Positions 1 to 64,000 of a DNA stretch of 64,000 nucleotides are shown piece after piece. The stretch covers positions 128,001 through 192,000 of the forward strand of contig CAVPSJ010000013.1 of NCBI GenBank assembly GCA_963708295.1. Direction: 5' to 3'. Position 1 is the first letter of the stretch, and every line of letters starts with the position of its first letter. A model generated the notes under the pieces. It was not told the DNA's origin and searched no databases. It was given only the letters and a program-made list of their open reading frames with translations. The position numbers and the translations under genes were made by a program. The DNA comes from an uncultured delta proteobacterium (lineage in GTDB: Bacteria > Desulfobacterota > BSN033 > UBA1163).

Positions 1-498
1 GATACCCTTCCTCCGCTGATGGTCTTGAATGCCATGGGCAGGGTGGTATCCAGGGAGGGTGAAAAGGAAGTGCCGCTTTCGGAGCTTTTTAAAGGTCCCT
101 ATGAGTCAAACTTGAAACCTTACGAACTCCTGGCTCAAATTGCATTTCAAAAGCTTTCCCCCGCCATGAGAAGCGGTTTTATCAGGTTAGCCAGAAGGGG
201 GGCAATGGCGATTGCAAGGATGAGCGTGGCCGTTGTTCTTAAGATGGAAAGCAAGGAAAGACGTATCGAAGATATCCGCATCGCTGTCGGGTCAGTGACC
301 CCCACCCCTCAAAGGGTGCCCGAGGCAGAGGTCTTTTTAAAAGGAGAATCGCCTGATGAAGAGGTCCTGCAAAAGGCCTCTCTCAAGATTTCCGAGGCAA
401 TGATCCGACAAAGCGGGATTCGGCCTTCCACCTCCTATAAAAAGCCAGTGGTAGAGGCTTTGTTCCTCAGAGTGATGAGAAAGGCCCTGGAAGGGTAA
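1..498 (+). CDS. Xanthine dehydrogenase family FAD-binding subunit, 5'-partial (probable nicotinate dehydrogenase flavoprotein)
   Basis: Frame is open from base 1 (DTLPPLMVLNA). C-terminal CO-dehydrogenase-flavoprotein-type motifs 'RLARRGAMAIA' and 'RIAVGSVTPTPQR'. Directly upstream of a Mo subunit. Confidence 0.85.
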   Translation, partial: DTLPPLMVLNAMGRVVSREGEKEVPLSELFKGPYESNLKPYELLAQIAFQKLSPAMRSGFIRLARRGAMAIARMSVAVVLKMESKERRIEDIRIAVGSVTPTPQRVPEAEVFLKGESPDEEVLQKASLKISEAMIRQSGIRPSTSYKKPVVEALFLRVMRKALEG

Positions 499-500
499 GC

Positions 501-2756
501 ATGAAACAGGTAGGGATTGAGATTCCCAAGGTTGATGTTCTGGAGAAGGCTTTGGGTGAGGCAAAGTACGGAGCAGATTTGCCTTCGAGTAAGCCCCTCC
601 ACCTGAAAGTCGTCCGAAGCCCGAAGGCCCATGCCCGGGTCGTAAAGGTCGTAACGGATGAGGCGCTCCGCGTACAAGGAGTGGAGCGAGTCTTCACGGC
701 GAAGGACATTCCAGGGAAGAACCTGATTGGAATTATTACCAAGGATCACCCCGTTCTCGCCTCGGACCGTGTCAGGTTCGTCGGAGACGCCGTTGCCTTG
801 GTCGTGGCCAGGACAGAGGAGGCAGCCGAAGAAGCAGCCTCTAAGGTGATCGTGACCTACGTGGATCTCCCGGTCATCTCCCGGCCGGAGGAGGCTCTCA
901 GGCTCGGTGCCCCGTTGATCCATGAAAAGGGGAATCTTTTGCTCGAATTCAACGTGGTGAAGGGTGACGTTCAGGCCGGGTTCAAGGAGGCCGACGTCAT
1001 TGTCGAGGAAACCTACAGCACCACATGGATCGAACACGCTTACCTTGAGCCGGATGCAGGGCTGGCAGACGTGGATGAAGAGGGGCGAGTGGTGGTCACT
1101 TGTCCCACCCAGAATGTCCACTACGATCAAAGAGACGTAGCCACTGTCCTGGGTGTTCCCTTGGAGAAGGTAAGGATCATCCAGTGTGCCACGGGAGGAG
1201 GTTTTGGAGGAAGGCTGGACATTACCGTTCAATGCCTGCTGGCCCTGGCGGCCTTTCAACTCAGGAAGCCCGTCAGGATCGCCTACCCGCGTGAAGAGGT
1301 CTTTCAAGCCACTGCCAAGCGTCACCCCCTGACCATCTCTTACAGGAGTGGCGCCAAAGAAGATGGAAAACTGACCGCCGTTGAGGTTAACATTCTATGC
1401 GACGGAGGGGCCTACGCGTCGTATGGGGTTGCGGTCGCCATCCGCTCTGCCGTGCATGCGACAGGGCCTTATGTCGTTCCTCACGTGAAGGTCAAAAGTC
1501 AGATGGTCTATACGAATAACCCATGGTCCGGTGCGATGAGAGGTTTCGGAGTCCCTCAGATCGCCTTTGCCCACGAATCACAAATGGACCTGCTTGCTCA
1601 GACTCTGAAGATCGACCCCATCGAGATTCGCCTTCGAAACGCTCTGACCACCGGAGCTGAGACAGCCACCGGGCAGACGCTCATGGCGAGCGTTGGGATC
1701 GGCGAGACCTTGAAAAGGATCCGGGAATGGAGAGAGCATCACCCCATCGCTCGTTCCGACCTGGAGAGACCTTACATCAGGAGAGGAGTTGGAGTGGGCT
1801 CGATGTGGTACGGAATCGGGAACACAGGGGTGGCCAATCCTTCGACCGCTCAGGTGGAAATCGATTCAAGCGGCGCCCTTCGACTCTTCACGGGAGCGGC
1901 AGATATAGGCCAGGGATCGGACACGGTCCTGCTTCAGATCGCTTCGGAATCTTTAGGGCTGCCCATCCATGAGATTCATCTCATCCGGGCCGATACTGCT
2001 TTGACCACCGACGCGGGGGCGACCTCAGCGAGTCGCCAGACTTATATCTCTGGAAATGCCATTCTCAGTGCCGTTAAAAATTTGAAACAGGAGGCCATCA
2101 AAGAAGCAAGTCAGCTTTTAAAGATGGATGAAAAGGACCTGTTTTTTGAAGAGGGTAAGGTCAAAGCGAGGACCTGTCTAACCACCTCGATCCCTATACG
2201 GGAGGTGGTTCGAAGAAGCGGTAGGGGACTCCGGGGGGAAGGGCATTTCGATCCGGAAACGACCAAGCTTGATCCAAAAACAGGGCAGGGAGTACCCTAT
2301 GCGACCTTTGCTTTTGCAACCCATCTTGCAGAGGTAGAAGTGGACACAGAGACGGGGAGGGTCAAGGTTCATCGTGTTGTGGCGAGCCACGACGTGGGAA
2401 AAGCGATCAACCCTGGAAATGTAAGGGGCCAGATTACGGGCGGGGTAGCCATGGGGTTGGGGTTTGCTCTGATGGAGGAATTCGTCCCGGGGGAGACCAC
2501 TTCTTTCGTCAATTACCTCATTCCCACATCGAAGGATATTCCCGAGGTTGTTCCCATCCTTGTGGAGGATGCGGAACCGACAGGCCCCTTTGGGGCAAAG
2601 GGAGTGGGAGAACCCGCACTCATACCGACAGCACCAGCGATCTTGAATGCGATTGCAGACGCCATCGGGGAAAGGATCTACCATCTTCCGGCCAACCTGG
2701 AACGGGTGAGGGAGGCAGCGGAGAAGAGTGAGAAACGCAAAGCACATAGCGCATAG
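501..2756 (+). CDS. Xanthine dehydrogenase family molybdopterin-binding subunit (probable nicotinate dehydrogenase large subunit)
   Basis: Motifs GGGFGGR, AMRGFG, DIGQG, ATSASRQ and GAKGVGEPA. Clustered with enamidase and hnr. Confidence 0.9.
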   Translation: MKQVGIEIPKVDVLEKALGEAKYGADLPSSKPLHLKVVRSPKAHARVVKVVTDEALRVQGVERVFTAKDIPGKNLIGIITKDHPVLASDRVRFVGDAVALVVARTEEAAEEAASKVIVTYVDLPVISRPEEALRLGAPLIHEKGNLLLEFNVVKGDVQAGFKEADVIVEETYSTTWIEHAYLEPDAGLADVDEEGRVVVTCPTQNVHYDQRDVATVLGVPLEKVRIIQCATGGGFGGRLDITVQCLLALAAFQLRKPVRIAYPREEVFQATAKRHPLTISYRSGAKEDGKLTAVEVNILCDGGAYASYGVAVAIRSAVHATGPYVVPHVKVKSQMVYTNNPWSGAMRGFGVPQIAFAHESQMDLLAQTLKIDPIEIRLRNALTTGAETATGQTLMASVGIGETLKRIREWREHHPIARSDLERPYIRRGVGVGSMWYGIGNTGVANPSTAQVEIDSSGALRLFTGAADIGQGSDTVLLQIASESLGLPIHEIHLIRADTALTTDAGATSASRQTYISGNAILSAVKNLKQEAIKEASQLLKMDEKDLFFEEGKVKARTCLTTSIPIREVVRRSGRGLRGEGHFDPETTKLDPKTGQGVPYATFAFATHLAEVEVDTETGRVKVHRVVASHDVGKAINPGNVRGQITGGVAMGLGFALMEEFVPGETTSFVNYLIPTSKDIPEVVPILVEDAEPTGPFGAKGVGEPALIPTAPAILNAIADAIGERIYHLPANLERVREAAEKSEKRKAHSA

Positions 2757-2939
2757 CATGAAGAAAAGAAAATGAAAACAGGAGAGCAGAAAGTCCGGGT
2801 CATCCTCTGTGGCCGGCTAGAGCCGGGAGCCCGCGGAGGCCTCCCTTTTGTTAAAGATTTGGCCCAGCTTCAGCTTAGTGACCGCTGCATTGTGTGAATA
2901 CGGTAGCGCCATGCGATTTTAGGTAAATGGAGGAAAGAT

Positions 2940-4103
2940 ATGGCCAAACTGATGATCAAGAATATCGGTGCGATGGTTTCAGGGGATATTTCAAATCCGC
3001 TGTTGAACGCCGACGCCCTAATCATCGAAGGAAGTTTGATTCAAGGTGTGGGGAAAGAGAAAAATTTGGATAGCAAGGGAGTCGATCAGGTCATTGACGT
3101 GCAGGGAATGACGGTGACCCCCGGGTTGATTGATTCCCACTGTCATCCCGTTCTCGGAGATTTTACACCGAGGCAGAAGATGTTGGACTTTATCGAGTCT
3201 TCACTCCACGGGGGGGTGACGACGGTTATTTCGGCTGGGGAGGTCCATCTGCCGGGCAGACCGAAAGATGTTGCGGGAACGAAGGCTCTGGCCATTTTAG
3301 CTGCCAAGTCTTTTTCCAACGCAAGGCCCGGCGGTGTGAAGGTGTTGGGAGGAGCTCTTATCCTTGAGCCTGGCTTGCAGGAGAAGGATTTTGAGGAGCT
3401 GGCCAGAGAAGGCGTGAAGGTGGTTGGGGAGATTGGTTTAGGAGGGGTGAAGAGCCCGAAGGATGCCGCCCCCATGGTCAAATGGGCGAAGAAATGCGGG
3501 ATGGTTGTGATGATGCACACCGGAGGAACCTCCATTCCCGGAAGTACCACCGTTCCCGCCGATGATGTGATCGCCGCTGATCCGGATGTCGTCTCCCATA
3601 TTAATGGAGGCCCCACGGCCATCTCCGTTGCTGAGGCAGAGAAATTAATTCGGAAAACCCCGCTTGCTCTGGAGATTGTTCACTGCGGAAATTCAAAGAT
3701 GATCCTTGATGTGATGAAGATTGTCAAAGAGGTAAAAGCCTATCCAAGGGTCATCATTGGAAATGATGCGCCCTCCGGAACGGGCGTCATTCCTCTTGGA
3801 ATTCTCAGGGTGATCAACTTTTTGGCGTCCCTCTGTGACGTCAAAGCCGAAGAGGCGATTGCCATGGCTACCGGCAATACAGCAAAAGTATATAAGCTCA
3901 ATAGAGGGCGGATAGAAGTTGGTAAGGAAGCTGACCTGGTGATCATGGACGCACCCATGGGATCTGTCGGAAAAGATGCCCTTTCAGCCATCGAAGCAGG
4001 CGACATTCCAGGGATTGCAGGTGTGCTGATCGATGGGATGATGAAAATCGGTGTGAGCAGAAACACGCCCCCACCCCAGCGAAAGATAGTCACCGGTAAA
4101 TAA
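2940..4103 (+). CDS. ena: Enamidase (amidohydrolase superfamily, nicotinate catabolism)
   Basis: PGLIDSHCH metal motif. Segments 'SLHGGVTT', 'HTGGTSIPGS', 'SHINGGPTA', 'GNDAPSGTG' and 'SRNTPP' match Eubacterium barkeri enamidase as recalled. GGAGG RBS. Confidence 0.9.
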   Translation: MAKLMIKNIGAMVSGDISNPLLNADALIIEGSLIQGVGKEKNLDSKGVDQVIDVQGMTVTPGLIDSHCHPVLGDFTPRQKMLDFIESSLHGGVTTVISAGEVHLPGRPKDVAGTKALAILAAKSFSNARPGGVKVLGGALILEPGLQEKDFEELAREGVKVVGEIGLGGVKSPKDAAPMVKWAKKCGMVVMMHTGGTSIPGSTTVPADDVIAADPDVVSHINGGPTAISVAEAEKLIRKTPLALEIVHCGNSKMILDVMKIVKEVKAYPRVIIGNDAPSGTGVIPLGILRVINFLASLCDVKAEEAIAMATGNTAKVYKLNRGRIEVGKEADLVIMDAPMGSVGKDALSAIEAGDIPGIAGVLIDGMMKIGVSRNTPPPQRKIVTGK

Positions 4104-4212
4104 GTGATAAAGTTGAAAATGCCTAAAGTGACTAAAGTTGAAAATGACCGAAGTTCTTAAGACTTCCTTTAGACACTTTAGCTCACTTTAGTTCACTTCA
4201 GTCACTTAAGCT
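4104..4212. repeat. Periodic imperfect inverted repeat (TAAAGTG.. / CACTTTAG.. units)
   Basis: Left arm repeats taaagt(t)ga; right arm repeats cactttag/cacttcag/cacttaag. Confidence 0.6.
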
Positions 4213-4242
4213 TTTTAACCCAATTTGGGCAACGGGGATTAA

Positions 4243-5799
4243 ATGATGATCGTTGACTGGGAGACTTGTATCGGGTGTGGCTTGTGCGTCGAAGTTTGTC
4301 CTTTGGGAGCTATTTCTCTCGTCGAAGAAGGCAAGAAAAAAGCCTCCATCTCTGATCTCTGCGTCGACTGTCAAGCCTGCGCCAAAGCCTGCCCGAAGGA
4401 GGCTATCGGACCTCCCCCGGAACCAAAAGAAGGAGGCGTGAAGTGTATCTCCTGTCCGATCACCTGTTATATCAAAGCCGGAAGGACAGGAGCCTGTCAA
4501 CGATTTGTCAATCTCGAAGGAGAACTCGTCCGTAAGATTCCCCTTCAGACTTATGAAAACGTCGCAGAGATGGTTGGCGATGATCATGAGGAGGCCATCC
4601 GGAGACCGTTGATCACCGGCATCGGAGCGGGGACCACTTATCCCGATACCAAACCTGCCCCCTATATTGTTCAGTCCAAGTTGAAAGGGATTGATGTGGT
4701 CACCGTCGTCACGGAAGCACCCTTGAGTTACAGCGGCATCAAGGTCAAGGTGGATACGGATCTGCACATGGGCAAGGAGGGGGCACCTGTCCTGATAGGA
4801 AAGAAGAAAGTAGGACACCTCTGCACGGAGGAATACGGGTCCAAGATTCTCTCCTTGGGGGGAGTCAACCTCCTCACTGGAAAAGATGGCATCGCTGTGG
4901 CAAAGCTCATCGTCGATATCGCCAATCGAAGAGAAGTCCGTCTCAAGGTGGACGACGGAGCTGAATTGATTCTTCAAGTAGGCAGGCCTCCTGTCATCGA
5001 TGGTGAAACAGGAAGAAGAATGAGGGTGGGCTGCGGCAGCGCCTCGATGGGTCTTTTCGGTAGATATTTTCTAGGTGCGGCGGATGAAGTGATTGTCCTC
5101 GATGCTCACCTGATCGGACAATTTACCGAGCATGCCGCGGGCAGAGAACTGGGTGCGAAATATAGCGGAATCCATTTGAAAGCGAGACGATCCACTCCGG
5201 GAAGATATTTTGGAGAGCATGGCAGGGGCTGGGGGGGGACGCCGATAGGAGATCCCCTTGAGATCATCAAAGGATTTGACCCGAAGATTGCTATACCCGG
5301 GATGACATTTTTGATCACTGAAACCACAGCGGAAAGAGCAGCGATGTATCGACTGGAAAAGGACGGGAAATTTGAGCAGATCGAATTAACTCCAATGGCC
5401 AAGACGGCTGTGGCCATGATCGCCTCAAACTGCCAGCCATCAAGAGTTTCCGCTGTTTTCATCGGCGGGGGTGGCGGGAGCGCAAGGGCAGGGGTGACCA
5501 AGGTGCCCGTTAGACTCAACCAGGCCATTCATCAAAACCGGGCAAAGTTAACGGTGGGCGGGGCGCCAACCTATATCCTCCCAGGAGGCGGGATTACTTT
5601 TTTGGTCGATGTGGAGAAGGTGATGGTGAGGGCGTTTACTTATGTCCCCACCCCGGCAATGGTTGTTCCCCTCGAATATACAATGAGATTGAAAGAATAT
5701 CTGGAAATAGGTGGCCATAAGGAGAAGATCCGAAGGCTAAAGGATGTCCTGAAGGAGATAGGAGAAAGCTCCAGATCCCGGGCGCCGTTGATGAAATAA
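4243..5799 (+). CDS. hnr: 6-hydroxynicotinate reductase with N-terminal 2x[4Fe-4S] ferredoxin domain
   Basis: Two CxxCxxCxxxCP motifs, then CxxCPxxC..GAC, 'TGIGAGTTYPD', 'VTEAPLSY' and 'RMRVGCGSA'. Adjacent to enamidase. Confidence 0.88.
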   Translation: MMIVDWETCIGCGLCVEVCPLGAISLVEEGKKKASISDLCVDCQACAKACPKEAIGPPPEPKEGGVKCISCPITCYIKAGRTGACQRFVNLEGELVRKIPLQTYENVAEMVGDDHEEAIRRPLITGIGAGTTYPDTKPAPYIVQSKLKGIDVVTVVTEAPLSYSGIKVKVDTDLHMGKEGAPVLIGKKKVGHLCTEEYGSKILSLGGVNLLTGKDGIAVAKLIVDIANRREVRLKVDDGAELILQVGRPPVIDGETGRRMRVGCGSASMGLFGRYFLGAADEVIVLDAHLIGQFTEHAAGRELGAKYSGIHLKARRSTPGRYFGEHGRGWGGTPIGDPLEIIKGFDPKIAIPGMTFLITETTAERAAMYRLEKDGKFEQIELTPMAKTAVAMIASNCQPSRVSAVFIGGGGGSARAGVTKVPVRLNQAIHQNRAKLTVGGAPTYILPGGGITFLVDVEKVMVRAFTYVPTPAMVVPLEYTMRLKEYLEIGGHKEKIRRLKDVLKEIGESSRSRAPLMK

Positions 5800-5915
5800 T
5801 TCCAAGTAACCCATAACCAAATTCAAATTAGTCGTTTCACTTATTGAGTTTGGAAATTGGTTTTTGCTGATTGGAGCTAAGGTGGGGTTTGGAGTTTTGT
5901 TAGTGGAATTTATCG

Positions 5916-6797
5916 ATGACGATGCAGGCGGCACAAAGGATTCATCGCACGAATTGTATTCAGACCCTGTCGAACGGAGTTGTCCTGGTCGACTATGGTC
6001 CCATGCATATGTTTATCAGTGCCTCTGAAAATGCAAGACCTCTTGTGGAATTGGCGAAAGAGGGGGCCCATTTCGCCATGGAGGTTCTCGCAGATTTGGC
6101 AAGATTTCTTCCGGTGATCAAGAAAAAAGCGTGGAAGCTTGGGGTTGGGGAGACATACCCGGATGTTGTTCGAAGGATGATCGAAGCGACGAGAAGAATG
6201 GAGGAGCCGGATCTAACTCCCCTCGCTGCTGTTGCTGGAACGGCCTCTGACGTGGTTGCCGATTTCATCTTCCGCAAAGGTGGGACCAAGATCATTGTGG
6301 ATAACGGAGGGGACATTGCGATCCGTTTGAGAGAAGGGGAGGTGGCAAAGGTAGGGGTGAAAACAGAGATTGATGCAGACCAACCGACTTACCTCATTTC
6401 GATCGATTCTACTATGGGAATAGGGGGAGTGGCGACAAGCGGTCTTGGAGGAAGGAGTCTTACCAAAGGAATTGCTTCAGCCGCAACCGTCCTCTCTCCG
6501 ACGGCCGCGGTGTCGGATTCGGCGGCTACGGTGATTGGAAACTTTACCCATGTCGAAGATGCGAATATCGTGAAGTCTCTGGCAGAAAAAATCCAGCCTG
6601 ATACCGATATTGCAGGGGAGTGGGTCACCGTCGAAGTTGGAAGCTTATCTCAGGATAAGATTGAGGAGGCGTTGAAGAACGGTCTGTCGAAGGCGGTCTC
6701 GATTTGCGAGAAGGGATGGATCACCGGAGCCTTGATTGCCATACAAGGCAAAGTGGCCTGGACGGATTCTTTGAATTCTTGGTTGACGAAATTATAA
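5916..6797 (+). CDS. UPF0280 / ApbE-like flavin transferase family protein
   Basis: Motifs 'TPLAAVAG', 'VDNGGDIA', 'GVATSGLGGRS' and 'DSAATVIGN'. Confidence 0.85.
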   Translation: MTMQAAQRIHRTNCIQTLSNGVVLVDYGPMHMFISASENARPLVELAKEGAHFAMEVLADLARFLPVIKKKAWKLGVGETYPDVVRRMIEATRRMEEPDLTPLAAVAGTASDVVADFIFRKGGTKIIVDNGGDIAIRLREGEVAKVGVKTEIDADQPTYLISIDSTMGIGGVATSGLGGRSLTKGIASAATVLSPTAAVSDSAATVIGNFTHVEDANIVKSLAEKIQPDTDIAGEWVTVEVGSLSQDKIEEALKNGLSKAVSICEKGWITGALIAIQGKVAWTDSLNSWLTKL

Positions 6798-6872
6798 AAC
6801 ACAAAATGAAATTTCCCTTACCATCCCCTCTCCTCGGGGGGAGGGATAGAGTGAGGGACCGGAGGTGAAAAC

Positions 6873-7451
6873 ATGGAAGTCAGAAAATACGTCATCATTG
6901 TTGAAGAGACCGCGATCGAAGGAGGAAAGAAGGTCGATCCGCCAACTCGCAAAGCTGCTGCCATCGCAGTGATAAAGAATCCCTTCGCGGGGAAATATGT
7001 GGAGAAACTGGATGAACTTGTCGATGTCGGCGAAGTGTTAGGGGGAATCCTTGGGAAGAAGGCTGTCGAGGCGTTGAAGATACCGCCTAAAGATGCTGAG
7101 AGTTATGGGAAGGCAGCCATCGTAGGAGCGGAGGGTGAGCTGGAGCATGCGGCAGCCATCTTACATCCCAAATTAGGAACTCCCTTGAGGGAAGCCGTCG
7201 GTGGAGGAAAAGCGATTATCCCTTCCGCGAAAAAGATGGGAGGTCCCGGAACAGAAATTGACGTCCCTGTCCATTACAAGGATGCAGCATTTGTCCGCTC
7301 TCACTTTGATGCCATGGCTGTGAGAGTCCCGGATGCACCCAGATCCGATGAAATCCTGGTTGTGGTCGTCGTCACGGATTCAGGCAGACCTCATCCTCGA
7401 ATCGGCGGCTTGAAGAAGGAAGAAGCGAAAAAAGAGGACGGGCTGAGATAA
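6873..7451 (+). CDS. DUF1185 / 'amino acid synthesis' family protein
   Basis: Motifs 'NPFAGKYVE', 'SYGKAAIVG..GELEH', 'RSHFD' and 'GRPHPRIG'. GGAGGTG RBS. Confidence 0.85.
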   Translation: MEVRKYVIIVEETAIEGGKKVDPPTRKAAAIAVIKNPFAGKYVEKLDELVDVGEVLGGILGKKAVEALKIPPKDAESYGKAAIVGAEGELEHAAAILHPKLGTPLREAVGGGKAIIPSAKKMGGPGTEIDVPVHYKDAAFVRSHFDAMAVRVPDAPRSDEILVVVVVTDSGRPHPRIGGLKKEEAKKEDGLR

Positions 7452-7520
7452 TCGTCATAGGGTCTTGTGGTCCCGTAGTCTATAAGCGGTTGGATTACAA
7501 GACGATGGGACGGTATGATT
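7452..7520. repeat. 8-nt periodic imperfect inverted repeat between convergent genes
   Basis: gtcatagg gtcttgtg gtcccgta gtctataa versus gattacaa gacgatgg gacggtat. Confidence 0.5.
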
Positions 7521-7531
7521 CATTATGCCGT

Positions 7532-8602
7532 TTAGATTTTTCGAATCAGATCTTCGATAGCGGCTGAGTTGAGGCCCTTGAGAAAGAGGAAAAGCAACTC
7601 GGCCGTTTTCTCCACATCGGGCCATTTTACCAATTCTGCGGGCGAATGGCTATACCGGCGGGGGATATAGAGTCCGCCGCACGGGATGCCCTTACCCGAG
7701 GTGTGAATGGTGGCGGCATCCGTCCACGTCTTGGCCACATCCTTCTGGTGGGGTATCCCGCTCTTTTCCGCAGTGGTCAGCAGTCTCTTCCGAATCTTCT
7801 TTGAATAGATCGTCCCCCACCCCAAGGCATTGACGTCTACGGACCGGATGATCGGTCCCTTGCCGCATTCAGCGGTGGCTTGTTGAGGCGGGGTGATCGG
7901 ATCGGAGGCCGGAACCGTGTCGACCACGATGGCCATATCCGGTTCGAGTGCTTGGGCGGCCACCTTGGCTCCTCTTGATCCAATCTCTTCCTGGACGGCG
8001 GCAACCAAATAGAGCTGATAGTCTATCTTCTTTGATTTCATTTTCTCCGCCAAATCGATGAGAATGGTGCAGCCCGCGCGGTTATCAATCGCTTTGCTGA
8101 TGATGGACTCTTTGCCAATTTTTTGGAAATTGGGATGAAAGACGATAGGATCTCCGATTTCGATACCCCACCGCCTAACATCATCCTCACTCCCGGCGCC
8201 CACGTCGATCCACAGATCCGAAACGCTGATTGGACGTTTGAGGTCTTCCGGCGTCAAAAGGTGTCGATTTTTCACTCCCACCACACCCGTCAGAATTCCT
8301 CTGTCTGTGCAGAGGTCCACCTTGGTGCTGAGAAGGGCCCTTTCGTCGATTATGCCGTTGAGCTCAAAATAGATAAACCCTTTCGGATCGATATATTTGA
8401 CCAGCAGTCCCACTTCGTCGGAATGGACGCAAACCATGACTGATTTTTTGCCCTTCCCGAGTTTTCCGATGACATTTCCCATCGGATCTACGGAGACATC
8501 CGGGAGTCTTCCCTTCAATTCCGTGGCGATAAACTCGATCACCTCTTCTTCAAAACCACTTCCTCCGGGGATTTGAGCAAGCTTTTCAAAATTTTTGAGC
8601 AT
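7532..8602 (-). CDS. M42 family metallopeptidase (FrvX/TET aminopeptidase-like)
   Basis: Metal-binding motifs HSDEVG, KAIDNRAG, QEEIGSRGA, TDA and RYSHSP. Confidence 0.9.
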   Translation of the reverse strand: MLKNFEKLAQIPGGSGFEEEVIEFIATELKGRLPDVSVDPMGNVIGKLGKGKKSVMVCVHSDEVGLLVKYIDPKGFIYFELNGIIDERALLSTKVDLCTDRGILTGVVGVKNRHLLTPEDLKRPISVSDLWIDVGAGSEDDVRRWGIEIGDPIVFHPNFQKIGKESIISKAIDNRAGCTILIDLAEKMKSKKIDYQLYLVAAVQEEIGSRGAKVAAQALEPDMAIVVDTVPASDPITPPQQATAECGKGPIIRSVDVNALGWGTIYSKKIRKRLLTTAEKSGIPHQKDVAKTWTDAATIHTSGKGIPCGGLYIPRRYSHSPAELVKWPDVEKTAELLFLFLKGLNSAAIEDLIRKI

Positions 8603-8762
8603 ATTCTCTCCGTGAATCGGTTTGGGATTGGCTGGGAGACCGCCGTCTCATCCAGCAGGGATCAGAATGAATTTTATAATTTATTCCAGATTATTTCAAT
8701 GAATATGATCGCAGGACTGATCTTCCTGGGTGGCATGCGAATGACGATTACGGCATGTTAGA

Positions 8763-9815
8763 ATGGACGATATGAGGCGGATTCTTCACATCGATATGGA
8801 CGCCTTCTTCTCTGCCGTGGAACAGAAGAGGCATCCTGAGCTGGTTGGAAAGCCAGTGGTCGTTGGGGGTGGGGGAGACCCCACAAAGAGAGGGGTAGTA
8901 TCAACAGCCTCTTACGAGGCGAGGAAGTTCGGAATTTATTCCGCCATGCCTTTGAGGATAGCCCATAAGCTTTGTCCTGAGGCTGTTTTTCTCCCCGTTG
9001 ATTACGAGGAATACTCAAGAGTTTCGGAAGAGGTCAAGGCCATCCTCAGAGAATTCAGTCCGATCATGGAAGACGCAGGAATCGATGAAGCATTCCTGGA
9101 TATCTCATTCGTCGCCGGACCCCTAGAGGAGATCGCCGGGGAGATTAAAAAAAGAATCAAACTTAACACAGGCCTTACCTGTTCTATTGGTATTGCGCCG
9201 AACAAGCTTCTCGCCAAGATGGCTTCGGACATGCAGAAACCCGATGGGTTTACCCTCATTACGGAAGATGATATCCGGGGCCGTATCTGGCCTTTACCGG
9301 TAAGAAAGCTCCGGGGGGTGGGACCAAAGACAGAAGCCTATCTCAAAGAGATGGGCATCCAGACGATTGGAGACCTTGCCTCATTATCCCTGGATAGATT
9401 GACCGAAGAATTCGGCCAATCCTACGGAAATTACCTCTACGAGGCATCAAGAGGGACTGATGAGAGTTCCCTCATCACCCACTGGGAGCCAAAGTCGATT
9501 AGCAGAGAGACCACCTTTGAAAGAGATGTAGACAACTGGCAGGTCATCGCAAAAACTCTTGCCGAACTCACAAAGGAAGTAGCCCTCAACATGAAAGAGG
9601 GGGGCTATCAGGGTAGGACCGTGACCTTAAAAATAAGATTCAACGATTTTAAGACCTACACGAGGGCAAAGACCCTAAGCCGGCATACGGGTTCGGAAGA
9701 AGAAATCAGGAGGGCTGCCTTCGACTGCCTTGGCAGGGTCGAGATCAAGAAGAAGGTCCGACTCATTGGGGTGAGGGTTGGGAGTTTGAAGAAGATCAAG
9801 GAAGGTGAAGATTAA
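8763..9815 (+). CDS. dinB: DNA polymerase IV
   Basis: Motifs HIDMDAFFSAVEQ, SYEARKFG, GIDEAFLD, NKLLAKMASD and GVGPKT. Confidence 0.95.
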   Translation: MDDMRRILHIDMDAFFSAVEQKRHPELVGKPVVVGGGGDPTKRGVVSTASYEARKFGIYSAMPLRIAHKLCPEAVFLPVDYEEYSRVSEEVKAILREFSPIMEDAGIDEAFLDISFVAGPLEEIAGEIKKRIKLNTGLTCSIGIAPNKLLAKMASDMQKPDGFTLITEDDIRGRIWPLPVRKLRGVGPKTEAYLKEMGIQTIGDLASLSLDRLTEEFGQSYGNYLYEASRGTDESSLITHWEPKSISRETTFERDVDNWQVIAKTLAELTKEVALNMKEGGYQGRTVTLKIRFNDFKTYTRAKTLSRHTGSEEEIRRAAFDCLGRVEIKKKVRLIGVRVGSLKKIKEGED

Positions 9816-10098
9816 GAGGGAAGGGGTTCTTCAAATTTTTCCTGAAGCTTACTTGATTTACTTCTGCCCGACGCATTTACGTGCCAGTGTTCACCGACAT
9901 AGATCGAAAAGGCGATAACCGAATGAGATAGTGGAAAGGCGGAGTTGAGTTTTTCAACTCCGCCTTTCCGTTGCCCGCGGCAGAGAAGGAACGATCGCCA
10001 GTGGCAGTTTGTGTGTGCAGTCTCGAGGATATTGATCCTTGTTCCTCGATTGTTGAAGTCAAGATTTTCCGCCTGGCAATTCGAACCTTAGAATCATT

Positions 10099-11037
10099 CT
10101 ATCGTGTCGGCTGAATGAATTTTGGCAGCCAGGTTACCAGAGTCTCGGCGTACTTGTCGGCCACTGCCCCTTTAATGAGATAATGCCCAGCGCCCTCTAC
10201 CCAAACGATTTCGCGATGCGGAGATGCAGTCAGGCTGTCGTAAATGGCCTGCCCGTTCGGAGGCACTGCTATTTCGTCCTTCAAGCCATGGATAATAAGC
10301 GCCGGAATGGTAATTTGGGGCCCGAACTTCACTGTGCTCGCGTTTGACTCGGCGAGTGCGCCAAAGATATTTACGAAGGTCTGCGCCGAAAGAGTGACTG
10401 TGAGGTTCGGGAACCATCCCGTATAAGACAAGACTTCATTCCCCTTTCCCTGGGCCACTCGATCACGAGCCCCCTGCAGGAAAGCATCGTACCTGGCCCG
10501 TTCGCTTTCGTTCCAGCGAAGCTGTGCTTCAAGGTACGGAGACTTGATGCATCCCATGAAGACAAGGGCACGGACAGAAGGATCTTTTGTCTGGGCCCAA
10601 TAATACATGATGCGTGGGCCCCCGAGACTAACGCCCCAAAGGACGACTTCCGTGAACCCACGGGATTTCGCAAAGCGAATGGCGGCATCAATGTCCTTCA
10701 CGTAGTCCTCGAAGCGTGCGAAAAGCATCCCATGCAGGCCTGCTGTTCGCATGTTCACCGCCAATAAAGCATAGCCCTTGCTGGTGAGGCCTTCCGCAGC
10801 CGGGTTTATTTCGTGGACACCGATGAAGCCTCCGGTCATGCCCGGAATATAGATCACCACTGTCTTGGTCCCACCCGGCGGTAGCCATAGGAGTGCATTG
10901 AGGAGAACCTTGTCCTCGGTCGTGTAGCTCACGAATTCTGCAAGTGGGGCAGCTTGCGCGACCTGCATGAATAACATACATACGACCAATACCCCCATCA
11001 AATAGCCCAAACGGTGTAGACGATACTTTCTATCCAT
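10099..11037 (-). CDS. Secreted alpha/beta hydrolase
   Basis: N-terminal signal peptide (..AQA|AP), GxSxG nucleophile motif (GVSLGG), 'HGLKDE' acid and 'GAGH' His. Confidence 0.8.
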   Translation of the reverse strand: MDRKYRLHRLGYLMGVLVVCMLFMQVAQAAPLAEFVSYTTEDKVLLNALLWLPPGGTKTVVIYIPGMTGGFIGVHEINPAAEGLTSKGYALLAVNMRTAGLHGMLFARFEDYVKDIDAAIRFAKSRGFTEVVLWGVSLGGPRIMYYWAQTKDPSVRALVFMGCIKSPYLEAQLRWNESERARYDAFLQGARDRVAQGKGNEVLSYTGWFPNLTVTLSAQTFVNIFGALAESNASTVKFGPQITIPALIIHGLKDEIAVPPNGQAIYDSLTASPHREIVWVEGAGHYLIKGAVADKYAETLVTWLPKFIQPTR

Positions 11038-11435
11038 GGTTTTTTCCCTCCTTTCGGTTTAGAGGCGAACTGTCCCAATCCCGAGACAGGTCACCTGATA
11101 AAAGAAACTCTTTTACCCTGGTTCCCCTTGAGGTGACCTGGTGAACCGTTCCCCGGACACATACAGAACTGCCAGGCCTTATGTCCCAGCTACGATATTT
11201 CCCTAGATCTAAGACCACGGAAGGCTCTTTTCTTGTCAAAAAGGGGCGAATCGCACAGCACCTTTTCCGAAAAGAAGTTTTAAACAACATCCTAAATCAA
11301 CTACTATCCTGAAATGAATTATTCAGAAGAGGTGAGAGTATACCCCATGATCAATTTGCGATTCCAATATACACTATTTTTAAGAGTCAGGGAAGAGAAA
11401 GCTTTGGGAAAGGAGTAGCCCCTCACCATTCTCAT

Positions 11436-12359
11436 TTACTCTTTTTGACGCATCTCTATCGGGGTACAAGGGGAAGTTTTTTCTTTGGCCACCTGGAGAA
11501 GCACAATCGCGGCAATGACCCCGATGCCGCCCAGCACCTGGAGTGGGGACAATACTTCTCCCAAAACAAAATAGGCGGTGATGCCCGCCACCACGGGTTC
11601 CCAGGTGGCTGTGATGCTTGCCCGGGTTGCACGAACCCGCTCGATCCCCTTGAAGTAGAGGCCGAAGGGAATCAAGGTCGAAAAGATAGCAATATAAAGA
11701 AAAGCCATCCAGATTTTGAACGGATAATCTTCCCTGATCACCTTGACCGGTGAGATAAGAATCCAGTAAAAGATCGCGCCGAACCCAAAACCATAAAGAA
11801 TGAGGGTCCAGGAGTCGTACTTTTTGAGTCCCTTCTCTCCATAAAGGGCATAAAAGGAGAAAAAGAGCGAAGAAATCAGGCCGCTCACAATCCCGATCCG
11901 GTTTAATCTCAACAGGTCCAATCGATATCCGCCCACGGTAAGATAGCATCCCAGGAGGGCCAAAAGCAGGGCTGCAATTTTTCTCCTTGAGAGGGGTTCT
12001 TTCTGGAAAAGAAAAGCATAGAGTGCAATCCAGACAGGGGAGAGATACTGAATCAAAACAGCGGGGCCGACGTGGATCTTACTGATCGTGTAGTAATAAG
12101 TAAACTGGACGCCGGCGACGCCCACAAAGCCTAGCACAAAAAAATAGGGGAGGTCATGGTATGAAATAATAATCCTCTTTCGGTCGAAAATGAGGAGGAT
12201 CAATAGAAGCGTAACCGTGGCGAGGGTCAGCCGGATTTGAACCAATTCGGCGGGAGGGAGTCCGATGATGAAAAGGGATTTAGCCACCACGCTCGAGACA
12301 CCCCAGAGTGTCGTTCCGATCAAAATATAGATATACCCGGTTCCCTCAGTTTTCTTCAT
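11436..12359 (-). CDS. EamA/DMT family transporter
   Basis: About 10 TM helices in two EamA repeats; 'QYLSPV' and 'WEPVVA' motifs. Start placed at ATG of MKKTEG. Confidence 0.88.
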   Translation of the reverse strand: MKKTEGTGYIYILIGTTLWGVSSVVAKSLFIIGLPPAELVQIRLTLATVTLLLILLIFDRKRIIISYHDLPYFFVLGFVGVAGVQFTYYYTISKIHVGPAVLIQYLSPVWIALYAFLFQKEPLSRRKIAALLLALLGCYLTVGGYRLDLLRLNRIGIVSGLISSLFFSFYALYGEKGLKKYDSWTLILYGFGFGAIFYWILISPVKVIREDYPFKIWMAFLYIAIFSTLIPFGLYFKGIERVRATRASITATWEPVVAGITAYFVLGEVLSPLQVLGGIGVIAAIVLLQVAKEKTSPCTPIEMRQKE

Positions 12360-12563
12360 GGATGGGCATCCTTGCACAGGTCCCAGGTGTCAACCAACCC
12401 TTCGACGTTCCGCGATCTCATGCCCCCGTGGTTTGCCCCTCGGCCTGAGCGGGTCGAAGGTTCAGCCTGTTTGCCGGTAGGCAGGGGTTGATACCGAGAG
12501 ACGCTTCTTCGGCCGTCCCCAAGAATGGGGGTGGCGCCGTCAAATATCAAGTCGAACGGGTGT

Positions 12564-13748
12564 CTATCTCGGCAGAGAAATAAAACTCGTATGTCGTGAA
12601 AGCTTTCCATCTTTGACGATAAAGATCCTGGATTCCATGCTGGGGCGATGATCTTTTGGAGTAATGGTAAGGGGGGGGGTGAGGCCTCCTGTGACGAAAC
12701 TCCTCATACCTTCTAATGCAGATTTAACGCTCGCGCGAGAAACTCCTTGCTTTGTGAAAGACTTTCTTAAAGCCTCTGAGATGACCTGGGCCGTCGCCCA
12801 ACCTTCCACATAAGAGAGGGTATGAGAATCGAAGGGGTGCCATTTCTGATGGCCTTCTTTGATCGCGGCCATGCCGGGAATGCCCTCTCCGAAAGGAGAG
12901 ATGGGCTGCACGCCGAGAACACCATCGAAAGGCAAGAGATTTTCGTCGAAGGCCCTCATGGTGCAAATCCACTGGGTCTTTTTAATATCCGCTTTCCTGA
13001 CCTCCAGCAAAAGAGAGGAGGCTTCCTTAGAGGTGAGGCTCACGTAGGCGAAGTCCGGGTTGTAGGAATTGATCGTCGCGAGGAGAGAGGGGAGGTATTT
13101 TTCCGCTTTCCCTCCGAGCTGCGACAAATCGGAGATCCAGACATCCGGTCCGATGTCGATACCCAAGGCTCTGGCATATTCCTTCGCTTCATCTAAAAAA
13201 TGACCACCCAGATGGTCAGAGGACCCGATAAAGATGACTTTAGGTTTTCTCACTTTAATTCCGGATTTATCCGATACGAAATTCATTGCGATTTTTGCCA
13301 GATCGAGTTGGGTCGGAAGGATTGAGAAAACATAGGGATATTTGGACACGTCGGCAAATTGGGAAGGGAAGGGGCTGACAAACGTAGGGATTTGGTCATA
13401 TTGGAAATGGGGAGCTAGGGCAAAAGCTGTCTCCGTGGAATAAATGAAAAGAATCGGAATACGATCTGCTTCATTCAGTTTTCGGTAGGCCGCCATAAAC
13501 TCAGCCGGTTGGGAGGTATCGTCGACGAGAAGGATCTCCAGTTTTCTTCCGGAGACTCCCTCGTGTTGATTGATCCATTTCGCTCCGTCCAACATCCCCC
13601 TGGCACATTCCCTTCCTGAATCTCCCCATCGGCCTGAGTAGGGGATTAAAGCTCCCACCTTGAAAGCAGGCTGGCTGAGGCCGATTTCAGGAAGGATGAG
13701 GATGAGGATAAGGACAAGCGCCAAGAGAAAAGAAGAAAGTGTTTTCAT
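12564..13748 (-). CDS. Branched-chain amino acid-type ABC substrate-binding protein (orphan)
   Basis: Signal peptide, 'KVGALIPYSG' and 'INQHEGVSGRKLE..DD' LivJ-type motifs, C-terminal 'TPKDH'. Confidence 0.8.
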   Translation of the reverse strand: MKTLSSFLLALVLILILILPEIGLSQPAFKVGALIPYSGRWGDSGRECARGMLDGAKWINQHEGVSGRKLEILLVDDTSQPAEFMAAYRKLNEADRIPILFIYSTETAFALAPHFQYDQIPTFVSPFPSQFADVSKYPYVFSILPTQLDLAKIAMNFVSDKSGIKVRKPKVIFIGSSDHLGGHFLDEAKEYARALGIDIGPDVWISDLSQLGGKAEKYLPSLLATINSYNPDFAYVSLTSKEASSLLLEVRKADIKKTQWICTMRAFDENLLPFDGVLGVQPISPFGEGIPGMAAIKEGHQKWHPFDSHTLSYVEGWATAQVISEALRKSFTKQGVSRASVKSALEGMRSFVTGGLTPPLTITPKDHRPSMESRIFIVKDGKLSRHTSFISLPR

Positions 13749-13817
13749 GATTCGTTTGGAAATTGATTTTCAGTTTCTATATCTGCTGACGAGTATCCAC
13801 TCGCTACGATCCGGCTC

Positions 13818-14408
13818 TTAAGTGCTGGTCGCATAGAGCACAGCCAAAATGGTCGTCACCCGATCCTGATAACATTGGACGCGATGAGGAATGTTAGAAT
13901 CATAATATATCGAATCCCCTGGGTAAAGGACATCGGTATGGTTTCCCAGGATGACCTCCATGGCCCCTTCCAGAACGAAGATAAATTCCTCACCGTCGTG
14001 AACAGAGGTTTTGGAGGTCTTAACGGTGGCGGGTTCCAGCATCACAATGAACGGCTCCATATGGCGGTTTTTCTTCTCAAATCCCAAAGACTCGTAAGAA
14101 TAACCGTACTTGACTCCCTCTTTTGAGGCAAATCGAGAAACCGTCTTTCGTTCATCCTTCCTCACGATCGCGAAAGGTTCTCCTTCTGTTTCACCCAAAA
14201 AGTCACCCACCTTGACTCCCAATGCTTTCGCCAGCTTGATCATCGTTCCAAGGGAAGGGGAAACGAGATGGTTTTCCATCTGGGAGAGTAAGGCAGTAGA
14301 AAATCCAGTTAAGTCGGCCAAATCCTTCAGCGAAAGGCCCTTCTGCTCCCTCAACGTTTTCACCTTTTCCCCAACGTGGATTTCTTCAACACCCTTCTCT
14401 TCTTCCAT
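13818..14408 (-). CDS. XRE-family HTH + cupin transcriptional regulator
   Basis: 'LREQKGLSLKDLA..LSQMEN..SPSL' HTH; cupin motif 'HDGEEFIFVLEG..GDSIYYDSNIPH'. Confidence 0.9.
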   Translation of the reverse strand: MEEEKGVEEIHVGEKVKTLREQKGLSLKDLADLTGFSTALLSQMENHLVSPSLGTMIKLAKALGVKVGDFLGETEGEPFAIVRKDERKTVSRFASKEGVKYGYSYESLGFEKKNRHMEPFIVMLEPATVKTSKTSVHDGEEFIFVLEGAMEVILGNHTDVLYPGDSIYYDSNIPHRVQCYQDRVTTILAVLYATST

Positions 14409-14447
14409 GTTTTTTCCCTTCCTGAACCCTGCGCGATTCAAGGCCCT

Positions 14448-15014
14448 TTAAATCGATTCAGCAAACTTGGCTCCGATTTCGATGCCCTTGGTATTGGATG
14501 GAATGAGATGATGATATCGCTCATCAAGCACCTTTTCCAAAGACTGAAACAGAGAGCTCATCTGAACCAGTTTGGTTTTTTGGTTGAAAGCGCCTAAGGC
14601 GATCATGTTCGCCAATTTGGGGTTTCCATGATCAATCGCAATCTCATTGACGGGAACGGAAAGAATTTGAATGTCCTTTCGATAGGTCTCCTTGGGCTCA
14701 ATGAGAGAGGAGTTGATGAACAAAAGGCCATTGGGCTGAATGGACGGTTCGTATTTCGTCAAAGAAGGCAGATTCATTACAATGGCGGCACGGGGTCTTC
14801 CCACGACAGGAGATCCGATCGGGCGAGAAGAGATCACGATCGTGCAATTGGCCGTTCCACCTCTCATCTCGACTCCGTAAACGGGTAGATAAGTGACATA
14901 TCTGCCTTCAGTCATCGCAGCATGGGCAAGAAGGTTTCCGATGACCAGGACCCCCTGTCCTCCAAATCCCGCAACAATAACATCGTAGTAGAAATGATTA
15001 CTTTCTGTATTCAT
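14448..15014 (-). CDS. 2-oxoacid:ferredoxin oxidoreductase gamma subunit
   Basis: Motifs AGFGGQG, YGVEMRGGTANC and NMIALGA. Confidence 0.92.
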   Translation of the reverse strand: MNTESNHFYYDVIVAGFGGQGVLVIGNLLAHAAMTEGRYVTYLPVYGVEMRGGTANCTIVISSRPIGSPVVGRPRAAIVMNLPSLTKYEPSIQPNGLLFINSSLIEPKETYRKDIQILSVPVNEIAIDHGNPKLANMIALGAFNQKTKLVQMSSLFQSLEKVLDERYHHLIPSNTKGIEIGAKFAESI

Positions 15015-15337
15015 TCGTTCCTCAATATCCTCTCACCCCGCTTTCCCCCCCCCGAAAACCATGTCATCATTAACGAAAAACGACTTCCCTTGCAAGATGG
15101 GACAAACGGTCAGGGGACGAAGCTTTAGGCCTGCCTGCGCGAAGCCGCTTCGGCGAAGGCAGGGCGGAACCCTTTTATCGGCCAGCTACTGGGCTACAAG
15201 CCCTTGAAAAGATCGTATTTCCGACAAACTTGATCACCCATCACACTAAAATGACCGCATGCTTAAGATGAGGAGCCTGACTGTCTGTCCCGTCCACGCT
15301 CCGAAGAAAGAGGAACGGTGAGGGGAATCGTCACTCA

Positions 15338-16090
15338 TCACAGGGAATCCGCCATTTTCCGCTCTTTCAGGATGCCCAAGGGGAAGTAAGGAATCATTTC
15401 CTCTTCAACCCTACGATTGGCCTCCAGAGCCGTCATTCCCCAATTGGTGGGACAGGCCAGTAACATCTCGACAAAAGAAAAACCCATCTCTTCAATCTGC
15501 ATCTGAAAGGCCTTACGGATGGCTCTTTTTGCCTTCATCAAATTGGCGGGATTGTTGACAGCCACCCTGGCCACGAAGGCGCTTCCTTCCAGGGTCGCTA
15601 ACATCTCCGCCATTCGGATGGGATAGCCGTTGCAAGTAAAGTCTCTTCCGTAAGGGCTCGTGCTTGTCTTTTGTCCAAGAAGCGTTGTGGGCGCCATTTG
15701 ACCACCCGTCATTCCATAAATTCCGTTGTTGGCAAAGATGAGGGTGATGTTTTCACCGCGATTGGCCGTATGAATCCCTTCTGCAATCCCGATGGCCGCG
15801 AGGTCTCCATCCCCCTGGTAAGTGAAGACGATTCGGTCTTTTCGGGCCCGTTTCACCCCGGAGGCCACCGCCGAAGCTCTTCCATGGGGTGCCTCTAAGA
15901 CGTCGATATTGAAATAATCGTACATAAAAACAGAGCACCCCACGGAGGCCACCCCGATCGTTTTTTCCCTCAGCTTGAAATAGTCAATGGCCTCTGCCAC
16001 CAACCGGTGAGCGATACCATGGTGACATCCAGGGCAAAAATGGAACGGAATATCAATCAAACAATCTGGGCGCTTAAAAACAAGTTCCAT
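15338..16090 (-). CDS. 2-oxoacid:ferredoxin oxidoreductase beta (TPP-binding) subunit
   Basis: [12 protein letters not shown] and the TPP motif [15 protein letters not shown]. Confidence 0.92.
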
Positions 16091-16104
16091 TTCTTAAACC
16101 CTCC

Positions 16105-16268
16105 AAATTCTAAATCCGAATATCGAAATCCGAAACAATATCAAAATGCGAATGACCAAATGATCTAAGCTTGTTTCTTCTTCTCATTTCAATCTTGAAT
16201 TCCGGTCATTTGAAATTGTTTCGAATTGATCCCTCCGGGATGCTTCGCCCGGATTTCGTGCTTCGAAA
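16105..16268. repeat. 7-nt periodic imperfect inverted repeat (AAATCCG family)
   Basis: aaatccg aatatcg aaatccg ... cggattt cgtgctt cgaaat; same family as 44865-45020. Confidence 0.7.
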
Positions 16269-16279
16269 TGAGAGTCCGT

Positions 16280-17341
16280 TCAGTAGTATTTTTTAATCTC
16301 CTCCAATATCTCTTCAGGGGAGGGGAGAGAGCCGGGTGGCCTCCCGTAGAAACTGACGTGGGCATCCCGCTCCACCGAAAGCTTCACGTCTTCCACCATC
16401 TGTCCTGTATTCAATTCAACCGTTAAAAACCGTTTAACTCGCCGGGAAAGTTCATCAAAGGCTTTTTCTGGAAAAGGAAAGAGCGTGACGGGTCTGAGAA
16501 GTCCCACGTTCATCCCTTCCTCCCTCGCCAACTCAACAGAAGTTCTCGATACCCTGGCCATACTGCCAAATGCTGCGACAATCAGTTTTGCATCCTCAGT
16601 AAGAAAATTTTCGAAGGAGACCTCCTCTTTTTTCATCTGTTCATATTTATGATGGAGCTTCCAGTTGTGCTCAGAAAGCTCACCATCCTGGAGATAAAGG
16701 GACTTCAAGCGATTAGGTTTTCTCCCCGTTGCTCCGGTCAGGGCCCAGTCTTTTGGAGGGAGGTCCGTCCCTGCAGGTTTTCTCCTCACGAGAGGTTCTT
16801 TCATCTGTCCGATCAGGGCATCACCCAGAATCATGGCAGGATTTCGGTATTTGTCGGAAAGATCGAAGGCAAGGCAGGTCAAGTCATACATTTCCTGAAC
16901 CGAGGAAGGGGCAAGGACGATCATTCGATAATCTCCGTGTCCTCCGCCGCGGGTGGCCTGAAAATAGTCTCCTTGGGAAGGAGAGATTCCCCCCAGTCCC
17001 GGTCCACTCCTGGAAATATTGACGATAAGCCCCGGGAGCTCACTTCCCGCCATATAGGAGATTCCCTCCTGCATCAGAGAGATCCCAGGACTCGAAGATG
17101 AAGTCATGGCCCTTGCTCCGGTGGCTGATGCCCCTAAGAGGAGATTGATGGAGGCAATCTCGCTTTCCGCTTGAATGAACTCTCCACCCAAAGCAGGAAG
17201 ATGTTTGGAAAGATATTCGGGGATGTCGTTCTGAGGGGTGATGGGATATCCGAAATAGAGGAGACATCCCGAGTCAATGGCAGCCATGGCGATGGCTTCA
17301 TTTCCTTTGGCCAATATTTTTTCAGAATGTTGTTCCATCAA
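16280..17341 (-). CDS. vorB: 2-oxoacid:ferredoxin oxidoreductase alpha subunit (3-methyl-2-oxobutanoate dehydrogenase type)
   Basis: Motifs KGNEAIA, YFGYPITPQ, QAESEIAS, TSSSSPGISL and GGGHGDY. Confidence 0.9.
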   Translation of the reverse strand: MMEQHSEKILAKGNEAIAMAAIDSGCLLYFGYPITPQNDIPEYLSKHLPALGGEFIQAESEIASINLLLGASATGARAMTSSSSPGISLMQEGISYMAGSELPGLIVNISRSGPGLGGISPSQGDYFQATRGGGHGDYRMIVLAPSSVQEMYDLTCLAFDLSDKYRNPAMILGDALIGQMKEPLVRRKPAGTDLPPKDWALTGATGRKPNRLKSLYLQDGELSEHNWKLHHKYEQMKKEEVSFENFLTEDAKLIVAAFGSMARVSRTSVELAREEGMNVGLLRPVTLFPFPEKAFDELSRRVKRFLTVELNTGQMVEDVKLSVERDAHVSFYGRPPGSLPSPEEILEEIKKYY

Positions 17342-17443
17342 GCTTCAAGCCTTTCCTTACAATTTACCGTTTCCTTTTGCGCTCTTACTTTCTCTGAGAC
17401 CTTAACTCCCTATCTCCCGGTCTCACCATCTCCCAATCTATCT

Positions 17444-17650
17444 TCATCCCTTCCATACCCGGATGGCGACATCAGGGCAGATCTCTCCACAAATAGCGCA
17501 CCCTGTACACTGTCCATCCGTGCTCCAAACGACATAAAAGTACCCCTGACGATTGATTTCCTCCCCAATCTTAATAAGGGTCTTCGGACAAGCAATCGTA
17601 CAGAGTCCACATCCTTTGCATCGCTCTCGGTCGATTTCAATCTTGGCCAT
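17444..17650 (-). CDS. 2x[4Fe-4S] ferredoxin (oxidoreductase delta subunit)
   Basis: CKGCGLCTIACP and CTGCAICGEICP; first gene of the oxidoreductase operon. Confidence 0.9.
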   Translation of the reverse strand: MAKIEIDRERCKGCGLCTIACPKTLIKIGEEINRQGYFYVVWSTDGQCTGCAICGEICPDVAIRVWKG

Positions 17651-17938
17651 GACTCACCAGTAATAAAAATTGGAATTCAGACAAGTCCCGCTTATTTGCC
17701 CGGGTGACAATTTATAGGAAAATTAATAACATATCATGTCAAAAAATAAAAGTCTTGTACCCAAGCCCTGACGGTTGGATTCGGTCCCGACCGAGGGCTG
17801 AGCAGGCAAAGGGTTCTCGGGAAGAACGGGGAGCCCCACCACCATTCTCGACGAACAAATATAGCTTGACGGGAAATATTAAGAATGCTATTCAATAAAA
17901 GTTCATTTGCGAAATGAATCCTTAAGGAGGAGTCACTT

Positions 17939-20146
17939 ATGAAAAAATCTTCAAAAAAATCTTTGAAAAAACCTTCCAAGAAGCCTTTAAAAAAGCCTTT
18001 GAGAAAGGCTGGGAAAAAGGCTTTGAAGAAACCTTCCAAGAAGCCCTTGAAAAAAACTTCGAGAAAACTCTTAAAGAAACCGGCGAAGAAGCTTACCGTG
18101 AAGATTGCAAGAAAGCCTTCGAAGAAGCCTCCGAAGAAACGATCTATAAAACCATCGGTAAAACCATCGGTAAAACCTCTCAAACCATTAAAGAAGCCTT
18201 TATGGATACCCTCCGAGGCCAATATCAAAAATGCCAACGTGACTCGATTTATTGAGTTTGTGAATGGCAGGTTTGGCAAGAAATTTAATAGTTACGATGA
18301 CTTGTATCAGTGGTCCGTTGACTCCATTCCTGATTTCTGGGCTGGCGTGTGGGATTTTGTAGGGGTCAAAGCCTCAAGAAAGTGGGATCAGGTGGTGGAT
18401 GACTTGAAAAAGTTCCCGGGGGCAAAGTGGTTTGTCGGGGCAAGGCTCAATTTCGCGGAGAATCTATTGCGGTATCGGGACGACCGGCTGGCCTTTCTGT
18501 TCAAGGGAGAGACACAGAAATCTGCCAAAATGACGTATAAAGAACTTTATAACACGGTGGCCCGGCTGGCCAAATCTTTGCGGGAAATAGGCATTCAGCC
18601 AGGAGACCGGATCGCTGGCTATATGCCGAACATGATGGAAACGGCTATCGGCATGCTCGCAGCGACCAGCATCGGAGCTGTCTGGTCTTCTTGCGCCACA
18701 GACATCGGGTCGCAGGCTGCGCTGGATCGACTCGGGCAAATAGAACCTAAGGTCTTAATCTCCGTAGATGGATATTTTTATAAGGCAAAACCCTTCAACA
18801 CCCTGGGGAATGTGGCAGAGGTGGCCAAAGCGATCCCTTCCCTCAGGAAGGTTATTATTGTTTCCTATACGGGGACGAAACCGGATATCGGGAACATTCC
18901 CAATGCGGTCTACTACGAAGACTTCCTGTCTGCGGAAAAGGAACCTGGCTTGGAGTTTGAACAATTGCCTTTTGATCATCCCATCTTCATCATGTTCTCC
19001 TCCGGAACGACCGGGAAGCCTAAATGCATGGTGCAGGGAGCGGGCGGTATCTTACTCCACCATATGAAAGAGCTTATACTCCACAGCGATCTCAAGCGCG
19101 AGGACAAAGTTTTCTACATTACCACATGCAGCTGGATGATGTGGAACTGGTTGATCAGTACCCTAGGCGTAGGCTCCACAATCGTCTTGTATGATGGCAA
19201 CCCGAACTACCCCGATGCCGGGGCGATGTGGAAGATGGTACAGGACGAAAAGATAAGCTTTTTCGGTCTCAGCGCATCGTATATCAACTATCTCCGGGGC
19301 GAAGGGATTCAACCCGGAAAGACGTACGATCTTTCCTCTCTTCGAGAGATTTCTCAAACAGGTTCTCCACTGTCAAAGGAAGGGTTCGAGTGGATCTACG
19401 AGGAAGTGAAAAAGGACCTCCATTTCAATTCCATCGCAGGGGGCACGGACATCAACGGTTGTTTTGCCATCGGCAGCCCGATTCAACGTGTTTACGCCGG
19501 GGAGCTTCAAGGGCCGGGCCTGGGCATGAAGGTGAAGGCATATGACGAAAACGGGAAGCCGGTCTGGGATAAGGAGGGAGAGTTGGTATGTGAAGCTCCT
19601 GCTCCATGCATGCCGCTCTATTTCTGGAATGATCCCAACGGGGAAAAATATAAGAGCGCTTACTTCGAATATTATCCCAATGTCTGGCGCCACGGTGACT
19701 ATGTCGTCTTTCACAGTGACACCCAGGGGATCACCTTTTACGGCCGTTCCGACGCCGTTTTAAAACCTTCGGGAGTCCGGATCGGCACGGCTGAAATCTA
19801 TAACGTGGTGGAGAGGATCGAAGGAATCGCCGACAGCTTGGCCATTGGACAGAATTGGGAGGGCGAACAGCGCATCATCCTCTTCGTAAAGTTGGCAGCG
19901 GGTGCCCAGTTGACGGATGCATTGAAGGATAGCGTGAAGAAAGCACTGAAGGAAAAAGCCTCTCCCCGCCATGTTCCGGCAATCATCCTGGAGATGCCCG
20001 ATGCTCCCTATACCTTGAATATGAAAAAGGTGGAAAGTGCTGTCACCAATATTATCCATGGAAGACCGGTTCTGAACAGGGATGCTTTGAGCAATCCGCA
20101 GGTCCTGGATTACTTCGAGAAGATCGTTCCGGACCTTCAAAAATGA
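17939..20146 (+). CDS. Acetoacetate--CoA ligase with a Lys/Pro-rich N-terminal extension
   Basis: FSSGTTGKPKC, WMMWNWL, SIAGGTD, WRHGD and GRSDAVLKPSGVRIGTAEIY are typical of acetoacetyl-CoA synthetases. AAGGAGG RBS precedes the extended start. Confidence 0.92.
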   Translation: MKKSSKKSLKKPSKKPLKKPLRKAGKKALKKPSKKPLKKTSRKLLKKPAKKLTVKIARKPSKKPPKKRSIKPSVKPSVKPLKPLKKPLWIPSEANIKNANVTRFIEFVNGRFGKKFNSYDDLYQWSVDSIPDFWAGVWDFVGVKASRKWDQVVDDLKKFPGAKWFVGARLNFAENLLRYRDDRLAFLFKGETQKSAKMTYKELYNTVARLAKSLREIGIQPGDRIAGYMPNMMETAIGMLAATSIGAVWSSCATDIGSQAALDRLGQIEPKVLISVDGYFYKAKPFNTLGNVAEVAKAIPSLRKVIIVSYTGTKPDIGNIPNAVYYEDFLSAEKEPGLEFEQLPFDHPIFIMFSSGTTGKPKCMVQGAGGILLHHMKELILHSDLKREDKVFYITTCSWMMWNWLISTLGVGSTIVLYDGNPNYPDAGAMWKMVQDEKISFFGLSASYINYLRGEGIQPGKTYDLSSLREISQTGSPLSKEGFEWIYEEVKKDLHFNSIAGGTDINGCFAIGSPIQRVYAGELQGPGLGMKVKAYDENGKPVWDKEGELVCEAPAPCMPLYFWNDPNGEKYKSAYFEYYPNVWRHGDYVVFHSDTQGITFYGRSDAVLKPSGVRIGTAEIYNVVERIEGIADSLAIGQNWEGEQRIILFVKLAAGAQLTDALKDSVKKALKEKASPRHVPAIILEMPDAPYTLNMKKVESAVTNIIHGRPVLNRDALSNPQVLDYFEKIVPDLQK

Positions 20147-20148
20147 AC

Positions 20149-20204
20149 AGTTCGGAGCAATTCGTTCGGTGTTCGGAGACATAAAAATACTCCGAACTCC
20201 GAAC
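20149..20204. repeat. 7-nt periodic inverted repeat (GTTCGGA / TCCGAAC)
   Basis: gttcggag..gttcggt gttcgga ... tccgaac tccgaac. Confidence 0.6.
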
Positions 20205-20213
20205 TTTCTCATC

Positions 20214-20591
20214 ATGACATTGACCCGAAAAGAGTTTGAGGAGTTGGTGGTTTTAGCGCTGAGGAGACTTCCCAAGTTCTTTAAAAAGAAGATGAAGAAT
20301 ATGGATGTCGTGGTGGAGGACCGGGCCTCACGAGATCTTCTTTCAGAGATGGGACTCCGATCCCCATTTGAATTATTAGGCCTTTATCAGGGGGTGCCCT
20401 TAGACCGAAGAGGGTTTTATTATGGGAATGTCCTTCCGGACAAGATCACACTCTTCCAGAGCCCGATCGAGTCGATGTGTCAAACCAAGGAGGAGATCGA
20501 AGAAAAAGTCAAAGAGGTTGTAATCCACGAAGTTGGGCATTACTTCGGATTGGACGACCAGAGGTTAAGGGAACTGGAGCGAGGCGAATAA
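20214..20591 (+). CDS. Zinicin-like (minimal zincin) metallopeptidase
   Basis: Motifs 'LLGLYQGVP', 'PDKITLF' and HEVGHYFG (HExxH). Confidence 0.88.
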   Translation: MTLTRKEFEELVVLALRRLPKFFKKKMKNMDVVVEDRASRDLLSEMGLRSPFELLGLYQGVPLDRRGFYYGNVLPDKITLFQSPIESMCQTKEEIEEKVKEVVIHEVGHYFGLDDQRLRELERGE

Positions 20592-20592
20592 C

Positions 20593-21092
20593 CCATCCCC
20601 TGTTCGCCCCAAGGGATGCCTTGGAGGAAGCCCCGGTTGTTTTAAGAAATGCGATGGGTTATGTTGATAAAGTAGAGGTGCTGAAGGAGGATTCCGAATA
20701 ACGAATTGGGGGCATTCGATTCAACCGCCCGTAAACACCCTCTTCGAGTGGAAACGTACGGACTCAACTTTAAGACGTCACCCCGGACCATTTCATTTAT
20801 CACGGATACAAGGTTTTTCCCTGAGCTTCCGAGTCTTTATCAGGGGGAAATCCGGGTGATTCACGTGGTCCCGCTAAAACCCGCGGGGAAGGAACCGATC
20901 GAGCACCTCTCGGTTGAGGAGGTGAGGACAATCCTCAAGAAAGCGAAGCCAAGATTGACTCTCTTGACCCATTTCGGAATGACGATGATCAAAGCGAAAC
21001 CCAGGTGGGTGGCTGCTGAATTGGAGAAAGAATTGGGGTTGAAGGGCGTTGCTGCGAGCGATGGTATGCAAATAAATTTGGTGGAGGTTTGA
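20593..21092 (+). pseudogene. Degenerate MBL-fold metallo-hydrolase, C-terminal part
   Basis: 'LFAPRDALEE.PVVL' in one frame, then a stop and frame change into 'VETYG..ISFITDT..LTHFG..AASDG'. The N-terminal HxHxDH motif is absent. Confidence 0.6.
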
Positions 21093-21094
21093 TG

Positions 21095-22216
21095 ATGGAG
21101 AAGTGGATGGGAGGAGACATGCATCCGAGTTACCGGATACTGATGGGCCCCGGGCCGAGCAACGTCCACTACCGGGTTTACCAAGCGATGTCCAATCCGG
21201 TGATCGGATATCTCGATCCCCAAATTCTGGCCTGTATGGACGAGATCAGTGAAATGTTAAGAGGCGTTTTCCAGACGAAAAACAAGGTTACCCTGGCTAT
21301 TTCCGCTACAGGAAGTTCGGGGATGGAGACTTCGTATGTCAATTTCGTTGAACCCGGAGATGTGGTTGTCATTGGCGTGAACGGGTTCTTTGCAGACCGG
21401 ATGACCGAGGTGGCTTCCCGCTGTGGTGCGAGGGTCATTCGGGTTGAAGAGGAGTGGGGAAAGATCATTGAACCAGAAAAATTGATCAAAGTCTTAAAGC
21501 AACATCCTGAGGCCAAGATCTGTGGCGTCGTCCATGGAGAGACCTCCACCGGGGTGAGGCAGCCCCTTGAGGAAATAGGAGCCTATTGCAAAAAAGGGAC
21601 TACGCTCCTGGTGGTGGATGCTGTCACCACGTTAGGAGGATATGATGTAAAGGTTGATGGTTGGGGAGTCGATGTTTGCTACGGTAGTTCCCAGAAGTGT
21701 CTCAGCGTTCCGCCAGGACTTTCTCCCATTACGGTGAGTCCTAAGGCCATGGATACCCTCCGAGCGCGCAAGACAATGGTGCAAAGTTTTTATCTCGATC
21801 TATCATTGCTTGAAAAGTATTGGGGGGAAGAAAGGGTTTATCACCATACGGCGCCCGTTTCCATGTTCTATGCCTTGAGAGAAGGGTTGAAAATCGTTTA
21901 TGAAGAGGGCCTTGAGAATAGATTCCGGCGCCATGAAATGCTGGGCGATCGCTTGAAGATGGAGCTGGAGGGCCTGGGATTCAAACTTTTTGCACAGGAA
22001 GGATACCGCTTGCCCATGTTGACCTCGGTGGGTCTTCCTGCCGGGATGGATGACGCCAAGACACGGTCGAGACTACTGAACGAGTACAACATCGAAGTCG
22101 GAGCAGGTTTAGGCTGGCTGAAGGGGAAAATATGGAGAGTCGGACTCATGGGAGAGACCTGCAAACTCAGATATATCCATTGTCTGCTGGGAGCGCTTGC
22201 AGAGATCCCGGCGTGA
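21095..22216 (+). CDS. Alanine--glyoxylate / serine--pyruvate aminotransferase (class V PLP)
   Basis: Motifs LMGPGPSN, HGETSTG, VDAVTTLGG, SQKCLSVPPG (PLP Lys) and YHHTAP. Confidence 0.92.
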   Translation: MEKWMGGDMHPSYRILMGPGPSNVHYRVYQAMSNPVIGYLDPQILACMDEISEMLRGVFQTKNKVTLAISATGSSGMETSYVNFVEPGDVVVIGVNGFFADRMTEVASRCGARVIRVEEEWGKIIEPEKLIKVLKQHPEAKICGVVHGETSTGVRQPLEEIGAYCKKGTTLLVVDAVTTLGGYDVKVDGWGVDVCYGSSQKCLSVPPGLSPITVSPKAMDTLRARKTMVQSFYLDLSLLEKYWGEERVYHHTAPVSMFYALREGLKIVYEEGLENRFRRHEMLGDRLKMELEGLGFKLFAQEGYRLPMLTSVGLPAGMDDAKTRSRLLNEYNIEVGAGLGWLKGKIWRVGLMGETCKLRYIHCLLGALAEIPA

Positions 22217-22331
22217 TGACGGATTGTTGATGTAAGCCCCTACCTTATACCCTTCCGTCACCCCTTCTGCGAGCCCAAAGGGCATGGCAACCTCCGATTA
22301 CTCCTGATTTCGACGAGATTTCCATGAGTTC

Positions 22332-22706
22332 TTAGCTTTTCTCATTTCCAGATCCCTTCGCGTAGTCCGACATTCCTTGAAAGTCAACGACCACCACGGG
22401 CTCATCCCCGACAACCCAACCGTCATGTCCCGCCTCGAGCAGAGAAACATCCCCGGCCTTGAAATCCCTTTCCGACCCATCGTCCATTCTAACTCTTAAC
22501 GTTCCGGATACGTGATATTGAAAATGAGGAGCCTCGCAGCTTTTAGTGTTCATCAAAGGCTTGAGGGATTGAGACCATCTCCATCCCGGTTGGAGGGTGG
22601 CCCGCCCCACCGTCTTTCCGCCGATCGTTACAAGTTCCAATTTTCCCTTATCAAACGTCCTCACCTCATCCGGGTTATTAAGGCTTTTTCCTTCCATTCC
22701 TACCAT
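22332..22706 (-). CDS. Cupin domain protein
   Basis: 'PGWRWS..SCEAPH..VSG..GHDGWVVGDEP' cupin family. AGGAGGTG RBS before the ATG at 22706. Confidence 0.8.
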   Translation of the reverse strand: MVGMEGKSLNNPDEVRTFDKGKLELVTIGGKTVGRATLQPGWRWSQSLKPLMNTKSCEAPHFQYHVSGTLRVRMDDGSERDFKAGDVSLLEAGHDGWVVGDEPVVVVDFQGMSDYAKGSGNEKS

Positions 22707-22975
22707 CCTAATCACCTCCTCTGCCTTCAGTTCGTCTTTTTCTTTTGGTTCAAAGATGCTCATCGGAAATCCAACTGTCAAGCAAACACATCAGCCGTTC
22801 TCAACTCAAGAGCCTGAACATATGTGGAAAAAAGTTCCCACCCGTCTAAGAGAGGAGATAAGACGACTGAAGAGGGGTATTATGAAAATCTAAGGCATAA
22901 AACTTTCAGCTAACGAACTCTTTTATTGACACCGCCGGACACTCCGTTATAAAAAGGAAAAAGGAGCCGCACAAA

Positions 22976-24466
22976 ATGAAGAAACACCGTTCCGTCTTTC
23001 TGATCTTCCTTTTGTTCTTTTTTGCCGGCTGTACCTCAATGACGGCCCAACGAATTTCCCGGTCCTTAGACAGGCCGGAGGAGTGCCAGTCTTTCCTGAG
23101 CGTCCTGGATAAGAGAGTCGACCGGTCCGGTGTAAGGGATGCTGCAAGTTATCCCATCCCGGGGTTTTCTTACCTCCGGGCCAATCGTTTTCTTTCCTTT
23201 ATGAAAGACAGGACCGATACCCAAGGAGGAAGGGAACTATGGACCCTGTGGATGCAGAAACTGGATCTTGAAGCCAGGCAAAAGGAAATCAACAACCTGT
23301 CGGATGGTATTGTTTCTTCCTTTCCGGCGAAGCAAGGGGCAGAGCCAACCCGATCCGAGTTATACGATCGTGTGAAATCCTGCTCTGACAGGCTCTTCCA
23401 GCATGACAAGACCCGGCCGGGTGTTTATGAAATGCTGAATTCCGTCGTCGAGGTGCCAGAGGAGTATTCGTTTACGATGAGGGCCATCGGTCTCTATCCT
23501 CTTGTTGCCATCCCCGTCGCCGTACTTACGGATCGTTCACGAAAAAGGACCCGGTCATGGTTCGAAACGAATCTGGAAAATCTTCCTGTCGAGGGGCGGC
23601 TGAAAAGCTTCACTCCTGCGAAAACCTTCTCTCTAAGCCGGGAAGAGCTTCAGGCAATCATTGAATCATCAAAGGAAAATCCACTGGACGTTCCACTCCC
23701 GGACGAGAGCCAGGGTAAGAAGATCGTTGAGCACTTTGCGCCAGTATTCATCCAGGACGTTGCAGCTCCATACGATCGGATAGGCCGGTTGGTATGGAAT
23801 GGAGAGTGTCCGGATGTGGATCAAGAAAAGCCGACGGTGTATTATTATTTTTCCAATGCTTTCCTGAAGGGCAGGCCCATCCTGCAGATTAATTATGTGA
23901 TCTGGTTTTCGGAGCGCGCCGGAAAGAAGGCACCCGGAATTGAGCGGGGTCATCTGGACGGGTTGACGTTGCGGGTCTCGCTGGACGAGCAGGGAAAGCC
24001 TTTCATGGTGGATATCGTGAATGATTGCGGATGCTATCATTTATTTGCCCCCGAGAAGACCCGTGTGGATCAAATCATTTCAAAACCGTTGAAGTTTGAT
24101 CCCTTCGTCCCCCAGTGGTTGCCCGACCTTCTCCCGGACCAGCGCCTCGGGGTGCGTCTGAATTCGGGATGGCACCAGGTCCAGCGTCTGATTGCAGGAG
24201 AGGGCTTTCCTGCCCCGATTCCTTATGAGCTGGTGCCCTATGATGTCCTGGAGGTGCTTCCTCGCGGAGATGGCCGGACAGAAAGCATCTTTAACTCCAA
24301 AGGGATTGCGAAGTGCTCCGAAAGGATTGAGCGATTCATCCTCTTTTCCATGGGAATCCCCAGGATCGGTAGCATGCGCCAAAGGGGCCACCACGCCATA
24401 GAGTTAATCGGACGAGCCCAGTTCGATGACCCGACTCTTTTTGACGAAAGTTTCATTTTCAAATGA
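22976..24466 (+). CDS. Hypothetical lipoprotein
   Basis: Lipobox FAG|C after a basic plus hydrophobic signal; long ORF with RBS; conserved-looking 'NDCGCYH' and 'MRQRGHHA' motifs. Confidence 0.7.
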   Translation: MKKHRSVFLIFLLFFFAGCTSMTAQRISRSLDRPEECQSFLSVLDKRVDRSGVRDAASYPIPGFSYLRANRFLSFMKDRTDTQGGRELWTLWMQKLDLEARQKEINNLSDGIVSSFPAKQGAEPTRSELYDRVKSCSDRLFQHDKTRPGVYEMLNSVVEVPEEYSFTMRAIGLYPLVAIPVAVLTDRSRKRTRSWFETNLENLPVEGRLKSFTPAKTFSLSREELQAIIESSKENPLDVPLPDESQGKKIVEHFAPVFIQDVAAPYDRIGRLVWNGECPDVDQEKPTVYYYFSNAFLKGRPILQINYVIWFSERAGKKAPGIERGHLDGLTLRVSLDEQGKPFMVDIVNDCGCYHLFAPEKTRVDQIISKPLKFDPFVPQWLPDLLPDQRLGVRLNSGWHQVQRLIAGEGFPAPIPYELVPYDVLEVLPRGDGRTESIFNSKGIAKCSERIERFILFSMGIPRIGSMRQRGHHAIELIGRAQFDDPTLFDESFIFK

Positions 24467-25146
24467 TGCGAAAAGCCGTCTTGATAGTGCTTTCACTCGC
24501 CTTCCTGCTTCTCTACCTTGAGAACCTCGAAGCAATGGCCGGAAATGAAAAACAGATCCTCGCCGTTGCCCAAAATATGGAAGCTGCATTCAATAAATTA
24601 GAAGATTACACCTGTGAAGTAGAGCAGATATTTTATCGTGACGGAGCGGAGAATCAGCGATATCTTTTCAAGTTTTACTTTAAGAAAGAGAAAAAAATTC
24701 GGGTTGATTTCTTCCAGCCCCACTCCGGATTGACTATCTTTTATAGTAAAGAGGACAAAGAAGCGACCGTGATACCGCTTCGTTCCCTACCTGGCCTGAA
24801 ATTCCGGCTTTCCGTCGATAACCCTCTGATGAAAACACTAGCAGGACAGCGGATAACCCAGACCGACATGGGGTACTTTATTAAGTTCATGTTCAGGAAT
24901 CTCAGGAGCGTTGACCAGAAAGAGAACGAATTTCGGGAAGATAGCGACCGGGTGGAGTTCCTGTTCCGGGCCATGGACTATATCGAAGAGAAGTCTCCGG
25001 AAAAATATCGGATTTCTATTTCAAAAGAGCACTGGCTTCCCATCCGTATTGAGAGGTACGATTCAACAGACAGACGCCTCGAGGTCACTGACATTAGAAA
25101 TTATGTCCTCAACGCCCATCTGAAAGATGAGTTCTTTGTGCCGTAG
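24463..25146 (+). CDS. LolA-like / outer membrane lipoprotein-sorting family protein
   Basis: Signal peptide, 'LEDYTC', beta-rich 'WLPIRIERYD' and C-terminal 'LKDEFF' pattern. Start overlaps the upstream stop (ATGA). Confidence 0.6.
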   Translation: MMRKAVLIVLSLAFLLLYLENLEAMAGNEKQILAVAQNMEAAFNKLEDYTCEVEQIFYRDGAENQRYLFKFYFKKEKKIRVDFFQPHSGLTIFYSKEDKEATVIPLRSLPGLKFRLSVDNPLMKTLAGQRITQTDMGYFIKFMFRNLRSVDQKENEFREDSDRVEFLFRAMDYIEEKSPEKYRISISKEHWLPIRIERYDSTDRRLEVTDIRNYVLNAHLKDEFFVP

Positions 25147-25515
25147 AATTTTCCTTCTCGTGCGCCGGGGTGTCAAGGTCGCAGAACCCTTCACGGCTTG
25201 CCAAAAAAGGCGACGAAAAACGGCACTCCGGGTTAGAGAAGCTTATTGTTAAAGAGTGTGAACTCAAACCATAATGGCGTCATCGTGCGGCTTCTCTATT
25301 TATACATTCAACCGTTATTCTCCAGTTCGTAATACCTTGTTTTTTCATGCTTTTCTTCTCTCCTAAAGTGGTCGTGTTCGCGCGTCTCCCTCGGCATTCG
25401 TCTTGCTGCAAGTGACGAGATATACGAGAAAATTGAGCGATGGCATATATCTTGCTGCTTTCCTTCTAAGGAATGACAGAAAGACAACAACGAGTCTTAG
25501 GAGTCTACGTGGAAT

Positions 25516-26034
25516 TTGGGTAAGAATATGTGCTATCCCAGCTTCTTGGACATTCTTCTCATAGGGGAGCAACCGCAGGAACGTGTTAGGGCTTTTACGC
25601 TTTTGGAGCTACTTGTTACGCTAGCGATCATTGGGACGTTAAGCGTGATTGCAGTGCCTATGGTCAATAACAACACCGAAAAGGCGAGAATTGCAACTGC
25701 CATGACCGATATCCGGGAGATGGAACTGGGAATCGTGAGGTTTCAAGCCGAGCGTGGAAGACCACCGGACACCCTTGCCGAAGCCGGACTTTCAATACAA
25801 CGCGACCCCTGGGGGCGTCCGTACCAGTATATGAGAATCGCAGGGTTGACAAAGCACGAGATGGATGCGAAGTGTCGGTGGGATAAGTATGATAAGCCGC
25901 TCAATCACGATTTCGACCTCTACAGCGTGGGGAAGGACGGGCAGACGAAGGCAAAGATTACGGACAAAGACAGCCATGATGACATCATCCGCGCGCATGG
26001 CGGGAGATACGTAGGCTTGGCTTCAGAATATTAG
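25516..26034 (+). CDS. Prepilin-type N-terminal cleavage/methylation protein (GspG-like pseudopilin)
   Basis: A|FTLLELLV with E5, and the GspG-like motifs 'RDPWGRPYQY' and 'FDLYSVGKDG'. Exact start uncertain. Confidence 0.8.
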   Translation: MGKNMCYPSFLDILLIGEQPQERVRAFTLLELLVTLAIIGTLSVIAVPMVNNNTEKARIATAMTDIREMELGIVRFQAERGRPPDTLAEAGLSIQRDPWGRPYQYMRIAGLTKHEMDAKCRWDKYDKPLNHDFDLYSVGKDGQTKAKITDKDSHDDIIRAHGGRYVGLASEY

Positions 26035-26047
26035 CGTAGGCGAAAGG

Positions 26048-28159
26048 ATGAAAATTGAAACGACATTTTTCCGGAGCAAGGTCGCAATCCGGATTTTTGG
26101 GTTGTTTGTCTGCTGTGCGCTCCTTCCCATCGCAACCCTTGCAGTTCTGTCTTACAGCCAGGTAACCAGACAGCTCAACGAACAAACACAGAAGAGACTG
26201 AAACAGGCGGCCAAGGACGTAGGGGGGGGCATTTCTGAGAGACTCTATTTCCTTGGAAGCCAGATGAAAGAGACTGCCTCTAAATTGAGTATGGAGTCCC
26301 ATCCCACCCCTGCCCAAAGAGGGAGTGGGTTACTGAAAGAGGGGTTCAAAGGCCTCGTCATGGTAGTTGATCAGCACGAAAATGTTCTCCTTTTCGGGGA
26401 TATTCAACATATACCCAACTTAACGCCGGACCAAAAACAGTATATTCGATCCGGCGGCATCTGCGTGTGGAGTAAGCACTTTACAGATTTCAAGACACAT
26501 ATATTTATGGGCGTTGCTGTCGATCCCAGAAGCCCCGGACGAGGGATCCTTTTGGGAGAGATTTCCCCGGCATACCTGTGGGGTCCGACCGGCGAGCTTC
26601 CAATACCGGCATTGACAGAACTCTGTATTCTGGACCGGTGGAATCGTGTCATCTTTTCATCCCTCCCGGCACCGGCGGCGTTTCCCGAACAGGTAACGGT
26701 CCAAATGAGTCGGTCCATGCAGGGTCAATTCGAGTGGGAGCATGAAGAGAAAGAATACATGGCCAGTTATCGGACGCTCTCTCTTCCCGCTGATATTTCG
26801 ATGCCGAAATGGGCAGTGGTGCTGAGCGAATCGAAATCAGATCTGCTCGCTCCTGCAGCCCATTTCAAAAAGATCTTCCCTCTCGTCATCCTTCTGTCTG
26901 TGTGGGTGGTGTTGCTCCTCAGCATGGTGCAGATACGAAGGAGCCTGATCCCACTGGAAAAGCTTCGGGAAGGAACAAGGCGGATTGCCGCACAGGATTT
27001 CAACAGCCCGGTGACGATCAGGAGCGGCGATGAATTTGAGGAGCTCGGAGCATCTTTTAATACGATGGCGAGTCGTTTGGGCAAGCAGTTTAGCACCCTG
27101 ACGACGATGGGTAAGATCGATCGGGCCATTCTGTCGGCGCTGGAAACTGAAAAAATCATCGGGGTGGTGCTCACCCATATCCCCGACGTTTTCCCTTGCA
27201 ACCACGTCAGCGTGACTTTGTTGGATGACGACGGCAGGGTGACTGGCCGAAGGTACACTGAAAATGGCACGGCAGACAAAGAAACGGCGGTGGAGACGAT
27301 CGAGTTCCCGGCTAACGAGATTCAAGAACTCCTGAAGCATCCTGAAAGCGTAATCATCGAAGCCGGAGAGACGATTCCCAGCTATCTCGTTCCCATCGCC
27401 CAGAATGGCATCAAGACGTTTTTGGTCTTGCCGATCATTCTCAAGAAGAGACTGTCAGGATTGATGACACTGGGATGGTCCTTCGAATCGAAGATCCATA
27501 CCCAGGAAGATTTTGGTCGAGCCCGGCAATTGGCCGATCAGATGGGAGTGGCCCTTTCAAACGCCAGCCTCATCAGGGAATTGAATGAATTCAACTGGGG
27601 CACGCTTGAAGCCTTAGCCCGTGCTATTGATGCAAAATCTCATTGGACGGCAGGCCACTCCGAACGAGTCACGAAACTGGCATTGAAAATCGGCCGGATT
27701 TTGGGACTGCCCCAGGAAGAGATCGATGTGCTTCACCGGGCAGGGCTGTTACACGACATTGGAAAGCTTGGGATACCCATCGATATTCTTGACAAGGAGG
27801 GGAAGTTAAGCAAGAAGGAAGAACAGCTCATGCGGGAACACGTTCGTCTGGGGCTCCGTATTCTGGAACCCATTGCGGCGTATCACGAAGTCATGTCCGT
27901 CATATCGCACCATCACGAGAATTTTAACGGTGAGGGTTACCCCGACGGCCTCGTCGGAAAGGACATCAGTTTGGGCGGACGCATTTTTGCTGTTGCGGAT
28001 TCTTTTGATGCTCTGACCTCCAACCGGCCGTACAGGCAAGCACTGGACCGCGAGTACGCTACTGAGATGATCAAGCAGGGGAGCGGGAGCCGGTACGACC
28101 CGGATATCGTGCAGGCGTTTCTGCAGGTCATAGCGCAGGAAGGGCAAGGAGAGGAATAA
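26048..28159 (+). CDS. Membrane sensor with HAMP, GAF-like and HD-GYP domains (c-di-GMP phosphodiesterase)
   Basis: Two TM helices with a periplasmic domain, HAMP 'DEFEELGASFNTM', and HD-GYP motifs 'HSERV', 'LHDIGK' and 'HHENFNGEGYPDG'. Confidence 0.9.
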   Translation: MKIETTFFRSKVAIRIFGLFVCCALLPIATLAVLSYSQVTRQLNEQTQKRLKQAAKDVGGGISERLYFLGSQMKETASKLSMESHPTPAQRGSGLLKEGFKGLVMVVDQHENVLLFGDIQHIPNLTPDQKQYIRSGGICVWSKHFTDFKTHIFMGVAVDPRSPGRGILLGEISPAYLWGPTGELPIPALTELCILDRWNRVIFSSLPAPAAFPEQVTVQMSRSMQGQFEWEHEEKEYMASYRTLSLPADISMPKWAVVLSESKSDLLAPAAHFKKIFPLVILLSVWVVLLLSMVQIRRSLIPLEKLREGTRRIAAQDFNSPVTIRSGDEFEELGASFNTMASRLGKQFSTLTTMGKIDRAILSALETEKIIGVVLTHIPDVFPCNHVSVTLLDDDGRVTGRRYTENGTADKETAVETIEFPANEIQELLKHPESVIIEAGETIPSYLVPIAQNGIKTFLVLPIILKKRLSGLMTLGWSFESKIHTQEDFGRARQLADQMGVALSNASLIRELNEFNWGTLEALARAIDAKSHWTAGHSERVTKLALKIGRILGLPQEEIDVLHRAGLLHDIGKLGIPIDILDKEGKLSKKEEQLMREHVRLGLRILEPIAAYHEVMSVISHHHENFNGEGYPDGLVGKDISLGGRIFAVADSFDALTSNRPYRQALDREYATEMIKQGSGSRYDPDIVQAFLQVIAQEGQGEE

Positions 28160-28551
28160 TGAAAGTGGCGAGAGTATGGATCATCATCATCTGTCTCATG
28201 GTGTTATTTTTATGTCAATGCGGGAAGAAGACAACGGTTCCGGAAGGTTTGATCGGGGTATGGGAGACCACCGCGCCAACCTATGCGGATCGCTTTTTTG
28301 AGATCAAGACCGATGAGGTCATCTTTTCCACCGGGGAGGAAAAGTTCGACACCTATCCGATATCAAAGATGAAAATAGAAGAAGATCGTAAAGAACAAAA
28401 GACCCTATACATCATCTGCTATAAAAACGCGGCAGGGCAAGAATACAAGTTTTCCTTCTATTATGATCCGGGAAATCAGGGGACGATAAGATTCAAGAAT
28501 CAAAGCGAGATGGTTTGGACGAAGAAACCCCTCTCCTCCGCTTCAGAGTGA
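28159..28551 (+). CDS. Hypothetical exported protein / lipoprotein
   Basis: Signal ending ..CQC-GKK; translationally coupled to the HD-GYP gene. Confidence 0.65.
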   Translation: MKVARVWIIIICLMVLFLCQCGKKTTVPEGLIGVWETTAPTYADRFFEIKTDEVIFSTGEEKFDTYPISKMKIEEDRKEQKTLYIICYKNAAGQEYKFSFYYDPGNQGTIRFKNQSEMVWTKKPLSSASE

Positions 28552-28733
28552 TCAAAAAACTCTGGCTAGCCGGTGTTGAGACGAAAAATGGAGTCCACTG
28601 ATCTGACGATAGCGTCGGTCCCATCCTTTATCGGGAGCCTTTAAGACATCAGGTCAACTTCAACTTCCCGTAAATATGCAATTGGAATCCATGGATGAGA
28701 GCGGAGTGGGCGAGGCACACGAGCTTTCAGGGT

Positions 28734-29603
28734 TCATTCTGTTTCAGAGGGTTTGATCGGGCCCAGGGTCGTTTTAACGTTTTCCAATGATAACTCCAAT
28801 ATGCCGAGATGCTCATAAACCACCTCAACCCCTTGCCTGATTTTTACGCCGGTTGGGATTCTAGGAGTTTTTTTCAGGAGAAATTCCTCGGAAGTCATCC
28901 AGACTTCGAGCTGCCTCATCTTCTCACGAATCTCCGGGTTCAAGGAAGCGGGGGTGGTCTTTCCCACCCTTTTTTCAAATTTTTCTTTTAGGACGGCGAC
29001 CACTTCCTCCCGAGAGGGGATCCTTCCTAATTCTCTCTTCATCGTGGTCAAATTTTCCTCCATTGTTCGATAGACCTTCTCTCTGAATTTTTCATCAGGG
29101 GCTCTCAGGATTCTGCTCATCGCCTCATAATTAAAATCGAGGAGGATCCCTCCGACAAAGACCATGCAATCACCAATATTCCCCCCGCCTTCCCCGGCGA
29201 TCTTTCTACCTCCTTTGGTAAGAATGTCATTGACCACTCGAAATTCGGCCTCAATTCCGAAGGCTCCATAAGTTTCCACCGGGGCCTGTGAGAACCAGGG
29301 GTAAATCTCGTCGATCGCCCTGGGAAATCTTAGGTTATCTTTTTTCCAGATGAGCTGATAGAAAATTTGATTTTCGTCCAGGTAGGTGGTTCCTCCTCCC
29401 ACCTCTCTTCTCATAAAGGGAATTCCGGCTTCCCTACAATATTTGACATCCACCTCCTGTGGGGCGTCCTGGAAATATCCGATGCTCACCAGAGGAATTT
29501 TAGGGGAGACAAGGACGAGGGCCTCGATGCCCATCCGGGCGAGGGCATGAAAGATGAGCATGGATTGCTGGCCAGGGAGCTTCCCCAGATCGAATAGGTA
29601 CAT
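28734..29603 (-). CDS. lplA: Lipoate--protein ligase (LplA / sLpl type), C-terminal domain shortened
   Basis: Motifs 'VSIGYFQ', 'RREVGGGTTYLD' and 'VNDI...RKIAG'. Confidence 0.85.
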   Translation of the reverse strand: MYLFDLGKLPGQQSMLIFHALARMGIEALVLVSPKIPLVSIGYFQDAPQEVDVKYCREAGIPFMRREVGGGTTYLDENQIFYQLIWKKDNLRFPRAIDEIYPWFSQAPVETYGAFGIEAEFRVVNDILTKGGRKIAGEGGGNIGDCMVFVGGILLDFNYEAMSRILRAPDEKFREKVYRTMEENLTTMKRELGRIPSREEVVAVLKEKFEKRVGKTTPASLNPEIREKMRQLEVWMTSEEFLLKKTPRIPTGVKIRQGVEVVYEHLGILELSLENVKTTLGPIKPSETE

Positions 29604-29725
29604 ATCTTCCTCGCTTTCTCCGGTATAGCGACCGCCGTCAATGTGTTAACATGTTCCCGAGAATTTTTCAAAACGAAAAAAGAAAAGAAGAAAAGAAAAG
29701 AAGAAAGAAAAGGGAAGTGTTCCTC

Positions 29726-30565
29726 TTATTTAAGCTTTTTGCGGTCGGAGATGACAGTCATGGAAGAGGTGAAGATATGGAGAAGTTTGCTATGGGGAAT
29801 ATAGATAATCCATATGAGGCTGGGAACGACATGGAAGTACCAGAGGAAGTCGGCATTGATTTTCACATCTCTGAGGAATTGGGATATAAAGTAACCCCCA
29901 AAGGAAATCCAGTTATTGGCGCTGGCAGGTGTGAAGTTAGCCAGGTAATTATGTGCCTCGACGACTTCATGATGTGCGATGCGGTAACCCTCAATAAAGA
30001 AACCGGAAAGTTCCAAGAAAAGGAGGAAGAGCAATGTGGTCACATCCTCTTCTTCTGTCCGGAGCTGATCCGGGCGAATCGCAAAGCGGCGAACAATGGC
30101 CATGAGGCAGCCCACCAAAATAAGGAAGCTGAAGAATTCGAGGAAGAAATCGAGAAAAGGACGGATTGCACCGGTCTCAAAGACATGGGCGAAAGAAAGG
30201 AATGGTATGCGGTGACTCAGTTCCACGAGATACCCTGTGGTAAACCCCTTGATCATATCGACGACGAAGGTGGCGATGAATCCAAACACCAGTAGCGTAT
30301 GAGCGAGCCAGCGATAGAAGGATTGGCCGAAAAGTTTTCGATGGAAGATGACCTCTGTGATAAAGATTTTTACGTACCATCCCGGCCTCATCCAAAATTC
30401 CTTCCAGCCTCTCCGGATATAAATCTTGAGTTTCTCCCATTTGGTGGCCTTCTCTGCCCCTTCGAGGCCTCCTTCCAGCCAGATGCTGACATGGAGACCC
30501 ATCCCCCAGACGAAGAAAATCATCGTTGGGAAGAACATGACGTAGAAGATCAGGTGTTTGTCCAT
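29726..30565 (-). CDS. NarI/HdrE/DsrM-like membrane b-type cytochrome subunit
   Basis: About 5-6 TM helices with His-containing motifs 'RWLAHTL', 'WYFHVV' and 'PHSKLLHIF'. Adjacent to an HdrD-like gene. Confidence 0.8.
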   Translation of the reverse strand: MDKHLIFYVMFFPTMIFFVWGMGLHVSIWLEGGLEGAEKATKWEKLKIYIRRGWKEFWMRPGWYVKIFITEVIFHRKLFGQSFYRWLAHTLLVFGFIATFVVDMIKGFTTGYLVELSHRIPFLSFAHVFETGAIRPFLDFFLEFFSFLILVGCLMAIVRRFAIRPDQLRTEEEDVTTLLFLLFLELSGFFIEGYRIAHHEVVEAHNYLANFTPASANNWISFGGYFISQFLRDVKINADFLWYFHVVPSLIWIIYIPHSKLLHIFTSSMTVISDRKKLK

Positions 30566-30574
30566 AAAGGTTTT

Positions 30575-30964
30575 TCCGCCACAGAGGCACAGAGATCACG
30601 GAGGATTTAGTTTTTTATCCAATCGGGACATACCGATTGGATAAAAAGCCCATTTCTCAGGCTCTAATCCGCCACAAGGCGGCTGAGGCTTTTCCATTTG
30701 CCGTCGTCTCCCGGCAAATGGAAAAAACACCATTCCTCTGTATTACTGACGTGAAGAATTTTGAAATTTTATTAAGCAAAAACTTTTTCCTAACACTTTC
30801 CCCTCCCCCTTCGACGGGGGAGGGTGAGGGTGGGGGTGGACAAAATAGAAACCTTTGGTCCCCCCTCCCCATCATCCCCTCCCACGAAGGGGAGGGGAAA
30901 AAACTTTAGAAAGTTTTGTTTGGTTGCGGCTATGCTGCGCTGTGCCCTCTGTATCTCTGTGGTG
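30575..30964. repeat. Nested intergenic palindromic elements
   Basis: Outer arms cacagaggcacagag.. / ..ctctgtatctctgtggtg enclose a CCCTCCCC/GGGGAGGG double hairpin at about 30798-30898. Confidence 0.6.
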
Positions 30965-30974
30965 AGACCCGAAT

Positions 30975-32159
30975 TCATTTCATATTCCTCAGCACGAACT
31001 CCGTGATGTCCATGGCGCTGATGGGAATCTCTTTTCTTCGTGCCGTGGTTAAGATGGTCCGGACGCATTGCTGACAGGCTGTAATGACCGTATCCGCCCC
31101 CGTCGCCTGGATCTGGTTGATCTTCTCTTGGGCTAAGGCAGCTGAAAGTTCCGGGTCCACCATTTCCAGATTGCCCCCTCCACCACAGCATTTGCACTGT
31201 TCCCTGTTGTTTTCCATCTCAGTTAATTCCACACCGGGAATGGAGCGGAGAATCTCTCTCGGGGCTTCATAAACCCCGCTTGCCCTTCCCAAATCGCACG
31301 GATCATGGTAAGTCACTTTTATCTTCTTTTCCTTGAAAAGGATTTTTCCTTCGTCAATCAGTCTCTTGATAAATTGGGTGGAGTGGAAGATATCGACGTC
31401 GGTCTTGTATTCCTCCATCCAGGTATGGTAGCAGGAGGGACAAGCGAAGACCACTCTTTTCACGCCCTTTTCCTTCACCATCTCCAGATTATGCTCGATT
31501 AATACCTCTGCTTCCTTTTTCATCCCCGCGCCGATCAGGGGGAACCCGCAGCACCACTCCTCTCCACCCAGGAGCGTGAAATCCACTTTTGTTTTATTGA
31601 GGATTTCAACGAAGGCTAAGGGAATCTTCTGTACCAAGGGGAAGAAGGAGGCCACGCACCCCACAAAAAAAGCAGTCTCGGCCTTCTCTTTCTGATATTG
31701 GTGGGCAGGGAGTTCCTCCAGGAACTCCAGCCACTCTACCCTTTCTTCGTTTTCATCTCCGGAGACATTATGGGCCTTCAGGACATTTGCCTTCAGTCGT
31801 TTCGCTGCTTCTGGAAAATGGCCCATCTCTACCAAGGTCTCCCGAAGTGCGGTCCAGAGATGTTTGGCATCGATGGAAACCGGACAGCTTACGCTGCACT
31901 CCCCGCAGAGGGTGCATCGATAGACCATCTCTGAGAATTTCTTCAGTTTTTCCTCATCCAGCTTCTTCGGGCCGAAAATCTTGGCCCAGAGTCCGTACTG
32001 GCTTCGGATAAAAGCCTTGAAGGCCTGAATTTTCCCTCGAGGATCGATCTCCTCTTCACCCCTTTGAGCATACACCGGGCAGTACTTGAGGCATTCGCCG
32101 CACCGGGTGCAAGCATCAATCTCGACCAATTGTTTCGGAGAGAGGGCTGAAAGTTTCAT
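30975..32159 (-). CDS. HdrD/GlpC-like Fe-S oxidoreductase (2x[4Fe-4S] + 2 CCG domains)
   Basis: CTRCGECLKYCP, CTLCGECSVSCP, FVGC, WCCG, CPSC, YHDPC, KCCGGGG and CQQC. Confidence 0.9.
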   Translation of the reverse strand: MKLSALSPKQLVEIDACTRCGECLKYCPVYAQRGEEEIDPRGKIQAFKAFIRSQYGLWAKIFGPKKLDEEKLKKFSEMVYRCTLCGECSVSCPVSIDAKHLWTALRETLVEMGHFPEAAKRLKANVLKAHNVSGDENEERVEWLEFLEELPAHQYQKEKAETAFFVGCVASFFPLVQKIPLAFVEILNKTKVDFTLLGGEEWCCGFPLIGAGMKKEAEVLIEHNLEMVKEKGVKRVVFACPSCYHTWMEEYKTDVDIFHSTQFIKRLIDEGKILFKEKKIKVTYHDPCDLGRASGVYEAPREILRSIPGVELTEMENNREQCKCCGGGGNLEMVDPELSAALAQEKINQIQATGADTVITACQQCVRTILTTARRKEIPISAMDITEFVLRNMK

Positions 32160-32244
32160 GGAAAAATGATCCTGATTACAGCGATTTTGAATTCGAGATT
32201 ACACCGATTGACCCGCACCTGACAACACGAACCTTAGAGGGTCT

Positions 32245-32352
32245 GTCATTCCGGGCTTGACTAAGCCTGCCCCGTGCTTGACACGGGGGAATCCAGTCTT
32301 TTCCTGGATTCCTGCTGGAGTTTACCCCGTTGAAGAACGGGGCAGGAATGAC
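32245..32352. repeat. REP-like palindrome (GTCATTCC...GGAATGAC)
   Basis: Terminal tgtcattcc / ggaatgac with internal hairpins. Related short copies 'tgtcat(c/g)ctgaactcgtttcag(g/c)atct' occur at about 45456 and 60464. Confidence 0.6.
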
Positions 32353-32370
32353 GTGGTGGAATCGATTTAT

Positions 32371-32793
32371 CTATTTCTTACCGTGCTCGGCTATTTCCGC
32401 TTTGAGCCATTCCTGGAGGGTAGCGGGATCGGTCATAAGGTTCTTGAGCTCATCCAGGTTATCGGGTTTGATTTTAAACATCCACCCTTTGCCGTAGCAT
32501 TCCTCGTTGATCAACTTCGCTTTCTTTTCTAATTCTTCGTTCACTGCCACCAACTCACCGCTTACGACTGCAAACACTTTTCCGAGCCACTTTCCTGACT
32601 CAACCTTAGTAAAATTCTTTCCCTGGATGAGCTTTTTCCCCTCGGGAGGAAGACCGACGTAGACAATGCTGCCCGCCATCTTCTGGGCATAATCAGTCAT
32701 TCCCATGACCACCTGATCCCCTTCCACGCGAGCCCAAAAATGATTCTTGTCATAATAAAGTCCTTCCGGAAATTCATATCCCTCGATATTCAT
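32371..32793 (-). CDS. gcvH: Glycine cleavage H-like lipoate-binding protein (LbpA type)
   Basis: GcvH-fold motifs 'LYY..HFW', 'GMTDYAQ' and 'YGKGW'. Lipoyl Lys lies in 'VESGKW'. No gcvP/gcvT in the window. Confidence 0.88.
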   Translation of the reverse strand: MNIEGYEFPEGLYYDKNHFWARVEGDQVVMGMTDYAQKMAGSIVYVGLPPEGKKLIQGKNFTKVESGKWLGKVFAVVSGELVAVNEELEKKAKLINEECYGKGWMFKIKPDNLDELKNLMTDPATLQEWLKAEIAEHGKK

Positions 32794-32817
32794 TCTCGCA
32801 TCCCCTCCTCAATAAGA

Positions 32818-32962
32818 ATTGGAATACTGGAGAATTGGAGTAGTGGAGTAATGGCCTTAAATGGAATAATAACCCATCTCAAAACACCAAGAACCTTTGA
32901 CTATCTGACAAGTATTTCTTGTTTTTTTCCTGACCCAACACTCCATTACTCCATCACTCCAT
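32818..32962. repeat. 8-nt periodic inverted repeat (TGGAGTAN / NTACTCCA)
   Basis: tggagaat tggagtag tggagtaa ... cactccat tactccat cactccat; same family as 48402-48479. Confidence 0.7.
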
Positions 32963-32971
32963 GCTATTTGG

Positions 32972-34078
32972 CTATGCTGCTTCCTTTTTGCTTCGCTCCT
33001 GGTAAAGCTGGGCGATGAACTCCGTAATGTTGTAGATTTCAATCTTCTGTTTCCGAAGTTTGGCATTTCTGAAATTGTGCAGGCAGGAGGGACATTCCGT
33101 GAGCAAAATCTCAGCTCCTGTCTCTTCGATGATTTGGCTTAGCCGATTTCTTGAAATTTCAATGGAGTCCTCAGGAAAAGACCCGCGGAGTCCACCCCCC
33201 GAGCCACAGCACATGGCATTCTCCCTGGTCCGTCTCGGCTCCACAAAATTGGGCGCAATCTTTCGGATGATCTCCCTCGGCTCATCATAGATCCCGGCAT
33301 GGCGGCCGAGATCGCAAGGATCGTGGTAAGTCACCTTTTTCTTCGTTTTTACTCCGAAGTCCAAGTCTTTCAGGAATTGAGTGATATGTTTGACCTCCAG
33401 CCCTAAGTTTTTGTAGGAAGGATGTTCTTTGAACACCCGGTAACAGTAGGGGCAGGTCGTGATCAGTGTTTTGGCGCCGGTTGTCTGAAGCTCTCGAAGA
33501 TTTTGCCGGGCCAAATCCTCCTTGATTTTGTAACCCACATCCTCCATCACACCACTGCAGCAGACCTCATCAATCATGGTAAAGTCAACCTTTAAAAGAT
33601 CAAGAAGCCGGATGGATTCCTGAACGCTTTCTTCTTCCCGGTAAGCTCCCACACAGCCCACAAAAAGGACGTAACGGGCACTTGCCTTTTTGTGTCCCCA
33701 GTCATGCCGTTCTTCTTCCCCGTAGATATTTCCATATTTCTCAACAACCTCGCCCATTTTCTTGAAGAGGTTGTCAAAACCCATCTCCACCATATCTTTT
33801 CGTGCTGCCTTGATGACCTCCTGGGGATCTGCGCCGGAGGGGCAGCTTACCGTGCAGTTCATGCAGGTGGTGCAGCGAAGGAGGGCCTGAGCCACCCCCT
33901 CGGTCACGGGGAGTTTTCCCTCCATGACCTCTTTCATGAGGATCATTTTCCCGCGGGCATTCGTAATGGGCCTTTTGGTTAAGTCGAAGATAGGGCAGAC
34001 TGCCCGGCAAAAGCCGCAGCGGGAACACTGGGTTATTGCCTTGCGCCGTTTTTCATCGAACTGAAGTTGGCTGGTCAT
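32972..34078 (-). CDS. HdrD/GlcF-like Fe-S oxidoreductase (2x[4Fe-4S] + 2 CCG domains)
   Basis: CSRCGFCRAVCP, CTTCMNCTVSCP, FVGC, VCCSG, CPYC, YHDPC, MCCGSGG and CPSC. Confidence 0.9.
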   Translation of the reverse strand: MTSQLQFDEKRRKAITQCSRCGFCRAVCPIFDLTKRPITNARGKMILMKEVMEGKLPVTEGVAQALLRCTTCMNCTVSCPSGADPQEVIKAARKDMVEMGFDNLFKKMGEVVEKYGNIYGEEERHDWGHKKASARYVLFVGCVGAYREEESVQESIRLLDLLKVDFTMIDEVCCSGVMEDVGYKIKEDLARQNLRELQTTGAKTLITTCPYCYRVFKEHPSYKNLGLEVKHITQFLKDLDFGVKTKKKVTYHDPCDLGRHAGIYDEPREIIRKIAPNFVEPRRTRENAMCCGSGGGLRGSFPEDSIEISRNRLSQIIEETGAEILLTECPSCLHNFRNAKLRKQKIEIYNITEFIAQLYQERSKKEAA

Positions 34079-34168
34079 TATATCACCTGATCGGACCCCC
34101 TCACCTCACTCTCTCCCCTGGGGGAGAGGGAAAGGGGCTTTCTGCCATCAGCTATCAGCTATTGGCCA

Positions 34169-35542
34169 TTAGCCATCCAGAGCTCTTTTCCCTGGATTCA
34201 TGATGTTATTCGGGTCTAATGTTCTTTTGATCTGCCTCATTACTGCCATCTCTACTGAATCATGTTCCAATGTCATATAGTTTGCCTTTGAGAGGCCGAT
34301 GCCGTGCTCACCCGACAGGGTTCCTTTGAGAGAGATGGCGAGACGAAAGATTTCTTCCTCGACTTTTTCCGTCCTCTCCACTTGCTCCGGGTCGGATTCA
34401 TCGTAAAGGATTTGTGGATGAAGGTTTCCGTCACCGGCATGGCCATAGGTCGCTACCACCAGACCGTGTCTTTGAGCAATCGCTTGGATTCCCACGAGGA
34501 GATCGGGTATTCTGGAGATCGGAACGGTGACATCGTCCAGGACAAAGCTCTTGCTGACCCGGGCAAGGGTTGCATAGGCGGATTTACGGGCTTTCCAGAG
34601 GCCCAGGCGTTCTTTTTCGTCTTTTGCTGTCTTGACCAGGCTGGGGTGATTCTGATTGAGTATGCGGAGAACCACTTCCATCTGGGCCTCTACTTCCTCC
34701 CAAGTATAGCCATCCGTCTCCGTCAAAATCATAGCTTCGGCCTCAGGGAGATCGAGATCCGTATTCTCTTTGATGGATTTGAGGGTTACTTTATCCAATA
34801 TTTCCATCACGCTTGGCAAAACACCACTGGTCATGGTTTGGAAGATCGCTTTTCCCGCGTCCTCCAATTTGGCATAAGTGGCCATCGCAGTCATGGCATG
34901 ACGGGGGAGGGGATTGATTTTTAACGTGACCTCCGTGATCACCCCCAGCGTCCCCTCCGCCCCGATAAAGAGCTTGGCCAGATCATAACCGGAAACGCAT
35001 TTCATGGTGTAGGAGCCCGTGTGCATTACCTCTCCCGTTGGTAAAACGACTTGAAGGCCGAGGACATAGTCCCGGGTGGTGCCGTATTTGGCTCCCTTGA
35101 TTCCACCGGCGTTGGTGGCCACGTTTCCTCCAATGGTGGCAACGGTGCTGCTCGCCGGGTCTGGAGGGAAAGTAAAACCATGTTTTGCCAATTGTCGATT
35201 GAGATCGTCGCAGACCACACCGGCTTGAACACGGGCGTAACGATTCTCAATGCTTATTTCAAGAATTCGGTTCATCCTTGAGAGGTCGACGATGATTCCA
35301 CCCTGGACGGAAACGGCTCCTCCGCTGAGACTTGTCCCTGCTCCTCGAGGAACAACGGGAATTTTATATTGATTGGCAAACTTGACAATTTCAGCGATCT
35401 GTTCGGTTGACTCAGGCCAGACTGCCGCATCGGGCCGATGGACATTCATCGATGCGTCATAACTATAGGGAACCAACTCCTCCAGTTGATCGGTGAAATG
35501 ATCAGCCCCAACGATCTCAATCAGTTTTTCTTTTGTTGACAT
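34169..35542 (-). CDS. glcD: FAD-linked 2-hydroxyacid dehydrogenase, GlcD / D-lactate dehydrogenase family
   Basis: Motifs PRGAGTSLSGG, FPPDPAS, GGNVATNAGG, GHAGDGNLH and SGEHGIG. Confidence 0.88.
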   Translation of the reverse strand: MSTKEKLIEIVGADHFTDQLEELVPYSYDASMNVHRPDAAVWPESTEQIAEIVKFANQYKIPVVPRGAGTSLSGGAVSVQGGIIVDLSRMNRILEISIENRYARVQAGVVCDDLNRQLAKHGFTFPPDPASSTVATIGGNVATNAGGIKGAKYGTTRDYVLGLQVVLPTGEVMHTGSYTMKCVSGYDLAKLFIGAEGTLGVITEVTLKINPLPRHAMTAMATYAKLEDAGKAIFQTMTSGVLPSVMEILDKVTLKSIKENTDLDLPEAEAMILTETDGYTWEEVEAQMEVVLRILNQNHPSLVKTAKDEKERLGLWKARKSAYATLARVSKSFVLDDVTVPISRIPDLLVGIQAIAQRHGLVVATYGHAGDGNLHPQILYDESDPEQVERTEKVEEEIFRLAISLKGTLSGEHGIGLSKANYMTLEHDSVEMAVMRQIKRTLDPNNIMNPGKRALDG

Positions 35543-35620
35543 TCCTTACGGACTCCTTTTTCATGCTTCACATTTTAGTATAACTCCCTGGTAAAGATCC
35601 CTTCAATGATTTCCTCATTT

Positions 35621-36319
35621 TTATTCTTTTGGATGCTTAGAGGCCTTTACCTCCAGCTCGACGAAATTCAGGTGTTCGAGAATCCTTTCTCTGGCTTTTT
35701 CAGGAGAATGGTTCTTGATCGCCATGAATATTCGATGATGGTGGCCGAGCAGTTTCTTCACTTTCGATCGGCCCTTGAAAACCCTTGCCACAGATTCCCT
35801 GAGGAGATCATAGATGGTGGACATCACATGGGTTTGGATGGTGTTATGAGTTGCCTGGGCAATCCCTAGATGAAAGTCGGCATCTTGCTTCTCCCAGGAT
35901 CGTCCCTGCTCAAAGGCTTTTTTCATCGCCTCAAGGATGTTCTCCAATCGGTTGATGTCTTCTTCGGTGGCCCTCTGAGCAGCAAGAAAAGCACCCCAGG
36001 CCTCTAAAGCTTTTCTGACCTCGATCAGGTCGAAGATCTTCTGGGTATCCGCCTTGATGAGCAAAAAGAGAGGATTCTGGACACTGTCTGAAGCAACAGA
36101 TTTGATGACGGTCCTTCTGCCTTTTACCTCCAAAAAGCCCATGGCGACCAGGGAATTGAGAGCTTCTCTGAGAGAAGGGCGGCTGACGCCAAATTCTTTG
36201 ATCAGTTCCCGTTCCGGGGGCAACCTGTCCCCCGGCTTCAGTCTCCCTTCACTGATGAGCGTTTTGATCTGATTCGCAATTTCGTCAGAGACCCGAGTAT
36301 GTTTGATGGATTTGAACAT
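35621..36319 (-). CDS. FadR/GntR family transcriptional regulator (LldR/GlcC/PdhR-like)
   Basis: wHTH 'PGDRLPPEREL..FGVSRPSLREAL' and FCD domain 'DADFH..HH.I..H'. Start could be 36319 or 36331. Confidence 0.92.
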   Translation of the reverse strand: MFKSIKHTRVSDEIANQIKTLISEGRLKPGDRLPPERELIKEFGVSRPSLREALNSLVAMGFLEVKGRRTVIKSVASDSVQNPLFLLIKADTQKIFDLIEVRKALEAWGAFLAAQRATEEDINRLENILEAMKKAFEQGRSWEKQDADFHLGIAQATHNTIQTHVMSTIYDLLRESVARVFKGRSKVKKLLGHHHRIFMAIKNHSPEKARERILEHLNFVELEVKASKHPKE

Positions 36320-36335
36320 GGCCGGACTCATTGTC

Positions 36336-36377
36336 AAATGGTCTTACCTTTTTAAATTAAACCCTCTTTATTGTCAA
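36336..36377 (-). promoter_or_regulatory. Sigma70 promoter with an overlapping FadR-type operator (autoregulation)
   Basis: Minus strand TTGACA-N17-TAAAAA. Operator AAATGGTCTTACCTTTT at 36336-36352 resembles the TGGTnnnACCA FadR-subfamily palindrome. Confidence 0.6.
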
Positions 36378-36540
36378 GATGAAAAAAACGGTGCCCTTCA
36401 AAAGGACTTTACCGCATTTCAAGGTAGTTATTTCCAGAAGGTTTGCAGCTGAGGTGAAGGATTTTGAGGGGGCAGTGAAATGATGCAAGAAAGAAGGAAG
36501 TCAAGAACCAAGGTCATGAGGGGTCTGCCTCTCCAATCCG

Positions 36541-37035
36541 TCACATTTCATCCCAGATGGATATTTTTTCAGAGATCAGAGGGACAATAAAAACCGGTTT
36601 TCGCGCCCGAGCCAGTACGGAACCCGACACACTTCCAAGAAATGTTTGCCGAAGGAAGCCTTTCCCGTGACTTCCGAGAACAATCAAATCACATCTCTCT
36701 TCATCTGCGGCTTTCAGGATTTCTTCGGGAGGATATCCTATCTGTACAAGGATCTTGGTTACGAGATTGAGGCAAGCTAAATTGCTTAGTTCGTCGACTT
36801 TTTCACAGAACTTTCGGATACGGTTTTTGATCACCTCCATGGATATCTCATGCTGGCTGTGCTCCGCTTTGTCCGTGGCGGTTCCAAATGCACTTGCGCG
36901 CAAAGGTTCGATCGTGTGCAAAATGAGGATCTCTGCGTCATGCTTCTTCGCCATATCGACCGCGTAGTAAAAGGCATAAGCAGAGTTTTTACTGAGATCC
37001 GTAGCATAAAGAATCTTTTTGATTTTCGGGATCAT
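36541..37035 (-). CDS. Universal stress protein
   Basis: Motifs 'KKILYATDLS' and 'DLIVLGSHG..FLGSVS..V...PV'. Confidence 0.92.
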   Translation of the reverse strand: MIPKIKKILYATDLSKNSAYAFYYAVDMAKKHDAEILILHTIEPLRASAFGTATDKAEHSQHEISMEVIKNRIRKFCEKVDELSNLACLNLVTKILVQIGYPPEEILKAADEERCDLIVLGSHGKGFLRQTFLGSVSGSVLARARKPVFIVPLISEKISIWDEM

Positions 37036-37285
37036 TTTTGTCCTCCGTCCTCATTTGGGGATACTTTTATAGATACTAAATTATCGTCTTTTGGTCAAGC
37101 TTCCTGTGCTGTAAAACTTTAGCAGTATAAGAAAGGCCCATAACAAAAACCCTAAATCCTCCTCACTTCCCCTTACGAAAGGGGGAAGAATATCTCCTCC
37201 CTTTTACAAAGGGAGGTTGGGAAGGATTTTACGGAGATGATTTTAAACCGCTTACCGTCATGCAAGGAAAGTCTCGAAACCAATC

Positions 37286-38253
37286 TTAAAGCGGATTAAG
37301 GAGGTTTGGAGGATTGCCGCTGGTAAAGGCAGCGACCAGGTTTTGGGCCGCTAACATCGCCATCCTGAGACGTGTCGCCCGGGACGAACTGGCAATGTGG
37401 GGCGCCAGAACGACATTCTTCAATTCAAGAAACCCCGGGTTCAGTTTCGGCTCATTCTCGAACACATCAAGACCTGCACCGGCAATGGTTCCCGAATGGA
37501 GCGCAGCGATCAACGCTGCCGTCGTCTACCACGCCGCCACGGGAGGCGTTGATCAGAATCGCCGTGGGCTTCATCCGTTTAAGTTCCGGTTTCCCCGATG
37601 AGGTGGTGGGTGGCAGAGGAATAGGGGACATGGATGGTCACAATGTCAGCCCGCGCCAGCAACTCATCCTTGTTCACGAAACTTGCCCGGCATGCCTGTT
37701 CAATCTCTGAGGCAGCTCGCCTGACATCGTGATAGATCACCTTCATCTCAAAGCCGATGGCACGCCGCGCCACCACCTGGCCGATGCGCCCCAGGCCGAA
37801 GATGCCCAGCGTCGCGTGGTGGACATCAAGGCCGAGAAACTGCTTCAGCTTCCAGCCGTCCCACTCGCCTTTGCGTACGTAGGCCTCTGCTTCAGTCAAT
37901 CGCCGCGCTGTGGCAAGAATCAGCGCCCAGGTGAAATCTCCGGTGGTATCGTCCAGCACCCCAGGGGTGTTGGTGGCCATGACCTTTGCTTTGGTGCATG
38001 CTTCAAGGTCAATGTTATTATAACCGACGGCGATATTGCACACTGCTTTTAAGTTCGGACACCGCGCTAATAAGGCGGTGTCAATTCTATCCGTCAGGGT
38101 GATCATGGCGCCCTGCTTGTCAGAGAGCTTCGTCGCCAGGGTTTCCGGATCCATCGGTATATCTGACTGATTCGATGTCACCTCAAAATATTGAGACAGA
38201 TATTCCAGAACCTCATCAAAAACTTCCCGGGTCACCAGTACTTTCGGTTTCAT
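37286..38253 (-). CDS. D-2-hydroxyacid dehydrogenase (glyoxylate/hydroxypyruvate reductase), split by two +1 frameshifts
   Basis: [15 protein letters not shown] and GLGRIG. Removing one G at about 37593 and one at about 37519 restores '[33 protein letters not shown]'. Confidence 0.85.
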
Positions 38254-38420
38254 GGTCTTATTCCCCCATGTCTATGATACAGGCATTCGCTGCCCCGATC
38301 ACGATTCCCTGGACTGCTCTCTTCTCACCAAGAAGAGAGCGGCGACGATAAAAAAACTCCCCGGAAGCCGCACGCAAAAAGCGAACAAGTATCCGGTCAT
38401 GATGCCGTCACTTCAGTGGT

Positions 38421-38615
38421 CTAATCAACCTTGGGAGCCTTTTTGACCCGGCGGTCTTTTGTAAGAATCTGCCCTTCAGCGAAGAGAAACACGACGCCGA
38501 TAAGACAGACAAAGCTGCCGGCTAACGCAAGGATAATTTGGACGAATGTCGGTGGTTCATAAATACTTATAAGACATAACACCGTAACTGCAACAATTAT
38601 GGTAGCGAGCTCCAC
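38421..38615 (-). CDS. Small hypothetical two-TM membrane protein
   Basis: 64-aa ORF with two hydrophobic segments; no family recognised. Confidence 0.4.
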   Translation of the reverse strand: MELATIIVAVTVLCLISIYEPPTFVQIILALAGSFVCLIGVVFLFAEGQILTKDRRVKKAPKVD

Positions 38616-38727
38616 CCAGCTTTTCCCACATATTTAACCTCCCTGCATACGTGATTCAGAAAATTGAGCTAATCTGCTCCGACGACGGGCGCGGAGCATT
38701 TGTTTCAACATCTTCAGTTTGCTCGGA

Positions 38728-38913
38728 TCAACCCTTAGCGGACGGATTATTATCCGCTGCTTTCCCGAAGCGCACGATGCCGTAAAGCATGAGACAGCCC
38801 ACGGCTATCACAAGACAAAAAATGACCATGGCATGCACGGGCAGTTTGGTGATCAACGACCACAGAATGAAATTACCAACGACGACGCCGGTCACTAACA
38901 AAAAATGTCGCAT
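38728..38913 (-). CDS. Small hypothetical two-TM membrane protein
   Basis: AGGAGG RBS, ATG start and two hydrophobic helices. Confidence 0.55.
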   Translation of the reverse strand: MRHFLLVTGVVVGNFILWSLITKLPVHAMVIFCLVIAVGCLMLYGIVRFGKAADNNPSAKG

Positions 38914-38999
38914 CTTTCTCCTCCTGATGTAGGTTTTCGTGAATCAGGCAATTACACCCCCGCTGGACGCTGAGATCCCGGCGCAGAAGCCTGCTGTCA

Positions 39000-40938
39000 T
39001 CACTTGTACACCAAGCCCGGCACCCACAGACCGATCTGCGGGAAGAGGTAGAGCAACAGTATCGCCAAACACTGGATCACCATGAACGGCAACATCCCGA
39101 TGAAGATCTGGTTGAGCGTCACATGGGGCGGCGCCACGCCCTTCAGGTAGAAGGCGGCCATCGCCACCGGCGGCGAGAGGAACGCCGTCTGGAGGTTCAG
39201 GGCCACCAGCAAACCGAAGAAGAGCGGATCGATCTTGAAGTGCGCCAGGAGCGGGATGAAGATCGGCATGAAGATGACGATGATCTCGGTCCATTCCAGC
39301 GGCCAGCCCAGAAGGAAGATGATCACCTGCGCCAGGAGCATGAACTGGGTCGGCGTCATGTCCATCGATTTCACCCACTCGTTGATAATCTCCTGACCGC
39401 CGAGGAGGGCGAAGGCCGCCGCGAAGATGCTCGAGCCGACGAAGAGCCAGCATACCATCGCCGAGGTCTTGGCGGTAAGGAAGACCGATTCCTTGACGAC
39501 GGTGAAATTGAGCTGTTTGTACGCGGCCGCCAGGACAAACCCCCCGAAGGACCCCATCGCCGCCGCCTCGGTCGGGGTCGCGAGCCCCACGACGATCGTC
39601 CCGAGGACCCCGAGGATGATCAGGGCCAGCGGGAAGAACGATCCGAGGAGCATCTTGAAGATCTCGAGACGTGCAAAGGTGAAGATCGCATAGAAGATGA
39701 CGATCCCCGCCGCGAAGACGCCGAAGGTGATCCAGAAGACCAGCGGGGCGGGATGGCGTCCGGGTGCGGCTGGTACCACGGGTGTCGCCGGCTTTACCTC
39801 GGCGGGCGGCTTTGGGGCCTCGGCCGGTGCGGCCGGGGCGACCTGCGCCGTCTGACCGGGTTCTGCCGGGGGTTCCTGCAAGCCACCCTCGGCTTGCGGT
39901 TCCTGGAGACTCCCCGTGTCGGTCGAGACTTCCGTGGGTCTCCGTCGACTCCATACCCATCGTCTGAGCGCCCGACGTATCCACAAGCGAAGGTGCCGTC
40001 GTCCAGAGGTAGACAATCAGAACGAGGAGAGAGGCCGCCACCAGGGGAAGTATGGCGATCACCAGGTGGGTGAGGAGCGTCTTCATCGGGACGTCGGCGT
40101 TCCGCTTCCCCTTGATCGCACCGATCAGCCCGACCATGACGTTGTTGGATTTCTTCGAGATCACCTCCGCGAACTTGGGCAGCTCGACGCGCTGCTCCTC
40201 CTCGGAGAGCGGCGGGGCGGTTTTCGGATTGAGCTTTGCGGAGATGATGATGTAGCCGAGATAGAGGCCGGTCAGCATGAAGCCGGGTAAAAACGCCCCG
40301 GCGTAAAGCTGGACGACCGAGACGCCCGCGGTCGCGCCGTAGAGGATCAAAAGGACCGAAGGCGGGATCAGGATGCCGAGGGTTCCCCCCGCGGTCACGA
40401 CCCCCGCCGAGAGGCGGGTGCTGTATCCGGCCTTGAGCATCGCCGGAAAGGCGAGAAGGCCCATGAGCGTCACGCACGCCCCGATGATGCCGGTGGCGGT
40501 GGCGAAGATCGCGCAGGTGATGACCGTCGCGACGGCGAGCGACCCGGGGATCCGGGAGGTCGCCAGGTGGAGACTCTTGAAGAGCCTGCCGATCAGGTTG
40601 GCCCGTTCGACGAGGTACCCCATGAAGACGAACAGCGGTATCGAGATCAGTACGTCGTTGTTCATGACGGCATAGGCCCGCTGCGACACCAGATCGAACG
40701 TGTGGGCCACCGCCGTATTCGGGTTTTGGCTGTAATAGGAGAAAAAGGCGAACATCGTTCCCATCCCCATGAGGGTGAAGGCGGTGGGAAAGCCGAGCAT
40801 GATCGCGATGACGATCATCGCGAGCATCAGGAGGCCCAGGTGACCGGTCGTCCACTGTGACAGCGGGGGCATCGCCCAGAACACACCGATCACCACCAGC
40901 GCCATGATCGATATTCCAAACCAGGCTTCTTTTCTCAT
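39000..40938 (-). CDS. dctM: TRAP transporter large permease, split by one +1 frameshift
   Basis: 'IPLFVFMG', 'GGTLGILIPPS', 'TPTEAAA' and 'NLQTAFLSPP'. Removing one base at about 39937 joins the two ORF halves. Confidence 0.88.
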
Positions 40939-41561
40939 TTGTCGCCCCCTTTTCCGTGCGTCACAATCTCATCGAGCTTCGCGATATCCTCGTCGGTGAC
41001 GTGCACCGTCGCCTTCAGCTTCTCGACGTCGACCTCCTCGACGTCCTGGATGCGCGAGGGCCACTTGCCGGCCTTGAGGCACAGGACACAGCGGACGATC
41101 TCGACGAAGCCCTGCACGAGGATGAACGCCCCGGCAATGGGGATGATCGTCTTGAAGTGGTAGAGCGGGGGACCGTCGGCGGTGATGCTCGAATGCTCGA
41201 AGATCCTCCAGGAGTCGCCGGCATAGTAGTAGCCGGCCCAGCAGAGGGCGGTCACCCCGGGGAGGAAGAAGAGGATGTAGAGCGTCAGGTCGAGGGCGGC
41301 CTGCACACGCGGCGGGAAGAAACCGTAGAGGACGTCGCCGCGGACCATGCCGTTCTTCGAGAGGGTGTAGGCGCCCGCCATCATGAACAGGATCCCGTAC
41401 ATCTGGAGCATGATATCGAAGGCCCAGGAGTGCGGTGCATCGACGGCGTAGCGGGCGTACACCTCGTAGGTGATCAGAAAGGTGAGCCCCACGATGAGCC
41501 AGGAAAACGCCTGGCCGGCAAACGTGCTGATCTTGTCAATGGTGAGCAGTAGTTTCTGCAT
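40935..41561 (-). CDS. dctQ: TRAP transporter small permease
   Basis: Four TM helices, 'YEVYARY' and 'MVRGDVLY'. Coupled to dctM (ATGA overlap). Confidence 0.88.
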   Translation of the reverse strand: MQKLLLTIDKISTFAGQAFSWLIVGLTFLITYEVYARYAVDAPHSWAFDIMLQMYGILFMMAGAYTLSKNGMVRGDVLYGFFPPRVQAALDLTLYILFFLPGVTALCWAGYYYAGDSWRIFEHSSITADGPPLYHFKTIIPIAGAFILVQGFVEIVRCVLCLKAGKWPSRIQDVEEVDVEKLKATVHVTDEDIAKLDEIVTHGKGGDK

Positions 41562-41581
41562 ATTCGATCCTTTTTAGAAAA

Positions 41582-41616
41582 CAGCCACCCGGACGCGGAC
41601 AGCGCCCGGATGGCTG
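41582..41616 (-). terminator. Stem-loop between dctP and dctQ
   Basis: CAGCCATCCGGGCGC-TGTCC-GCGTCCGGGTGGCTG followed by TTTC on the minus strand. Confidence 0.55.
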
Positions 41617-41638
41617 ATCGATCATGGTGTGAAACCTC

Positions 41639-42796
41639 TCAGCCTTTCTTCGCGGGCCGGAGCCTTCTTGGCGCCGAAATAATGGTTATAGGCCATTCGC
41701 CGGTTGACGTTGGTATCCATGTCCCAGGCCACCGTGCGCTTGGCGAACGCGATTTGCGATTCGATGATCTCCTTGAACAGTGGGTTATCCGCCGACTTCT
41801 TCGCCACGACCTGGTCATAGACTTCGAGCTCCCTTTTCAGGATCGCGTCCGGGGTCTTGTAGAACTTGACCTTGTCCTTCGGTCTGCAGCTCAGATGTAG
41901 TCCTTCGAGTAGCGGTCAATCGACTTCCAGGACATGTCGGCAGAGGCGGCCTCTACACCGTTTTCGATGATCGCCTTCAGCTTGGCGGGCAGGGCGTCGT
42001 ACTTGGGCTTGTTGAACAGAATCTCGAACTGCTCGGCGTTCTGGTGGAAGCTCTGCAGCATGCACACCTTGGAGACGTCGGCGAAGCCGAGCAGCCGGTC
42101 GGAGGAGGCGTTGTTGAACTCCGCCCCGTCGAGGAGGCCGCGGTCCATGGCCGGGACGATCTCGCCGCCGGGCAGCGCATTTACCGCCGCGCCCAAGGCG
42201 GTGTAGACGTCAACGGAGAGCCCCACGGTACGGAACTTCATACCCTTCATGTCCTCCAGCTTTGTGATCGGCTTTTTGAACCAGCCGAACGGCTGCGTAA
42301 ACATCGGCCCGTAGGGGAAAGAGACGACGTTGGCGCCGATGGACGCGTAGAGCTTCGCCAGCAGCTCCTTGCCGCCGCCGTACTTGTGCCAGGAGAGCAG
42401 CATGTTGGCGTCCATGCCGTAGCCGGGACCCGACCCCCACAGCGCCAGCGCGTTCTGCTTGCCGTAGTGGTAGACGATGACGCCGTGGGCGCCGTCGAGC
42501 GTTCCCTTGGAGACCGCGTCCAGCACGCCGAAGGCCGGCACCACGGCACCCGCCGGAAGCACTTCGATCTTCAGATCGCCGCCGGTCATGTCATTGATCT
42601 TCTTGGCGAAGTCAAGGGCGAACTCGTGGAAAATGTCCTTGGTCGGCCAGGTGGACTGCCAGCGCATCGAAATCGGCCCCTGCGCCTTGGCGATCATCGG
42701 GAAGCCCAGCGCCGCGGCCCCGGCGGTCACTGCGGCAGCGCCTGCGAGGAACTTGCGTCGTGAAACCTGTTTCTCTTTCGTCTTCTCTTGTTTCAT
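41639..42796 (-). CDS. dctP: TRAP substrate-binding protein (TakP / alpha-keto-acid type, Tat signal), frameshifted near the 3' end
   Basis: SRRKFL Tat motif, 'WQSTWP', 'LPAGAVVPAF' and 'LPGGEIVPA'. Single-base insertions at about 41893, 41881 and 41655 interrupt the C-terminus 'ELQTKDKVKFYKTPD..NPLFKEI'. Confidence 0.85.
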
Positions 42797-43457
42797 TTTC
42801 TCCTCCTTCTAACTTTATTTTGGAAAAAGTAAAGTCAAAGTTCGCCTCTCTCTTTCAAAAAAGCCTACCGTCAACAAAAGCATGTTAGAAAATTCAATAA
42901 ACCTTTAATAAATACCAAGCTTCTTTCCGCTTCCCTCTTACCTAAGAACTCACCTCCCTCCCTCTCCGGTTAGATCTTATCTTACCTACCCCAATGAATC
43001 CGATATATAGGATATACTTTATCCTGTTTCAAGGGGTCTAACTATTATCCTCTCACACACAAATCCAGATCTAGAAACCGAAGCCGTTTTCCCGATCGGT
43101 CATTTCAATCACAGTTTTTCTGATGATATTTTGTTACGTAGCTCGACCGGATAAGCTGCCTTCGATGGGGTTTTTTGTATTTATGCAGATTTAAAATTAG
43201 ACTGACCGCTTTCTTTTTGTCAACCAAAGAATGATAGCCGAAATTCATAGCATTGTAGTCAATTTTTGTCAAGAAAAAAACAGAGTGTGTCATTGAAACT
43301 TGGTCCCAGGGACCCCATGTCGTCCTGAACCGCGGTGACAAAAGACGGATTGTCATTGAGTTTTCCCGGGCTTCATGCGTTCTGCCGTAACCTTAGGTCC
43401 GCGTCACGGTACGAATTCCCGCATCTTTTCCAGGACCAAACGATTTGCAGTTTGGTA

Positions 43458-43510
43458 TTATTGTCTTACCATTTATTCTTATTGACAACCGCCGGTCTGT
43501 TTGTTATTTT
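43458..43510 (+). promoter_or_regulatory. Sigma70 promoter of the CoA-ligase/lyase/mutase operon with an adjacent FadR-type operator
   Basis: TTGACA (43482) - N17 - TATTTT with extended TG. TATTGTCTTACCATTT lies at 43459-43474. Confidence 0.6.
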
Positions 43511-43604
43511 AGGAAAGTTCGATCGGGCATGGAGCAAGAGATAGAATCGCCCTTGTGAAACGGAGTTCGGTTATAGCAGGAGAAAAGCACCGCAGGAGGT
43601 CTGT

Positions 43605-44867
43605 ATGGCTCGACTATTCGAATACCAGGGAAAACAGTTGCTTAAAGCATTCAAAGTCCCCATTCCCCAGGGTGAGGTAGCAACGACTCCCCAGGAAGCC
43701 AAGAAGATCGCCGAGAAGATTGGCAAGCCCGTTGCCATCAAATCACAGGTCTGGGCAGGAGGAAGAGGAAAGGCAGGGGGTATTAAATTCGCTGAACACG
43801 CCATCGATGCCGAGATTGTCGCGAACCAGATCCTGGGATCGGAGATTAAAAAACTGAAGGTAGAAAAGGTACTCGTCGAGGAGAAACTGGACATCGACAA
43901 GGAATATTATATCGGTGTCATCGTTGATTCTTCGAGGGAAGTCCGCGCCCCCATCATTATGTTCAGCACGGAAGGGGGAATGGATATCGAATCGGTCCCT
44001 TCGGAAAAGATCGCTACGATGACGGTAGACGTCCTCCGGGGGGTTCGGCTCTATGATGCCCTTAACCTTGCCCTCAAACTGAAGGTCCCGACGGCACATC
44101 TTCCGGGTGTGGCCCAGGCGATCTCAGGCCTGTTCAAAACGTTCAAGGAATATAACTGCAGGACCGCCGAGATCAATCCCCTGATCGTCACCAAGGACGG
44201 GAAAGTCCTTGCCGGAGATTGCCGGATAGCGATTGACGACTCTTCCGTCTTTCGTCATCCCGAGCTCGGCATCGAAGTTGCCCGGGAGGCTGCGACTCCG
44301 CCCACGGAGCTCGATAAGATCGCCTGGCAGATCGAAGAAGGAGACCTCCGGGGGACCTGCTACATCGCTCAGATGGTGACAGAGATAAAGGGGCTCAACT
44401 ACGTAGGTTACCACGGGATGGGTGGTGGTGGGGCCATTCTGGGGGTGGATGGCTTGAACCGCGTGGGGCTTAAGATTCCCAACTACGCCGACACGAGCGG
44501 GAACCCGACGGCGGCCAAGGTCTATCGGGCAGCGAAGGTCATCTTTTCGCAACCCGGCATCGAGGGCTATATGCTCGGCGGATTCATGTACGCAAACCAG
44601 GAACAGTGGCACCATGCCCATGGCGTCGTGAAGGCCCTCCGGGAGGAACTCCCCAAGAGACCTGGATTTCCCTGCGTGCTCCTGATCTGTGGCAACAAGG
44701 AGAAGGAGGCCCTTGAGATTTTACGAGAGGGGACGAAAGATCTGCCCGGACGGATCGAGATCTACGGAGGGGACAAGGTATATGAGACCCAGTTTTTGGC
44801 CGAGAGGATGAAGGCTCTCATTTTAGAATACCGGAAGGAAAGAGGGATAACCGAAGAGAATTCCTAA
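43605..44867 (+). CDS. sucC: SucC-like ADP-forming acyl-CoA synthetase beta subunit (divergent; malate/citrate thiokinase type)
   Basis: 'LFEYQGK', 'KSQVWAGGRGKAGG', 'EGGMDIE' and 'EINPL'. Substrate loops are divergent (GMGGGG in place of NGAGL). Confidence 0.82.
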   Translation: MARLFEYQGKQLLKAFKVPIPQGEVATTPQEAKKIAEKIGKPVAIKSQVWAGGRGKAGGIKFAEHAIDAEIVANQILGSEIKKLKVEKVLVEEKLDIDKEYYIGVIVDSSREVRAPIIMFSTEGGMDIESVPSEKIATMTVDVLRGVRLYDALNLALKLKVPTAHLPGVAQAISGLFKTFKEYNCRTAEINPLIVTKDGKVLAGDCRIAIDDSSVFRHPELGIEVAREAATPPTELDKIAWQIEEGDLRGTCYIAQMVTEIKGLNYVGYHGMGGGGAILGVDGLNRVGLKIPNYADTSGNPTAAKVYRAAKVIFSQPGIEGYMLGGFMYANQEQWHHAHGVVKALREELPKRPGFPCVLLICGNKEKEALEILREGTKDLPGRIEIYGGDKVYETQFLAERMKALILEYRKERGITEENS

Positions 44868-45020
44868 ATCCGAAGCACGAAATCCGAAATTCGAAGCAAT
44901 TTCGAATGATCAAAATTCAAAACAAATGAATGAAAAAAGTTGCGGAGATTAGGTCATTCGGATTTTGAATTTGTTTCGGATTGGTCCGAGACGGACGCTC
45001 CGCCCGATATTCGAATTTTA
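44865..45020. repeat. 7-nt periodic imperfect inverted repeat (AAATCCG family)
   Basis: aaatccg aagcacg aaatccg aaattcg ... cggattt tgaattt gtttcgg .. cgatatt cgaattt. Confidence 0.7.
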
Positions 45021-45094
45021 GAAGCTTTACCGCTTCATGTACAATTTGATACGCAAGCGATTGATATTGTCCAGGGTCAGGGAGGCGTAAAATT

Positions 45095-45379
45095 ATGCAT
45101 TTTGAAGAACAAACGATCAAAGTGAATATCGATGAGAGCAAATGCGTCGGCTGTAAAACCCACGCCTGTGCGGCGGGGTGCAAGCTCTTCGACCGGGGAA
45201 TCCTGGTCATCAAAGACGGTAAACCGGCCCTTGCAGGAGACGCGGCCTTCGCCCGTCGGGTAGGGACGGAGTGCCTCGCATGCGAGTATGAATGCTGGTT
45301 CAGGGGAAACAAGGCGATTACGATCGAAGCGCCGGTTCCCGGGTTGGATGAATATCGAAAAAAACATGGCGTGGTCTGA
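45095..45379 (+). CDS. Small ferredoxin-like Fe-S protein
   Basis: CVGC...CAAGC and CLACEYEC motifs; GGAGG RBS. Confidence 0.75.
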   Translation: MHFEEQTIKVNIDESKCVGCKTHACAAGCKLFDRGILVIKDGKPALAGDAAFARRVGTECLACEYECWFRGNKAITIEAPVPGLDEYRKKHGVV

Positions 45380-45527
45380 TTTCGGATTGTAAATGGCAGA
45401 TTGCGGATTGAAAAAATCTGAAACCTTACCTAAAGAAATTGAAATTCGATGAACCTGTCATCCTGAACTCGTTTCAGGATCTCAAAAGATAATTCTCAGA
45501 TCTGAAATCAGATTTGGAGGGGACGAA

Positions 45528-46424
45528 ATGGCTATTTTGCTGAAGAAAGATACGAAGGTCTTAGTTCAGGGGATCACAGGGAGGGAAGGCTCGGCGCGGG
45601 CTGCATTCATGAAAGGTTATGGGACCAACGTGGTGGCCGGCGTCACACCGGGGCGCGGTGGAGAAGAGGTAGGCGGGACTCCTGTTTACAATACCATACA
45701 AGAAGCTGTGAAGGCCCATGGTAACTTCGATTTGAGCGTCACCTTCATCCCCGGGCCAAGCCTCAAGGACGCGGTTCTCGAAGCCCTGGATGCAGATATC
45801 AAGTTTCTTGTTATGCCGGTGGAAAGGGTTCCTCTCTACGACATCCTGGAGATGATGGCCCACGGAAAACAGAAGGGGGCGCGCTTGCTGGGTCCGGGAT
45901 CCATCGGGATCATCAGCCCCGGAATTGCGGCAGCAGGCTGGCTGGGAGGATCTCCGGACTTTGCAAAAAGGGTCTTTGTCCCCGGACACGTCGGGGTGAT
46001 TTCCAGGAGCGGGGGACAGTCTGCAACGGTTCCGTACACGATTAAGGAAGCGGGCCTTGGGATGACCACCGTCGTTCATGTTGGAACAGAGCCCGTGGTG
46101 GGGCAGTCTTTCGCAGACATCTTACCCCTCTTCCAGGCTGACGAGGAAACCCATGCCGTTGCCATCTTCGGTGAGATTGGTGGAACGAATGAGGAAGAGG
46201 CAGCGGAGGCGGTGAGGCGTAAAGAGTTCACCAAGCCTCTGGTGATTTATGTTGCCGGAGCATGGGCTCCGGAAGGAATGCGGTTTTCCCATGCCAGCAG
46301 TATCGTCGAGCGAGGCAAAGGGTCCGCGAAGGATAAGGTGAAGAACCTGAAGGATGCAGGGATCCATGTGGTGGACCGACCCGATGAAATCGCGCCCACC
46401 CTGAAACGGCTGCTACGCGTTTAA
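45528..46424 (+). CDS. sucD: SucD-like acyl-CoA synthetase alpha subunit
   Basis: VQGITG, GVTPGRGG, SRSGG, GEIGG..EE and the phospho-His in 'RFSHAS'. Confidence 0.85.
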   Translation: MAILLKKDTKVLVQGITGREGSARAAFMKGYGTNVVAGVTPGRGGEEVGGTPVYNTIQEAVKAHGNFDLSVTFIPGPSLKDAVLEALDADIKFLVMPVERVPLYDILEMMAHGKQKGARLLGPGSIGIISPGIAAAGWLGGSPDFAKRVFVPGHVGVISRSGGQSATVPYTIKEAGLGMTTVVHVGTEPVVGQSFADILPLFQADEETHAVAIFGEIGGTNEEEAAEAVRRKEFTKPLVIYVAGAWAPEGMRFSHASSIVERGKGSAKDKVKNLKDAGIHVVDRPDEIAPTLKRLLRV

Positions 46425-46472
46425 TTGACCCAATAACTCAATAACTCATTAACTCAATATAGGAGGTGCATT

Positions 46473-47370
46473 ATGACTGTCATGAGATCCGTTTTTTACA
46501 TTCCGGGAAATAATGAGAAGATGATTTCCAAGGCTCCTGAAACTCCGGCCGACATTATCACCTTGGACCTGGAGGATTCTGTCCCCCCGGCTGAGAAAGC
46601 AAAGGCCCGCGATATGGTCAAGGAAAACTTGAAATTTGCAGGATCCGGCGGATCAACGATTTATGTCCGGATCAACAACTGGGAGACTTTGATGACCAAT
46701 GACGATCTCGAAGCGATTGTCCACCCAGGCCTCTCAGGAGTTTGCCTGGCTAAGTGCGGTGGCGCGGATCATGTCCAGCGTCTCGACTGGAAATTGGAGG
46801 AACTGGAGCGAAGAAGAGGATTGAAGGTGGGGAGTGTTGCCATTCAGCTTCTTATCGAGACAGCCAAAGGGGTTATCAACGCCTATCCTTCAGCCATCGC
46901 CAGCAAGCGGGTCAATTCTCTCATCTTTGGCGCAGTGGATTACACGAAAGATATGAGAGTGAAACTGACGACCGAGGGAGATGAGCAATTGTATGCCCGG
47001 GCGCATAATGCGGTCGCTGCCAGGGCTGCGGGCTGCATTGCCATTGACTGCCCCTTTGTGGCCTTTAAGGATGCAGAAGCCTTTGAGAAGAACACGCGCT
47101 TTGGGCGTCAGCTGGGTTATGAAGGAAGAATGCTTATTCACCCAAGCCAAATCGAGCCCTCTCATAAAATCTATACGCCATCCCCGGAAGATGTCGAATG
47201 GGCAAAGGGTGTGGTAAAGGTTTTTGAGGAAGAGGGGATCGCGAAGGGCGCTGCAGCCGTTTCCTATATGGGGAAGATGGTAGATACACCGGTTTATGAT
47301 AATGCCAGGACGATCCTTGCAACCATCGCAAGAAATCTCTGCCTTTGATGCAAAGCGAAAGAAGGGATAG
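46473..47370 (+). CDS. citE: CitE / malyl-CoA lyase family CoA-ester lyase
   Basis: 'RSVFYIPG', 'DLEDSV', 'VRIN', 'IETAKG', 'FGAVDY', 'IHPSQ' and 'GKMVDTP'. As sequenced it stops at 47348; one extra base at about 47326 probably hides the end at 47370. Confidence 0.85.
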
Positions 47371-47484
47371 AGTCAGCTTGCTTCCAAAAAGTACAATGAC
47401 ATAATGGAGGGCTTGACAATCCCCCCTCGCCCCCCTTCATTAAAAAGGGGGGTTGGGGGGATTTTTTTTTGAGGAATTTGTGCC

Positions 47485-48399
47485 ATGAGGATTGCCATCG
47501 TTGGACAAGGTCCTTTTGGGGAGAAAGTGTTGCAGGCCTTGATCCAAAAAGGACAGAACATCGTCGGGACCTTTTGTCCTCCGGATAAAAGGGGTGAAGG
47601 AATGAAGGTCTTGGCTGAAAAATCAAGCATTCCCTCCTTTCGCCCGGGTTTAATGAAGGAGCCTCAGGTTTATGAGGCTTACTCAACATTGAAGCCAGAT
47701 CTTGCCATCCTGGCATTTGTGACTGATATCATTCCTGAAAAGTTGCTCGCGGTCCCATCTCTTGGAACGATTTGTTATCATCCTTCTATTCTACCCAGAC
47801 ACCGTGGGGCCAGCGCGATTAATTGGGCTCTTATTCAGGGCGATACCCGGACGGGATTGACCATTTTCTGGGTTGACAAAGGAATTGACACCGGTCCCAT
47901 CCTGCTTCAAAAAGAAGTTGAAATTAAGCCCGAGGATACGACAGGCTCAGTGTATTTCAACAAGCTCTTCCCTATGGGAGTGGATGCGATGGTGGAGGCT
48001 GTCGAATTGATCGAAAAAGGAAAGGCTCCGAGGATCCCGCAGGATGATTCCAAAGCGACTTACGAGCCTCCGTGTGATGATCGAGTAGCCTCCGTGAACT
48101 TTGAAAAATCAGTCAACGACGTTTACAATTTAATCAGGGGCTGCGACCCTCAACCCGGGGCTTATACGACTTATCAAGGGAAAAGAGTGAGATTTTATGA
48201 GGCAAAGATGTCGCCCTCGGCCATTCACAAGCAACCCGGCGAGATCATCTCAGTCGAGGAAGGAAGCGTTCAAATCGCTGTAAAAGACGGAATGATACAG
48301 GTTGGCAAACTCAGAGTGGACAAGGGGGAAAAGACAGGACCCGCTGAATTTGCCAAATCAATCGGTATGAAGGTCGGAGATCGATTTGGAAATAGGTAA
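47485..48399 (+). CDS. Formyltransferase family protein (Fmt-like; closest in pattern to the ALDH1L1 N-terminal 10-formyl-THF domain)
   Basis: 'GQ..FG', 'YHPSILPRHRGASAINW', 'TIFWVDKGIDTG', 'LFPMG' and 'GKAPRIPQ..ATYE'. Confidence 0.82.
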   Translation: MRIAIVGQGPFGEKVLQALIQKGQNIVGTFCPPDKRGEGMKVLAEKSSIPSFRPGLMKEPQVYEAYSTLKPDLAILAFVTDIIPEKLLAVPSLGTICYHPSILPRHRGASAINWALIQGDTRTGLTIFWVDKGIDTGPILLQKEVEIKPEDTTGSVYFNKLFPMGVDAMVEAVELIEKGKAPRIPQDDSKATYEPPCDDRVASVNFEKSVNDVYNLIRGCDPQPGAYTTYQGKRVRFYEAKMSPSAIHKQPGEIISVEEGSVQIAVKDGMIQVGKLRVDKGEKTGPAEFAKSIGMKVGDRFGNR

Positions 48400-48401
48400 C
48401 A

Positions 48402-48479
48402 ACTGGAGTATTGGAGTGATGGAGTATTGGGTCTAAGATTTTTCTCATTATTCCATTACTCCAGTACTCCATTGCTCCA
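48402..48479. repeat. 8-nt periodic inverted repeat (TGGAGTAT / TACTCCA)
   Basis: tggagtat tggagtga tggagtat ... attccat tactccag tactccat tgctcca. Confidence 0.7.
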
Positions 48480-48501
48480 TTTTTTATGGAGGGGAGGACC
48501 C

Positions 48502-49881
48502 ATGGAACGAGAAAAGTTGATTGAAGAAATGGCGAAGGTTGTGGGGAAAGAGAATGTCCTATCGTCAGAGACGGACCTGTTGCTCTATGGTTACGATGCC
48601 TCTCTCTTTCGAGGAAAACCCGATTGCATCGTCCTTCCCGGTTCGACAGAAGAAGTTTCCAAGATCGTCAGGTTCGCCCACGAAGCAGGGGTTCATGTGG
48701 TGGGCAGAGGGTCCGGAACGAACTTGAGTGGAGGGACGATTTTGACGAAGGGCGGAATCGTCATTCATTTTTCCAGGATGAACAGAATCTTAGAGATCGA
48801 CATTGAAAATCAGAGGGCCGTCGTGCAACCCGCCGTCTTTACACTCGCTTTGAAAAACGCCCTGGTCCGTTACGGATATGTCTATCAACCGGACCCGGCC
48901 AGTGAAAAGGTGTCCACTTTCGGCGGAAATTTTGGAGAAAATTCAGGTGGGCCTCACTGTCTCAAATATGGAGTGACGACCAATCATATTCTGGGGGCTG
49001 AAGTGGTCTTGTATAACGGTGAAGTGATCCAGGTGGGAGGTAAGGCATTGGACAATCCGGGATACGATTTGACGGGAATCCTGGTAGGTTCGGAAGGCAC
49101 CCTCGGAATCGCTACGAAGTTGATCCTCCGGATCATGCCGAAACCAGAAGCCGTAAAGACCATGCTGGCCATCTACAATTCTCTTGAGGACGCAGGAAGA
49201 ACAGTCTCGGCCATTATCGGCGATGGCATCGTCCCTGCCACTCTGGAGATGCTGGACAGATTAACCATCAAAGCGGTCGAGGAGTCCATCCATGCGGGGT
49301 TTCCACTGGATGCCGAGGCGGTCCTGATCATCGAGCTCGACGGGCTGAAGGATGGGATGGAGAGGCTGGCTGAAAGGATCATGGAGATCTGCAGGAAATA
49401 TCATGTCCGGGAGGTCAAGGCCGCAAAGAATGAGGCCGAGAGAACCCAGCTCTGGGCAGGCAGGAAAGGAGCCTTTGGGGCGGTTGCCAGGCTTCGGCCG
49501 AACTATCTCGTCTGTGACGGAACCGTTCCCAGAACAAAACTTCCCGAAGTTTTGACCAAAGTGATGGAGGTCGGCAAGAAGTACAACCTTTCCATCGCAA
49601 ACGTATTCCATGCAGGAGACGGAAACCTTCATCCTCTTATCCTCTTTGATGAAAGAGATGAAGAGGAGTTGAAGAAGGTTCATTCAGCGGGCTCGGAAAT
49701 CATGAAGCTGTGTGCCGACGCGGGCGGGACGATCAGCGGCGAGCATGGTATTGGTACAGAGAAGAAGAAGGAGATGCTTTTCGTCTTTACGCCTCGTGAC
49801 ATCAGCGCCATGAAAAAGGTGAAGATGGCCTTCGATCCTGAGGACGTTTACAATCCGGGAAAGGTTTTACCGGAGGTCTAG
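48502..49881 (+). CDS. glcD: Glycolate oxidase/dehydrogenase subunit GlcD
   Basis: RGSGTNLSGG, PDPAS, 'ENSGGPHCLKYGVTTNH', 'DGTVPR', FHAGDGNLHP and GEHGIG. GGAGG RBS before ATG 48502. Confidence 0.92.
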   Translation: MEREKLIEEMAKVVGKENVLSSETDLLLYGYDASLFRGKPDCIVLPGSTEEVSKIVRFAHEAGVHVVGRGSGTNLSGGTILTKGGIVIHFSRMNRILEIDIENQRAVVQPAVFTLALKNALVRYGYVYQPDPASEKVSTFGGNFGENSGGPHCLKYGVTTNHILGAEVVLYNGEVIQVGGKALDNPGYDLTGILVGSEGTLGIATKLILRIMPKPEAVKTMLAIYNSLEDAGRTVSAIIGDGIVPATLEMLDRLTIKAVEESIHAGFPLDAEAVLIIELDGLKDGMERLAERIMEICRKYHVREVKAAKNEAERTQLWAGRKGAFGAVARLRPNYLVCDGTVPRTKLPEVLTKVMEVGKKYNLSIANVFHAGDGNLHPLILFDERDEEELKKVHSAGSEIMKLCADAGGTISGEHGIGTEKKKEMLFVFTPRDISAMKKVKMAFDPEDVYNPGKVLPEV

Positions 49882-49984
49882 GAACAAGATCCCCCTAAAT
49901 CCACATTTACGAAAGGGAGAAATTATCTTTTCCCTCCCTTTTGTTAAGAGAGGTCTGGAGGAATTACGCGTAAGGAGACTTTTT

Positions 49985-51355
49985 ATGCTCAAGACCGATA
50001 AACTTTTTATCAGATTAAGAGAGATGATTGGCGAAGCCTATGTGATTCGGGACCCGGAAAAGCTCAAGGCCTATGTCATTGATGGGAAGAAACCGAAGGC
50101 CGTCGTCACTCCGGGGACGATCGATGAGGTTTCAAAGGTGGTTGCCTATGCGAGTCAGGAGCATCTCGCCATCGTTCCGAGAGGGAATGGAACCAAGATG
50201 GAAATGGGCGGGATTCCGAAGAAGTTGGATGTCGTTCTTTCCACCGGCCGGCTCAATCGCATCACCGATAGGGACTGCGAGAATCTTACACTTTCCGCCG
50301 AAAGCGGGTTGACTCTCGGCGAAGTTCAGAAGGGTTTAGCGAAAGTCGGAAAGGGATATTTTCTTCCACTCGATCCTTCCTTTACCGATAAGGCCACTTT
50401 GGGCGGCATTGTGGCGACCAACTCCAGCGGGCCGAAGCGGCTGCTTTACGGCACGGCCAGGGATATGATGATCGGGGCCAAGGCGGTCTTTCCAAATGGA
50501 GATCTCGTCGTTTCCGGGGGGAAAACGGTTAAGAATGTTTCCGGATATGACATGTGTAAACTCCTGATCGGGTCTCATGGAACGCTGGGCATACTCTGTG
50601 AATTGACCTTTAAACTCCTTCCTCTTCCTGAAAAAGAAGCAACCTTACTGCTTTCCTTCGGGAAATTAGAGGAAGCAGATGGCTTCGTTCGCGAGATTAG
50701 AGGTTCTCAATTGATCCCATCGTCCCTCGAGATGCTTAATGCCAAGGCTGTTCAAAGCATGAAATATCCGGTGTCCATGCCCCAGAATGGGAATTATCTC
50801 GTCGCCATCGGACTGGAGGGTGTCGCAGAAAGCATCGACAGGCAGGTTTCCGAGATGAGCGAGATGGCAAAGAAACAGGGGACCCTTGAAGCATTGACTT
50901 TGGATGCGGAGAGGCATCTGGCTTTCTGGGTTGCGGTCCGCGACTTCATCGATGGGTTGACCGAGAGATACCCGAGTGTCATCTCGCTCAAGTCCAACTT
51001 CTTGATCTCTAAATCCGGAGAAGTGCTGGATAATTATGAAAAGATTGCCCAGGGGTTGGGAATCGATTGTGCCTTCATCTCTCATGCCGGGAATGGGATT
51101 ATGTATTCCTATGTGCTCGCAGGGAAGAATTTTCGATCAAAGGTTGATTCCTTTGTAGAATTGATCGAAAAGCTGACGGCTGAGGCGGTGAAATACGGAG
51201 GCAGTCTTGTGGTGGAATCTTCTCCTCTAGCGATCAAGAAAAAGGTAGACGTGTGGGGACCGTCCCGAAGTGAATATTCGGTGGTCCGCCGGTTGAAGGA
51301 ACAGATAGATCCGGCAGGGATTCTGAACGTAGGGAGATTTGTGGGAGGAATTTAA
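49985..51355 (+). CDS. glcE: Glycolate oxidase/dehydrogenase subunit GlcE
   Basis: 'RGNGTK', 'ATLGG..SGPKRLLYG..RD', 'GGKTVKNVSGYD' and 'DPAGILN'. Follows glcD. Confidence 0.88.
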   Translation: MLKTDKLFIRLREMIGEAYVIRDPEKLKAYVIDGKKPKAVVTPGTIDEVSKVVAYASQEHLAIVPRGNGTKMEMGGIPKKLDVVLSTGRLNRITDRDCENLTLSAESGLTLGEVQKGLAKVGKGYFLPLDPSFTDKATLGGIVATNSSGPKRLLYGTARDMMIGAKAVFPNGDLVVSGGKTVKNVSGYDMCKLLIGSHGTLGILCELTFKLLPLPEKEATLLLSFGKLEEADGFVREIRGSQLIPSSLEMLNAKAVQSMKYPVSMPQNGNYLVAIGLEGVAESIDRQVSEMSEMAKKQGTLEALTLDAERHLAFWVAVRDFIDGLTERYPSVISLKSNFLISKSGEVLDNYEKIAQGLGIDCAFISHAGNGIMYSYVLAGKNFRSKVDSFVELIEKLTAEAVKYGGSLVVESSPLAIKKKVDVWGPSRSEYSVVRRLKEQIDPAGILNVGRFVGGI

Positions 51356-51364
51356 GTTAAGAAC

Positions 51365-51482
51365 ATTAATTTCAAATGTCAAAATTCAAATGATCAAATG
51401 AATGTCAAATTCTAAACATCGGAATTGTTGACATTTGAACTTTGGATTTGAATTGAAATTTGAACTTTGACATTTGGCATTT
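51365..51482. repeat. 7-nt periodic inverted repeat (TGTCAAA / TTTGACA)
   Basis: tttcaaa tgtcaaa attcaaa ... tttgaac tttgaca tttggca. Confidence 0.7.
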
Positions 51483-51525
51483 TAGATATCGTTTAATTCT
51501 GATCACGATGGATAAGGAGTTGAAC

Positions 51526-52676
51526 ATGAAGACAAGAGGAACTGAAGACCTTATTGTATGACGAGATCGCAAAATGCAATCGATGCGGTTTCTGTCTGGC
51601 CCACTGCCCGGTTTACACGGTCAAGGGGAGGGAATGGGCGACGCCCCGGGGGAAGAATGCCCTTGTCAGGGCGATCATCGAGGGCAAAATCGGTTGGACA
51701 CCCGAAATCGAGGAGACCCTTTTCCGATGCACGGGCTGCAGGCTTTGCACGCAGACCTGTTTTCCTGCGGTGGAGACCAATCAGGGGGTTCTTGCAGGAA
51801 GGGCATGCCTGGCGGATATGAAGCAGTATCCAAAAATTGTAGATCGGGTGTCGGAGGCCGTGGAGAACAATTTCAATATTTCAGACGAGCCGAATGAGGA
51901 GCGCATCGCATGGGTGGAGTTCATCAAGAACGCTCCGGATCACATGTATCAGAAGGAAAAGGCAAAGGTGCTCTACTTTGTCGGATGTGTGGCCTCCTTC
52001 TTTCCACTCGTCCAGAAAATTCCTCAGGCTTTCGTTCAAATCCTGGATAAAGGCCAAGTGGATTTCGCTACCCTTGGAGGAGAGGAGTGGTGCTGTGGTT
52101 TTCCTCTGATCCAGATGGGAATGCCCGATAAGATGCAGAAACTGATCGACCACAACCAGGAGAAGGTCCGACAGCTGGGCGCTGAGACGGTCGTGTTCGC
52201 TTGCCCTTCGTGCTACCACACATGGAAGGAGAAATACAAGATCGACGCAGAGATGCTCCATTCGACCCAGTTTATGGAGAGGCTGATCACCGAGGGAAAG
52301 ATCAAGTTCAATAAGGGTTTCAATAAAACGGTGACTTATCATGATCCCTGCGACCTGGGAAGAAATAGCAAGGTCTTCGATCCGCCGAGAAATATCCTGA
52401 AAGCAATCCCTGGCCTTAAGCTGGTGGAGATGGCAAACAACCGGCAGTTGTGCAACTGCTGCGGAGGCGGAGGAGACCTCGAGATGATCGACTCCGGAAC
52501 TTTCTGCCGCCATCGCTGAAAGGAAGATTCAGGAGATTAAGGATACGGGAGCTGAAGTGGTGGTGACATCCTGTCAGCAATGCATCCGGACCATTTCAGG
52601 ATATGCCAGAAAACATGAGATTGATCTCAAGGTGATGGATATCACCGAGGTCGTCCTGGAGGCAATGGGGTCTTAA
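51526..52676 (+). CDS. HdrD/GlcF-like Fe-S subunit (2x[4Fe-4S] + 2 CCG), with two +1 frameshifts
   Basis: CNRCGFCLAHCP, CTGCRLCTQTC, WCCG, YHDPC and NCCGGGG. AAGGAG RBS before ATG 51526. Removing one base at about 51535 and one at about 52493 restores 'DPELSAAIA..TSCQQC'. Confidence 0.85.
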
Positions 52677-52759
52677 CTTACCCCAAGACTTCCGAAGAAA
52701 ATTGTTTTTAGAGAGTTTTCACTTGCCAAATTACTCAACGAGAAAAAAGTAGTCCACGC

Positions 52760-54522
52760 ATGGCGGAACAAAATAAAACGACCAGGGAAATCCTACAGGC
52801 GAAGCTGGCAGGGAGAAAGCGGACCCCTCTGTATGATCGTGGCACTCTTGAAAAATTGCGCCAGGGGTTTCAAAAGTGGAAGAATAGCGTCGTCCGCGAA
52901 GAAGATCAACGGAATTGGCATGCCACCCCTCACACCCTTTTAGGTTCCGAGATCCCCAGAGAAATGCTCTACACACCACTCAGCAATCCGGATTTTGATT
53001 ATACGGAGGATTTAGGCCATTCAGGTGAGGAACCCTTTACCCGGGGTGTCCATGCCAACATGTACCGGGGCAAAGACTTCACCATGCGGCAGCTGACGGG
53101 TTTTGGGGGACCCGAGGAAACAAACCAGAGAATCAAATTCATGCTCGCTCACGGGGGACAGGGGCCAATGTTCTTTTCGACCTTCCCACCATTCAAATGT
53201 ATGACTCTGACGATCCGCTGTCCAAAGGCCAGGTCGGCATGTCCGGGGTAGCCATTGATTCAGTGGAGGATATGGATCTGGTGTTTAAAGACATTCCTCT
53301 CGACAAGATCACAGTTTCATTGGTGACCCATTACCCGTCGAACACGGCGATCTTATTTCCCATGTACCTGGCCCTGGCGGAGCGAAGAGGCATCCCCTGG
53401 GATAAACTGCGCGGCAGTGTTCAGAATGACATCACCCTGGAGGAAGTGGTCCGCAGCGGACCGGAATACATCCCGCCTGTAGATTGCTTCAGAATCCAAT
53501 GTGACAACATCGAGTTTATCAGGCAGAACGTGCCTCTTTGGAATTTCGTCACTTATAACGGTTACAATCTGCGGGAGTTTGGAACGTCAGGCGTCACCGA
53601 GATGGCAGTGGCTTTGGCGAATGCTATCTCGACCATAGAAGAGATGCTCCGAAGAGGGCACGATGTGGATTGGATCGCTGAGAGATTAGCATTTTTTTGG
53701 TCTCCAGCAAGCGATTTCTTTGAAGAGGTGGCGAGATTAAGGGCGGTCAGAAGACTCTGGTATAAAATAATGAAATATCGATTTGAGGCAAAGAGCCAGA
53801 GATCGATGTGGATGCGATGTCATGTGCAGACCTCCGGTGTTTCGTTGATGCGGGAAGAACCGTTAAACAACGTCATCCGGGCCGCTTACCAGGCCCTGTC
53901 TGCTGTCTTTGGGGGGGTCCAATCGTTACACGTGGATTCTTATGACGAGGCCTACTCCGTCCCCACCGAGGAAGCCGCATTGCTATCGTTACGAACACAA
54001 CAGATTATTCAGGCGGAGACCGGGATTACGGATGTGGTAGACCCCCTGGGAGGCTCCTTCTATGTCGAAGCCCTGACGAACGAGATCGAATCGAAAATTC
54101 TCGATGAGGTAGATGAGATCGAGAAGGTGGGGGGTTATGTGACGGCGATAGACAGGGGCTGGATACACAAGAAGATTGCCGATTATTTCTACAATGAAAG
54201 AAGCATGGTGGAGAAGGGGCATGATCAAATTGGTTGGCTATAATATCTATCAATCCCCCGGTCGGGCTTCCTCCCATTCATGTCTTCGAATATCCCGAGG
54301 GTGTGGAGGAAAGGCAGAAGGCGAGATTAGCAAGATTGAGAGAGCAGAGAGATAACGAGAAAGTCAGCAGCGCTCTGGCGGCGCTTGAAGACGCCTGCAA
54401 GAGGGGAATGAACGTGGTTCCTTATACCGTTCAGTGCGCGCGGGTCGGTTGCTCGGAAGGAGAGATGTTCAAAGTATTCAAGAAGGCTTTTGGACCTGTG
54501 GAAGCCGCCTGTATTCTGGTGA
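52760..54522 (+). CDS. B12-dependent acyl-CoA mutase large subunit (methylmalonyl-CoA mutase family), fragmented by about 4 frameshifts
   Basis: 'GEEPFTRGVH..MY', 'TMRQLTGFG', 'FDLPT..YDSD', 'GVAIDS', 'QNDI', 'FFEEVARLRA.RRLW', 'QTSG', 'GGVQSLH' and 'DPLGGSFYVE' lie across three ORFs. Indels at about 53155, 54218, 54255 and 54495. Confidence 0.88.
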
Positions 54523-54829
54523 CGATGCACTCTCTGCCCTGAGCCCTCTCCCCTTGGAGGCTGTGTCGCAATGGAACACCCGAGGGGAGAGGCAATCAGG
54601 TTCCAAAGCTTTAGAACGCGGGTCGTTTAGGTATGGGAAAGTATCGATTGTTCAAAATCGAGTGTCTTCATAGGGTTGGCAACCCTGAATCCAAACGATT
54701 AAAGGTTGCCGCTCTAAATCTTTTCCACCCGACCGCCTCTCCCCTTTTCCTAAAAGCCATATTCTCATTTTGCGACAGAGCTTCTTGAGGGGGAGGGAAG
54801 GGCGGGGGCTGATGAGGTATTGAGACGCG

Positions 54830-55243
54830 ATGGCTGGACAGATCAAGGTTTTATTGTCGAAGCTTGGTTTGGATGTGCATAATCGGGGAGTGATCACCGT
54901 GGCTAGGGAATTGAGAGACGCGGGGATGGAGGTTATTTACATTGGCAATTCGCTCCCGAAGGAGATCGTTCGTACGGCGATTCAAGAAGGTGTTGATGTG
55001 ATCGGTGTTAGCTCTCTCGGAGGTGCCCATTTGACGCTGGGGGGCGAGTTGATGGAGGAAGCTAAGAAAGAAAAGCTCGAAGGTTCTATGGCATTCGTGA
55101 TCGGAGGAGTTTTTTCGACGCCGGATGCCGAGAAACTGCGAGAAATCGGTTTTGACGGCACATTCGTGCCCGGAGCAACCCGGGAGGAAATCGTATCATC
55201 GATACGGAAATTTGTTTCTAGCAAGACCGGCAAAACACTGTGA
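54830..55243 (+). CDS. Cobalamin-binding subunit of acyl-CoA mutase
   Basis: DxHxxG (GLDVHNRG), SxLxGAH and GG motifs. Confidence 0.92.
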   Translation: MAGQIKVLLSKLGLDVHNRGVITVARELRDAGMEVIYIGNSLPKEIVRTAIQEGVDVIGVSSLGGAHLTLGGELMEEAKKEKLEGSMAFVIGGVFSTPDAEKLREIGFDGTFVPGATREEIVSSIRKFVSSKTGKTL

Positions 55244-55461
55244 AAGTCTTTGTAAATCCCTCCGGCCTCTCTTTACGAAAGGGAGGAGTGCTCGAAAACG
55301 AAGCTTTCTAAGCTAAAGCGTAAGGTAAGAGATGCTGGTCGTAACCCCCCATTCCCCCCTTAAGCTAAGGAGGAGCAAGGGGGGTTATGTTTCACGTTGT
55401 CAGGTGAAGCGGGGTTCGTAACCGTGGCCTTACCAGACACTAAGGGAGAAGGAGGTCCTCT

Positions 55462-56868
55462 TTGGTAATGAAAAAATGGCCGCCCCAGTATGATTGTTCT
55501 TATAAGCCTTCCCCGAAATCCAAATTCTGGTTTAAGGATTTGGAAACCATGGACCCCGAAGAAAGGGAGCAGAAAGTCATCCTGCCGAAGCTTCGGGCAC
55601 AGCTCAAGTATGCCTACCAGAAATCCGGTCTTTACAAGAAAAAATGGGATCGCGCAGGAATAAAACCGGAAGACGTTCGATCTCTCGCTGATTTTGAACA
55701 GATTCCCTTTTTGACCAAGGAGGAGATTCGACAGGATCAGAGAGAGCATCCTCCCTTTGGCAGCAATTTATGCACTTCTCTGAAGGATCTGGCGAGGGTC
55801 CAGGGGACGTCGGGAACGACGGGCAAACCGACCGCTTTCGGGATCAGTAAAGGAGACATGGAGCGCATCGCCGAAGCTCATGCCCGGACGATGTGGGGTT
55901 TTGGCATGCGGCAAGAGGATGTTGTCTTCATCGGCTCCTTTTTCAGCCTCTACTGGGGAAGCTGGGGAGCGTTGGCGGGGGCCGAACGTCTGGGCGCTGT
56001 TGCCTTTCCTTTTGGCGCCGGGGTTCCGGGCCAGACGGATCGAGCGATCGAATGGATGAAGGAGGTGAAGCCCACCGTCTTTTATGGAACGCCTTCCTTC
56101 AGCCTCTATCTGGCCGAAAGGGCGAAAGAGAGAGGAGTGGACCCTGCGAAAGATTTCAATTTCCGCATTCTTTTCTTCTCGGGAGAACCGGGGGCGGGTG
56201 TTCCATCTACCAAGAAAAGAATCGAGGAAACCTATGGCGGAATTTGTATCGATGCGGGTTCGACTGCCGAAATGACCCCCTGGATGGCTAATTGTGAATG
56301 CGAAAACCGGAAGGGGATGCACCTATGGCAGGATATTGTTTACGCCGAACTGATAGACCCGGTTACGAAGAAAAGGGTGCCTTACGGCAAAGAAGGGGTT
56401 ACGGTTTACACCCACCTGGAGCGGTCGTCGCAGCCGATGATCCGTTTCTGGGCGGGAGATATATCTCAGTGGGTGGATGATCCGTGCCCCTGCGGGCGAA
56501 CCTATCCGCGCCTCCCCAGAGGGATCTACGGAAGGGCAGATGATATGTTTGTCGTGAGAGGGGAAAATGTTTATCCGAGCGCGATCGAAGATGTGATCAG
56601 AAGCATCGAAGGATTCGGGGATGAGTATCGGATCGTGATTACCAGGGAAAAGACGATGGACGAGCTGATTGTCCAGGCGGAGTATGCGAAGGGAGTGGAT
56701 TCCAGGACCATCCCTGAATTAAAGAAGAAACTCGAAGCAGAGCTAAAGGCACGCGGTCTCCGGGCAGTGGTTCAGATGGTGGAACCGGATCGATTGGAGA
56801 GGACGGAATTCAAGGCCAAAAGAGTGATCGACAAAAGAAGCCTGTATGATGAAATAACGAAGCAGTAA
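55462..56868 (+). CDS. Phenylacetate-CoA-ligase-family enzyme resembling 2-hydroxyisobutyrate--CoA ligase (Hcl)
   Basis: 'GTSGTTGKPTAF', 'IA.AHAR.MWG', 'FSLY.GSWGALAGAERL', 'FPFGAG.PG', 'WQDI.Y', 'YTHLER.SQPMIR' and 'RTEFKAKRVID' are shared with Aquincola Hcl as recalled. Confidence 0.85.
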   Translation: MVMKKWPPQYDCSYKPSPKSKFWFKDLETMDPEEREQKVILPKLRAQLKYAYQKSGLYKKKWDRAGIKPEDVRSLADFEQIPFLTKEEIRQDQREHPPFGSNLCTSLKDLARVQGTSGTTGKPTAFGISKGDMERIAEAHARTMWGFGMRQEDVVFIGSFFSLYWGSWGALAGAERLGAVAFPFGAGVPGQTDRAIEWMKEVKPTVFYGTPSFSLYLAERAKERGVDPAKDFNFRILFFSGEPGAGVPSTKKRIEETYGGICIDAGSTAEMTPWMANCECENRKGMHLWQDIVYAELIDPVTKKRVPYGKEGVTVYTHLERSSQPMIRFWAGDISQWVDDPCPCGRTYPRLPRGIYGRADDMFVVRGENVYPSAIEDVIRSIEGFGDEYRIVITREKTMDELIVQAEYAKGVDSRTIPELKKKLEAELKARGLRAVVQMVEPDRLERTEFKAKRVIDKRSLYDEITKQ

Positions 56869-56917
56869 ACCCTGTCTCTCTCCTCGGGGGGAGAGAAGAG
56901 GCGAGGGAAGATTTGGC

Positions 56918-56975
56918 TTGACAAAAACATTCCGATTACATAGTATAACGCTTCGTTAGTGGATGGTCAGACCAT
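56918..56975 (+). promoter_or_regulatory. Sigma70 promoter plus perfect-arm FadR-type operator upstream of the TRAP operon
   Basis: TTGACA (56918) - N17 - TAGTAT (56941). ATGGT-CAG-ACCAT at 56963-56975. Confidence 0.7.
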
Positions 56976-57110
56976 TTTTGAGTTCTTTCACAGGAGAAAA
57001 ACTTTTTAGAGGGGGCCAAATTTAATGAAATCTCATGGCGGAAGGAGGTGGGCACTCTAACAGATGAAAGGGCATTTTTTCCCTTAACTCTTTTACAAAA
57101 GGAGGATGGC

Positions 57111-58265
57111 ATGAGTAAGAAAATCAAGGAAGACAAGACAAGTGAGGAGAAAGTTTCTCGACGTAGGTTCCTGAAGACGGCGGCAGCCACAGCCGGTGTG
57201 ACCGCAGCGACAGTCGGGGTCCCGAGCTTTTTACGTCTTGCGTCCGCTGCACCCATCAAAATTAAGATGCAGACGGCATGGGACGCAGGTACCGTGGGCT
57301 TTACCGAATTTCAGAAATTCTGCAAGCTCGTGGGAGATATGTCCGAAGGTCAGCTGACCGTTGAAGGATTTCCTGCTGGGGCAATCGTAGGCACGTTCGA
57401 AATGTTTGATGCGGTGAAGTCTGGAGTATTTGATGCTTATCACAGCTTTGACGTTTACTGGGTGGGAAAACAGCCTGCATGCACGTTCCTTTCTTCCTAT
57501 CCGTTCTCAATGGACCGACCGGACCAGTGGGAGACGTGGTTCAGGGAACTGGGTGGAATGGAAGTGGCAAGAGAGGCCTATGGTCAGCACAACATGTATT
57601 ACCTTGGCCCCATCCAGCACGATGACAATCTGATTCATTCCAAGGTGCCAATTCGCTCGTTTGAGGATTTCAAGGGGAAAAAGATCCGTTACCCTGGAGG
57701 GATCATTGCTGATATCTACCGGGCGGCAGGGGTCTCAACGGTTCTGCTTCCAGGTGGTGAAGTGTATCCAGCCCTCGAGAAAGGGGTCATCGATGCTTCG
57801 GACTTCGTGGGTGCAGCAGTCAATTACAATCTTGGGTTTGGCGAAATTGCTAAATATATCATTATGGGGCCTCCTTCCACCCCGTGCCTCCACCAACCCG
57901 TTGATTTGATGAGCGTGGAAGTGAATATGAATACATGGAAGAAGATCCCGAAACATCTGCAACTGATGCTGGAAGCAGCTGTGGCGATGCACTCCTATAT
58001 GCAGTACTCTGCTTTCCAGAAAGCCGATCTCAAGGCCTTTGACGATTTCCAGAAGAAGCAGGGGGTCACTGTGATCCGGCTCAAAGACTCCGATATTGAA
58101 AAGTTCAAAAAGTTTGCGCCACCTCTCTGGGCAACATGGGCGAAGAAAAATCCTCTTGCCTTGAAGGCCTTCAAATCTCAATGGGAGTTTTTAAAATCTG
58201 TGAAGGTTGGCTATTATACAGAGGCGGATATGGTTGATGCGCAGGGGAAGAAAATCACCCTCTAA
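57111..58265 (+). CDS. dctP: TRAP substrate-binding protein (lactate / 2-oxoacid-binding type, Tat signal)
   Basis: SRRRFLK Tat motif, 'MQTAW', 'FPAGAIVGTFEMFDAV' and 'LPGGEVYPALEKG'. GGAGG RBS before ATG 57111. Confidence 0.9.
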   Translation: MSKKIKEDKTSEEKVSRRRFLKTAAATAGVTAATVGVPSFLRLASAAPIKIKMQTAWDAGTVGFTEFQKFCKLVGDMSEGQLTVEGFPAGAIVGTFEMFDAVKSGVFDAYHSFDVYWVGKQPACTFLSSYPFSMDRPDQWETWFRELGGMEVAREAYGQHNMYYLGPIQHDDNLIHSKVPIRSFEDFKGKKIRYPGGIIADIYRAAGVSTVLLPGGEVYPALEKGVIDASDFVGAAVNYNLGFGEIAKYIIMGPPSTPCLHQPVDLMSVEVNMNTWKKIPKHLQLMLEAAVAMHSYMQYSAFQKADLKAFDDFQKKQGVTVIRLKDSDIEKFKKFAPPLWATWAKKNPLALKAFKSQWEFLKSVKVGYYTEADMVDAQGKKITL

Positions 58266-58477
58266 AGACTATCGGGGAGAGGAAGATGAGATTCATTTTA
58301 AATCCCTCTCCCCATTTTATGTGTAATTGCCCATGGCCATTAGGCCATTGACAAACCATGAGAATCATTCGCCCCATGTTACCCCCCTTTAGCAAAGGGG
58401 GGTGAGGGGGGATTTGAAAGTTATTTTCCAACTAAAGAATCGGATTATAGGGCTAAGAATTATCTGAGGAGAAGGGT

Positions 58478-59026
58478 ATGAATGGGTTGAATAAATTTAT
58501 GATGGCTGTGAACAAAACCAATATCTTTGTCGGGAAATTGATGGTTGGAGTGACCCTTTTTGCTGTCTTTGTGATCACCTTTGAGGTGGTGTTACGCTAT
58601 CTGTTTAACCGGCCGACAAACTGGGGGCATGAGACCATGATCCTCATGTTTGCAATTTTCTACTGCGCTGCCGCCGGTTATGCCCACTACTATCGCGCAC
58701 ATGTGCGAGTGGATGTTATTTACTCCACCCGCTCTCCGAGAACAAGAGCCTACATGGATTTGATCACCTCTGTGTTTTTCTTTCTCTTCGCGATTGTATT
58801 CATTTACACGAGCTGGAACTTTTACTGGAGTTCCCAGACGATGGATGCCGGGGCTAAGATATTCGGTGTTGGTATTCCTGGAGAGCTCTCCTTCACAGAC
58901 TGGGCGCCCCCCTATTACCCCGTTAAATTTATGATGCCCCTTGGAGGTTTTCTATTGTTCCTTCAGGGCATTGTCTGGCTCATCCGCGATATCCACATGG
59001 CTACGACCGGGAGGGAAATGAAATGA
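58478..59026 (+). CDS. dctQ: TRAP transporter small permease
   Basis: 'EVVLRYLFN.PT.W', 'HVRVDV' and four TM helices. Confidence 0.9.
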   Translation: MNGLNKFMMAVNKTNIFVGKLMVGVTLFAVFVITFEVVLRYLFNRPTNWGHETMILMFAIFYCAAAGYAHYYRAHVRVDVIYSTRSPRTRAYMDLITSVFFFLFAIVFIYTSWNFYWSSQTMDAGAKIFGVGIPGELSFTDWAPPYYPVKFMMPLGGFLLFLQGIVWLIRDIHMATTGREMK

Positions 59027-60348
59027 ATGTTGAGATGGGTATTGAGCTGATCACCATTCTGATGTTTGGATCCATGCTGGTGCTTATGATGCTTGGGCTA
59101 CCCGTGGCCTTCTCCTGCGGGACGGTGGGCATCGTTTTCACTGCAATTCTGCAAGGACCTTCTGCCATAAATATTGTCCCAACGCGAATTTTCGGCCTCA
59201 TGGTAAACTATCTCCTGGACGCGATCCCCCTCTTCATCTTCATGGCCTGCATCCTCGAACGCGGCGGATTGATCGGAGATATCTACGAGATGGTCCATCA
59301 GTGGCTGGGATGGCTTAAAGGCGGGGTGGCCACGGCCTCTGTCGCGGCCTGTACCATGATGGCCGCCATGGTAGGCGTCATCGGAGCGAGCGAAGTGACC
59401 ATGGGGGTTATCGCCTTCCCGGAAATGCTAAGAAGAAGATACGACAAATACATGGCCGCCGGTTCCATCCTTGCGGGCGGAACCCTCGGAATCCTCATCC
59501 CGCCGAGTGCCATGCTCATCGTATACGGTATGGTCGATAACGTTTCAATCGGCCAGCTCTACGGAGGGGCCTTTTTGCCAGGTTTTCTCCTTGCCGCCCT
59601 GTATATCGCCTATATCTCCATACGATGTTATATCAACCCAAGGATGGGACCCCCGATTCCCAAGGAGGAGCGCCTGTCTTTCTCCGGAAAGATGAAGGTC
59701 TCCATGCCAATTATCCCCGTGGCCATCCTGATCTTTCTTGTTCTTGGCACCATCCTGATCGGCATCGCCGCGCCCACCGAGGCGGCAGGTGTGGGGTGCG
59801 CCGGGGCTTTCGTCATCCTCGCCTTCCAGCGCAGACTGAAGTGGAAAGGGGTGGTCCAGGCATGCGAGAATACCTTGAAGTCCTCGGCCATGGTCCTCTG
59901 GACCATGTTCGGGGCTAACGTCTTCGTCGCTCTTTACGTCATGGTGGGCGGCGGGAAGTTCGTCACGGACTTGCTTCTTGGAGTTGGGGACCGATGGATC
60001 ATCATGTGGATCATGCAGTTCATCCTGATCTTTCTCGGTTGTTTTATCGATTGGGTGGGTATTATCATGCTCACCGTCCCGATTTTTGGCCCTATTGTCC
60101 GCCAATTGGGGTTCGATCCGGTCTGGTTCGGAGTGCTGTACGCTGTTAACCTGCAGATGTCCTTCTTGTCGCCGCCTTTTGGGTATGCTCTTTTCTATCT
60201 CAAGGGGGTGGCTCCGCCTGAGATTTCAACAACAGATGTCTGGAGGGGAGCAGCCCCATTTCTCGCGCTCCAGTTCGTCGGGTTGGTTCTCTGCATGATC
60301 TTTCCGGATATCATCCTGATCGTTCCAAAATTGTTTTACAGAGGGTAA
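59023..60348 (+). CDS. dctM: TRAP transporter large permease
   Basis: 'AIPLFIFM', 'GGTLGILIPPS', 'PTEAAGVG' and 'NLQMSFLSPPFG'. Confidence 0.92.
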   Translation: MNVEMGIELITILMFGSMLVLMMLGLPVAFSCGTVGIVFTAILQGPSAINIVPTRIFGLMVNYLLDAIPLFIFMACILERGGLIGDIYEMVHQWLGWLKGGVATASVAACTMMAAMVGVIGASEVTMGVIAFPEMLRRRYDKYMAAGSILAGGTLGILIPPSAMLIVYGMVDNVSIGQLYGGAFLPGFLLAALYIAYISIRCYINPRMGPPIPKEERLSFSGKMKVSMPIIPVAILIFLVLGTILIGIAAPTEAAGVGCAGAFVILAFQRRLKWKGVVQACENTLKSSAMVLWTMFGANVFVALYVMVGGGKFVTDLLLGVGDRWIIMWIMQFILIFLGCFIDWVGIIMLTVPIFGPIVRQLGFDPVWFGVLYAVNLQMSFLSPPFGYALFYLKGVAPPEISTTDVWRGAAPFLALQFVGLVLCMIFPDIILIVPKLFYRG

Positions 60349-60375
60349 TATTTGGAAATTGGGTTCATATCGCTG

Positions 60376-60407
60376 GAAACGCCCCTTTCAAAGGGGCGTT
60401 TCTGTTT
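60376..60407 (+). terminator. Intrinsic terminator after dctM
   Basis: GAAACGCCCCTT-TCA-AAGGGGCGTTTC followed by TGTTT. Confidence 0.75.
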
Positions 60408-60552
60408 ATAATCCTTCTCTCCCTGACAAGGAAGCTGTGTCATAATGGAAGAACTGCCAGGTTTGTCATGCTGAACTCGTTTCAGCATCTAATAACTCCT
60501 TCCTTATCTCAAGGGAGGTGGGGAGGGATTTGAGAAAGCTATTCGCTAGGCA

Positions 60553-61008
60553 ATGATAAAGAATTCTCCTGATCCGACCAAAACCTACATCTACCGGGCA
60601 CCCTTGATTTATGCGGGTCTTTTCTATTTAATCCTGCTCGCATGGACAGTCTTCTGCGTCTCTATCATGGGAGCAAAGGGATGGGTCAATTGGCTTCAAC
60701 TCTTTATGGTTGCTTTTATCTTCGTCATGACCTGGTACTTTTCTCTGGGGATTTCTTACAAGGTGGAAATAAACGATGAAGGAAAATTAGAGTTGACGAG
60801 CTTCAGGAGGGTCATCAGGATCCATTCGACAAAGATGGCCATGGTGGAGGGCCCTTACCTACCTCTCGGATTCGTCCGCTTCCGGCTGGAACGGGAAAAG
60901 GCTTATCTCTTCGGCGTCCCGAGAAACAAGGACCTAAAACAGGTCCTATCAATCATCCTCAAAACAAATCCGGACATTAAATTCAAGAATCTTCACTTGA
61001 CCCCTTGA
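60553..61008 (+). CDS. Hypothetical membrane protein
   Basis: Two TM helices followed by a soluble beta-rich domain. Confidence 0.65.
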   Translation: MIKNSPDPTKTYIYRAPLIYAGLFYLILLAWTVFCVSIMGAKGWVNWLQLFMVAFIFVMTWYFSLGISYKVEINDEGKLELTSFRRVIRIHSTKMAMVEGPYLPLGFVRFRLEREKAYLFGVPRNKDLKQVLSIILKTNPDIKFKNLHLTP

Positions 61009-61041
61009 TCCCTTGCTCCCTGGAACCCTTCCATCATTAGG

Positions 61042-61869
61042 TTAGGCATGGCGGTCAGCTGGAGCAATCATGATCCGGTTGTCAACAGAACCCGCTCCCT
61101 TCATCTTCTGAACGATCTCTTGCGCCCGTTTTTTGGTCACATCGCCGTCTACTCTTCCGGTCAGAAGGACCTTTCCCGGTTCTTCCACTTGAACCTGAAT
61201 GTAGGTGCCGGCAGGCCCGTAGGTCAGTCCCGCTTCGATAAGAGCCGCCTCTGCCCGGGTCTGAAGGCCCATCATCTCCAATGACTTCATCGCATCGACG
61301 GAACAGGCGTTGATTTCATTGGACCGAGCCATTGTCAAAATGGCATCCACAGCTAATTTCACGGTAACCTTGTCCATATTAAGCACGATGTCATAAAGCT
61401 CGTCGTTCTCCCAATCTGCCTTGAAAGCAAATCGGATGAAACTGCTCCTTTCATGATCACTTGCCTCTATTGCCTTCGAAGCGGCCTCCCGATGCATCCC
61501 CCTCTCAATCAAATTTTGAATACGCTTTTCGGGCGAAGCCGTGACTCGGACATGCAGAGCGCAGTTGAAATCCCTCAAGAGGATTTGGCCCCCTCGGCCC
61601 AAAAAAACGGCATCTCCACGGCCGGCCAATTCGTAAACCACAGAATTGAGACGATCAAGCTCAATGGCGGGTTTATGGGAAAAAAGCCGCTGGAATAGGG
61701 AGGGAGCCTTTTCATCTATATCTTTGACATTTTTCAGAAAACCCATTTCCCGCGCCGTATTCTCAATGGCCTCCGTGTCGTAGAATCTGTACCCCATTTT
61801 TTCCGCAACCTGTTTCGCGACCGCGGTTCCGTTGGCCCCCATTTTTCTTGAGAACGTAATAAAGTGCAT
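61042..61869 (-). CDS. Cytidylate kinase-like protein with a C-terminal BON domain
   Basis: 'ITFSRKMGANG', 'LGRGG', 'HVRVTA', 'SDHER' and 'YDIVLN'; BON-like 'V.LTG.V..A..G..V.N.I'. Confidence 0.85.
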   Translation of the reverse strand: MHFITFSRKMGANGTAVAKQVAEKMGYRFYDTEAIENTAREMGFLKNVKDIDEKAPSLFQRLFSHKPAIELDRLNSVVYELAGRGDAVFLGRGGQILLRDFNCALHVRVTASPEKRIQNLIERGMHREAASKAIEASDHERSSFIRFAFKADWENDELYDIVLNMDKVTVKLAVDAILTMARSNEINACSVDAMKSLEMMGLQTRAEAALIEAGLTYGPAGTYIQVQVEEPGKVLLTGRVDGDVTKKRAQEIVQKMKGAGSVDNRIMIAPADRHA

Positions 61870-62041
61870 GTTGAGTCTCCTTTGCAGACTTTTTTTGACC
61901 TCACTCAATCTTATTCAGGGGCGAACAGGGCTGTCAAGTCAAAAAAACAGGTCTTCCCAAATTAAAGACAACTATCCCCCGGAGTCAGAGACCGTCAAAC
62001 CTTGTAAGTCTTCACCACAAGCGGCGTTTCCTGAATCACAG

Positions 62042-62206
62042 TTACTTAATTAGAACGCTTATAACAACATAAATGATAAAACCTAATATTATAATCAACA
62101 TGAAGCCTCCGTACATCAAAAACCTACCGAAGGCGTTGAGCCATTTCCTTTTTTTTCTTTTAACCTTAGTGTCACTTGTCTTTTGATCGTTTTTCGTTTC
62201 TTCCAT
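62042..62206 (-). CDS. Small basic membrane protein downstream of the tandem riboswitches
   Basis: AAGGAG RBS; 54 aa with a Lys-rich N-terminus and a hydrophobic C-terminal segment. Confidence 0.6.
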   Translation of the reverse strand: MEETKNDQKTSDTKVKRKKRKWLNAFGRFLMYGGFMLIIILGFIIYVVISVLIK

Positions 62207-62397
62207 TTGTCTCTCCTTTCCGCCATGTTTGCAATTTGTATTTACCGGGTTTTTTCGCCGTTTCGAAACCAGGATCAAACACAGTGACCTGCCAATAATT
62301 CACCTCCCTTCAAATAAGATTGGTGTGTCGGCACGCTTAACTCGCTGCAGTCGCCTCCAAAGAATTCCTGGCATCTCTTTCGTCCTTTCTCTACAAC

Positions 62398-62489
62398 AAA
62401 AAGGCCGCTTTCCGAAGTTTTTGGCTTCGGATAGCGGCCCGACTATCCACATTATTAACCTCCAGAGATATCCAAATATCCCTGGACCC
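62398..62489 (-). ncRNA. nhaA-I-like (Li+-I / Na+-II) riboswitch with intrinsic terminator, copy 2
   Basis: GGGU-[CCAGGGAUAU/AUAUCUCUGG]-AGGUU...GGAUAG-UCGGGCCG-CUAUCC, overlapped by terminator GGCCGCU..CUUCGGAAAGCGGCC-UUUUU. Confidence 0.72.
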
Positions 62490-62615
62490 GGATTCTTCCA
62501 ATTGGACGAAATTAGGTCATAATCTATTCCGTCAAATCATTCTTCCCTCCCTCGCACCTGTCCCCTCACCCCGCCCTCTCCCCTCCGGGGGAGAGGGAAG
62601 GGTGAGGGGTTCAAC

Positions 62616-62708
62616 AAAAAAAGCCGCTGTCCGAAGTTTTTGGCTTCGGATAGCGGCCCGACTATCCAGATTCTTAACCTCCAGAGATATCAAAATATCC
62701 CTGGACCC
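62616..62708 (-). ncRNA. nhaA-I-like (Li+-I / Na+-II) riboswitch with intrinsic terminator, copy 1
   Basis: Near-identical direct repeat of 62398-62489 with the same stems and a U7 tail. Confidence 0.72.
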
Positions 62709-62744
62709 AGACTAAACTGATTTATTCATTACACTTTTGGAACT

Positions 62745-62836
62745 TTTATAATAAATTATCTTCAAGATGTCAAGCTTTTTTCCCCCAGCTTTTTTCCCAA
62801 AAACTTCTTGACACCGGGCACCTTTGCTGGTACATT
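62745..62836. promoter_or_regulatory. Divergent sigma70 promoters
   Basis: Minus strand TTGACA-N17-TATAAA (62773-62745) driving the riboswitch leader. Plus strand TTGACA-N17-TACATT (62808-62836). Confidence 0.6.
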
Positions 62837-62905
62837 TTGACTGTCGGTGTCCTCTTTTCGTAGGGAAACCGAGCAAGTCACATCAAATCCGAAAGGGAAA
62901 ATGCT

Positions 62906-63025
62906 ATGTTCGTTCTTCCTCCGAATACTATACTGCTTATCTGCGCCGCAATCGTTTTCGCAATCGTAGGATTCGTCATCTACGGGTTCGTAAAAGGCTT
63001 CGAAAAGTTTTTCCCCAACGAATAA
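62906..63025 (+). CDS. 39-aa single-TM small protein (below the ORF-track cutoff)
   Basis: MFVLPPNTILLICAAIVFAIVGFVIYGFVKGFEKFFPNE, with a purine-rich RBS and a consensus promoter upstream. Confidence 0.5.
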   Translation: MFVLPPNTILLICAAIVFAIVGFVIYGFVKGFEKFFPNE

Positions 63026-63072
63026 GGCTACTCCGTTCCGAAGATCGACCCCTCCTCCCCAAGGAGAAAACC

Positions 63073-63318
63073 CTAAATCAGATCGCCTAAGCGATCGGCG
63101 ACCCATTTGGCGAGGTCCTTGGCTTTGTTTGTGTCCCAGTAAGGACTTGCATTGCCTCCGTTTTCTAATTGCAGCAGATATTTTTTCCCGCCTTTCTGCG
63201 GGTTAAATCCGATGATAGCCACGCCGCCGCCGAAAATCTCGGGGATGTTGAATTTCAATGACTCCCCCTCTTTGAGTTCTTCCATCTTGTCGATGATGTC
63301 ATCCTGACTGAGTTTCAT
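63073..63318 (-). CDS. Hypothetical protein
   Basis: GGAGGAGG RBS; 81-aa ORF with natural composition. Confidence 0.65.
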   Translation of the reverse strand: MKLSQDDIIDKMEELKEGESLKFNIPEIFGGGVAIIGFNPQKGGKKYLLQLENGGNASPYWDTNKAKDLAKWVADRLGDLI

Positions 63319-63498
63319 GTCCTCCTCCAGAATTAGATTAAAGGGGTTTTATCCCCTGAAAATTCATGGTCGGAAACGTACCAGGTAATTAACCGTATGT
63401 CAAGAGCCAGACGACCATGAAGGGTCCCCTCACCTCGGTTGCGAGCCGAAGCGACCTTATCCCTCTCTCGCAAGGAGAGGGGGTGGGGGAAGGGGAAT

Positions 63499-64000
63499 CT
63501 ATGTGTTCTTCTTATACCATTCTACAAATCGTTTAATACCCTCCTCCATCTTTACTCTAGGTTGATATTTCAGCATCCGTTTTGCTTTGGTGATATCCGC
63601 ATAGGTGACAGAGACATCGCCGGGCTGTGGCTCTAACATTTCGATATTTGCTTTCTTGCCGAATGCTTTCTCAATCAATTGGATCAATTCCTTCAAGGAA
63701 GTGGTCTGGGATTCTCCGAGATTGTAAATCTCAAAGCCTTTATGATAACGGATCACGCCAAGGATCCCGTCAATGAGATCATCGATATAGGTGTAATCCC
63801 TCCTGGAAGAGCCGTCGCCATAAATCGGGATTTTTTCGCGTTGATCTATCAAGCGCGCAAATTTATGAATCGCCATCTCAGGCCTCTGCCTCGGTCCATA
63901 GGCTGTGAAGAATCTCAGGCAGGCGATATTCATTCGGTAAAGATAGTGATAAGAATAAGAAAGGAGTTCTCCAGCCCGTTTGGTTGCTCCGTAAGGGGAG
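63499..64000 (-). CDS. NAD-dependent epimerase/dehydratase (UDP-glucuronate 4-epimerase-like), 5'-partial
   Basis: 'PYGATK', 'LRFFTAYGPRQRPEMA', 'RDYTYIDD', 'YNLG' and 'QPGDV..TYAD'. Frame is open to the window edge. Confidence 0.9.
   Translation of the reverse strand, partial: SPYGATKRAGELLSYSYHYLYRMNIACLRFFTAYGPRQRPEMAIHKFARLIDQREKIPIYGDGSSRRDYTYIDDLIDGILGVIRYHKGFEIYNLGESQTTSLKELIQLIEKAFGKKANIEMLEPQPGDVSVTYADITKAKRMLKYQPRVKMEEGIKRFVEWYKKNT

Follow-up and report, generated by a model that had tools for sequence, protein, structure and literature searches.

A seven-gene cluster on the minus strand of a 64,000-nucleotide stretch of DNA (hereafter the window, part of contig C13) may form an electron-transport unit that oxidizes a 2-hydroxyacid, most likely D-lactate, with a lipoylated GcvH-like protein serving as the protein-bound dithiol/disulfide carrier that links two HdrD-type catalytic subunits. 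We infer the electron flow, the lipoylation and the substrate of the operon from the sequence, and give an even chance to a shuttle in which a lipoyl dithiol/disulfide links a D-lactate/2-hydroxyacid dehydrogenase to a membrane module that reduces quinone. The recurrent arrangement of H-protein and CCG protein across genomes is far beyond chance. If the proposal is true, a distinct lipoyl H-protein would be the long-sought thiol/disulfide carrier of HdrD-like enzymes in relatives of sulfate reducers.

Table 1. Features of the operon (window positions 28734-36337), in order of transcription.
Feature	Positions	Strand	Details
GntR/FCD (FadR-subfamily) regulator	35621-36337	minus	238 aa, TTG start
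GlcD-type flavoenzyme	34169-35542	minus	FAD_binding_4 170 bits, FAD-oxidase_C 227 bits
CCG1, HdrD-like	32972-34078	minus	2 x CxxCxxCxxxCP (4Fe-4S) + 2 x CCG
GcvH-like H-protein	32371-32793	minus	GCV_H 130.6 bits; VESGKW at residues 64-69
CCG2, HdrD/EtfD-like	30975-32159	minus	2 x 4Fe-4S motif + 2 x CCG
Spacer with dispersed repeat, CCG2 to NarI	30566-30974		409 bp
NarI-like membrane protein	29726-30565	minus	Nitrate_red_gam (PF02665) 28.9 bits, cut-off 22.9
LplA-type lipoate-protein ligase	28734-29603	minus	LplA-B_cat 114.7 bits

All seven open reading frames were found in the order given by the original prediction, with domains confirmed by Pfam and NCBIfam profiles (Table 1). For the regulator, the place and strand stood, however the end at 36319 proved to be an internal ATG, the frame running to 36337. 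This protein (Pfam GntR 72 bits, FCD 100.6 bits) is of the GntR/FCD type and most like LldR, PdhR and GlcC, which were its best NCBIfam matches, all under cut-off (LldR 174 bits, PdhR 166 bits). The GlcD-type protein contains no hydrophobic segments, congruent with a soluble FAD dehydrogenase, and scored 501 bits against TIGR00387 (glcD), under the cut-off of 567.9; it is probably an FAD-dependent D-2-hydroxyacid dehydrogenase with D-lactate as substrate. CCG1 (Pfam CCG 102.6 bits, plus Fer4_8) is likewise devoid of hydrophobic segments, and its cysteines are invariant (18/18, across 21/21 aligned sequences), as are all 18 core cysteines of CCG2 in 30/30 sequences (Pfam CCG 120.8 bits). In HdrB, pairs of the CCG motif bind non-cubane disulfide-reducing clusters. 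The NarI-like protein has five hydrophobic segments, with His75, 89, 245, 258 and 263 invariant in 14/14 unfused homologues, and is a putative dihaem cytochrome b of the NarI/HdrE/EtfD type with a quinone site.

The ligase is a divergent member of the LplA type that scored 93.6 bits against TIGR00545, far under the cut-off of 280, with Lys134 invariant. Its C-terminal domain is shortened in this assembly: relatives of 350-398 residues contain two segments, one of about 35 residues and one of about 31, that are missing here without a shift of frame; the form in a genome of the same genus (G246) has 355. The repeat in the spacer between CCG2 and NarI has 12 further BLASTN matches elsewhere in the genome, and contigs of three of four metagenome runs (X2, X3, X4) omit 412-423 bases here; the corresponding spacer measures some 80-100 bp in related loci. 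Genes for a TRAP transporter and an NAD-dependent 2-hydroxyacid dehydrogenase are found upstream of the operon, within the window.

The H-protein passes the NCBIfam subfamily NF002270 (135.5 bits, cut-off 117), and annotation pipelines would therefore call it GcvH, while against the gcvH equivalog TIGR00527 it reached 104.8 bits, under the cut-off of 115.85. Canonical GcvH reads ES[VM]KA[AS]SD around the lipoyl lysine, whereas the H-proteins linked to CCG all share ESGKW[LV]G[KR], with the sole exception of L050 (ETGKWMGK). A tree of whole sequences, comprising 141 columns only, parts 48 rows with the motif (L050 included) from 35 canonical rows by a 100/100 branch. The H-protein is thus set apart as a distinct clade, and the lipoyl lysine is retained in all of its members. 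The local charge is also reversed: counted up to 25 residues away from the lysine, its net value has a median of +1 in the ESGKW clade against -10 in canonical GcvH; such a switch from acidic to neutral or basic is reported, in the available part of the source, to steer LbpA towards the ligase dedicated to it (bioRxiv 10.64898/2026.10.01.755906). Aggregated, we regard the protein as a putative lipoyl carrier that is GcvH-like, belongs to the ESGKW clade and would be lipoylated at Lys68. The likeness to LbpA suggested originally did not hold as membership: LbpA is defined by two conserved cysteines in the accessible text of PMC6067878, and this pair is absent from the H-protein, which has a single cysteine at another position (range 0-2 in the clade, none conserved).

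Conserved synteny was the first check proposed for the shuttle. With the ESGKW group selected by motif and neighbours counted afterwards, a CCG protein lies within 7 kb of the E[ST]GKW H-protein in 43/46 loci, mostly as the immediate neighbour, with CCG2 as the constant partner. NarI-like genes occur in 28 of these loci, GlcD in 26 (in some as a GlcD::CCG fusion) and the ligase in 20, whereas none of the four was detected at 34 loci of the canonical ES[VM]KA type (all 0/34). The notion of a dedicated ligase is backed by the 20 loci, and tempered by the shortened C-terminal domain of the copy in the window. The gene set is hosted by Syntrophaceae, Desulfatiglandales, Desulfobacteraceae, Desulfarculia and some Actinomycetota. 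In variant loci, the H-protein is joined to Tmc-like fusions of multihaem cytochrome and NarI or stands alongside HdrA/C/B-like genes; type II loci (Desulfarculia, Dethiosulfatarculus) combine H, HdrA/C/B-like genes and GlcD::CCG with no membrane module nearby. Related genomes appear to plug the same carrier into Tmc-like and HdrA/C/B-like modules. In the reverse test, 42 genomes of a 401-genome sample of the phylum contained a CCG2 match (E <= 1e-90), with an H match within 3 kb in 31/42. Two apparent exceptions, G124 and G216, encode a GlcD-CCG1-CCG2 cluster without H and an H-NarI pair at a second locus; the G216 cluster, not that of G124, includes the GntR regulator and the ligase. In some Tmc-like CCG2 clusters, H is not among the adjacent genes (G117:C54 and G150:C6), and a search of G150 (85% complete) for an H-protein at the ESGKW level found none.

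Among the 22 neighbour families that recur most often at the 46 loci, Pfam gave names to seven outside the core set. The recurrent neighbours with names are GlcD, LarA and the GntR regulator, the last located 5' of GlcD in 12/46 loci, and, in a few loci, genes of TRAP transporters. Lactate racemase genes of the LarA type were counted in 11/46, often immediately 5' of GlcD. A lactate-type substrate would fit LarA, the LldR/PdhR-like regulator and the upstream TRAP and hydroxyacid dehydrogenase genes; in favor of the predicted link to lactate speak the racemase genes of the related loci.

Structural comparison placed the membrane module near mycobacterial EtfD. The best PDB match of CCG2 is EtfD of M. 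smegmatis (9ojn; hmmsearch E 2.1e-55), followed by LutA and HdrB, and Foldseek recovered the same entry with E 2.6e-19 and TMq 0.79. For the NarI-like model, EtfD was again on top (E 7.5e-3) with NarI chains next, as weak matches of a model with pLDDT 67. Modeled in this way, CCG2 and NarI together resemble a split version of EtfD. The predicted complex between CCG2 and H obtained a score of 0.62, against 0.00 for the best of three controls, a mark reached by 58/80 solved complexes and 2/110 mismatched pairs, counts that are only rough for this model as it used its own alignments. At least 92% of contacts are common to three runs, and partner pLDDT is at least 88. On the H side, the modeled interface includes residues 62-65, 67-68 (Gly67, Lys68) and 70; on the CCG2 side, 172-175 and 370-377, right after the CCG cysteines C168 and C362/C365. 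For CCG2, the complex envisaged originally is thereby predicted, with Lys68 placed against it.

In the proposed cycle, Lys68 would be lipoylated by the ligase of the cluster, whereupon the two electrons of the hydroxyacid would pass via GlcD-CCG1 to the lipoyl disulfide. The dihydrolipoyl arm would then dock on CCG2 and be reoxidized, with the electrons continuing through the haems of the NarI-like protein to menaquinone. CCG2 and NarI would accordingly act as a split module of the EtfD/HdrDE/DsrMK type, with the H-protein as cytoplasmic substrate in place of ETF, CoM-S-S-CoB or DsrC. For the predicted membrane complex of CCG2 and cytochrome b delivering to quinone, the likeness to quinone-reducing EtfD is supportive. 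The lactate/pyruvate couple has a potential of about -190 mV. The value given for lipoamide in the available part of PMC6067878 is -0.29 V, about 100 mV more negative, so that reduction of the lipoyl group would be uphill and need a pull from quinone reduction; under other conditions, the direction of electron flow could flip.

It is unlikely, though worth weighing, that the H-protein instead has no redox role and docks on the CCG proteins for structure, assembly or regulation, with the GlcD-CCG1 clusters feeding CCG2-NarI directly as ETF feeds EtfD. EtfD, the solved structure nearest to the membrane module, takes its electrons from a flavoprotein and not from a thiol, hence the CCG domains here need not perform disulfide chemistry. 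A natural fusion of 1391 residues (P0001) combines three H-like domains lacking the lipoyl lysine with GlcD-Fer4-CCG, showing that such domains can work with these enzymes lipoate-free; another lysine-less H-like domain is fused to a GAF-histidine kinase (P0134), and some CCG2 clusters are devoid of H. Against this, all 48 proteins of the clade, taken from the loci and from the genome itself, keep the lipoyl lysine and the motif around it unchanged, E[ST]GKW is contained in 40/150 best cluster representatives, the ligase recurs at the loci and is retained even in the H-less G216 cluster, and the model places Lys68 at the CCG2 interface.

Returning to a redox-active lipoyl group, we consider it rather unlikely that the H-protein connects the CCG enzymes to NAD(H), as outlet or inlet, with the lipoyl group reduced by CCG1, CCG2 or both, reoxidation by a dihydrolipoyl dehydrogenase encoded elsewhere, and NarI as a parallel route. 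Two such dehydrogenases above cut-off are present on contig C14, the same route is proposed in the LbpA model (PMC6067878, available part), and the type II loci maintain H with no membrane module nearby. However, no such dehydrogenase is encoded on contig C13 or turned up in the families that recur beside the 46 H-proteins, and the two-gene H-NarI pairs of G124 and G216, along with the frequency of NarI-like genes, argue for the membrane route.

Distinctly unlikely is a role in sulfur metabolism, in which the H-protein would bear sulfane sulfur as a persulfide of its dihydrolipoyl arm and deliver it to the CCG sites or collect it there, as in one model for sHdr-LbpA. Similarly to the latter, as far as the available text of PMC6067878 (Cao et al. 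2018) describes it, a GcvH-like lipoate carrier is encoded with CCG Hdr-like proteins and its own ligase, and the lipoyl group is proposed to accept electrons from an Hdr-like active site; shared also is the exchange of the acidic surface near the lysine for neutral or basic residues (bioRxiv 10.64898/2026.10.01.755906, available part). The organism encodes dsrAB and dsrC, and a second H paralogue on C15 adjoins a Psr/Phs-like molybdoenzyme with NrfD. Unlike in sHdr-LbpA, the H-protein has neither of the two cysteines that define LbpA, its partners are HdrD-type, GlcD and NarI-type proteins rather than sHdrC1B1AHC2B2, and the hosts are anaerobic Thermodesulfobacteriota. Those recurrent neighbours that were given names are hydroxyacid-linked (LarA, LldR-like, TRAP). 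A search of contig C13 for the DsrC/TusE family (PF04358) alone detected no match, and the 22 families that recur most often beside the 46 loci include no small protein of DsrE, TusA or rhodanese size.

That the H-protein is an ordinary glycine-cleavage H or lipoyl-relay protein (as Bacillus GcvH), in the operon by chance, is highly improbable, since, NF002270 notwithstanding, it fails the equivalog cut-off, forms a separate clade in which the motif around the lysine differs and the local charge is the opposite, keeps its CCG neighbours, and coexists with a canonical gcvH-gcvPA-lplA-lipA set on contig C17, the case that the original prediction had named as damaging only if the H-protein served that system. 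The predicted lack of gcvP/T/L and 2-oxoacid dehydrogenase genes extends to all of contig C13, where profile searches for gcvP, gcvT, E2 and dihydrolipoyl dehydrogenase found none; those of the genome sit on C17, C4, C14 and C20.

The preferred lipoyl shuttle can be compared to several established systems. DsrC is a small cytoplasmic redox-dithiol protein and a substrate of the HdrD-like CCG subunit on a NarI-type cytochrome b (DsrMK). As in DsrC-DsrMK, TmcABCD and HmcF, the H-protein would be the dithiol substrate of a CCG subunit with NarI-type cytochrome b, and the variant loci fuse multihaem cytochrome c to a NarI domain in the manner of TmcA and TmcC. In contrast to DsrC, the dithiol would be a lipoyl-lysine and not two protein cysteines; CCG2 is moreover far under the DsrK and TmcB cut-offs (107 vs 400 bits and 108 vs 735 bits), and the dsrC and dsr genes of the genome lie away from the operon. 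With mycobacterial EtfD (9ojn), the module shares a cytochrome b membrane domain, 2 x 4Fe-4S and 2 x CCG, but consists of two polypeptides, with no etf genes nearby and a lipoyl protein as conserved neighbour; that enzyme, EMO, is named ETF:(methyl)menaquinone oxidoreductase (PMC11094781, available part).

Regarding novelty, the precedents found in the literature for a lipoyl carrier with HdrD-like enzymes are speculative only, yet the idea itself is not new: in Culexarchaeia, an Ehe hydrogenase-HdrBC-HdrA2B2C2 cluster contains GcvH, whose lipoyl group has been speculated to be the missing disulfide of HdrB where CoM and CoB are lacking (PMC9723716). That case is archaeal and set in a hydrogenase context, and the available part of the source describes neither a separate clade or motif of the H-protein nor a ligase or a connection to lactate. 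More distant is the GcvH-L/LplA2/SirTM/macrodomain operon: the H-protein scored 25.9 bits only against PDB 5a35, which we take to be the GcvH-L of this Staphylococcus/Streptococcus type. That operon pairs a GcvH paralogue with its own ligase outside glycine cleavage, however it is not known to contain CCG proteins, and the window has no sirtuin or macrodomain.

The Desulfovibrio luo operon (GlcD-type D-lactate dehydrogenase with HdrD-like partner) and E. coli GlcDEF join a GlcD flavoenzyme to a CCG subunit, and are not known to include an H-protein, second CCG protein, NarI subunit or ligase. Hydroxyacid oxidation by GlcD paired with a CCG iron-sulfur subunit is shared with the operon, and a second, H-less GlcD/GlcE/GlcF-like set is located at 48427-52519 of the window. 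The second H-containing system, on C15, comprises H, the Psr-like molybdoenzyme, a 4Fe-4S protein, NrfD, a membrane::CCG fusion and a GlcD::CCG fusion, a composition that fits electron transfer from hydroxyacid to a reductase in the periplasm by way of the quinone pool.

Seven consecutive minus-strand open reading frames, spanning 28734-36337, constitute the operon, and Pfam and NCBIfam searches confirmed every item of the inventory listed in the original prediction. The genes are collected in the table.

Genes of the minus-strand operon encoding the H-protein, in order of transcription
Feature	Position	Strand	Profile or motif evidence
GntR/FCD regulator	35621-36337	minus	Nearest LldR, PdhR and GlcC, each under cut-off (Pfam/NCBIfam)
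GlcD-family FAD dehydrogenase	34169-35542	minus	TIGR00387, 501 bits versus a cut-off of 567.9
CCG1, HdrD-like	32972-34078	minus	Two ferredoxin-type motifs and two CCG domains
GcvH-family H-protein	32371-32793	minus	VESGKW at residues 64-69
CCG2, second HdrD-like	30975-32159	minus	Pfam/NCBIfam
NarI-family membrane protein	29726-30565	minus	PF02665, 28.9 bits versus a cut-off of 22.9
LplA-type ligase	28734-29603	minus	Pfam/NCBIfam

Promoter and terminator scans gave no excess over shuffled sequence (5 versus 6.6 and 10 versus 12.2, respectively). The spacer between CCG2 and the NarI-like gene (30566-30974, 409 bp) contains G-rich inverted stretches and a short dispersed repeat with 12 further BLASTN matches in the genome, and the spacer between the H-protein gene and CCG2 (32160-32370, 211 bp) holds a short dispersed repeat with 21 further matches. 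Short metagenome contigs from related populations pile up on both spacers; at the former, contigs of the metagenome runs X2, X3 and X4 skip 412-423 bases, and at the latter one X2 contig skips 209 bases. These contigs were uninformative both about transcription and about the pieces missing from the ligase gene.

The H-protein displays the GcvH fold with its lipoyl-lysine hairpin (PF01597, 130.6 bits; the nearest PDB relatives are GcvH structures), and Lys68 aligns with the lipoyl lysine. The gcvH equivalog TIGR00527 is missed (104.8 bits versus a cut-off of 115.85), the sole model passed being the subfamily NF002270. Moreover, the motif reads ESGKWLGK instead of the canonical ES[VM]KA[AS]SD, and the acidic surface is also absent. 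Profile searches returned five GCV_H matches in the genome. A canonical set is located on another contig, C17, with gcvH directly before gcvPA, accompanied by lplA and lipA, and with gcvT 23 kb away; no linkage of the window H-protein to gcvP or gcvT was detected, as gcvPA and gcvT are placed on C17 beside this other gcvH. Genes for E2 and dihydrolipoyl dehydrogenase are found on contigs C4, C14 and C20. With a separate gcvH-gcvPA-lplA-lipA set in the same genome, the window H-protein is very probably not a glycine-cleavage H-protein. The gcvT match (G000:C17:408477-409236) and a dsrA match (G000:C4:967076-968203) each include one in-frame TGA, which could be a sequencing error, the mark of a pseudogene or a recoded codon. 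The genome also carries dsrAB and dsrC, and a 457-residue protein (G000:C14:200092-201465, equivalent to L089:4092-5465) combines a divergent H-like domain with 2Fe-2S and 4Fe-4S dicluster domains.

Among 80 loci retrieved through the H-protein, ESGKW[LV]G[KR] is invariant in 44, as well as in the window protein and in a paralogue on contig C15 (54% identical), and one further locus has ETGKWMGK. The remaining 35 proteins, belonging to 34 loci (Asgard archaea, Verrucomicrobiota, Planctomycetota and Roseovarius included) and to the C17 set of the genome itself, display ES[VM]KA[AS]SD or something near it. In a maximum-likelihood tree, built on an alignment of only 141 columns and with groups defined beforehand by motif, 48 motif rows split from 35 canonical rows at 100/100 support. 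The lysine at the lipoyl position is retained in every clade member, and its surroundings, taken to 25 residues, have a median net charge of +1 in the clade versus -10 in the canonical proteins. When the clade profile was run against 1.84 billion cluster representatives, E[ST]GKW was present in 40 of the top 150 matches and AKW, MKW or IKW in a few, and the clade is therefore moderately diverse. The Roseovarius loci (L079-L084) were considered as LbpA and rejected; we take them as GcvH because of the canonical IESVKAASD motif and the lack of CCG neighbours. Natural fusions also occur: P0001 (1391 residues) joins three lysine-less H-like domains to GlcD, Fer4 and two CCG domains, and P0134 (571 residues) joins one lysine-less H-like domain to GAF and histidine kinase domains.

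A search for conserved synteny, proposed with the original prediction, recovered it. Profiles were run on the 46 loci whose H-protein carries E[ST]GKW. A CCG protein is present within 7 kb of the H-protein gene in 43, mostly adjacent and frequently with start/stop overlap, while NarI-like proteins are found in 28, GlcD in 26 and a ligase in 20; none of the four neighbours is present at the 34 canonical loci. The three motif loci without CCG protein are L031 (a cytochrome::NarI gene and then the contig end), L025 (a 3-kb contig) and the ETGKW outlier L050. Several layouts can be distinguished. Layout I-a, in Syntrophaceae and Desulfatiglandales, has the complete window gene order. In layout I-b, of Desulfobacteraceae and others, a protein of 600-640 residues, multihaem cytochrome c at its N-terminus and NarI-like at its C-terminus, precedes (GlcD-CCG1-)H-CCG2 and the ligase, an arrangement that resembles TmcA and TmcC with TmcB. 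Layout II, in Desulfarculia and exemplified by the isolate Dethiosulfatarculus sandiegensis (L044), consists of an HdrA-like protein with an MvhD/FlpD domain, HdrC-like and HdrB-like proteins, the H-protein and an 861-residue GlcD::Fer4::CCG fusion, with a TRAP transporter alongside. Actinomycetota metagenome-assembled genomes show LarA-GlcD-CCG-H. Additionally, the genome under study has a second system (G000:C15:161986-173381, L086), where an ESGKW H-protein gene is directly upstream of a TAT-type, Psr-like molybdopterin oxidoreductase, read as 562 + 226 residues, and this is followed by a 4Fe-4S protein, NrfD, a ferredoxin, a 609-residue membrane::Fer4::CCG protein and a 941-residue GlcD::Fer4::CCG protein.

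Searching in the reverse direction, about 67 genomes of a 401-genome phylum sample have an H match at the clade score level (at least 117 bits, judged by score alone). CCG2 matches at E <= 1e-90 are present in 42 of the 401, and in 31 of these 42 the H match lies within 3 kb. Homologous clusters generally lacking the H-protein and ligase, a pattern that was to count against the original prediction, is not what we observed. The remaining CCG2 matches are for the most part paralogues of GlcF-like type (47-54% identity; for example window 51554-52519) or membrane fusions of 645-702 residues, both without an H-protein. Two genomes of the same family, G124 and G216, are only apparent counter-examples. 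Their orthologous cluster is GlcD-CCG1-CCG2, with the upstream GntR and downstream ligase seen in G216 only, while an H-NarI gene pair stands at a separate locus in each; therefore the gene set is retained but split, with the H-protein following the membrane subunit. Genuine H-less cases are the cytochrome::NarI-CCG2 clusters of genomes G117 and G150, which are without an adjacent H-protein gene.

All 18 cysteines of CCG1 are invariant (21 of 21 sequences), as are the 18 core cysteines of CCG2 (30 of 30), which gives each protein a pair of 4Fe-4S motifs and a pair of complete CCG motifs. Both display the HdrD/DsrK/TmcB-type motif set, two CxxCxxCxxxCP and two C...CC...CxxC, and Pfam CCG covers two stretches per protein. 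They nevertheless stay under every equivalog cut-off tried (DsrK, TmcB, HmcF, GlcF, GlpC and TfrB), with CCG2 reaching 190 bits versus 385 for TfrB, 107 versus 400 for DsrK and 108 versus 735 for TmcB. The best solved relative of CCG2 is EtfD of M. smegmatis (9ojn; profile E 2.1e-55; Foldseek E 2.6e-19, TMq 0.79), followed by LutA and HdrB. Among the seven products, clear hydrophobicity is confined to the NarI-like protein, whose five segments, Nitrate_red_gam match above cut-off and conserved candidate haem-ligand histidines suggest, as judged from sequence, a NarI/HdrE/DsrM-type subunit; His75, 89, 245, 258 and 263 are invariant in the unfused subfamily (14 of 14). Its fold model, of low confidence (pLDDT 67), gave weak matches with EtfD first (E 7.5e-3) and NarI chains next, and its profile had no match at E <= 1 among PDB sequences. 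With EtfD leading the matches of both, CCG2 and the NarI-like protein thus appear as a split EtfD/HdrDE/DsrMK-type module, the architecture of a NarI-like membrane domain, Fer4 and CCG being shared with EtfD/EMO and in the window divided over two genes. No Etf protein was found among the six genes beside the H-protein gene, nor among six scanned neighbours of a 675-residue CCG2 paralogue on contig C11. An etfAB pair beside this paralogue would have made CCG2-NarI a clear EMO paralogue; the idea was rejected, as none of those six neighbours is an Etf gene.

We modelled the complex of the H-protein and CCG2, each supplied as an alignment, a check proposed with the original prediction. The interface score was 0.62 (three runs: 0.62, 0.62 and 0.57), compared to 0.00 for the best of three controls; the score mark is attained by 58 of 80 solved complexes and 2 of 110 mismatched pairs, a calibration that is rough only, as our own alignments were used. 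The runs share at least 92% of the contacts, with partner pLDDT of at least 88. On the H-protein side the predicted interface comprises residues 42, 44-47, 49-50, 53, 62-65, 67-68, 70 and 92-93, and so includes Gly67 and Lys68. On the CCG2 side it comprises 133, 145-146, 172-175, 336, 370-371, 374-375 and 377, with stretches directly after Cys168 of the first CCG motif and after Cys362/Cys365 of the last CxxC. No solved complex of GcvH-HdrD type is known to us, which makes a remembered structure an unlikely source of the score. The contact represents model confidence, not a measurement.

The ligase matches LplA-B_cat (114.7 bits), with the catalytic Lys134 invariant in 15 of 15 sequences and lipoate-protein ligases as PDB relatives. 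It is divergent, with 29-31% identity to the other LplA homologues of the genome and 93.6 bits versus a cut-off of 280 for TIGR00545. The C-terminal domain is incomplete, two in-frame pieces of about 35 and 31 residues being missing that are present in all close relatives, and the ligase of a genome of the same genus, G246, has the full 355 residues; the shortening may be genuine or may stem from the assembly. Longer ligases of about 530-547 residues are seen at the layout I-b loci L029, L040 and L043, that of L029 consisting of an LplA-B catalytic domain and DUF116.

The most economical reading is a refined form of the lipoyl shuttle originally proposed, in which we place evenly balanced confidence. 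The cluster ligase would attach lipoyl to Lys68, GlcD-CCG1 would reduce the lipoyl disulfide, and CCG2-NarI would reoxidise the dihydrolipoyl H-protein, reducing menaquinone. Several points weigh on it. Some CCG2 clusters are without an H-protein. The donor of EtfD is a flavoprotein, which counts against a thiol shuttle. The lactate/pyruvate potential is about -0.19 V. Lipoamide lies below this, at -0.29 V as given in PMC6067878, and the lipoyl reduction step would therefore be uphill and need pulling. Alternatively, though each of the rivals is much less probable, the H-protein may be a structural or regulatory subunit: the lysine-less H-like domains of P0001 are fused to GlcD-Fer4-CCG, which makes a lipoate-free role possible and at the same time shows the families to be physically linked. 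It may also serve as a lipoyl outlet to NAD via Lpd, or as a sulfur carrier. An ordinary GcvH is the weakest of the rivals, given the canonical set on C17 and the missed equivalog cut-off. Returning to the lipoyl shuttle, layouts I-b and II suggest that Tmc-like and HdrABC-like modules use this carrier too. It is conceivable, if rather doubtful, that bacterial Hdr-type enzymes of Thermodesulfobacteriota and some Actinomycetota generally have ESGKW H-proteins as their physiological 'heterodisulfide'. A single dedicated lipoyl carrier would then work with lactate dehydrogenases of HdrD type, with Tmc-like transmembrane cytochrome complexes and with complexes of HdrA/C/B type, which may be electron-bifurcating. 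Its role would equal that of CoM-S-S-CoB in methanogens and DsrC in sulfite reduction, and the tryptophan and the basic surroundings of the lysine would adapt it to CCG active sites in recognition and perhaps also in redox potential.

CCG proteins resembling HdrB and HdrD are numerous in bacteria that have neither coenzyme M nor coenzyme B, where they form part of lactate dehydrogenases, Tmc/Hmc-type complexes and HdrABC-like modules. To our knowledge, no thiol/disulfide substrate of these is known save DsrC and the proposed LbpA. A motif-marked, separately evolved lipoyl H-protein, almost always beside CCG proteins and with a putative ligase of its own, is hence a concrete and directly testable substrate candidate for bacterial HdrD-like proteins. 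If true, the role of lipoate as a carrier of electrons or substrate would extend past 2-oxoacid and glycine metabolism and sulfur oxidation to anaerobic respiration and syntrophy, the membrane entry of lactate electrons in these organisms would be accounted for, and the widespread annotation 'glycine cleavage system protein H' would be corrected.

The logic is that of DsrC with DsrMK, and the fold of the membrane module is like that of EtfD. The nearest established system is sHdr-LbpA, as described in PMC6067878, and the likeness to LbpA in the original prediction survives in part: both encode a GcvH-like carrier together with CCG-cluster proteins and a lipoate ligase, dedicated in sHdr-LbpA and perhaps so here, while the partners and context differ and the cysteine pair is missing. 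LbpA has two strictly conserved cysteines, near the N-terminus and near the C-terminus (PMC6067878); the window H-protein has one, Cys99, which is found in 62% of 61 aligned H-proteins, canonical ones included, and clade members have 0-2, none conserved. No shdr-type cluster was found among the six neighbours (GntR, GlcD, two HdrD-like, NarI and Lpl). Loss of the acidic surface is reported, in bioRxiv 10.64898/2026.10.01.755906, to steer LbpA to its own ligase; the divergent LplA-type ligase and switched local charge of the present system were compared with LbpA as described in print. Related ideas have been voiced: PMC9723716 floats, speculatively, the GcvH lipoyl group as an HdrB disulfide in Culexarchaeia, and PMC3543383, on the genome of Pelobacter carbinolicus, suggests, likewise as speculation, a 'lipoyl carrier protein LarG' as disulfide electron carrier. 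Full-text literature searches, with subscription journals and supplements outside their scope, returned no description of the clade, its motif or a link to GlcD, HdrD, NarI or LarA, in line with the earlier impression that no characterised precedent joins GcvH with GlcD/HdrD/NarI.

Regarding the substrate, our best guess is D-lactate or a related D-2-hydroxyacid. LarA-type lactate racemase genes are present in 11 of the 46 motif loci, across all layouts and often directly before GlcD; the regulator resembles LldR/PdhR; and upstream of the operon are genes for a universal stress protein, an NAD-dependent D-2-hydroxyacid dehydrogenase and a TRAP transporter. Glycolate is possible. The operon GlcD stays under the glycolate oxidase cut-off and no GlcE is encoded in the operon, and a separate GlcD/GlcE/GlcF-like set without an H-protein, 12 kb away on the plus strand (48427-52519), weighs against glycolate for the operon. 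In the minus-strand region 37579-42796, TRAP DctP and DctQ are accompanied by a DctM apparently split over two frames across GC-rich 38944-40938, and the NAD-dependent 2-hydroxyacid dehydrogenase reading frame stops early, at 224 residues; both may be assembly frameshifts. The plus-strand module at 43605-52519, with an ATP-grasp/CoA-ligase pair (malate/succinate thiokinase-like), an HpcH/malyl-CoA-lyase-like protein, a formyltransferase and then GlcD, GlcE-like and GlcF-like proteins, looks like a glycolate/glyoxylate route, and five related loci also have the thiokinase-like pair close to their H operon.
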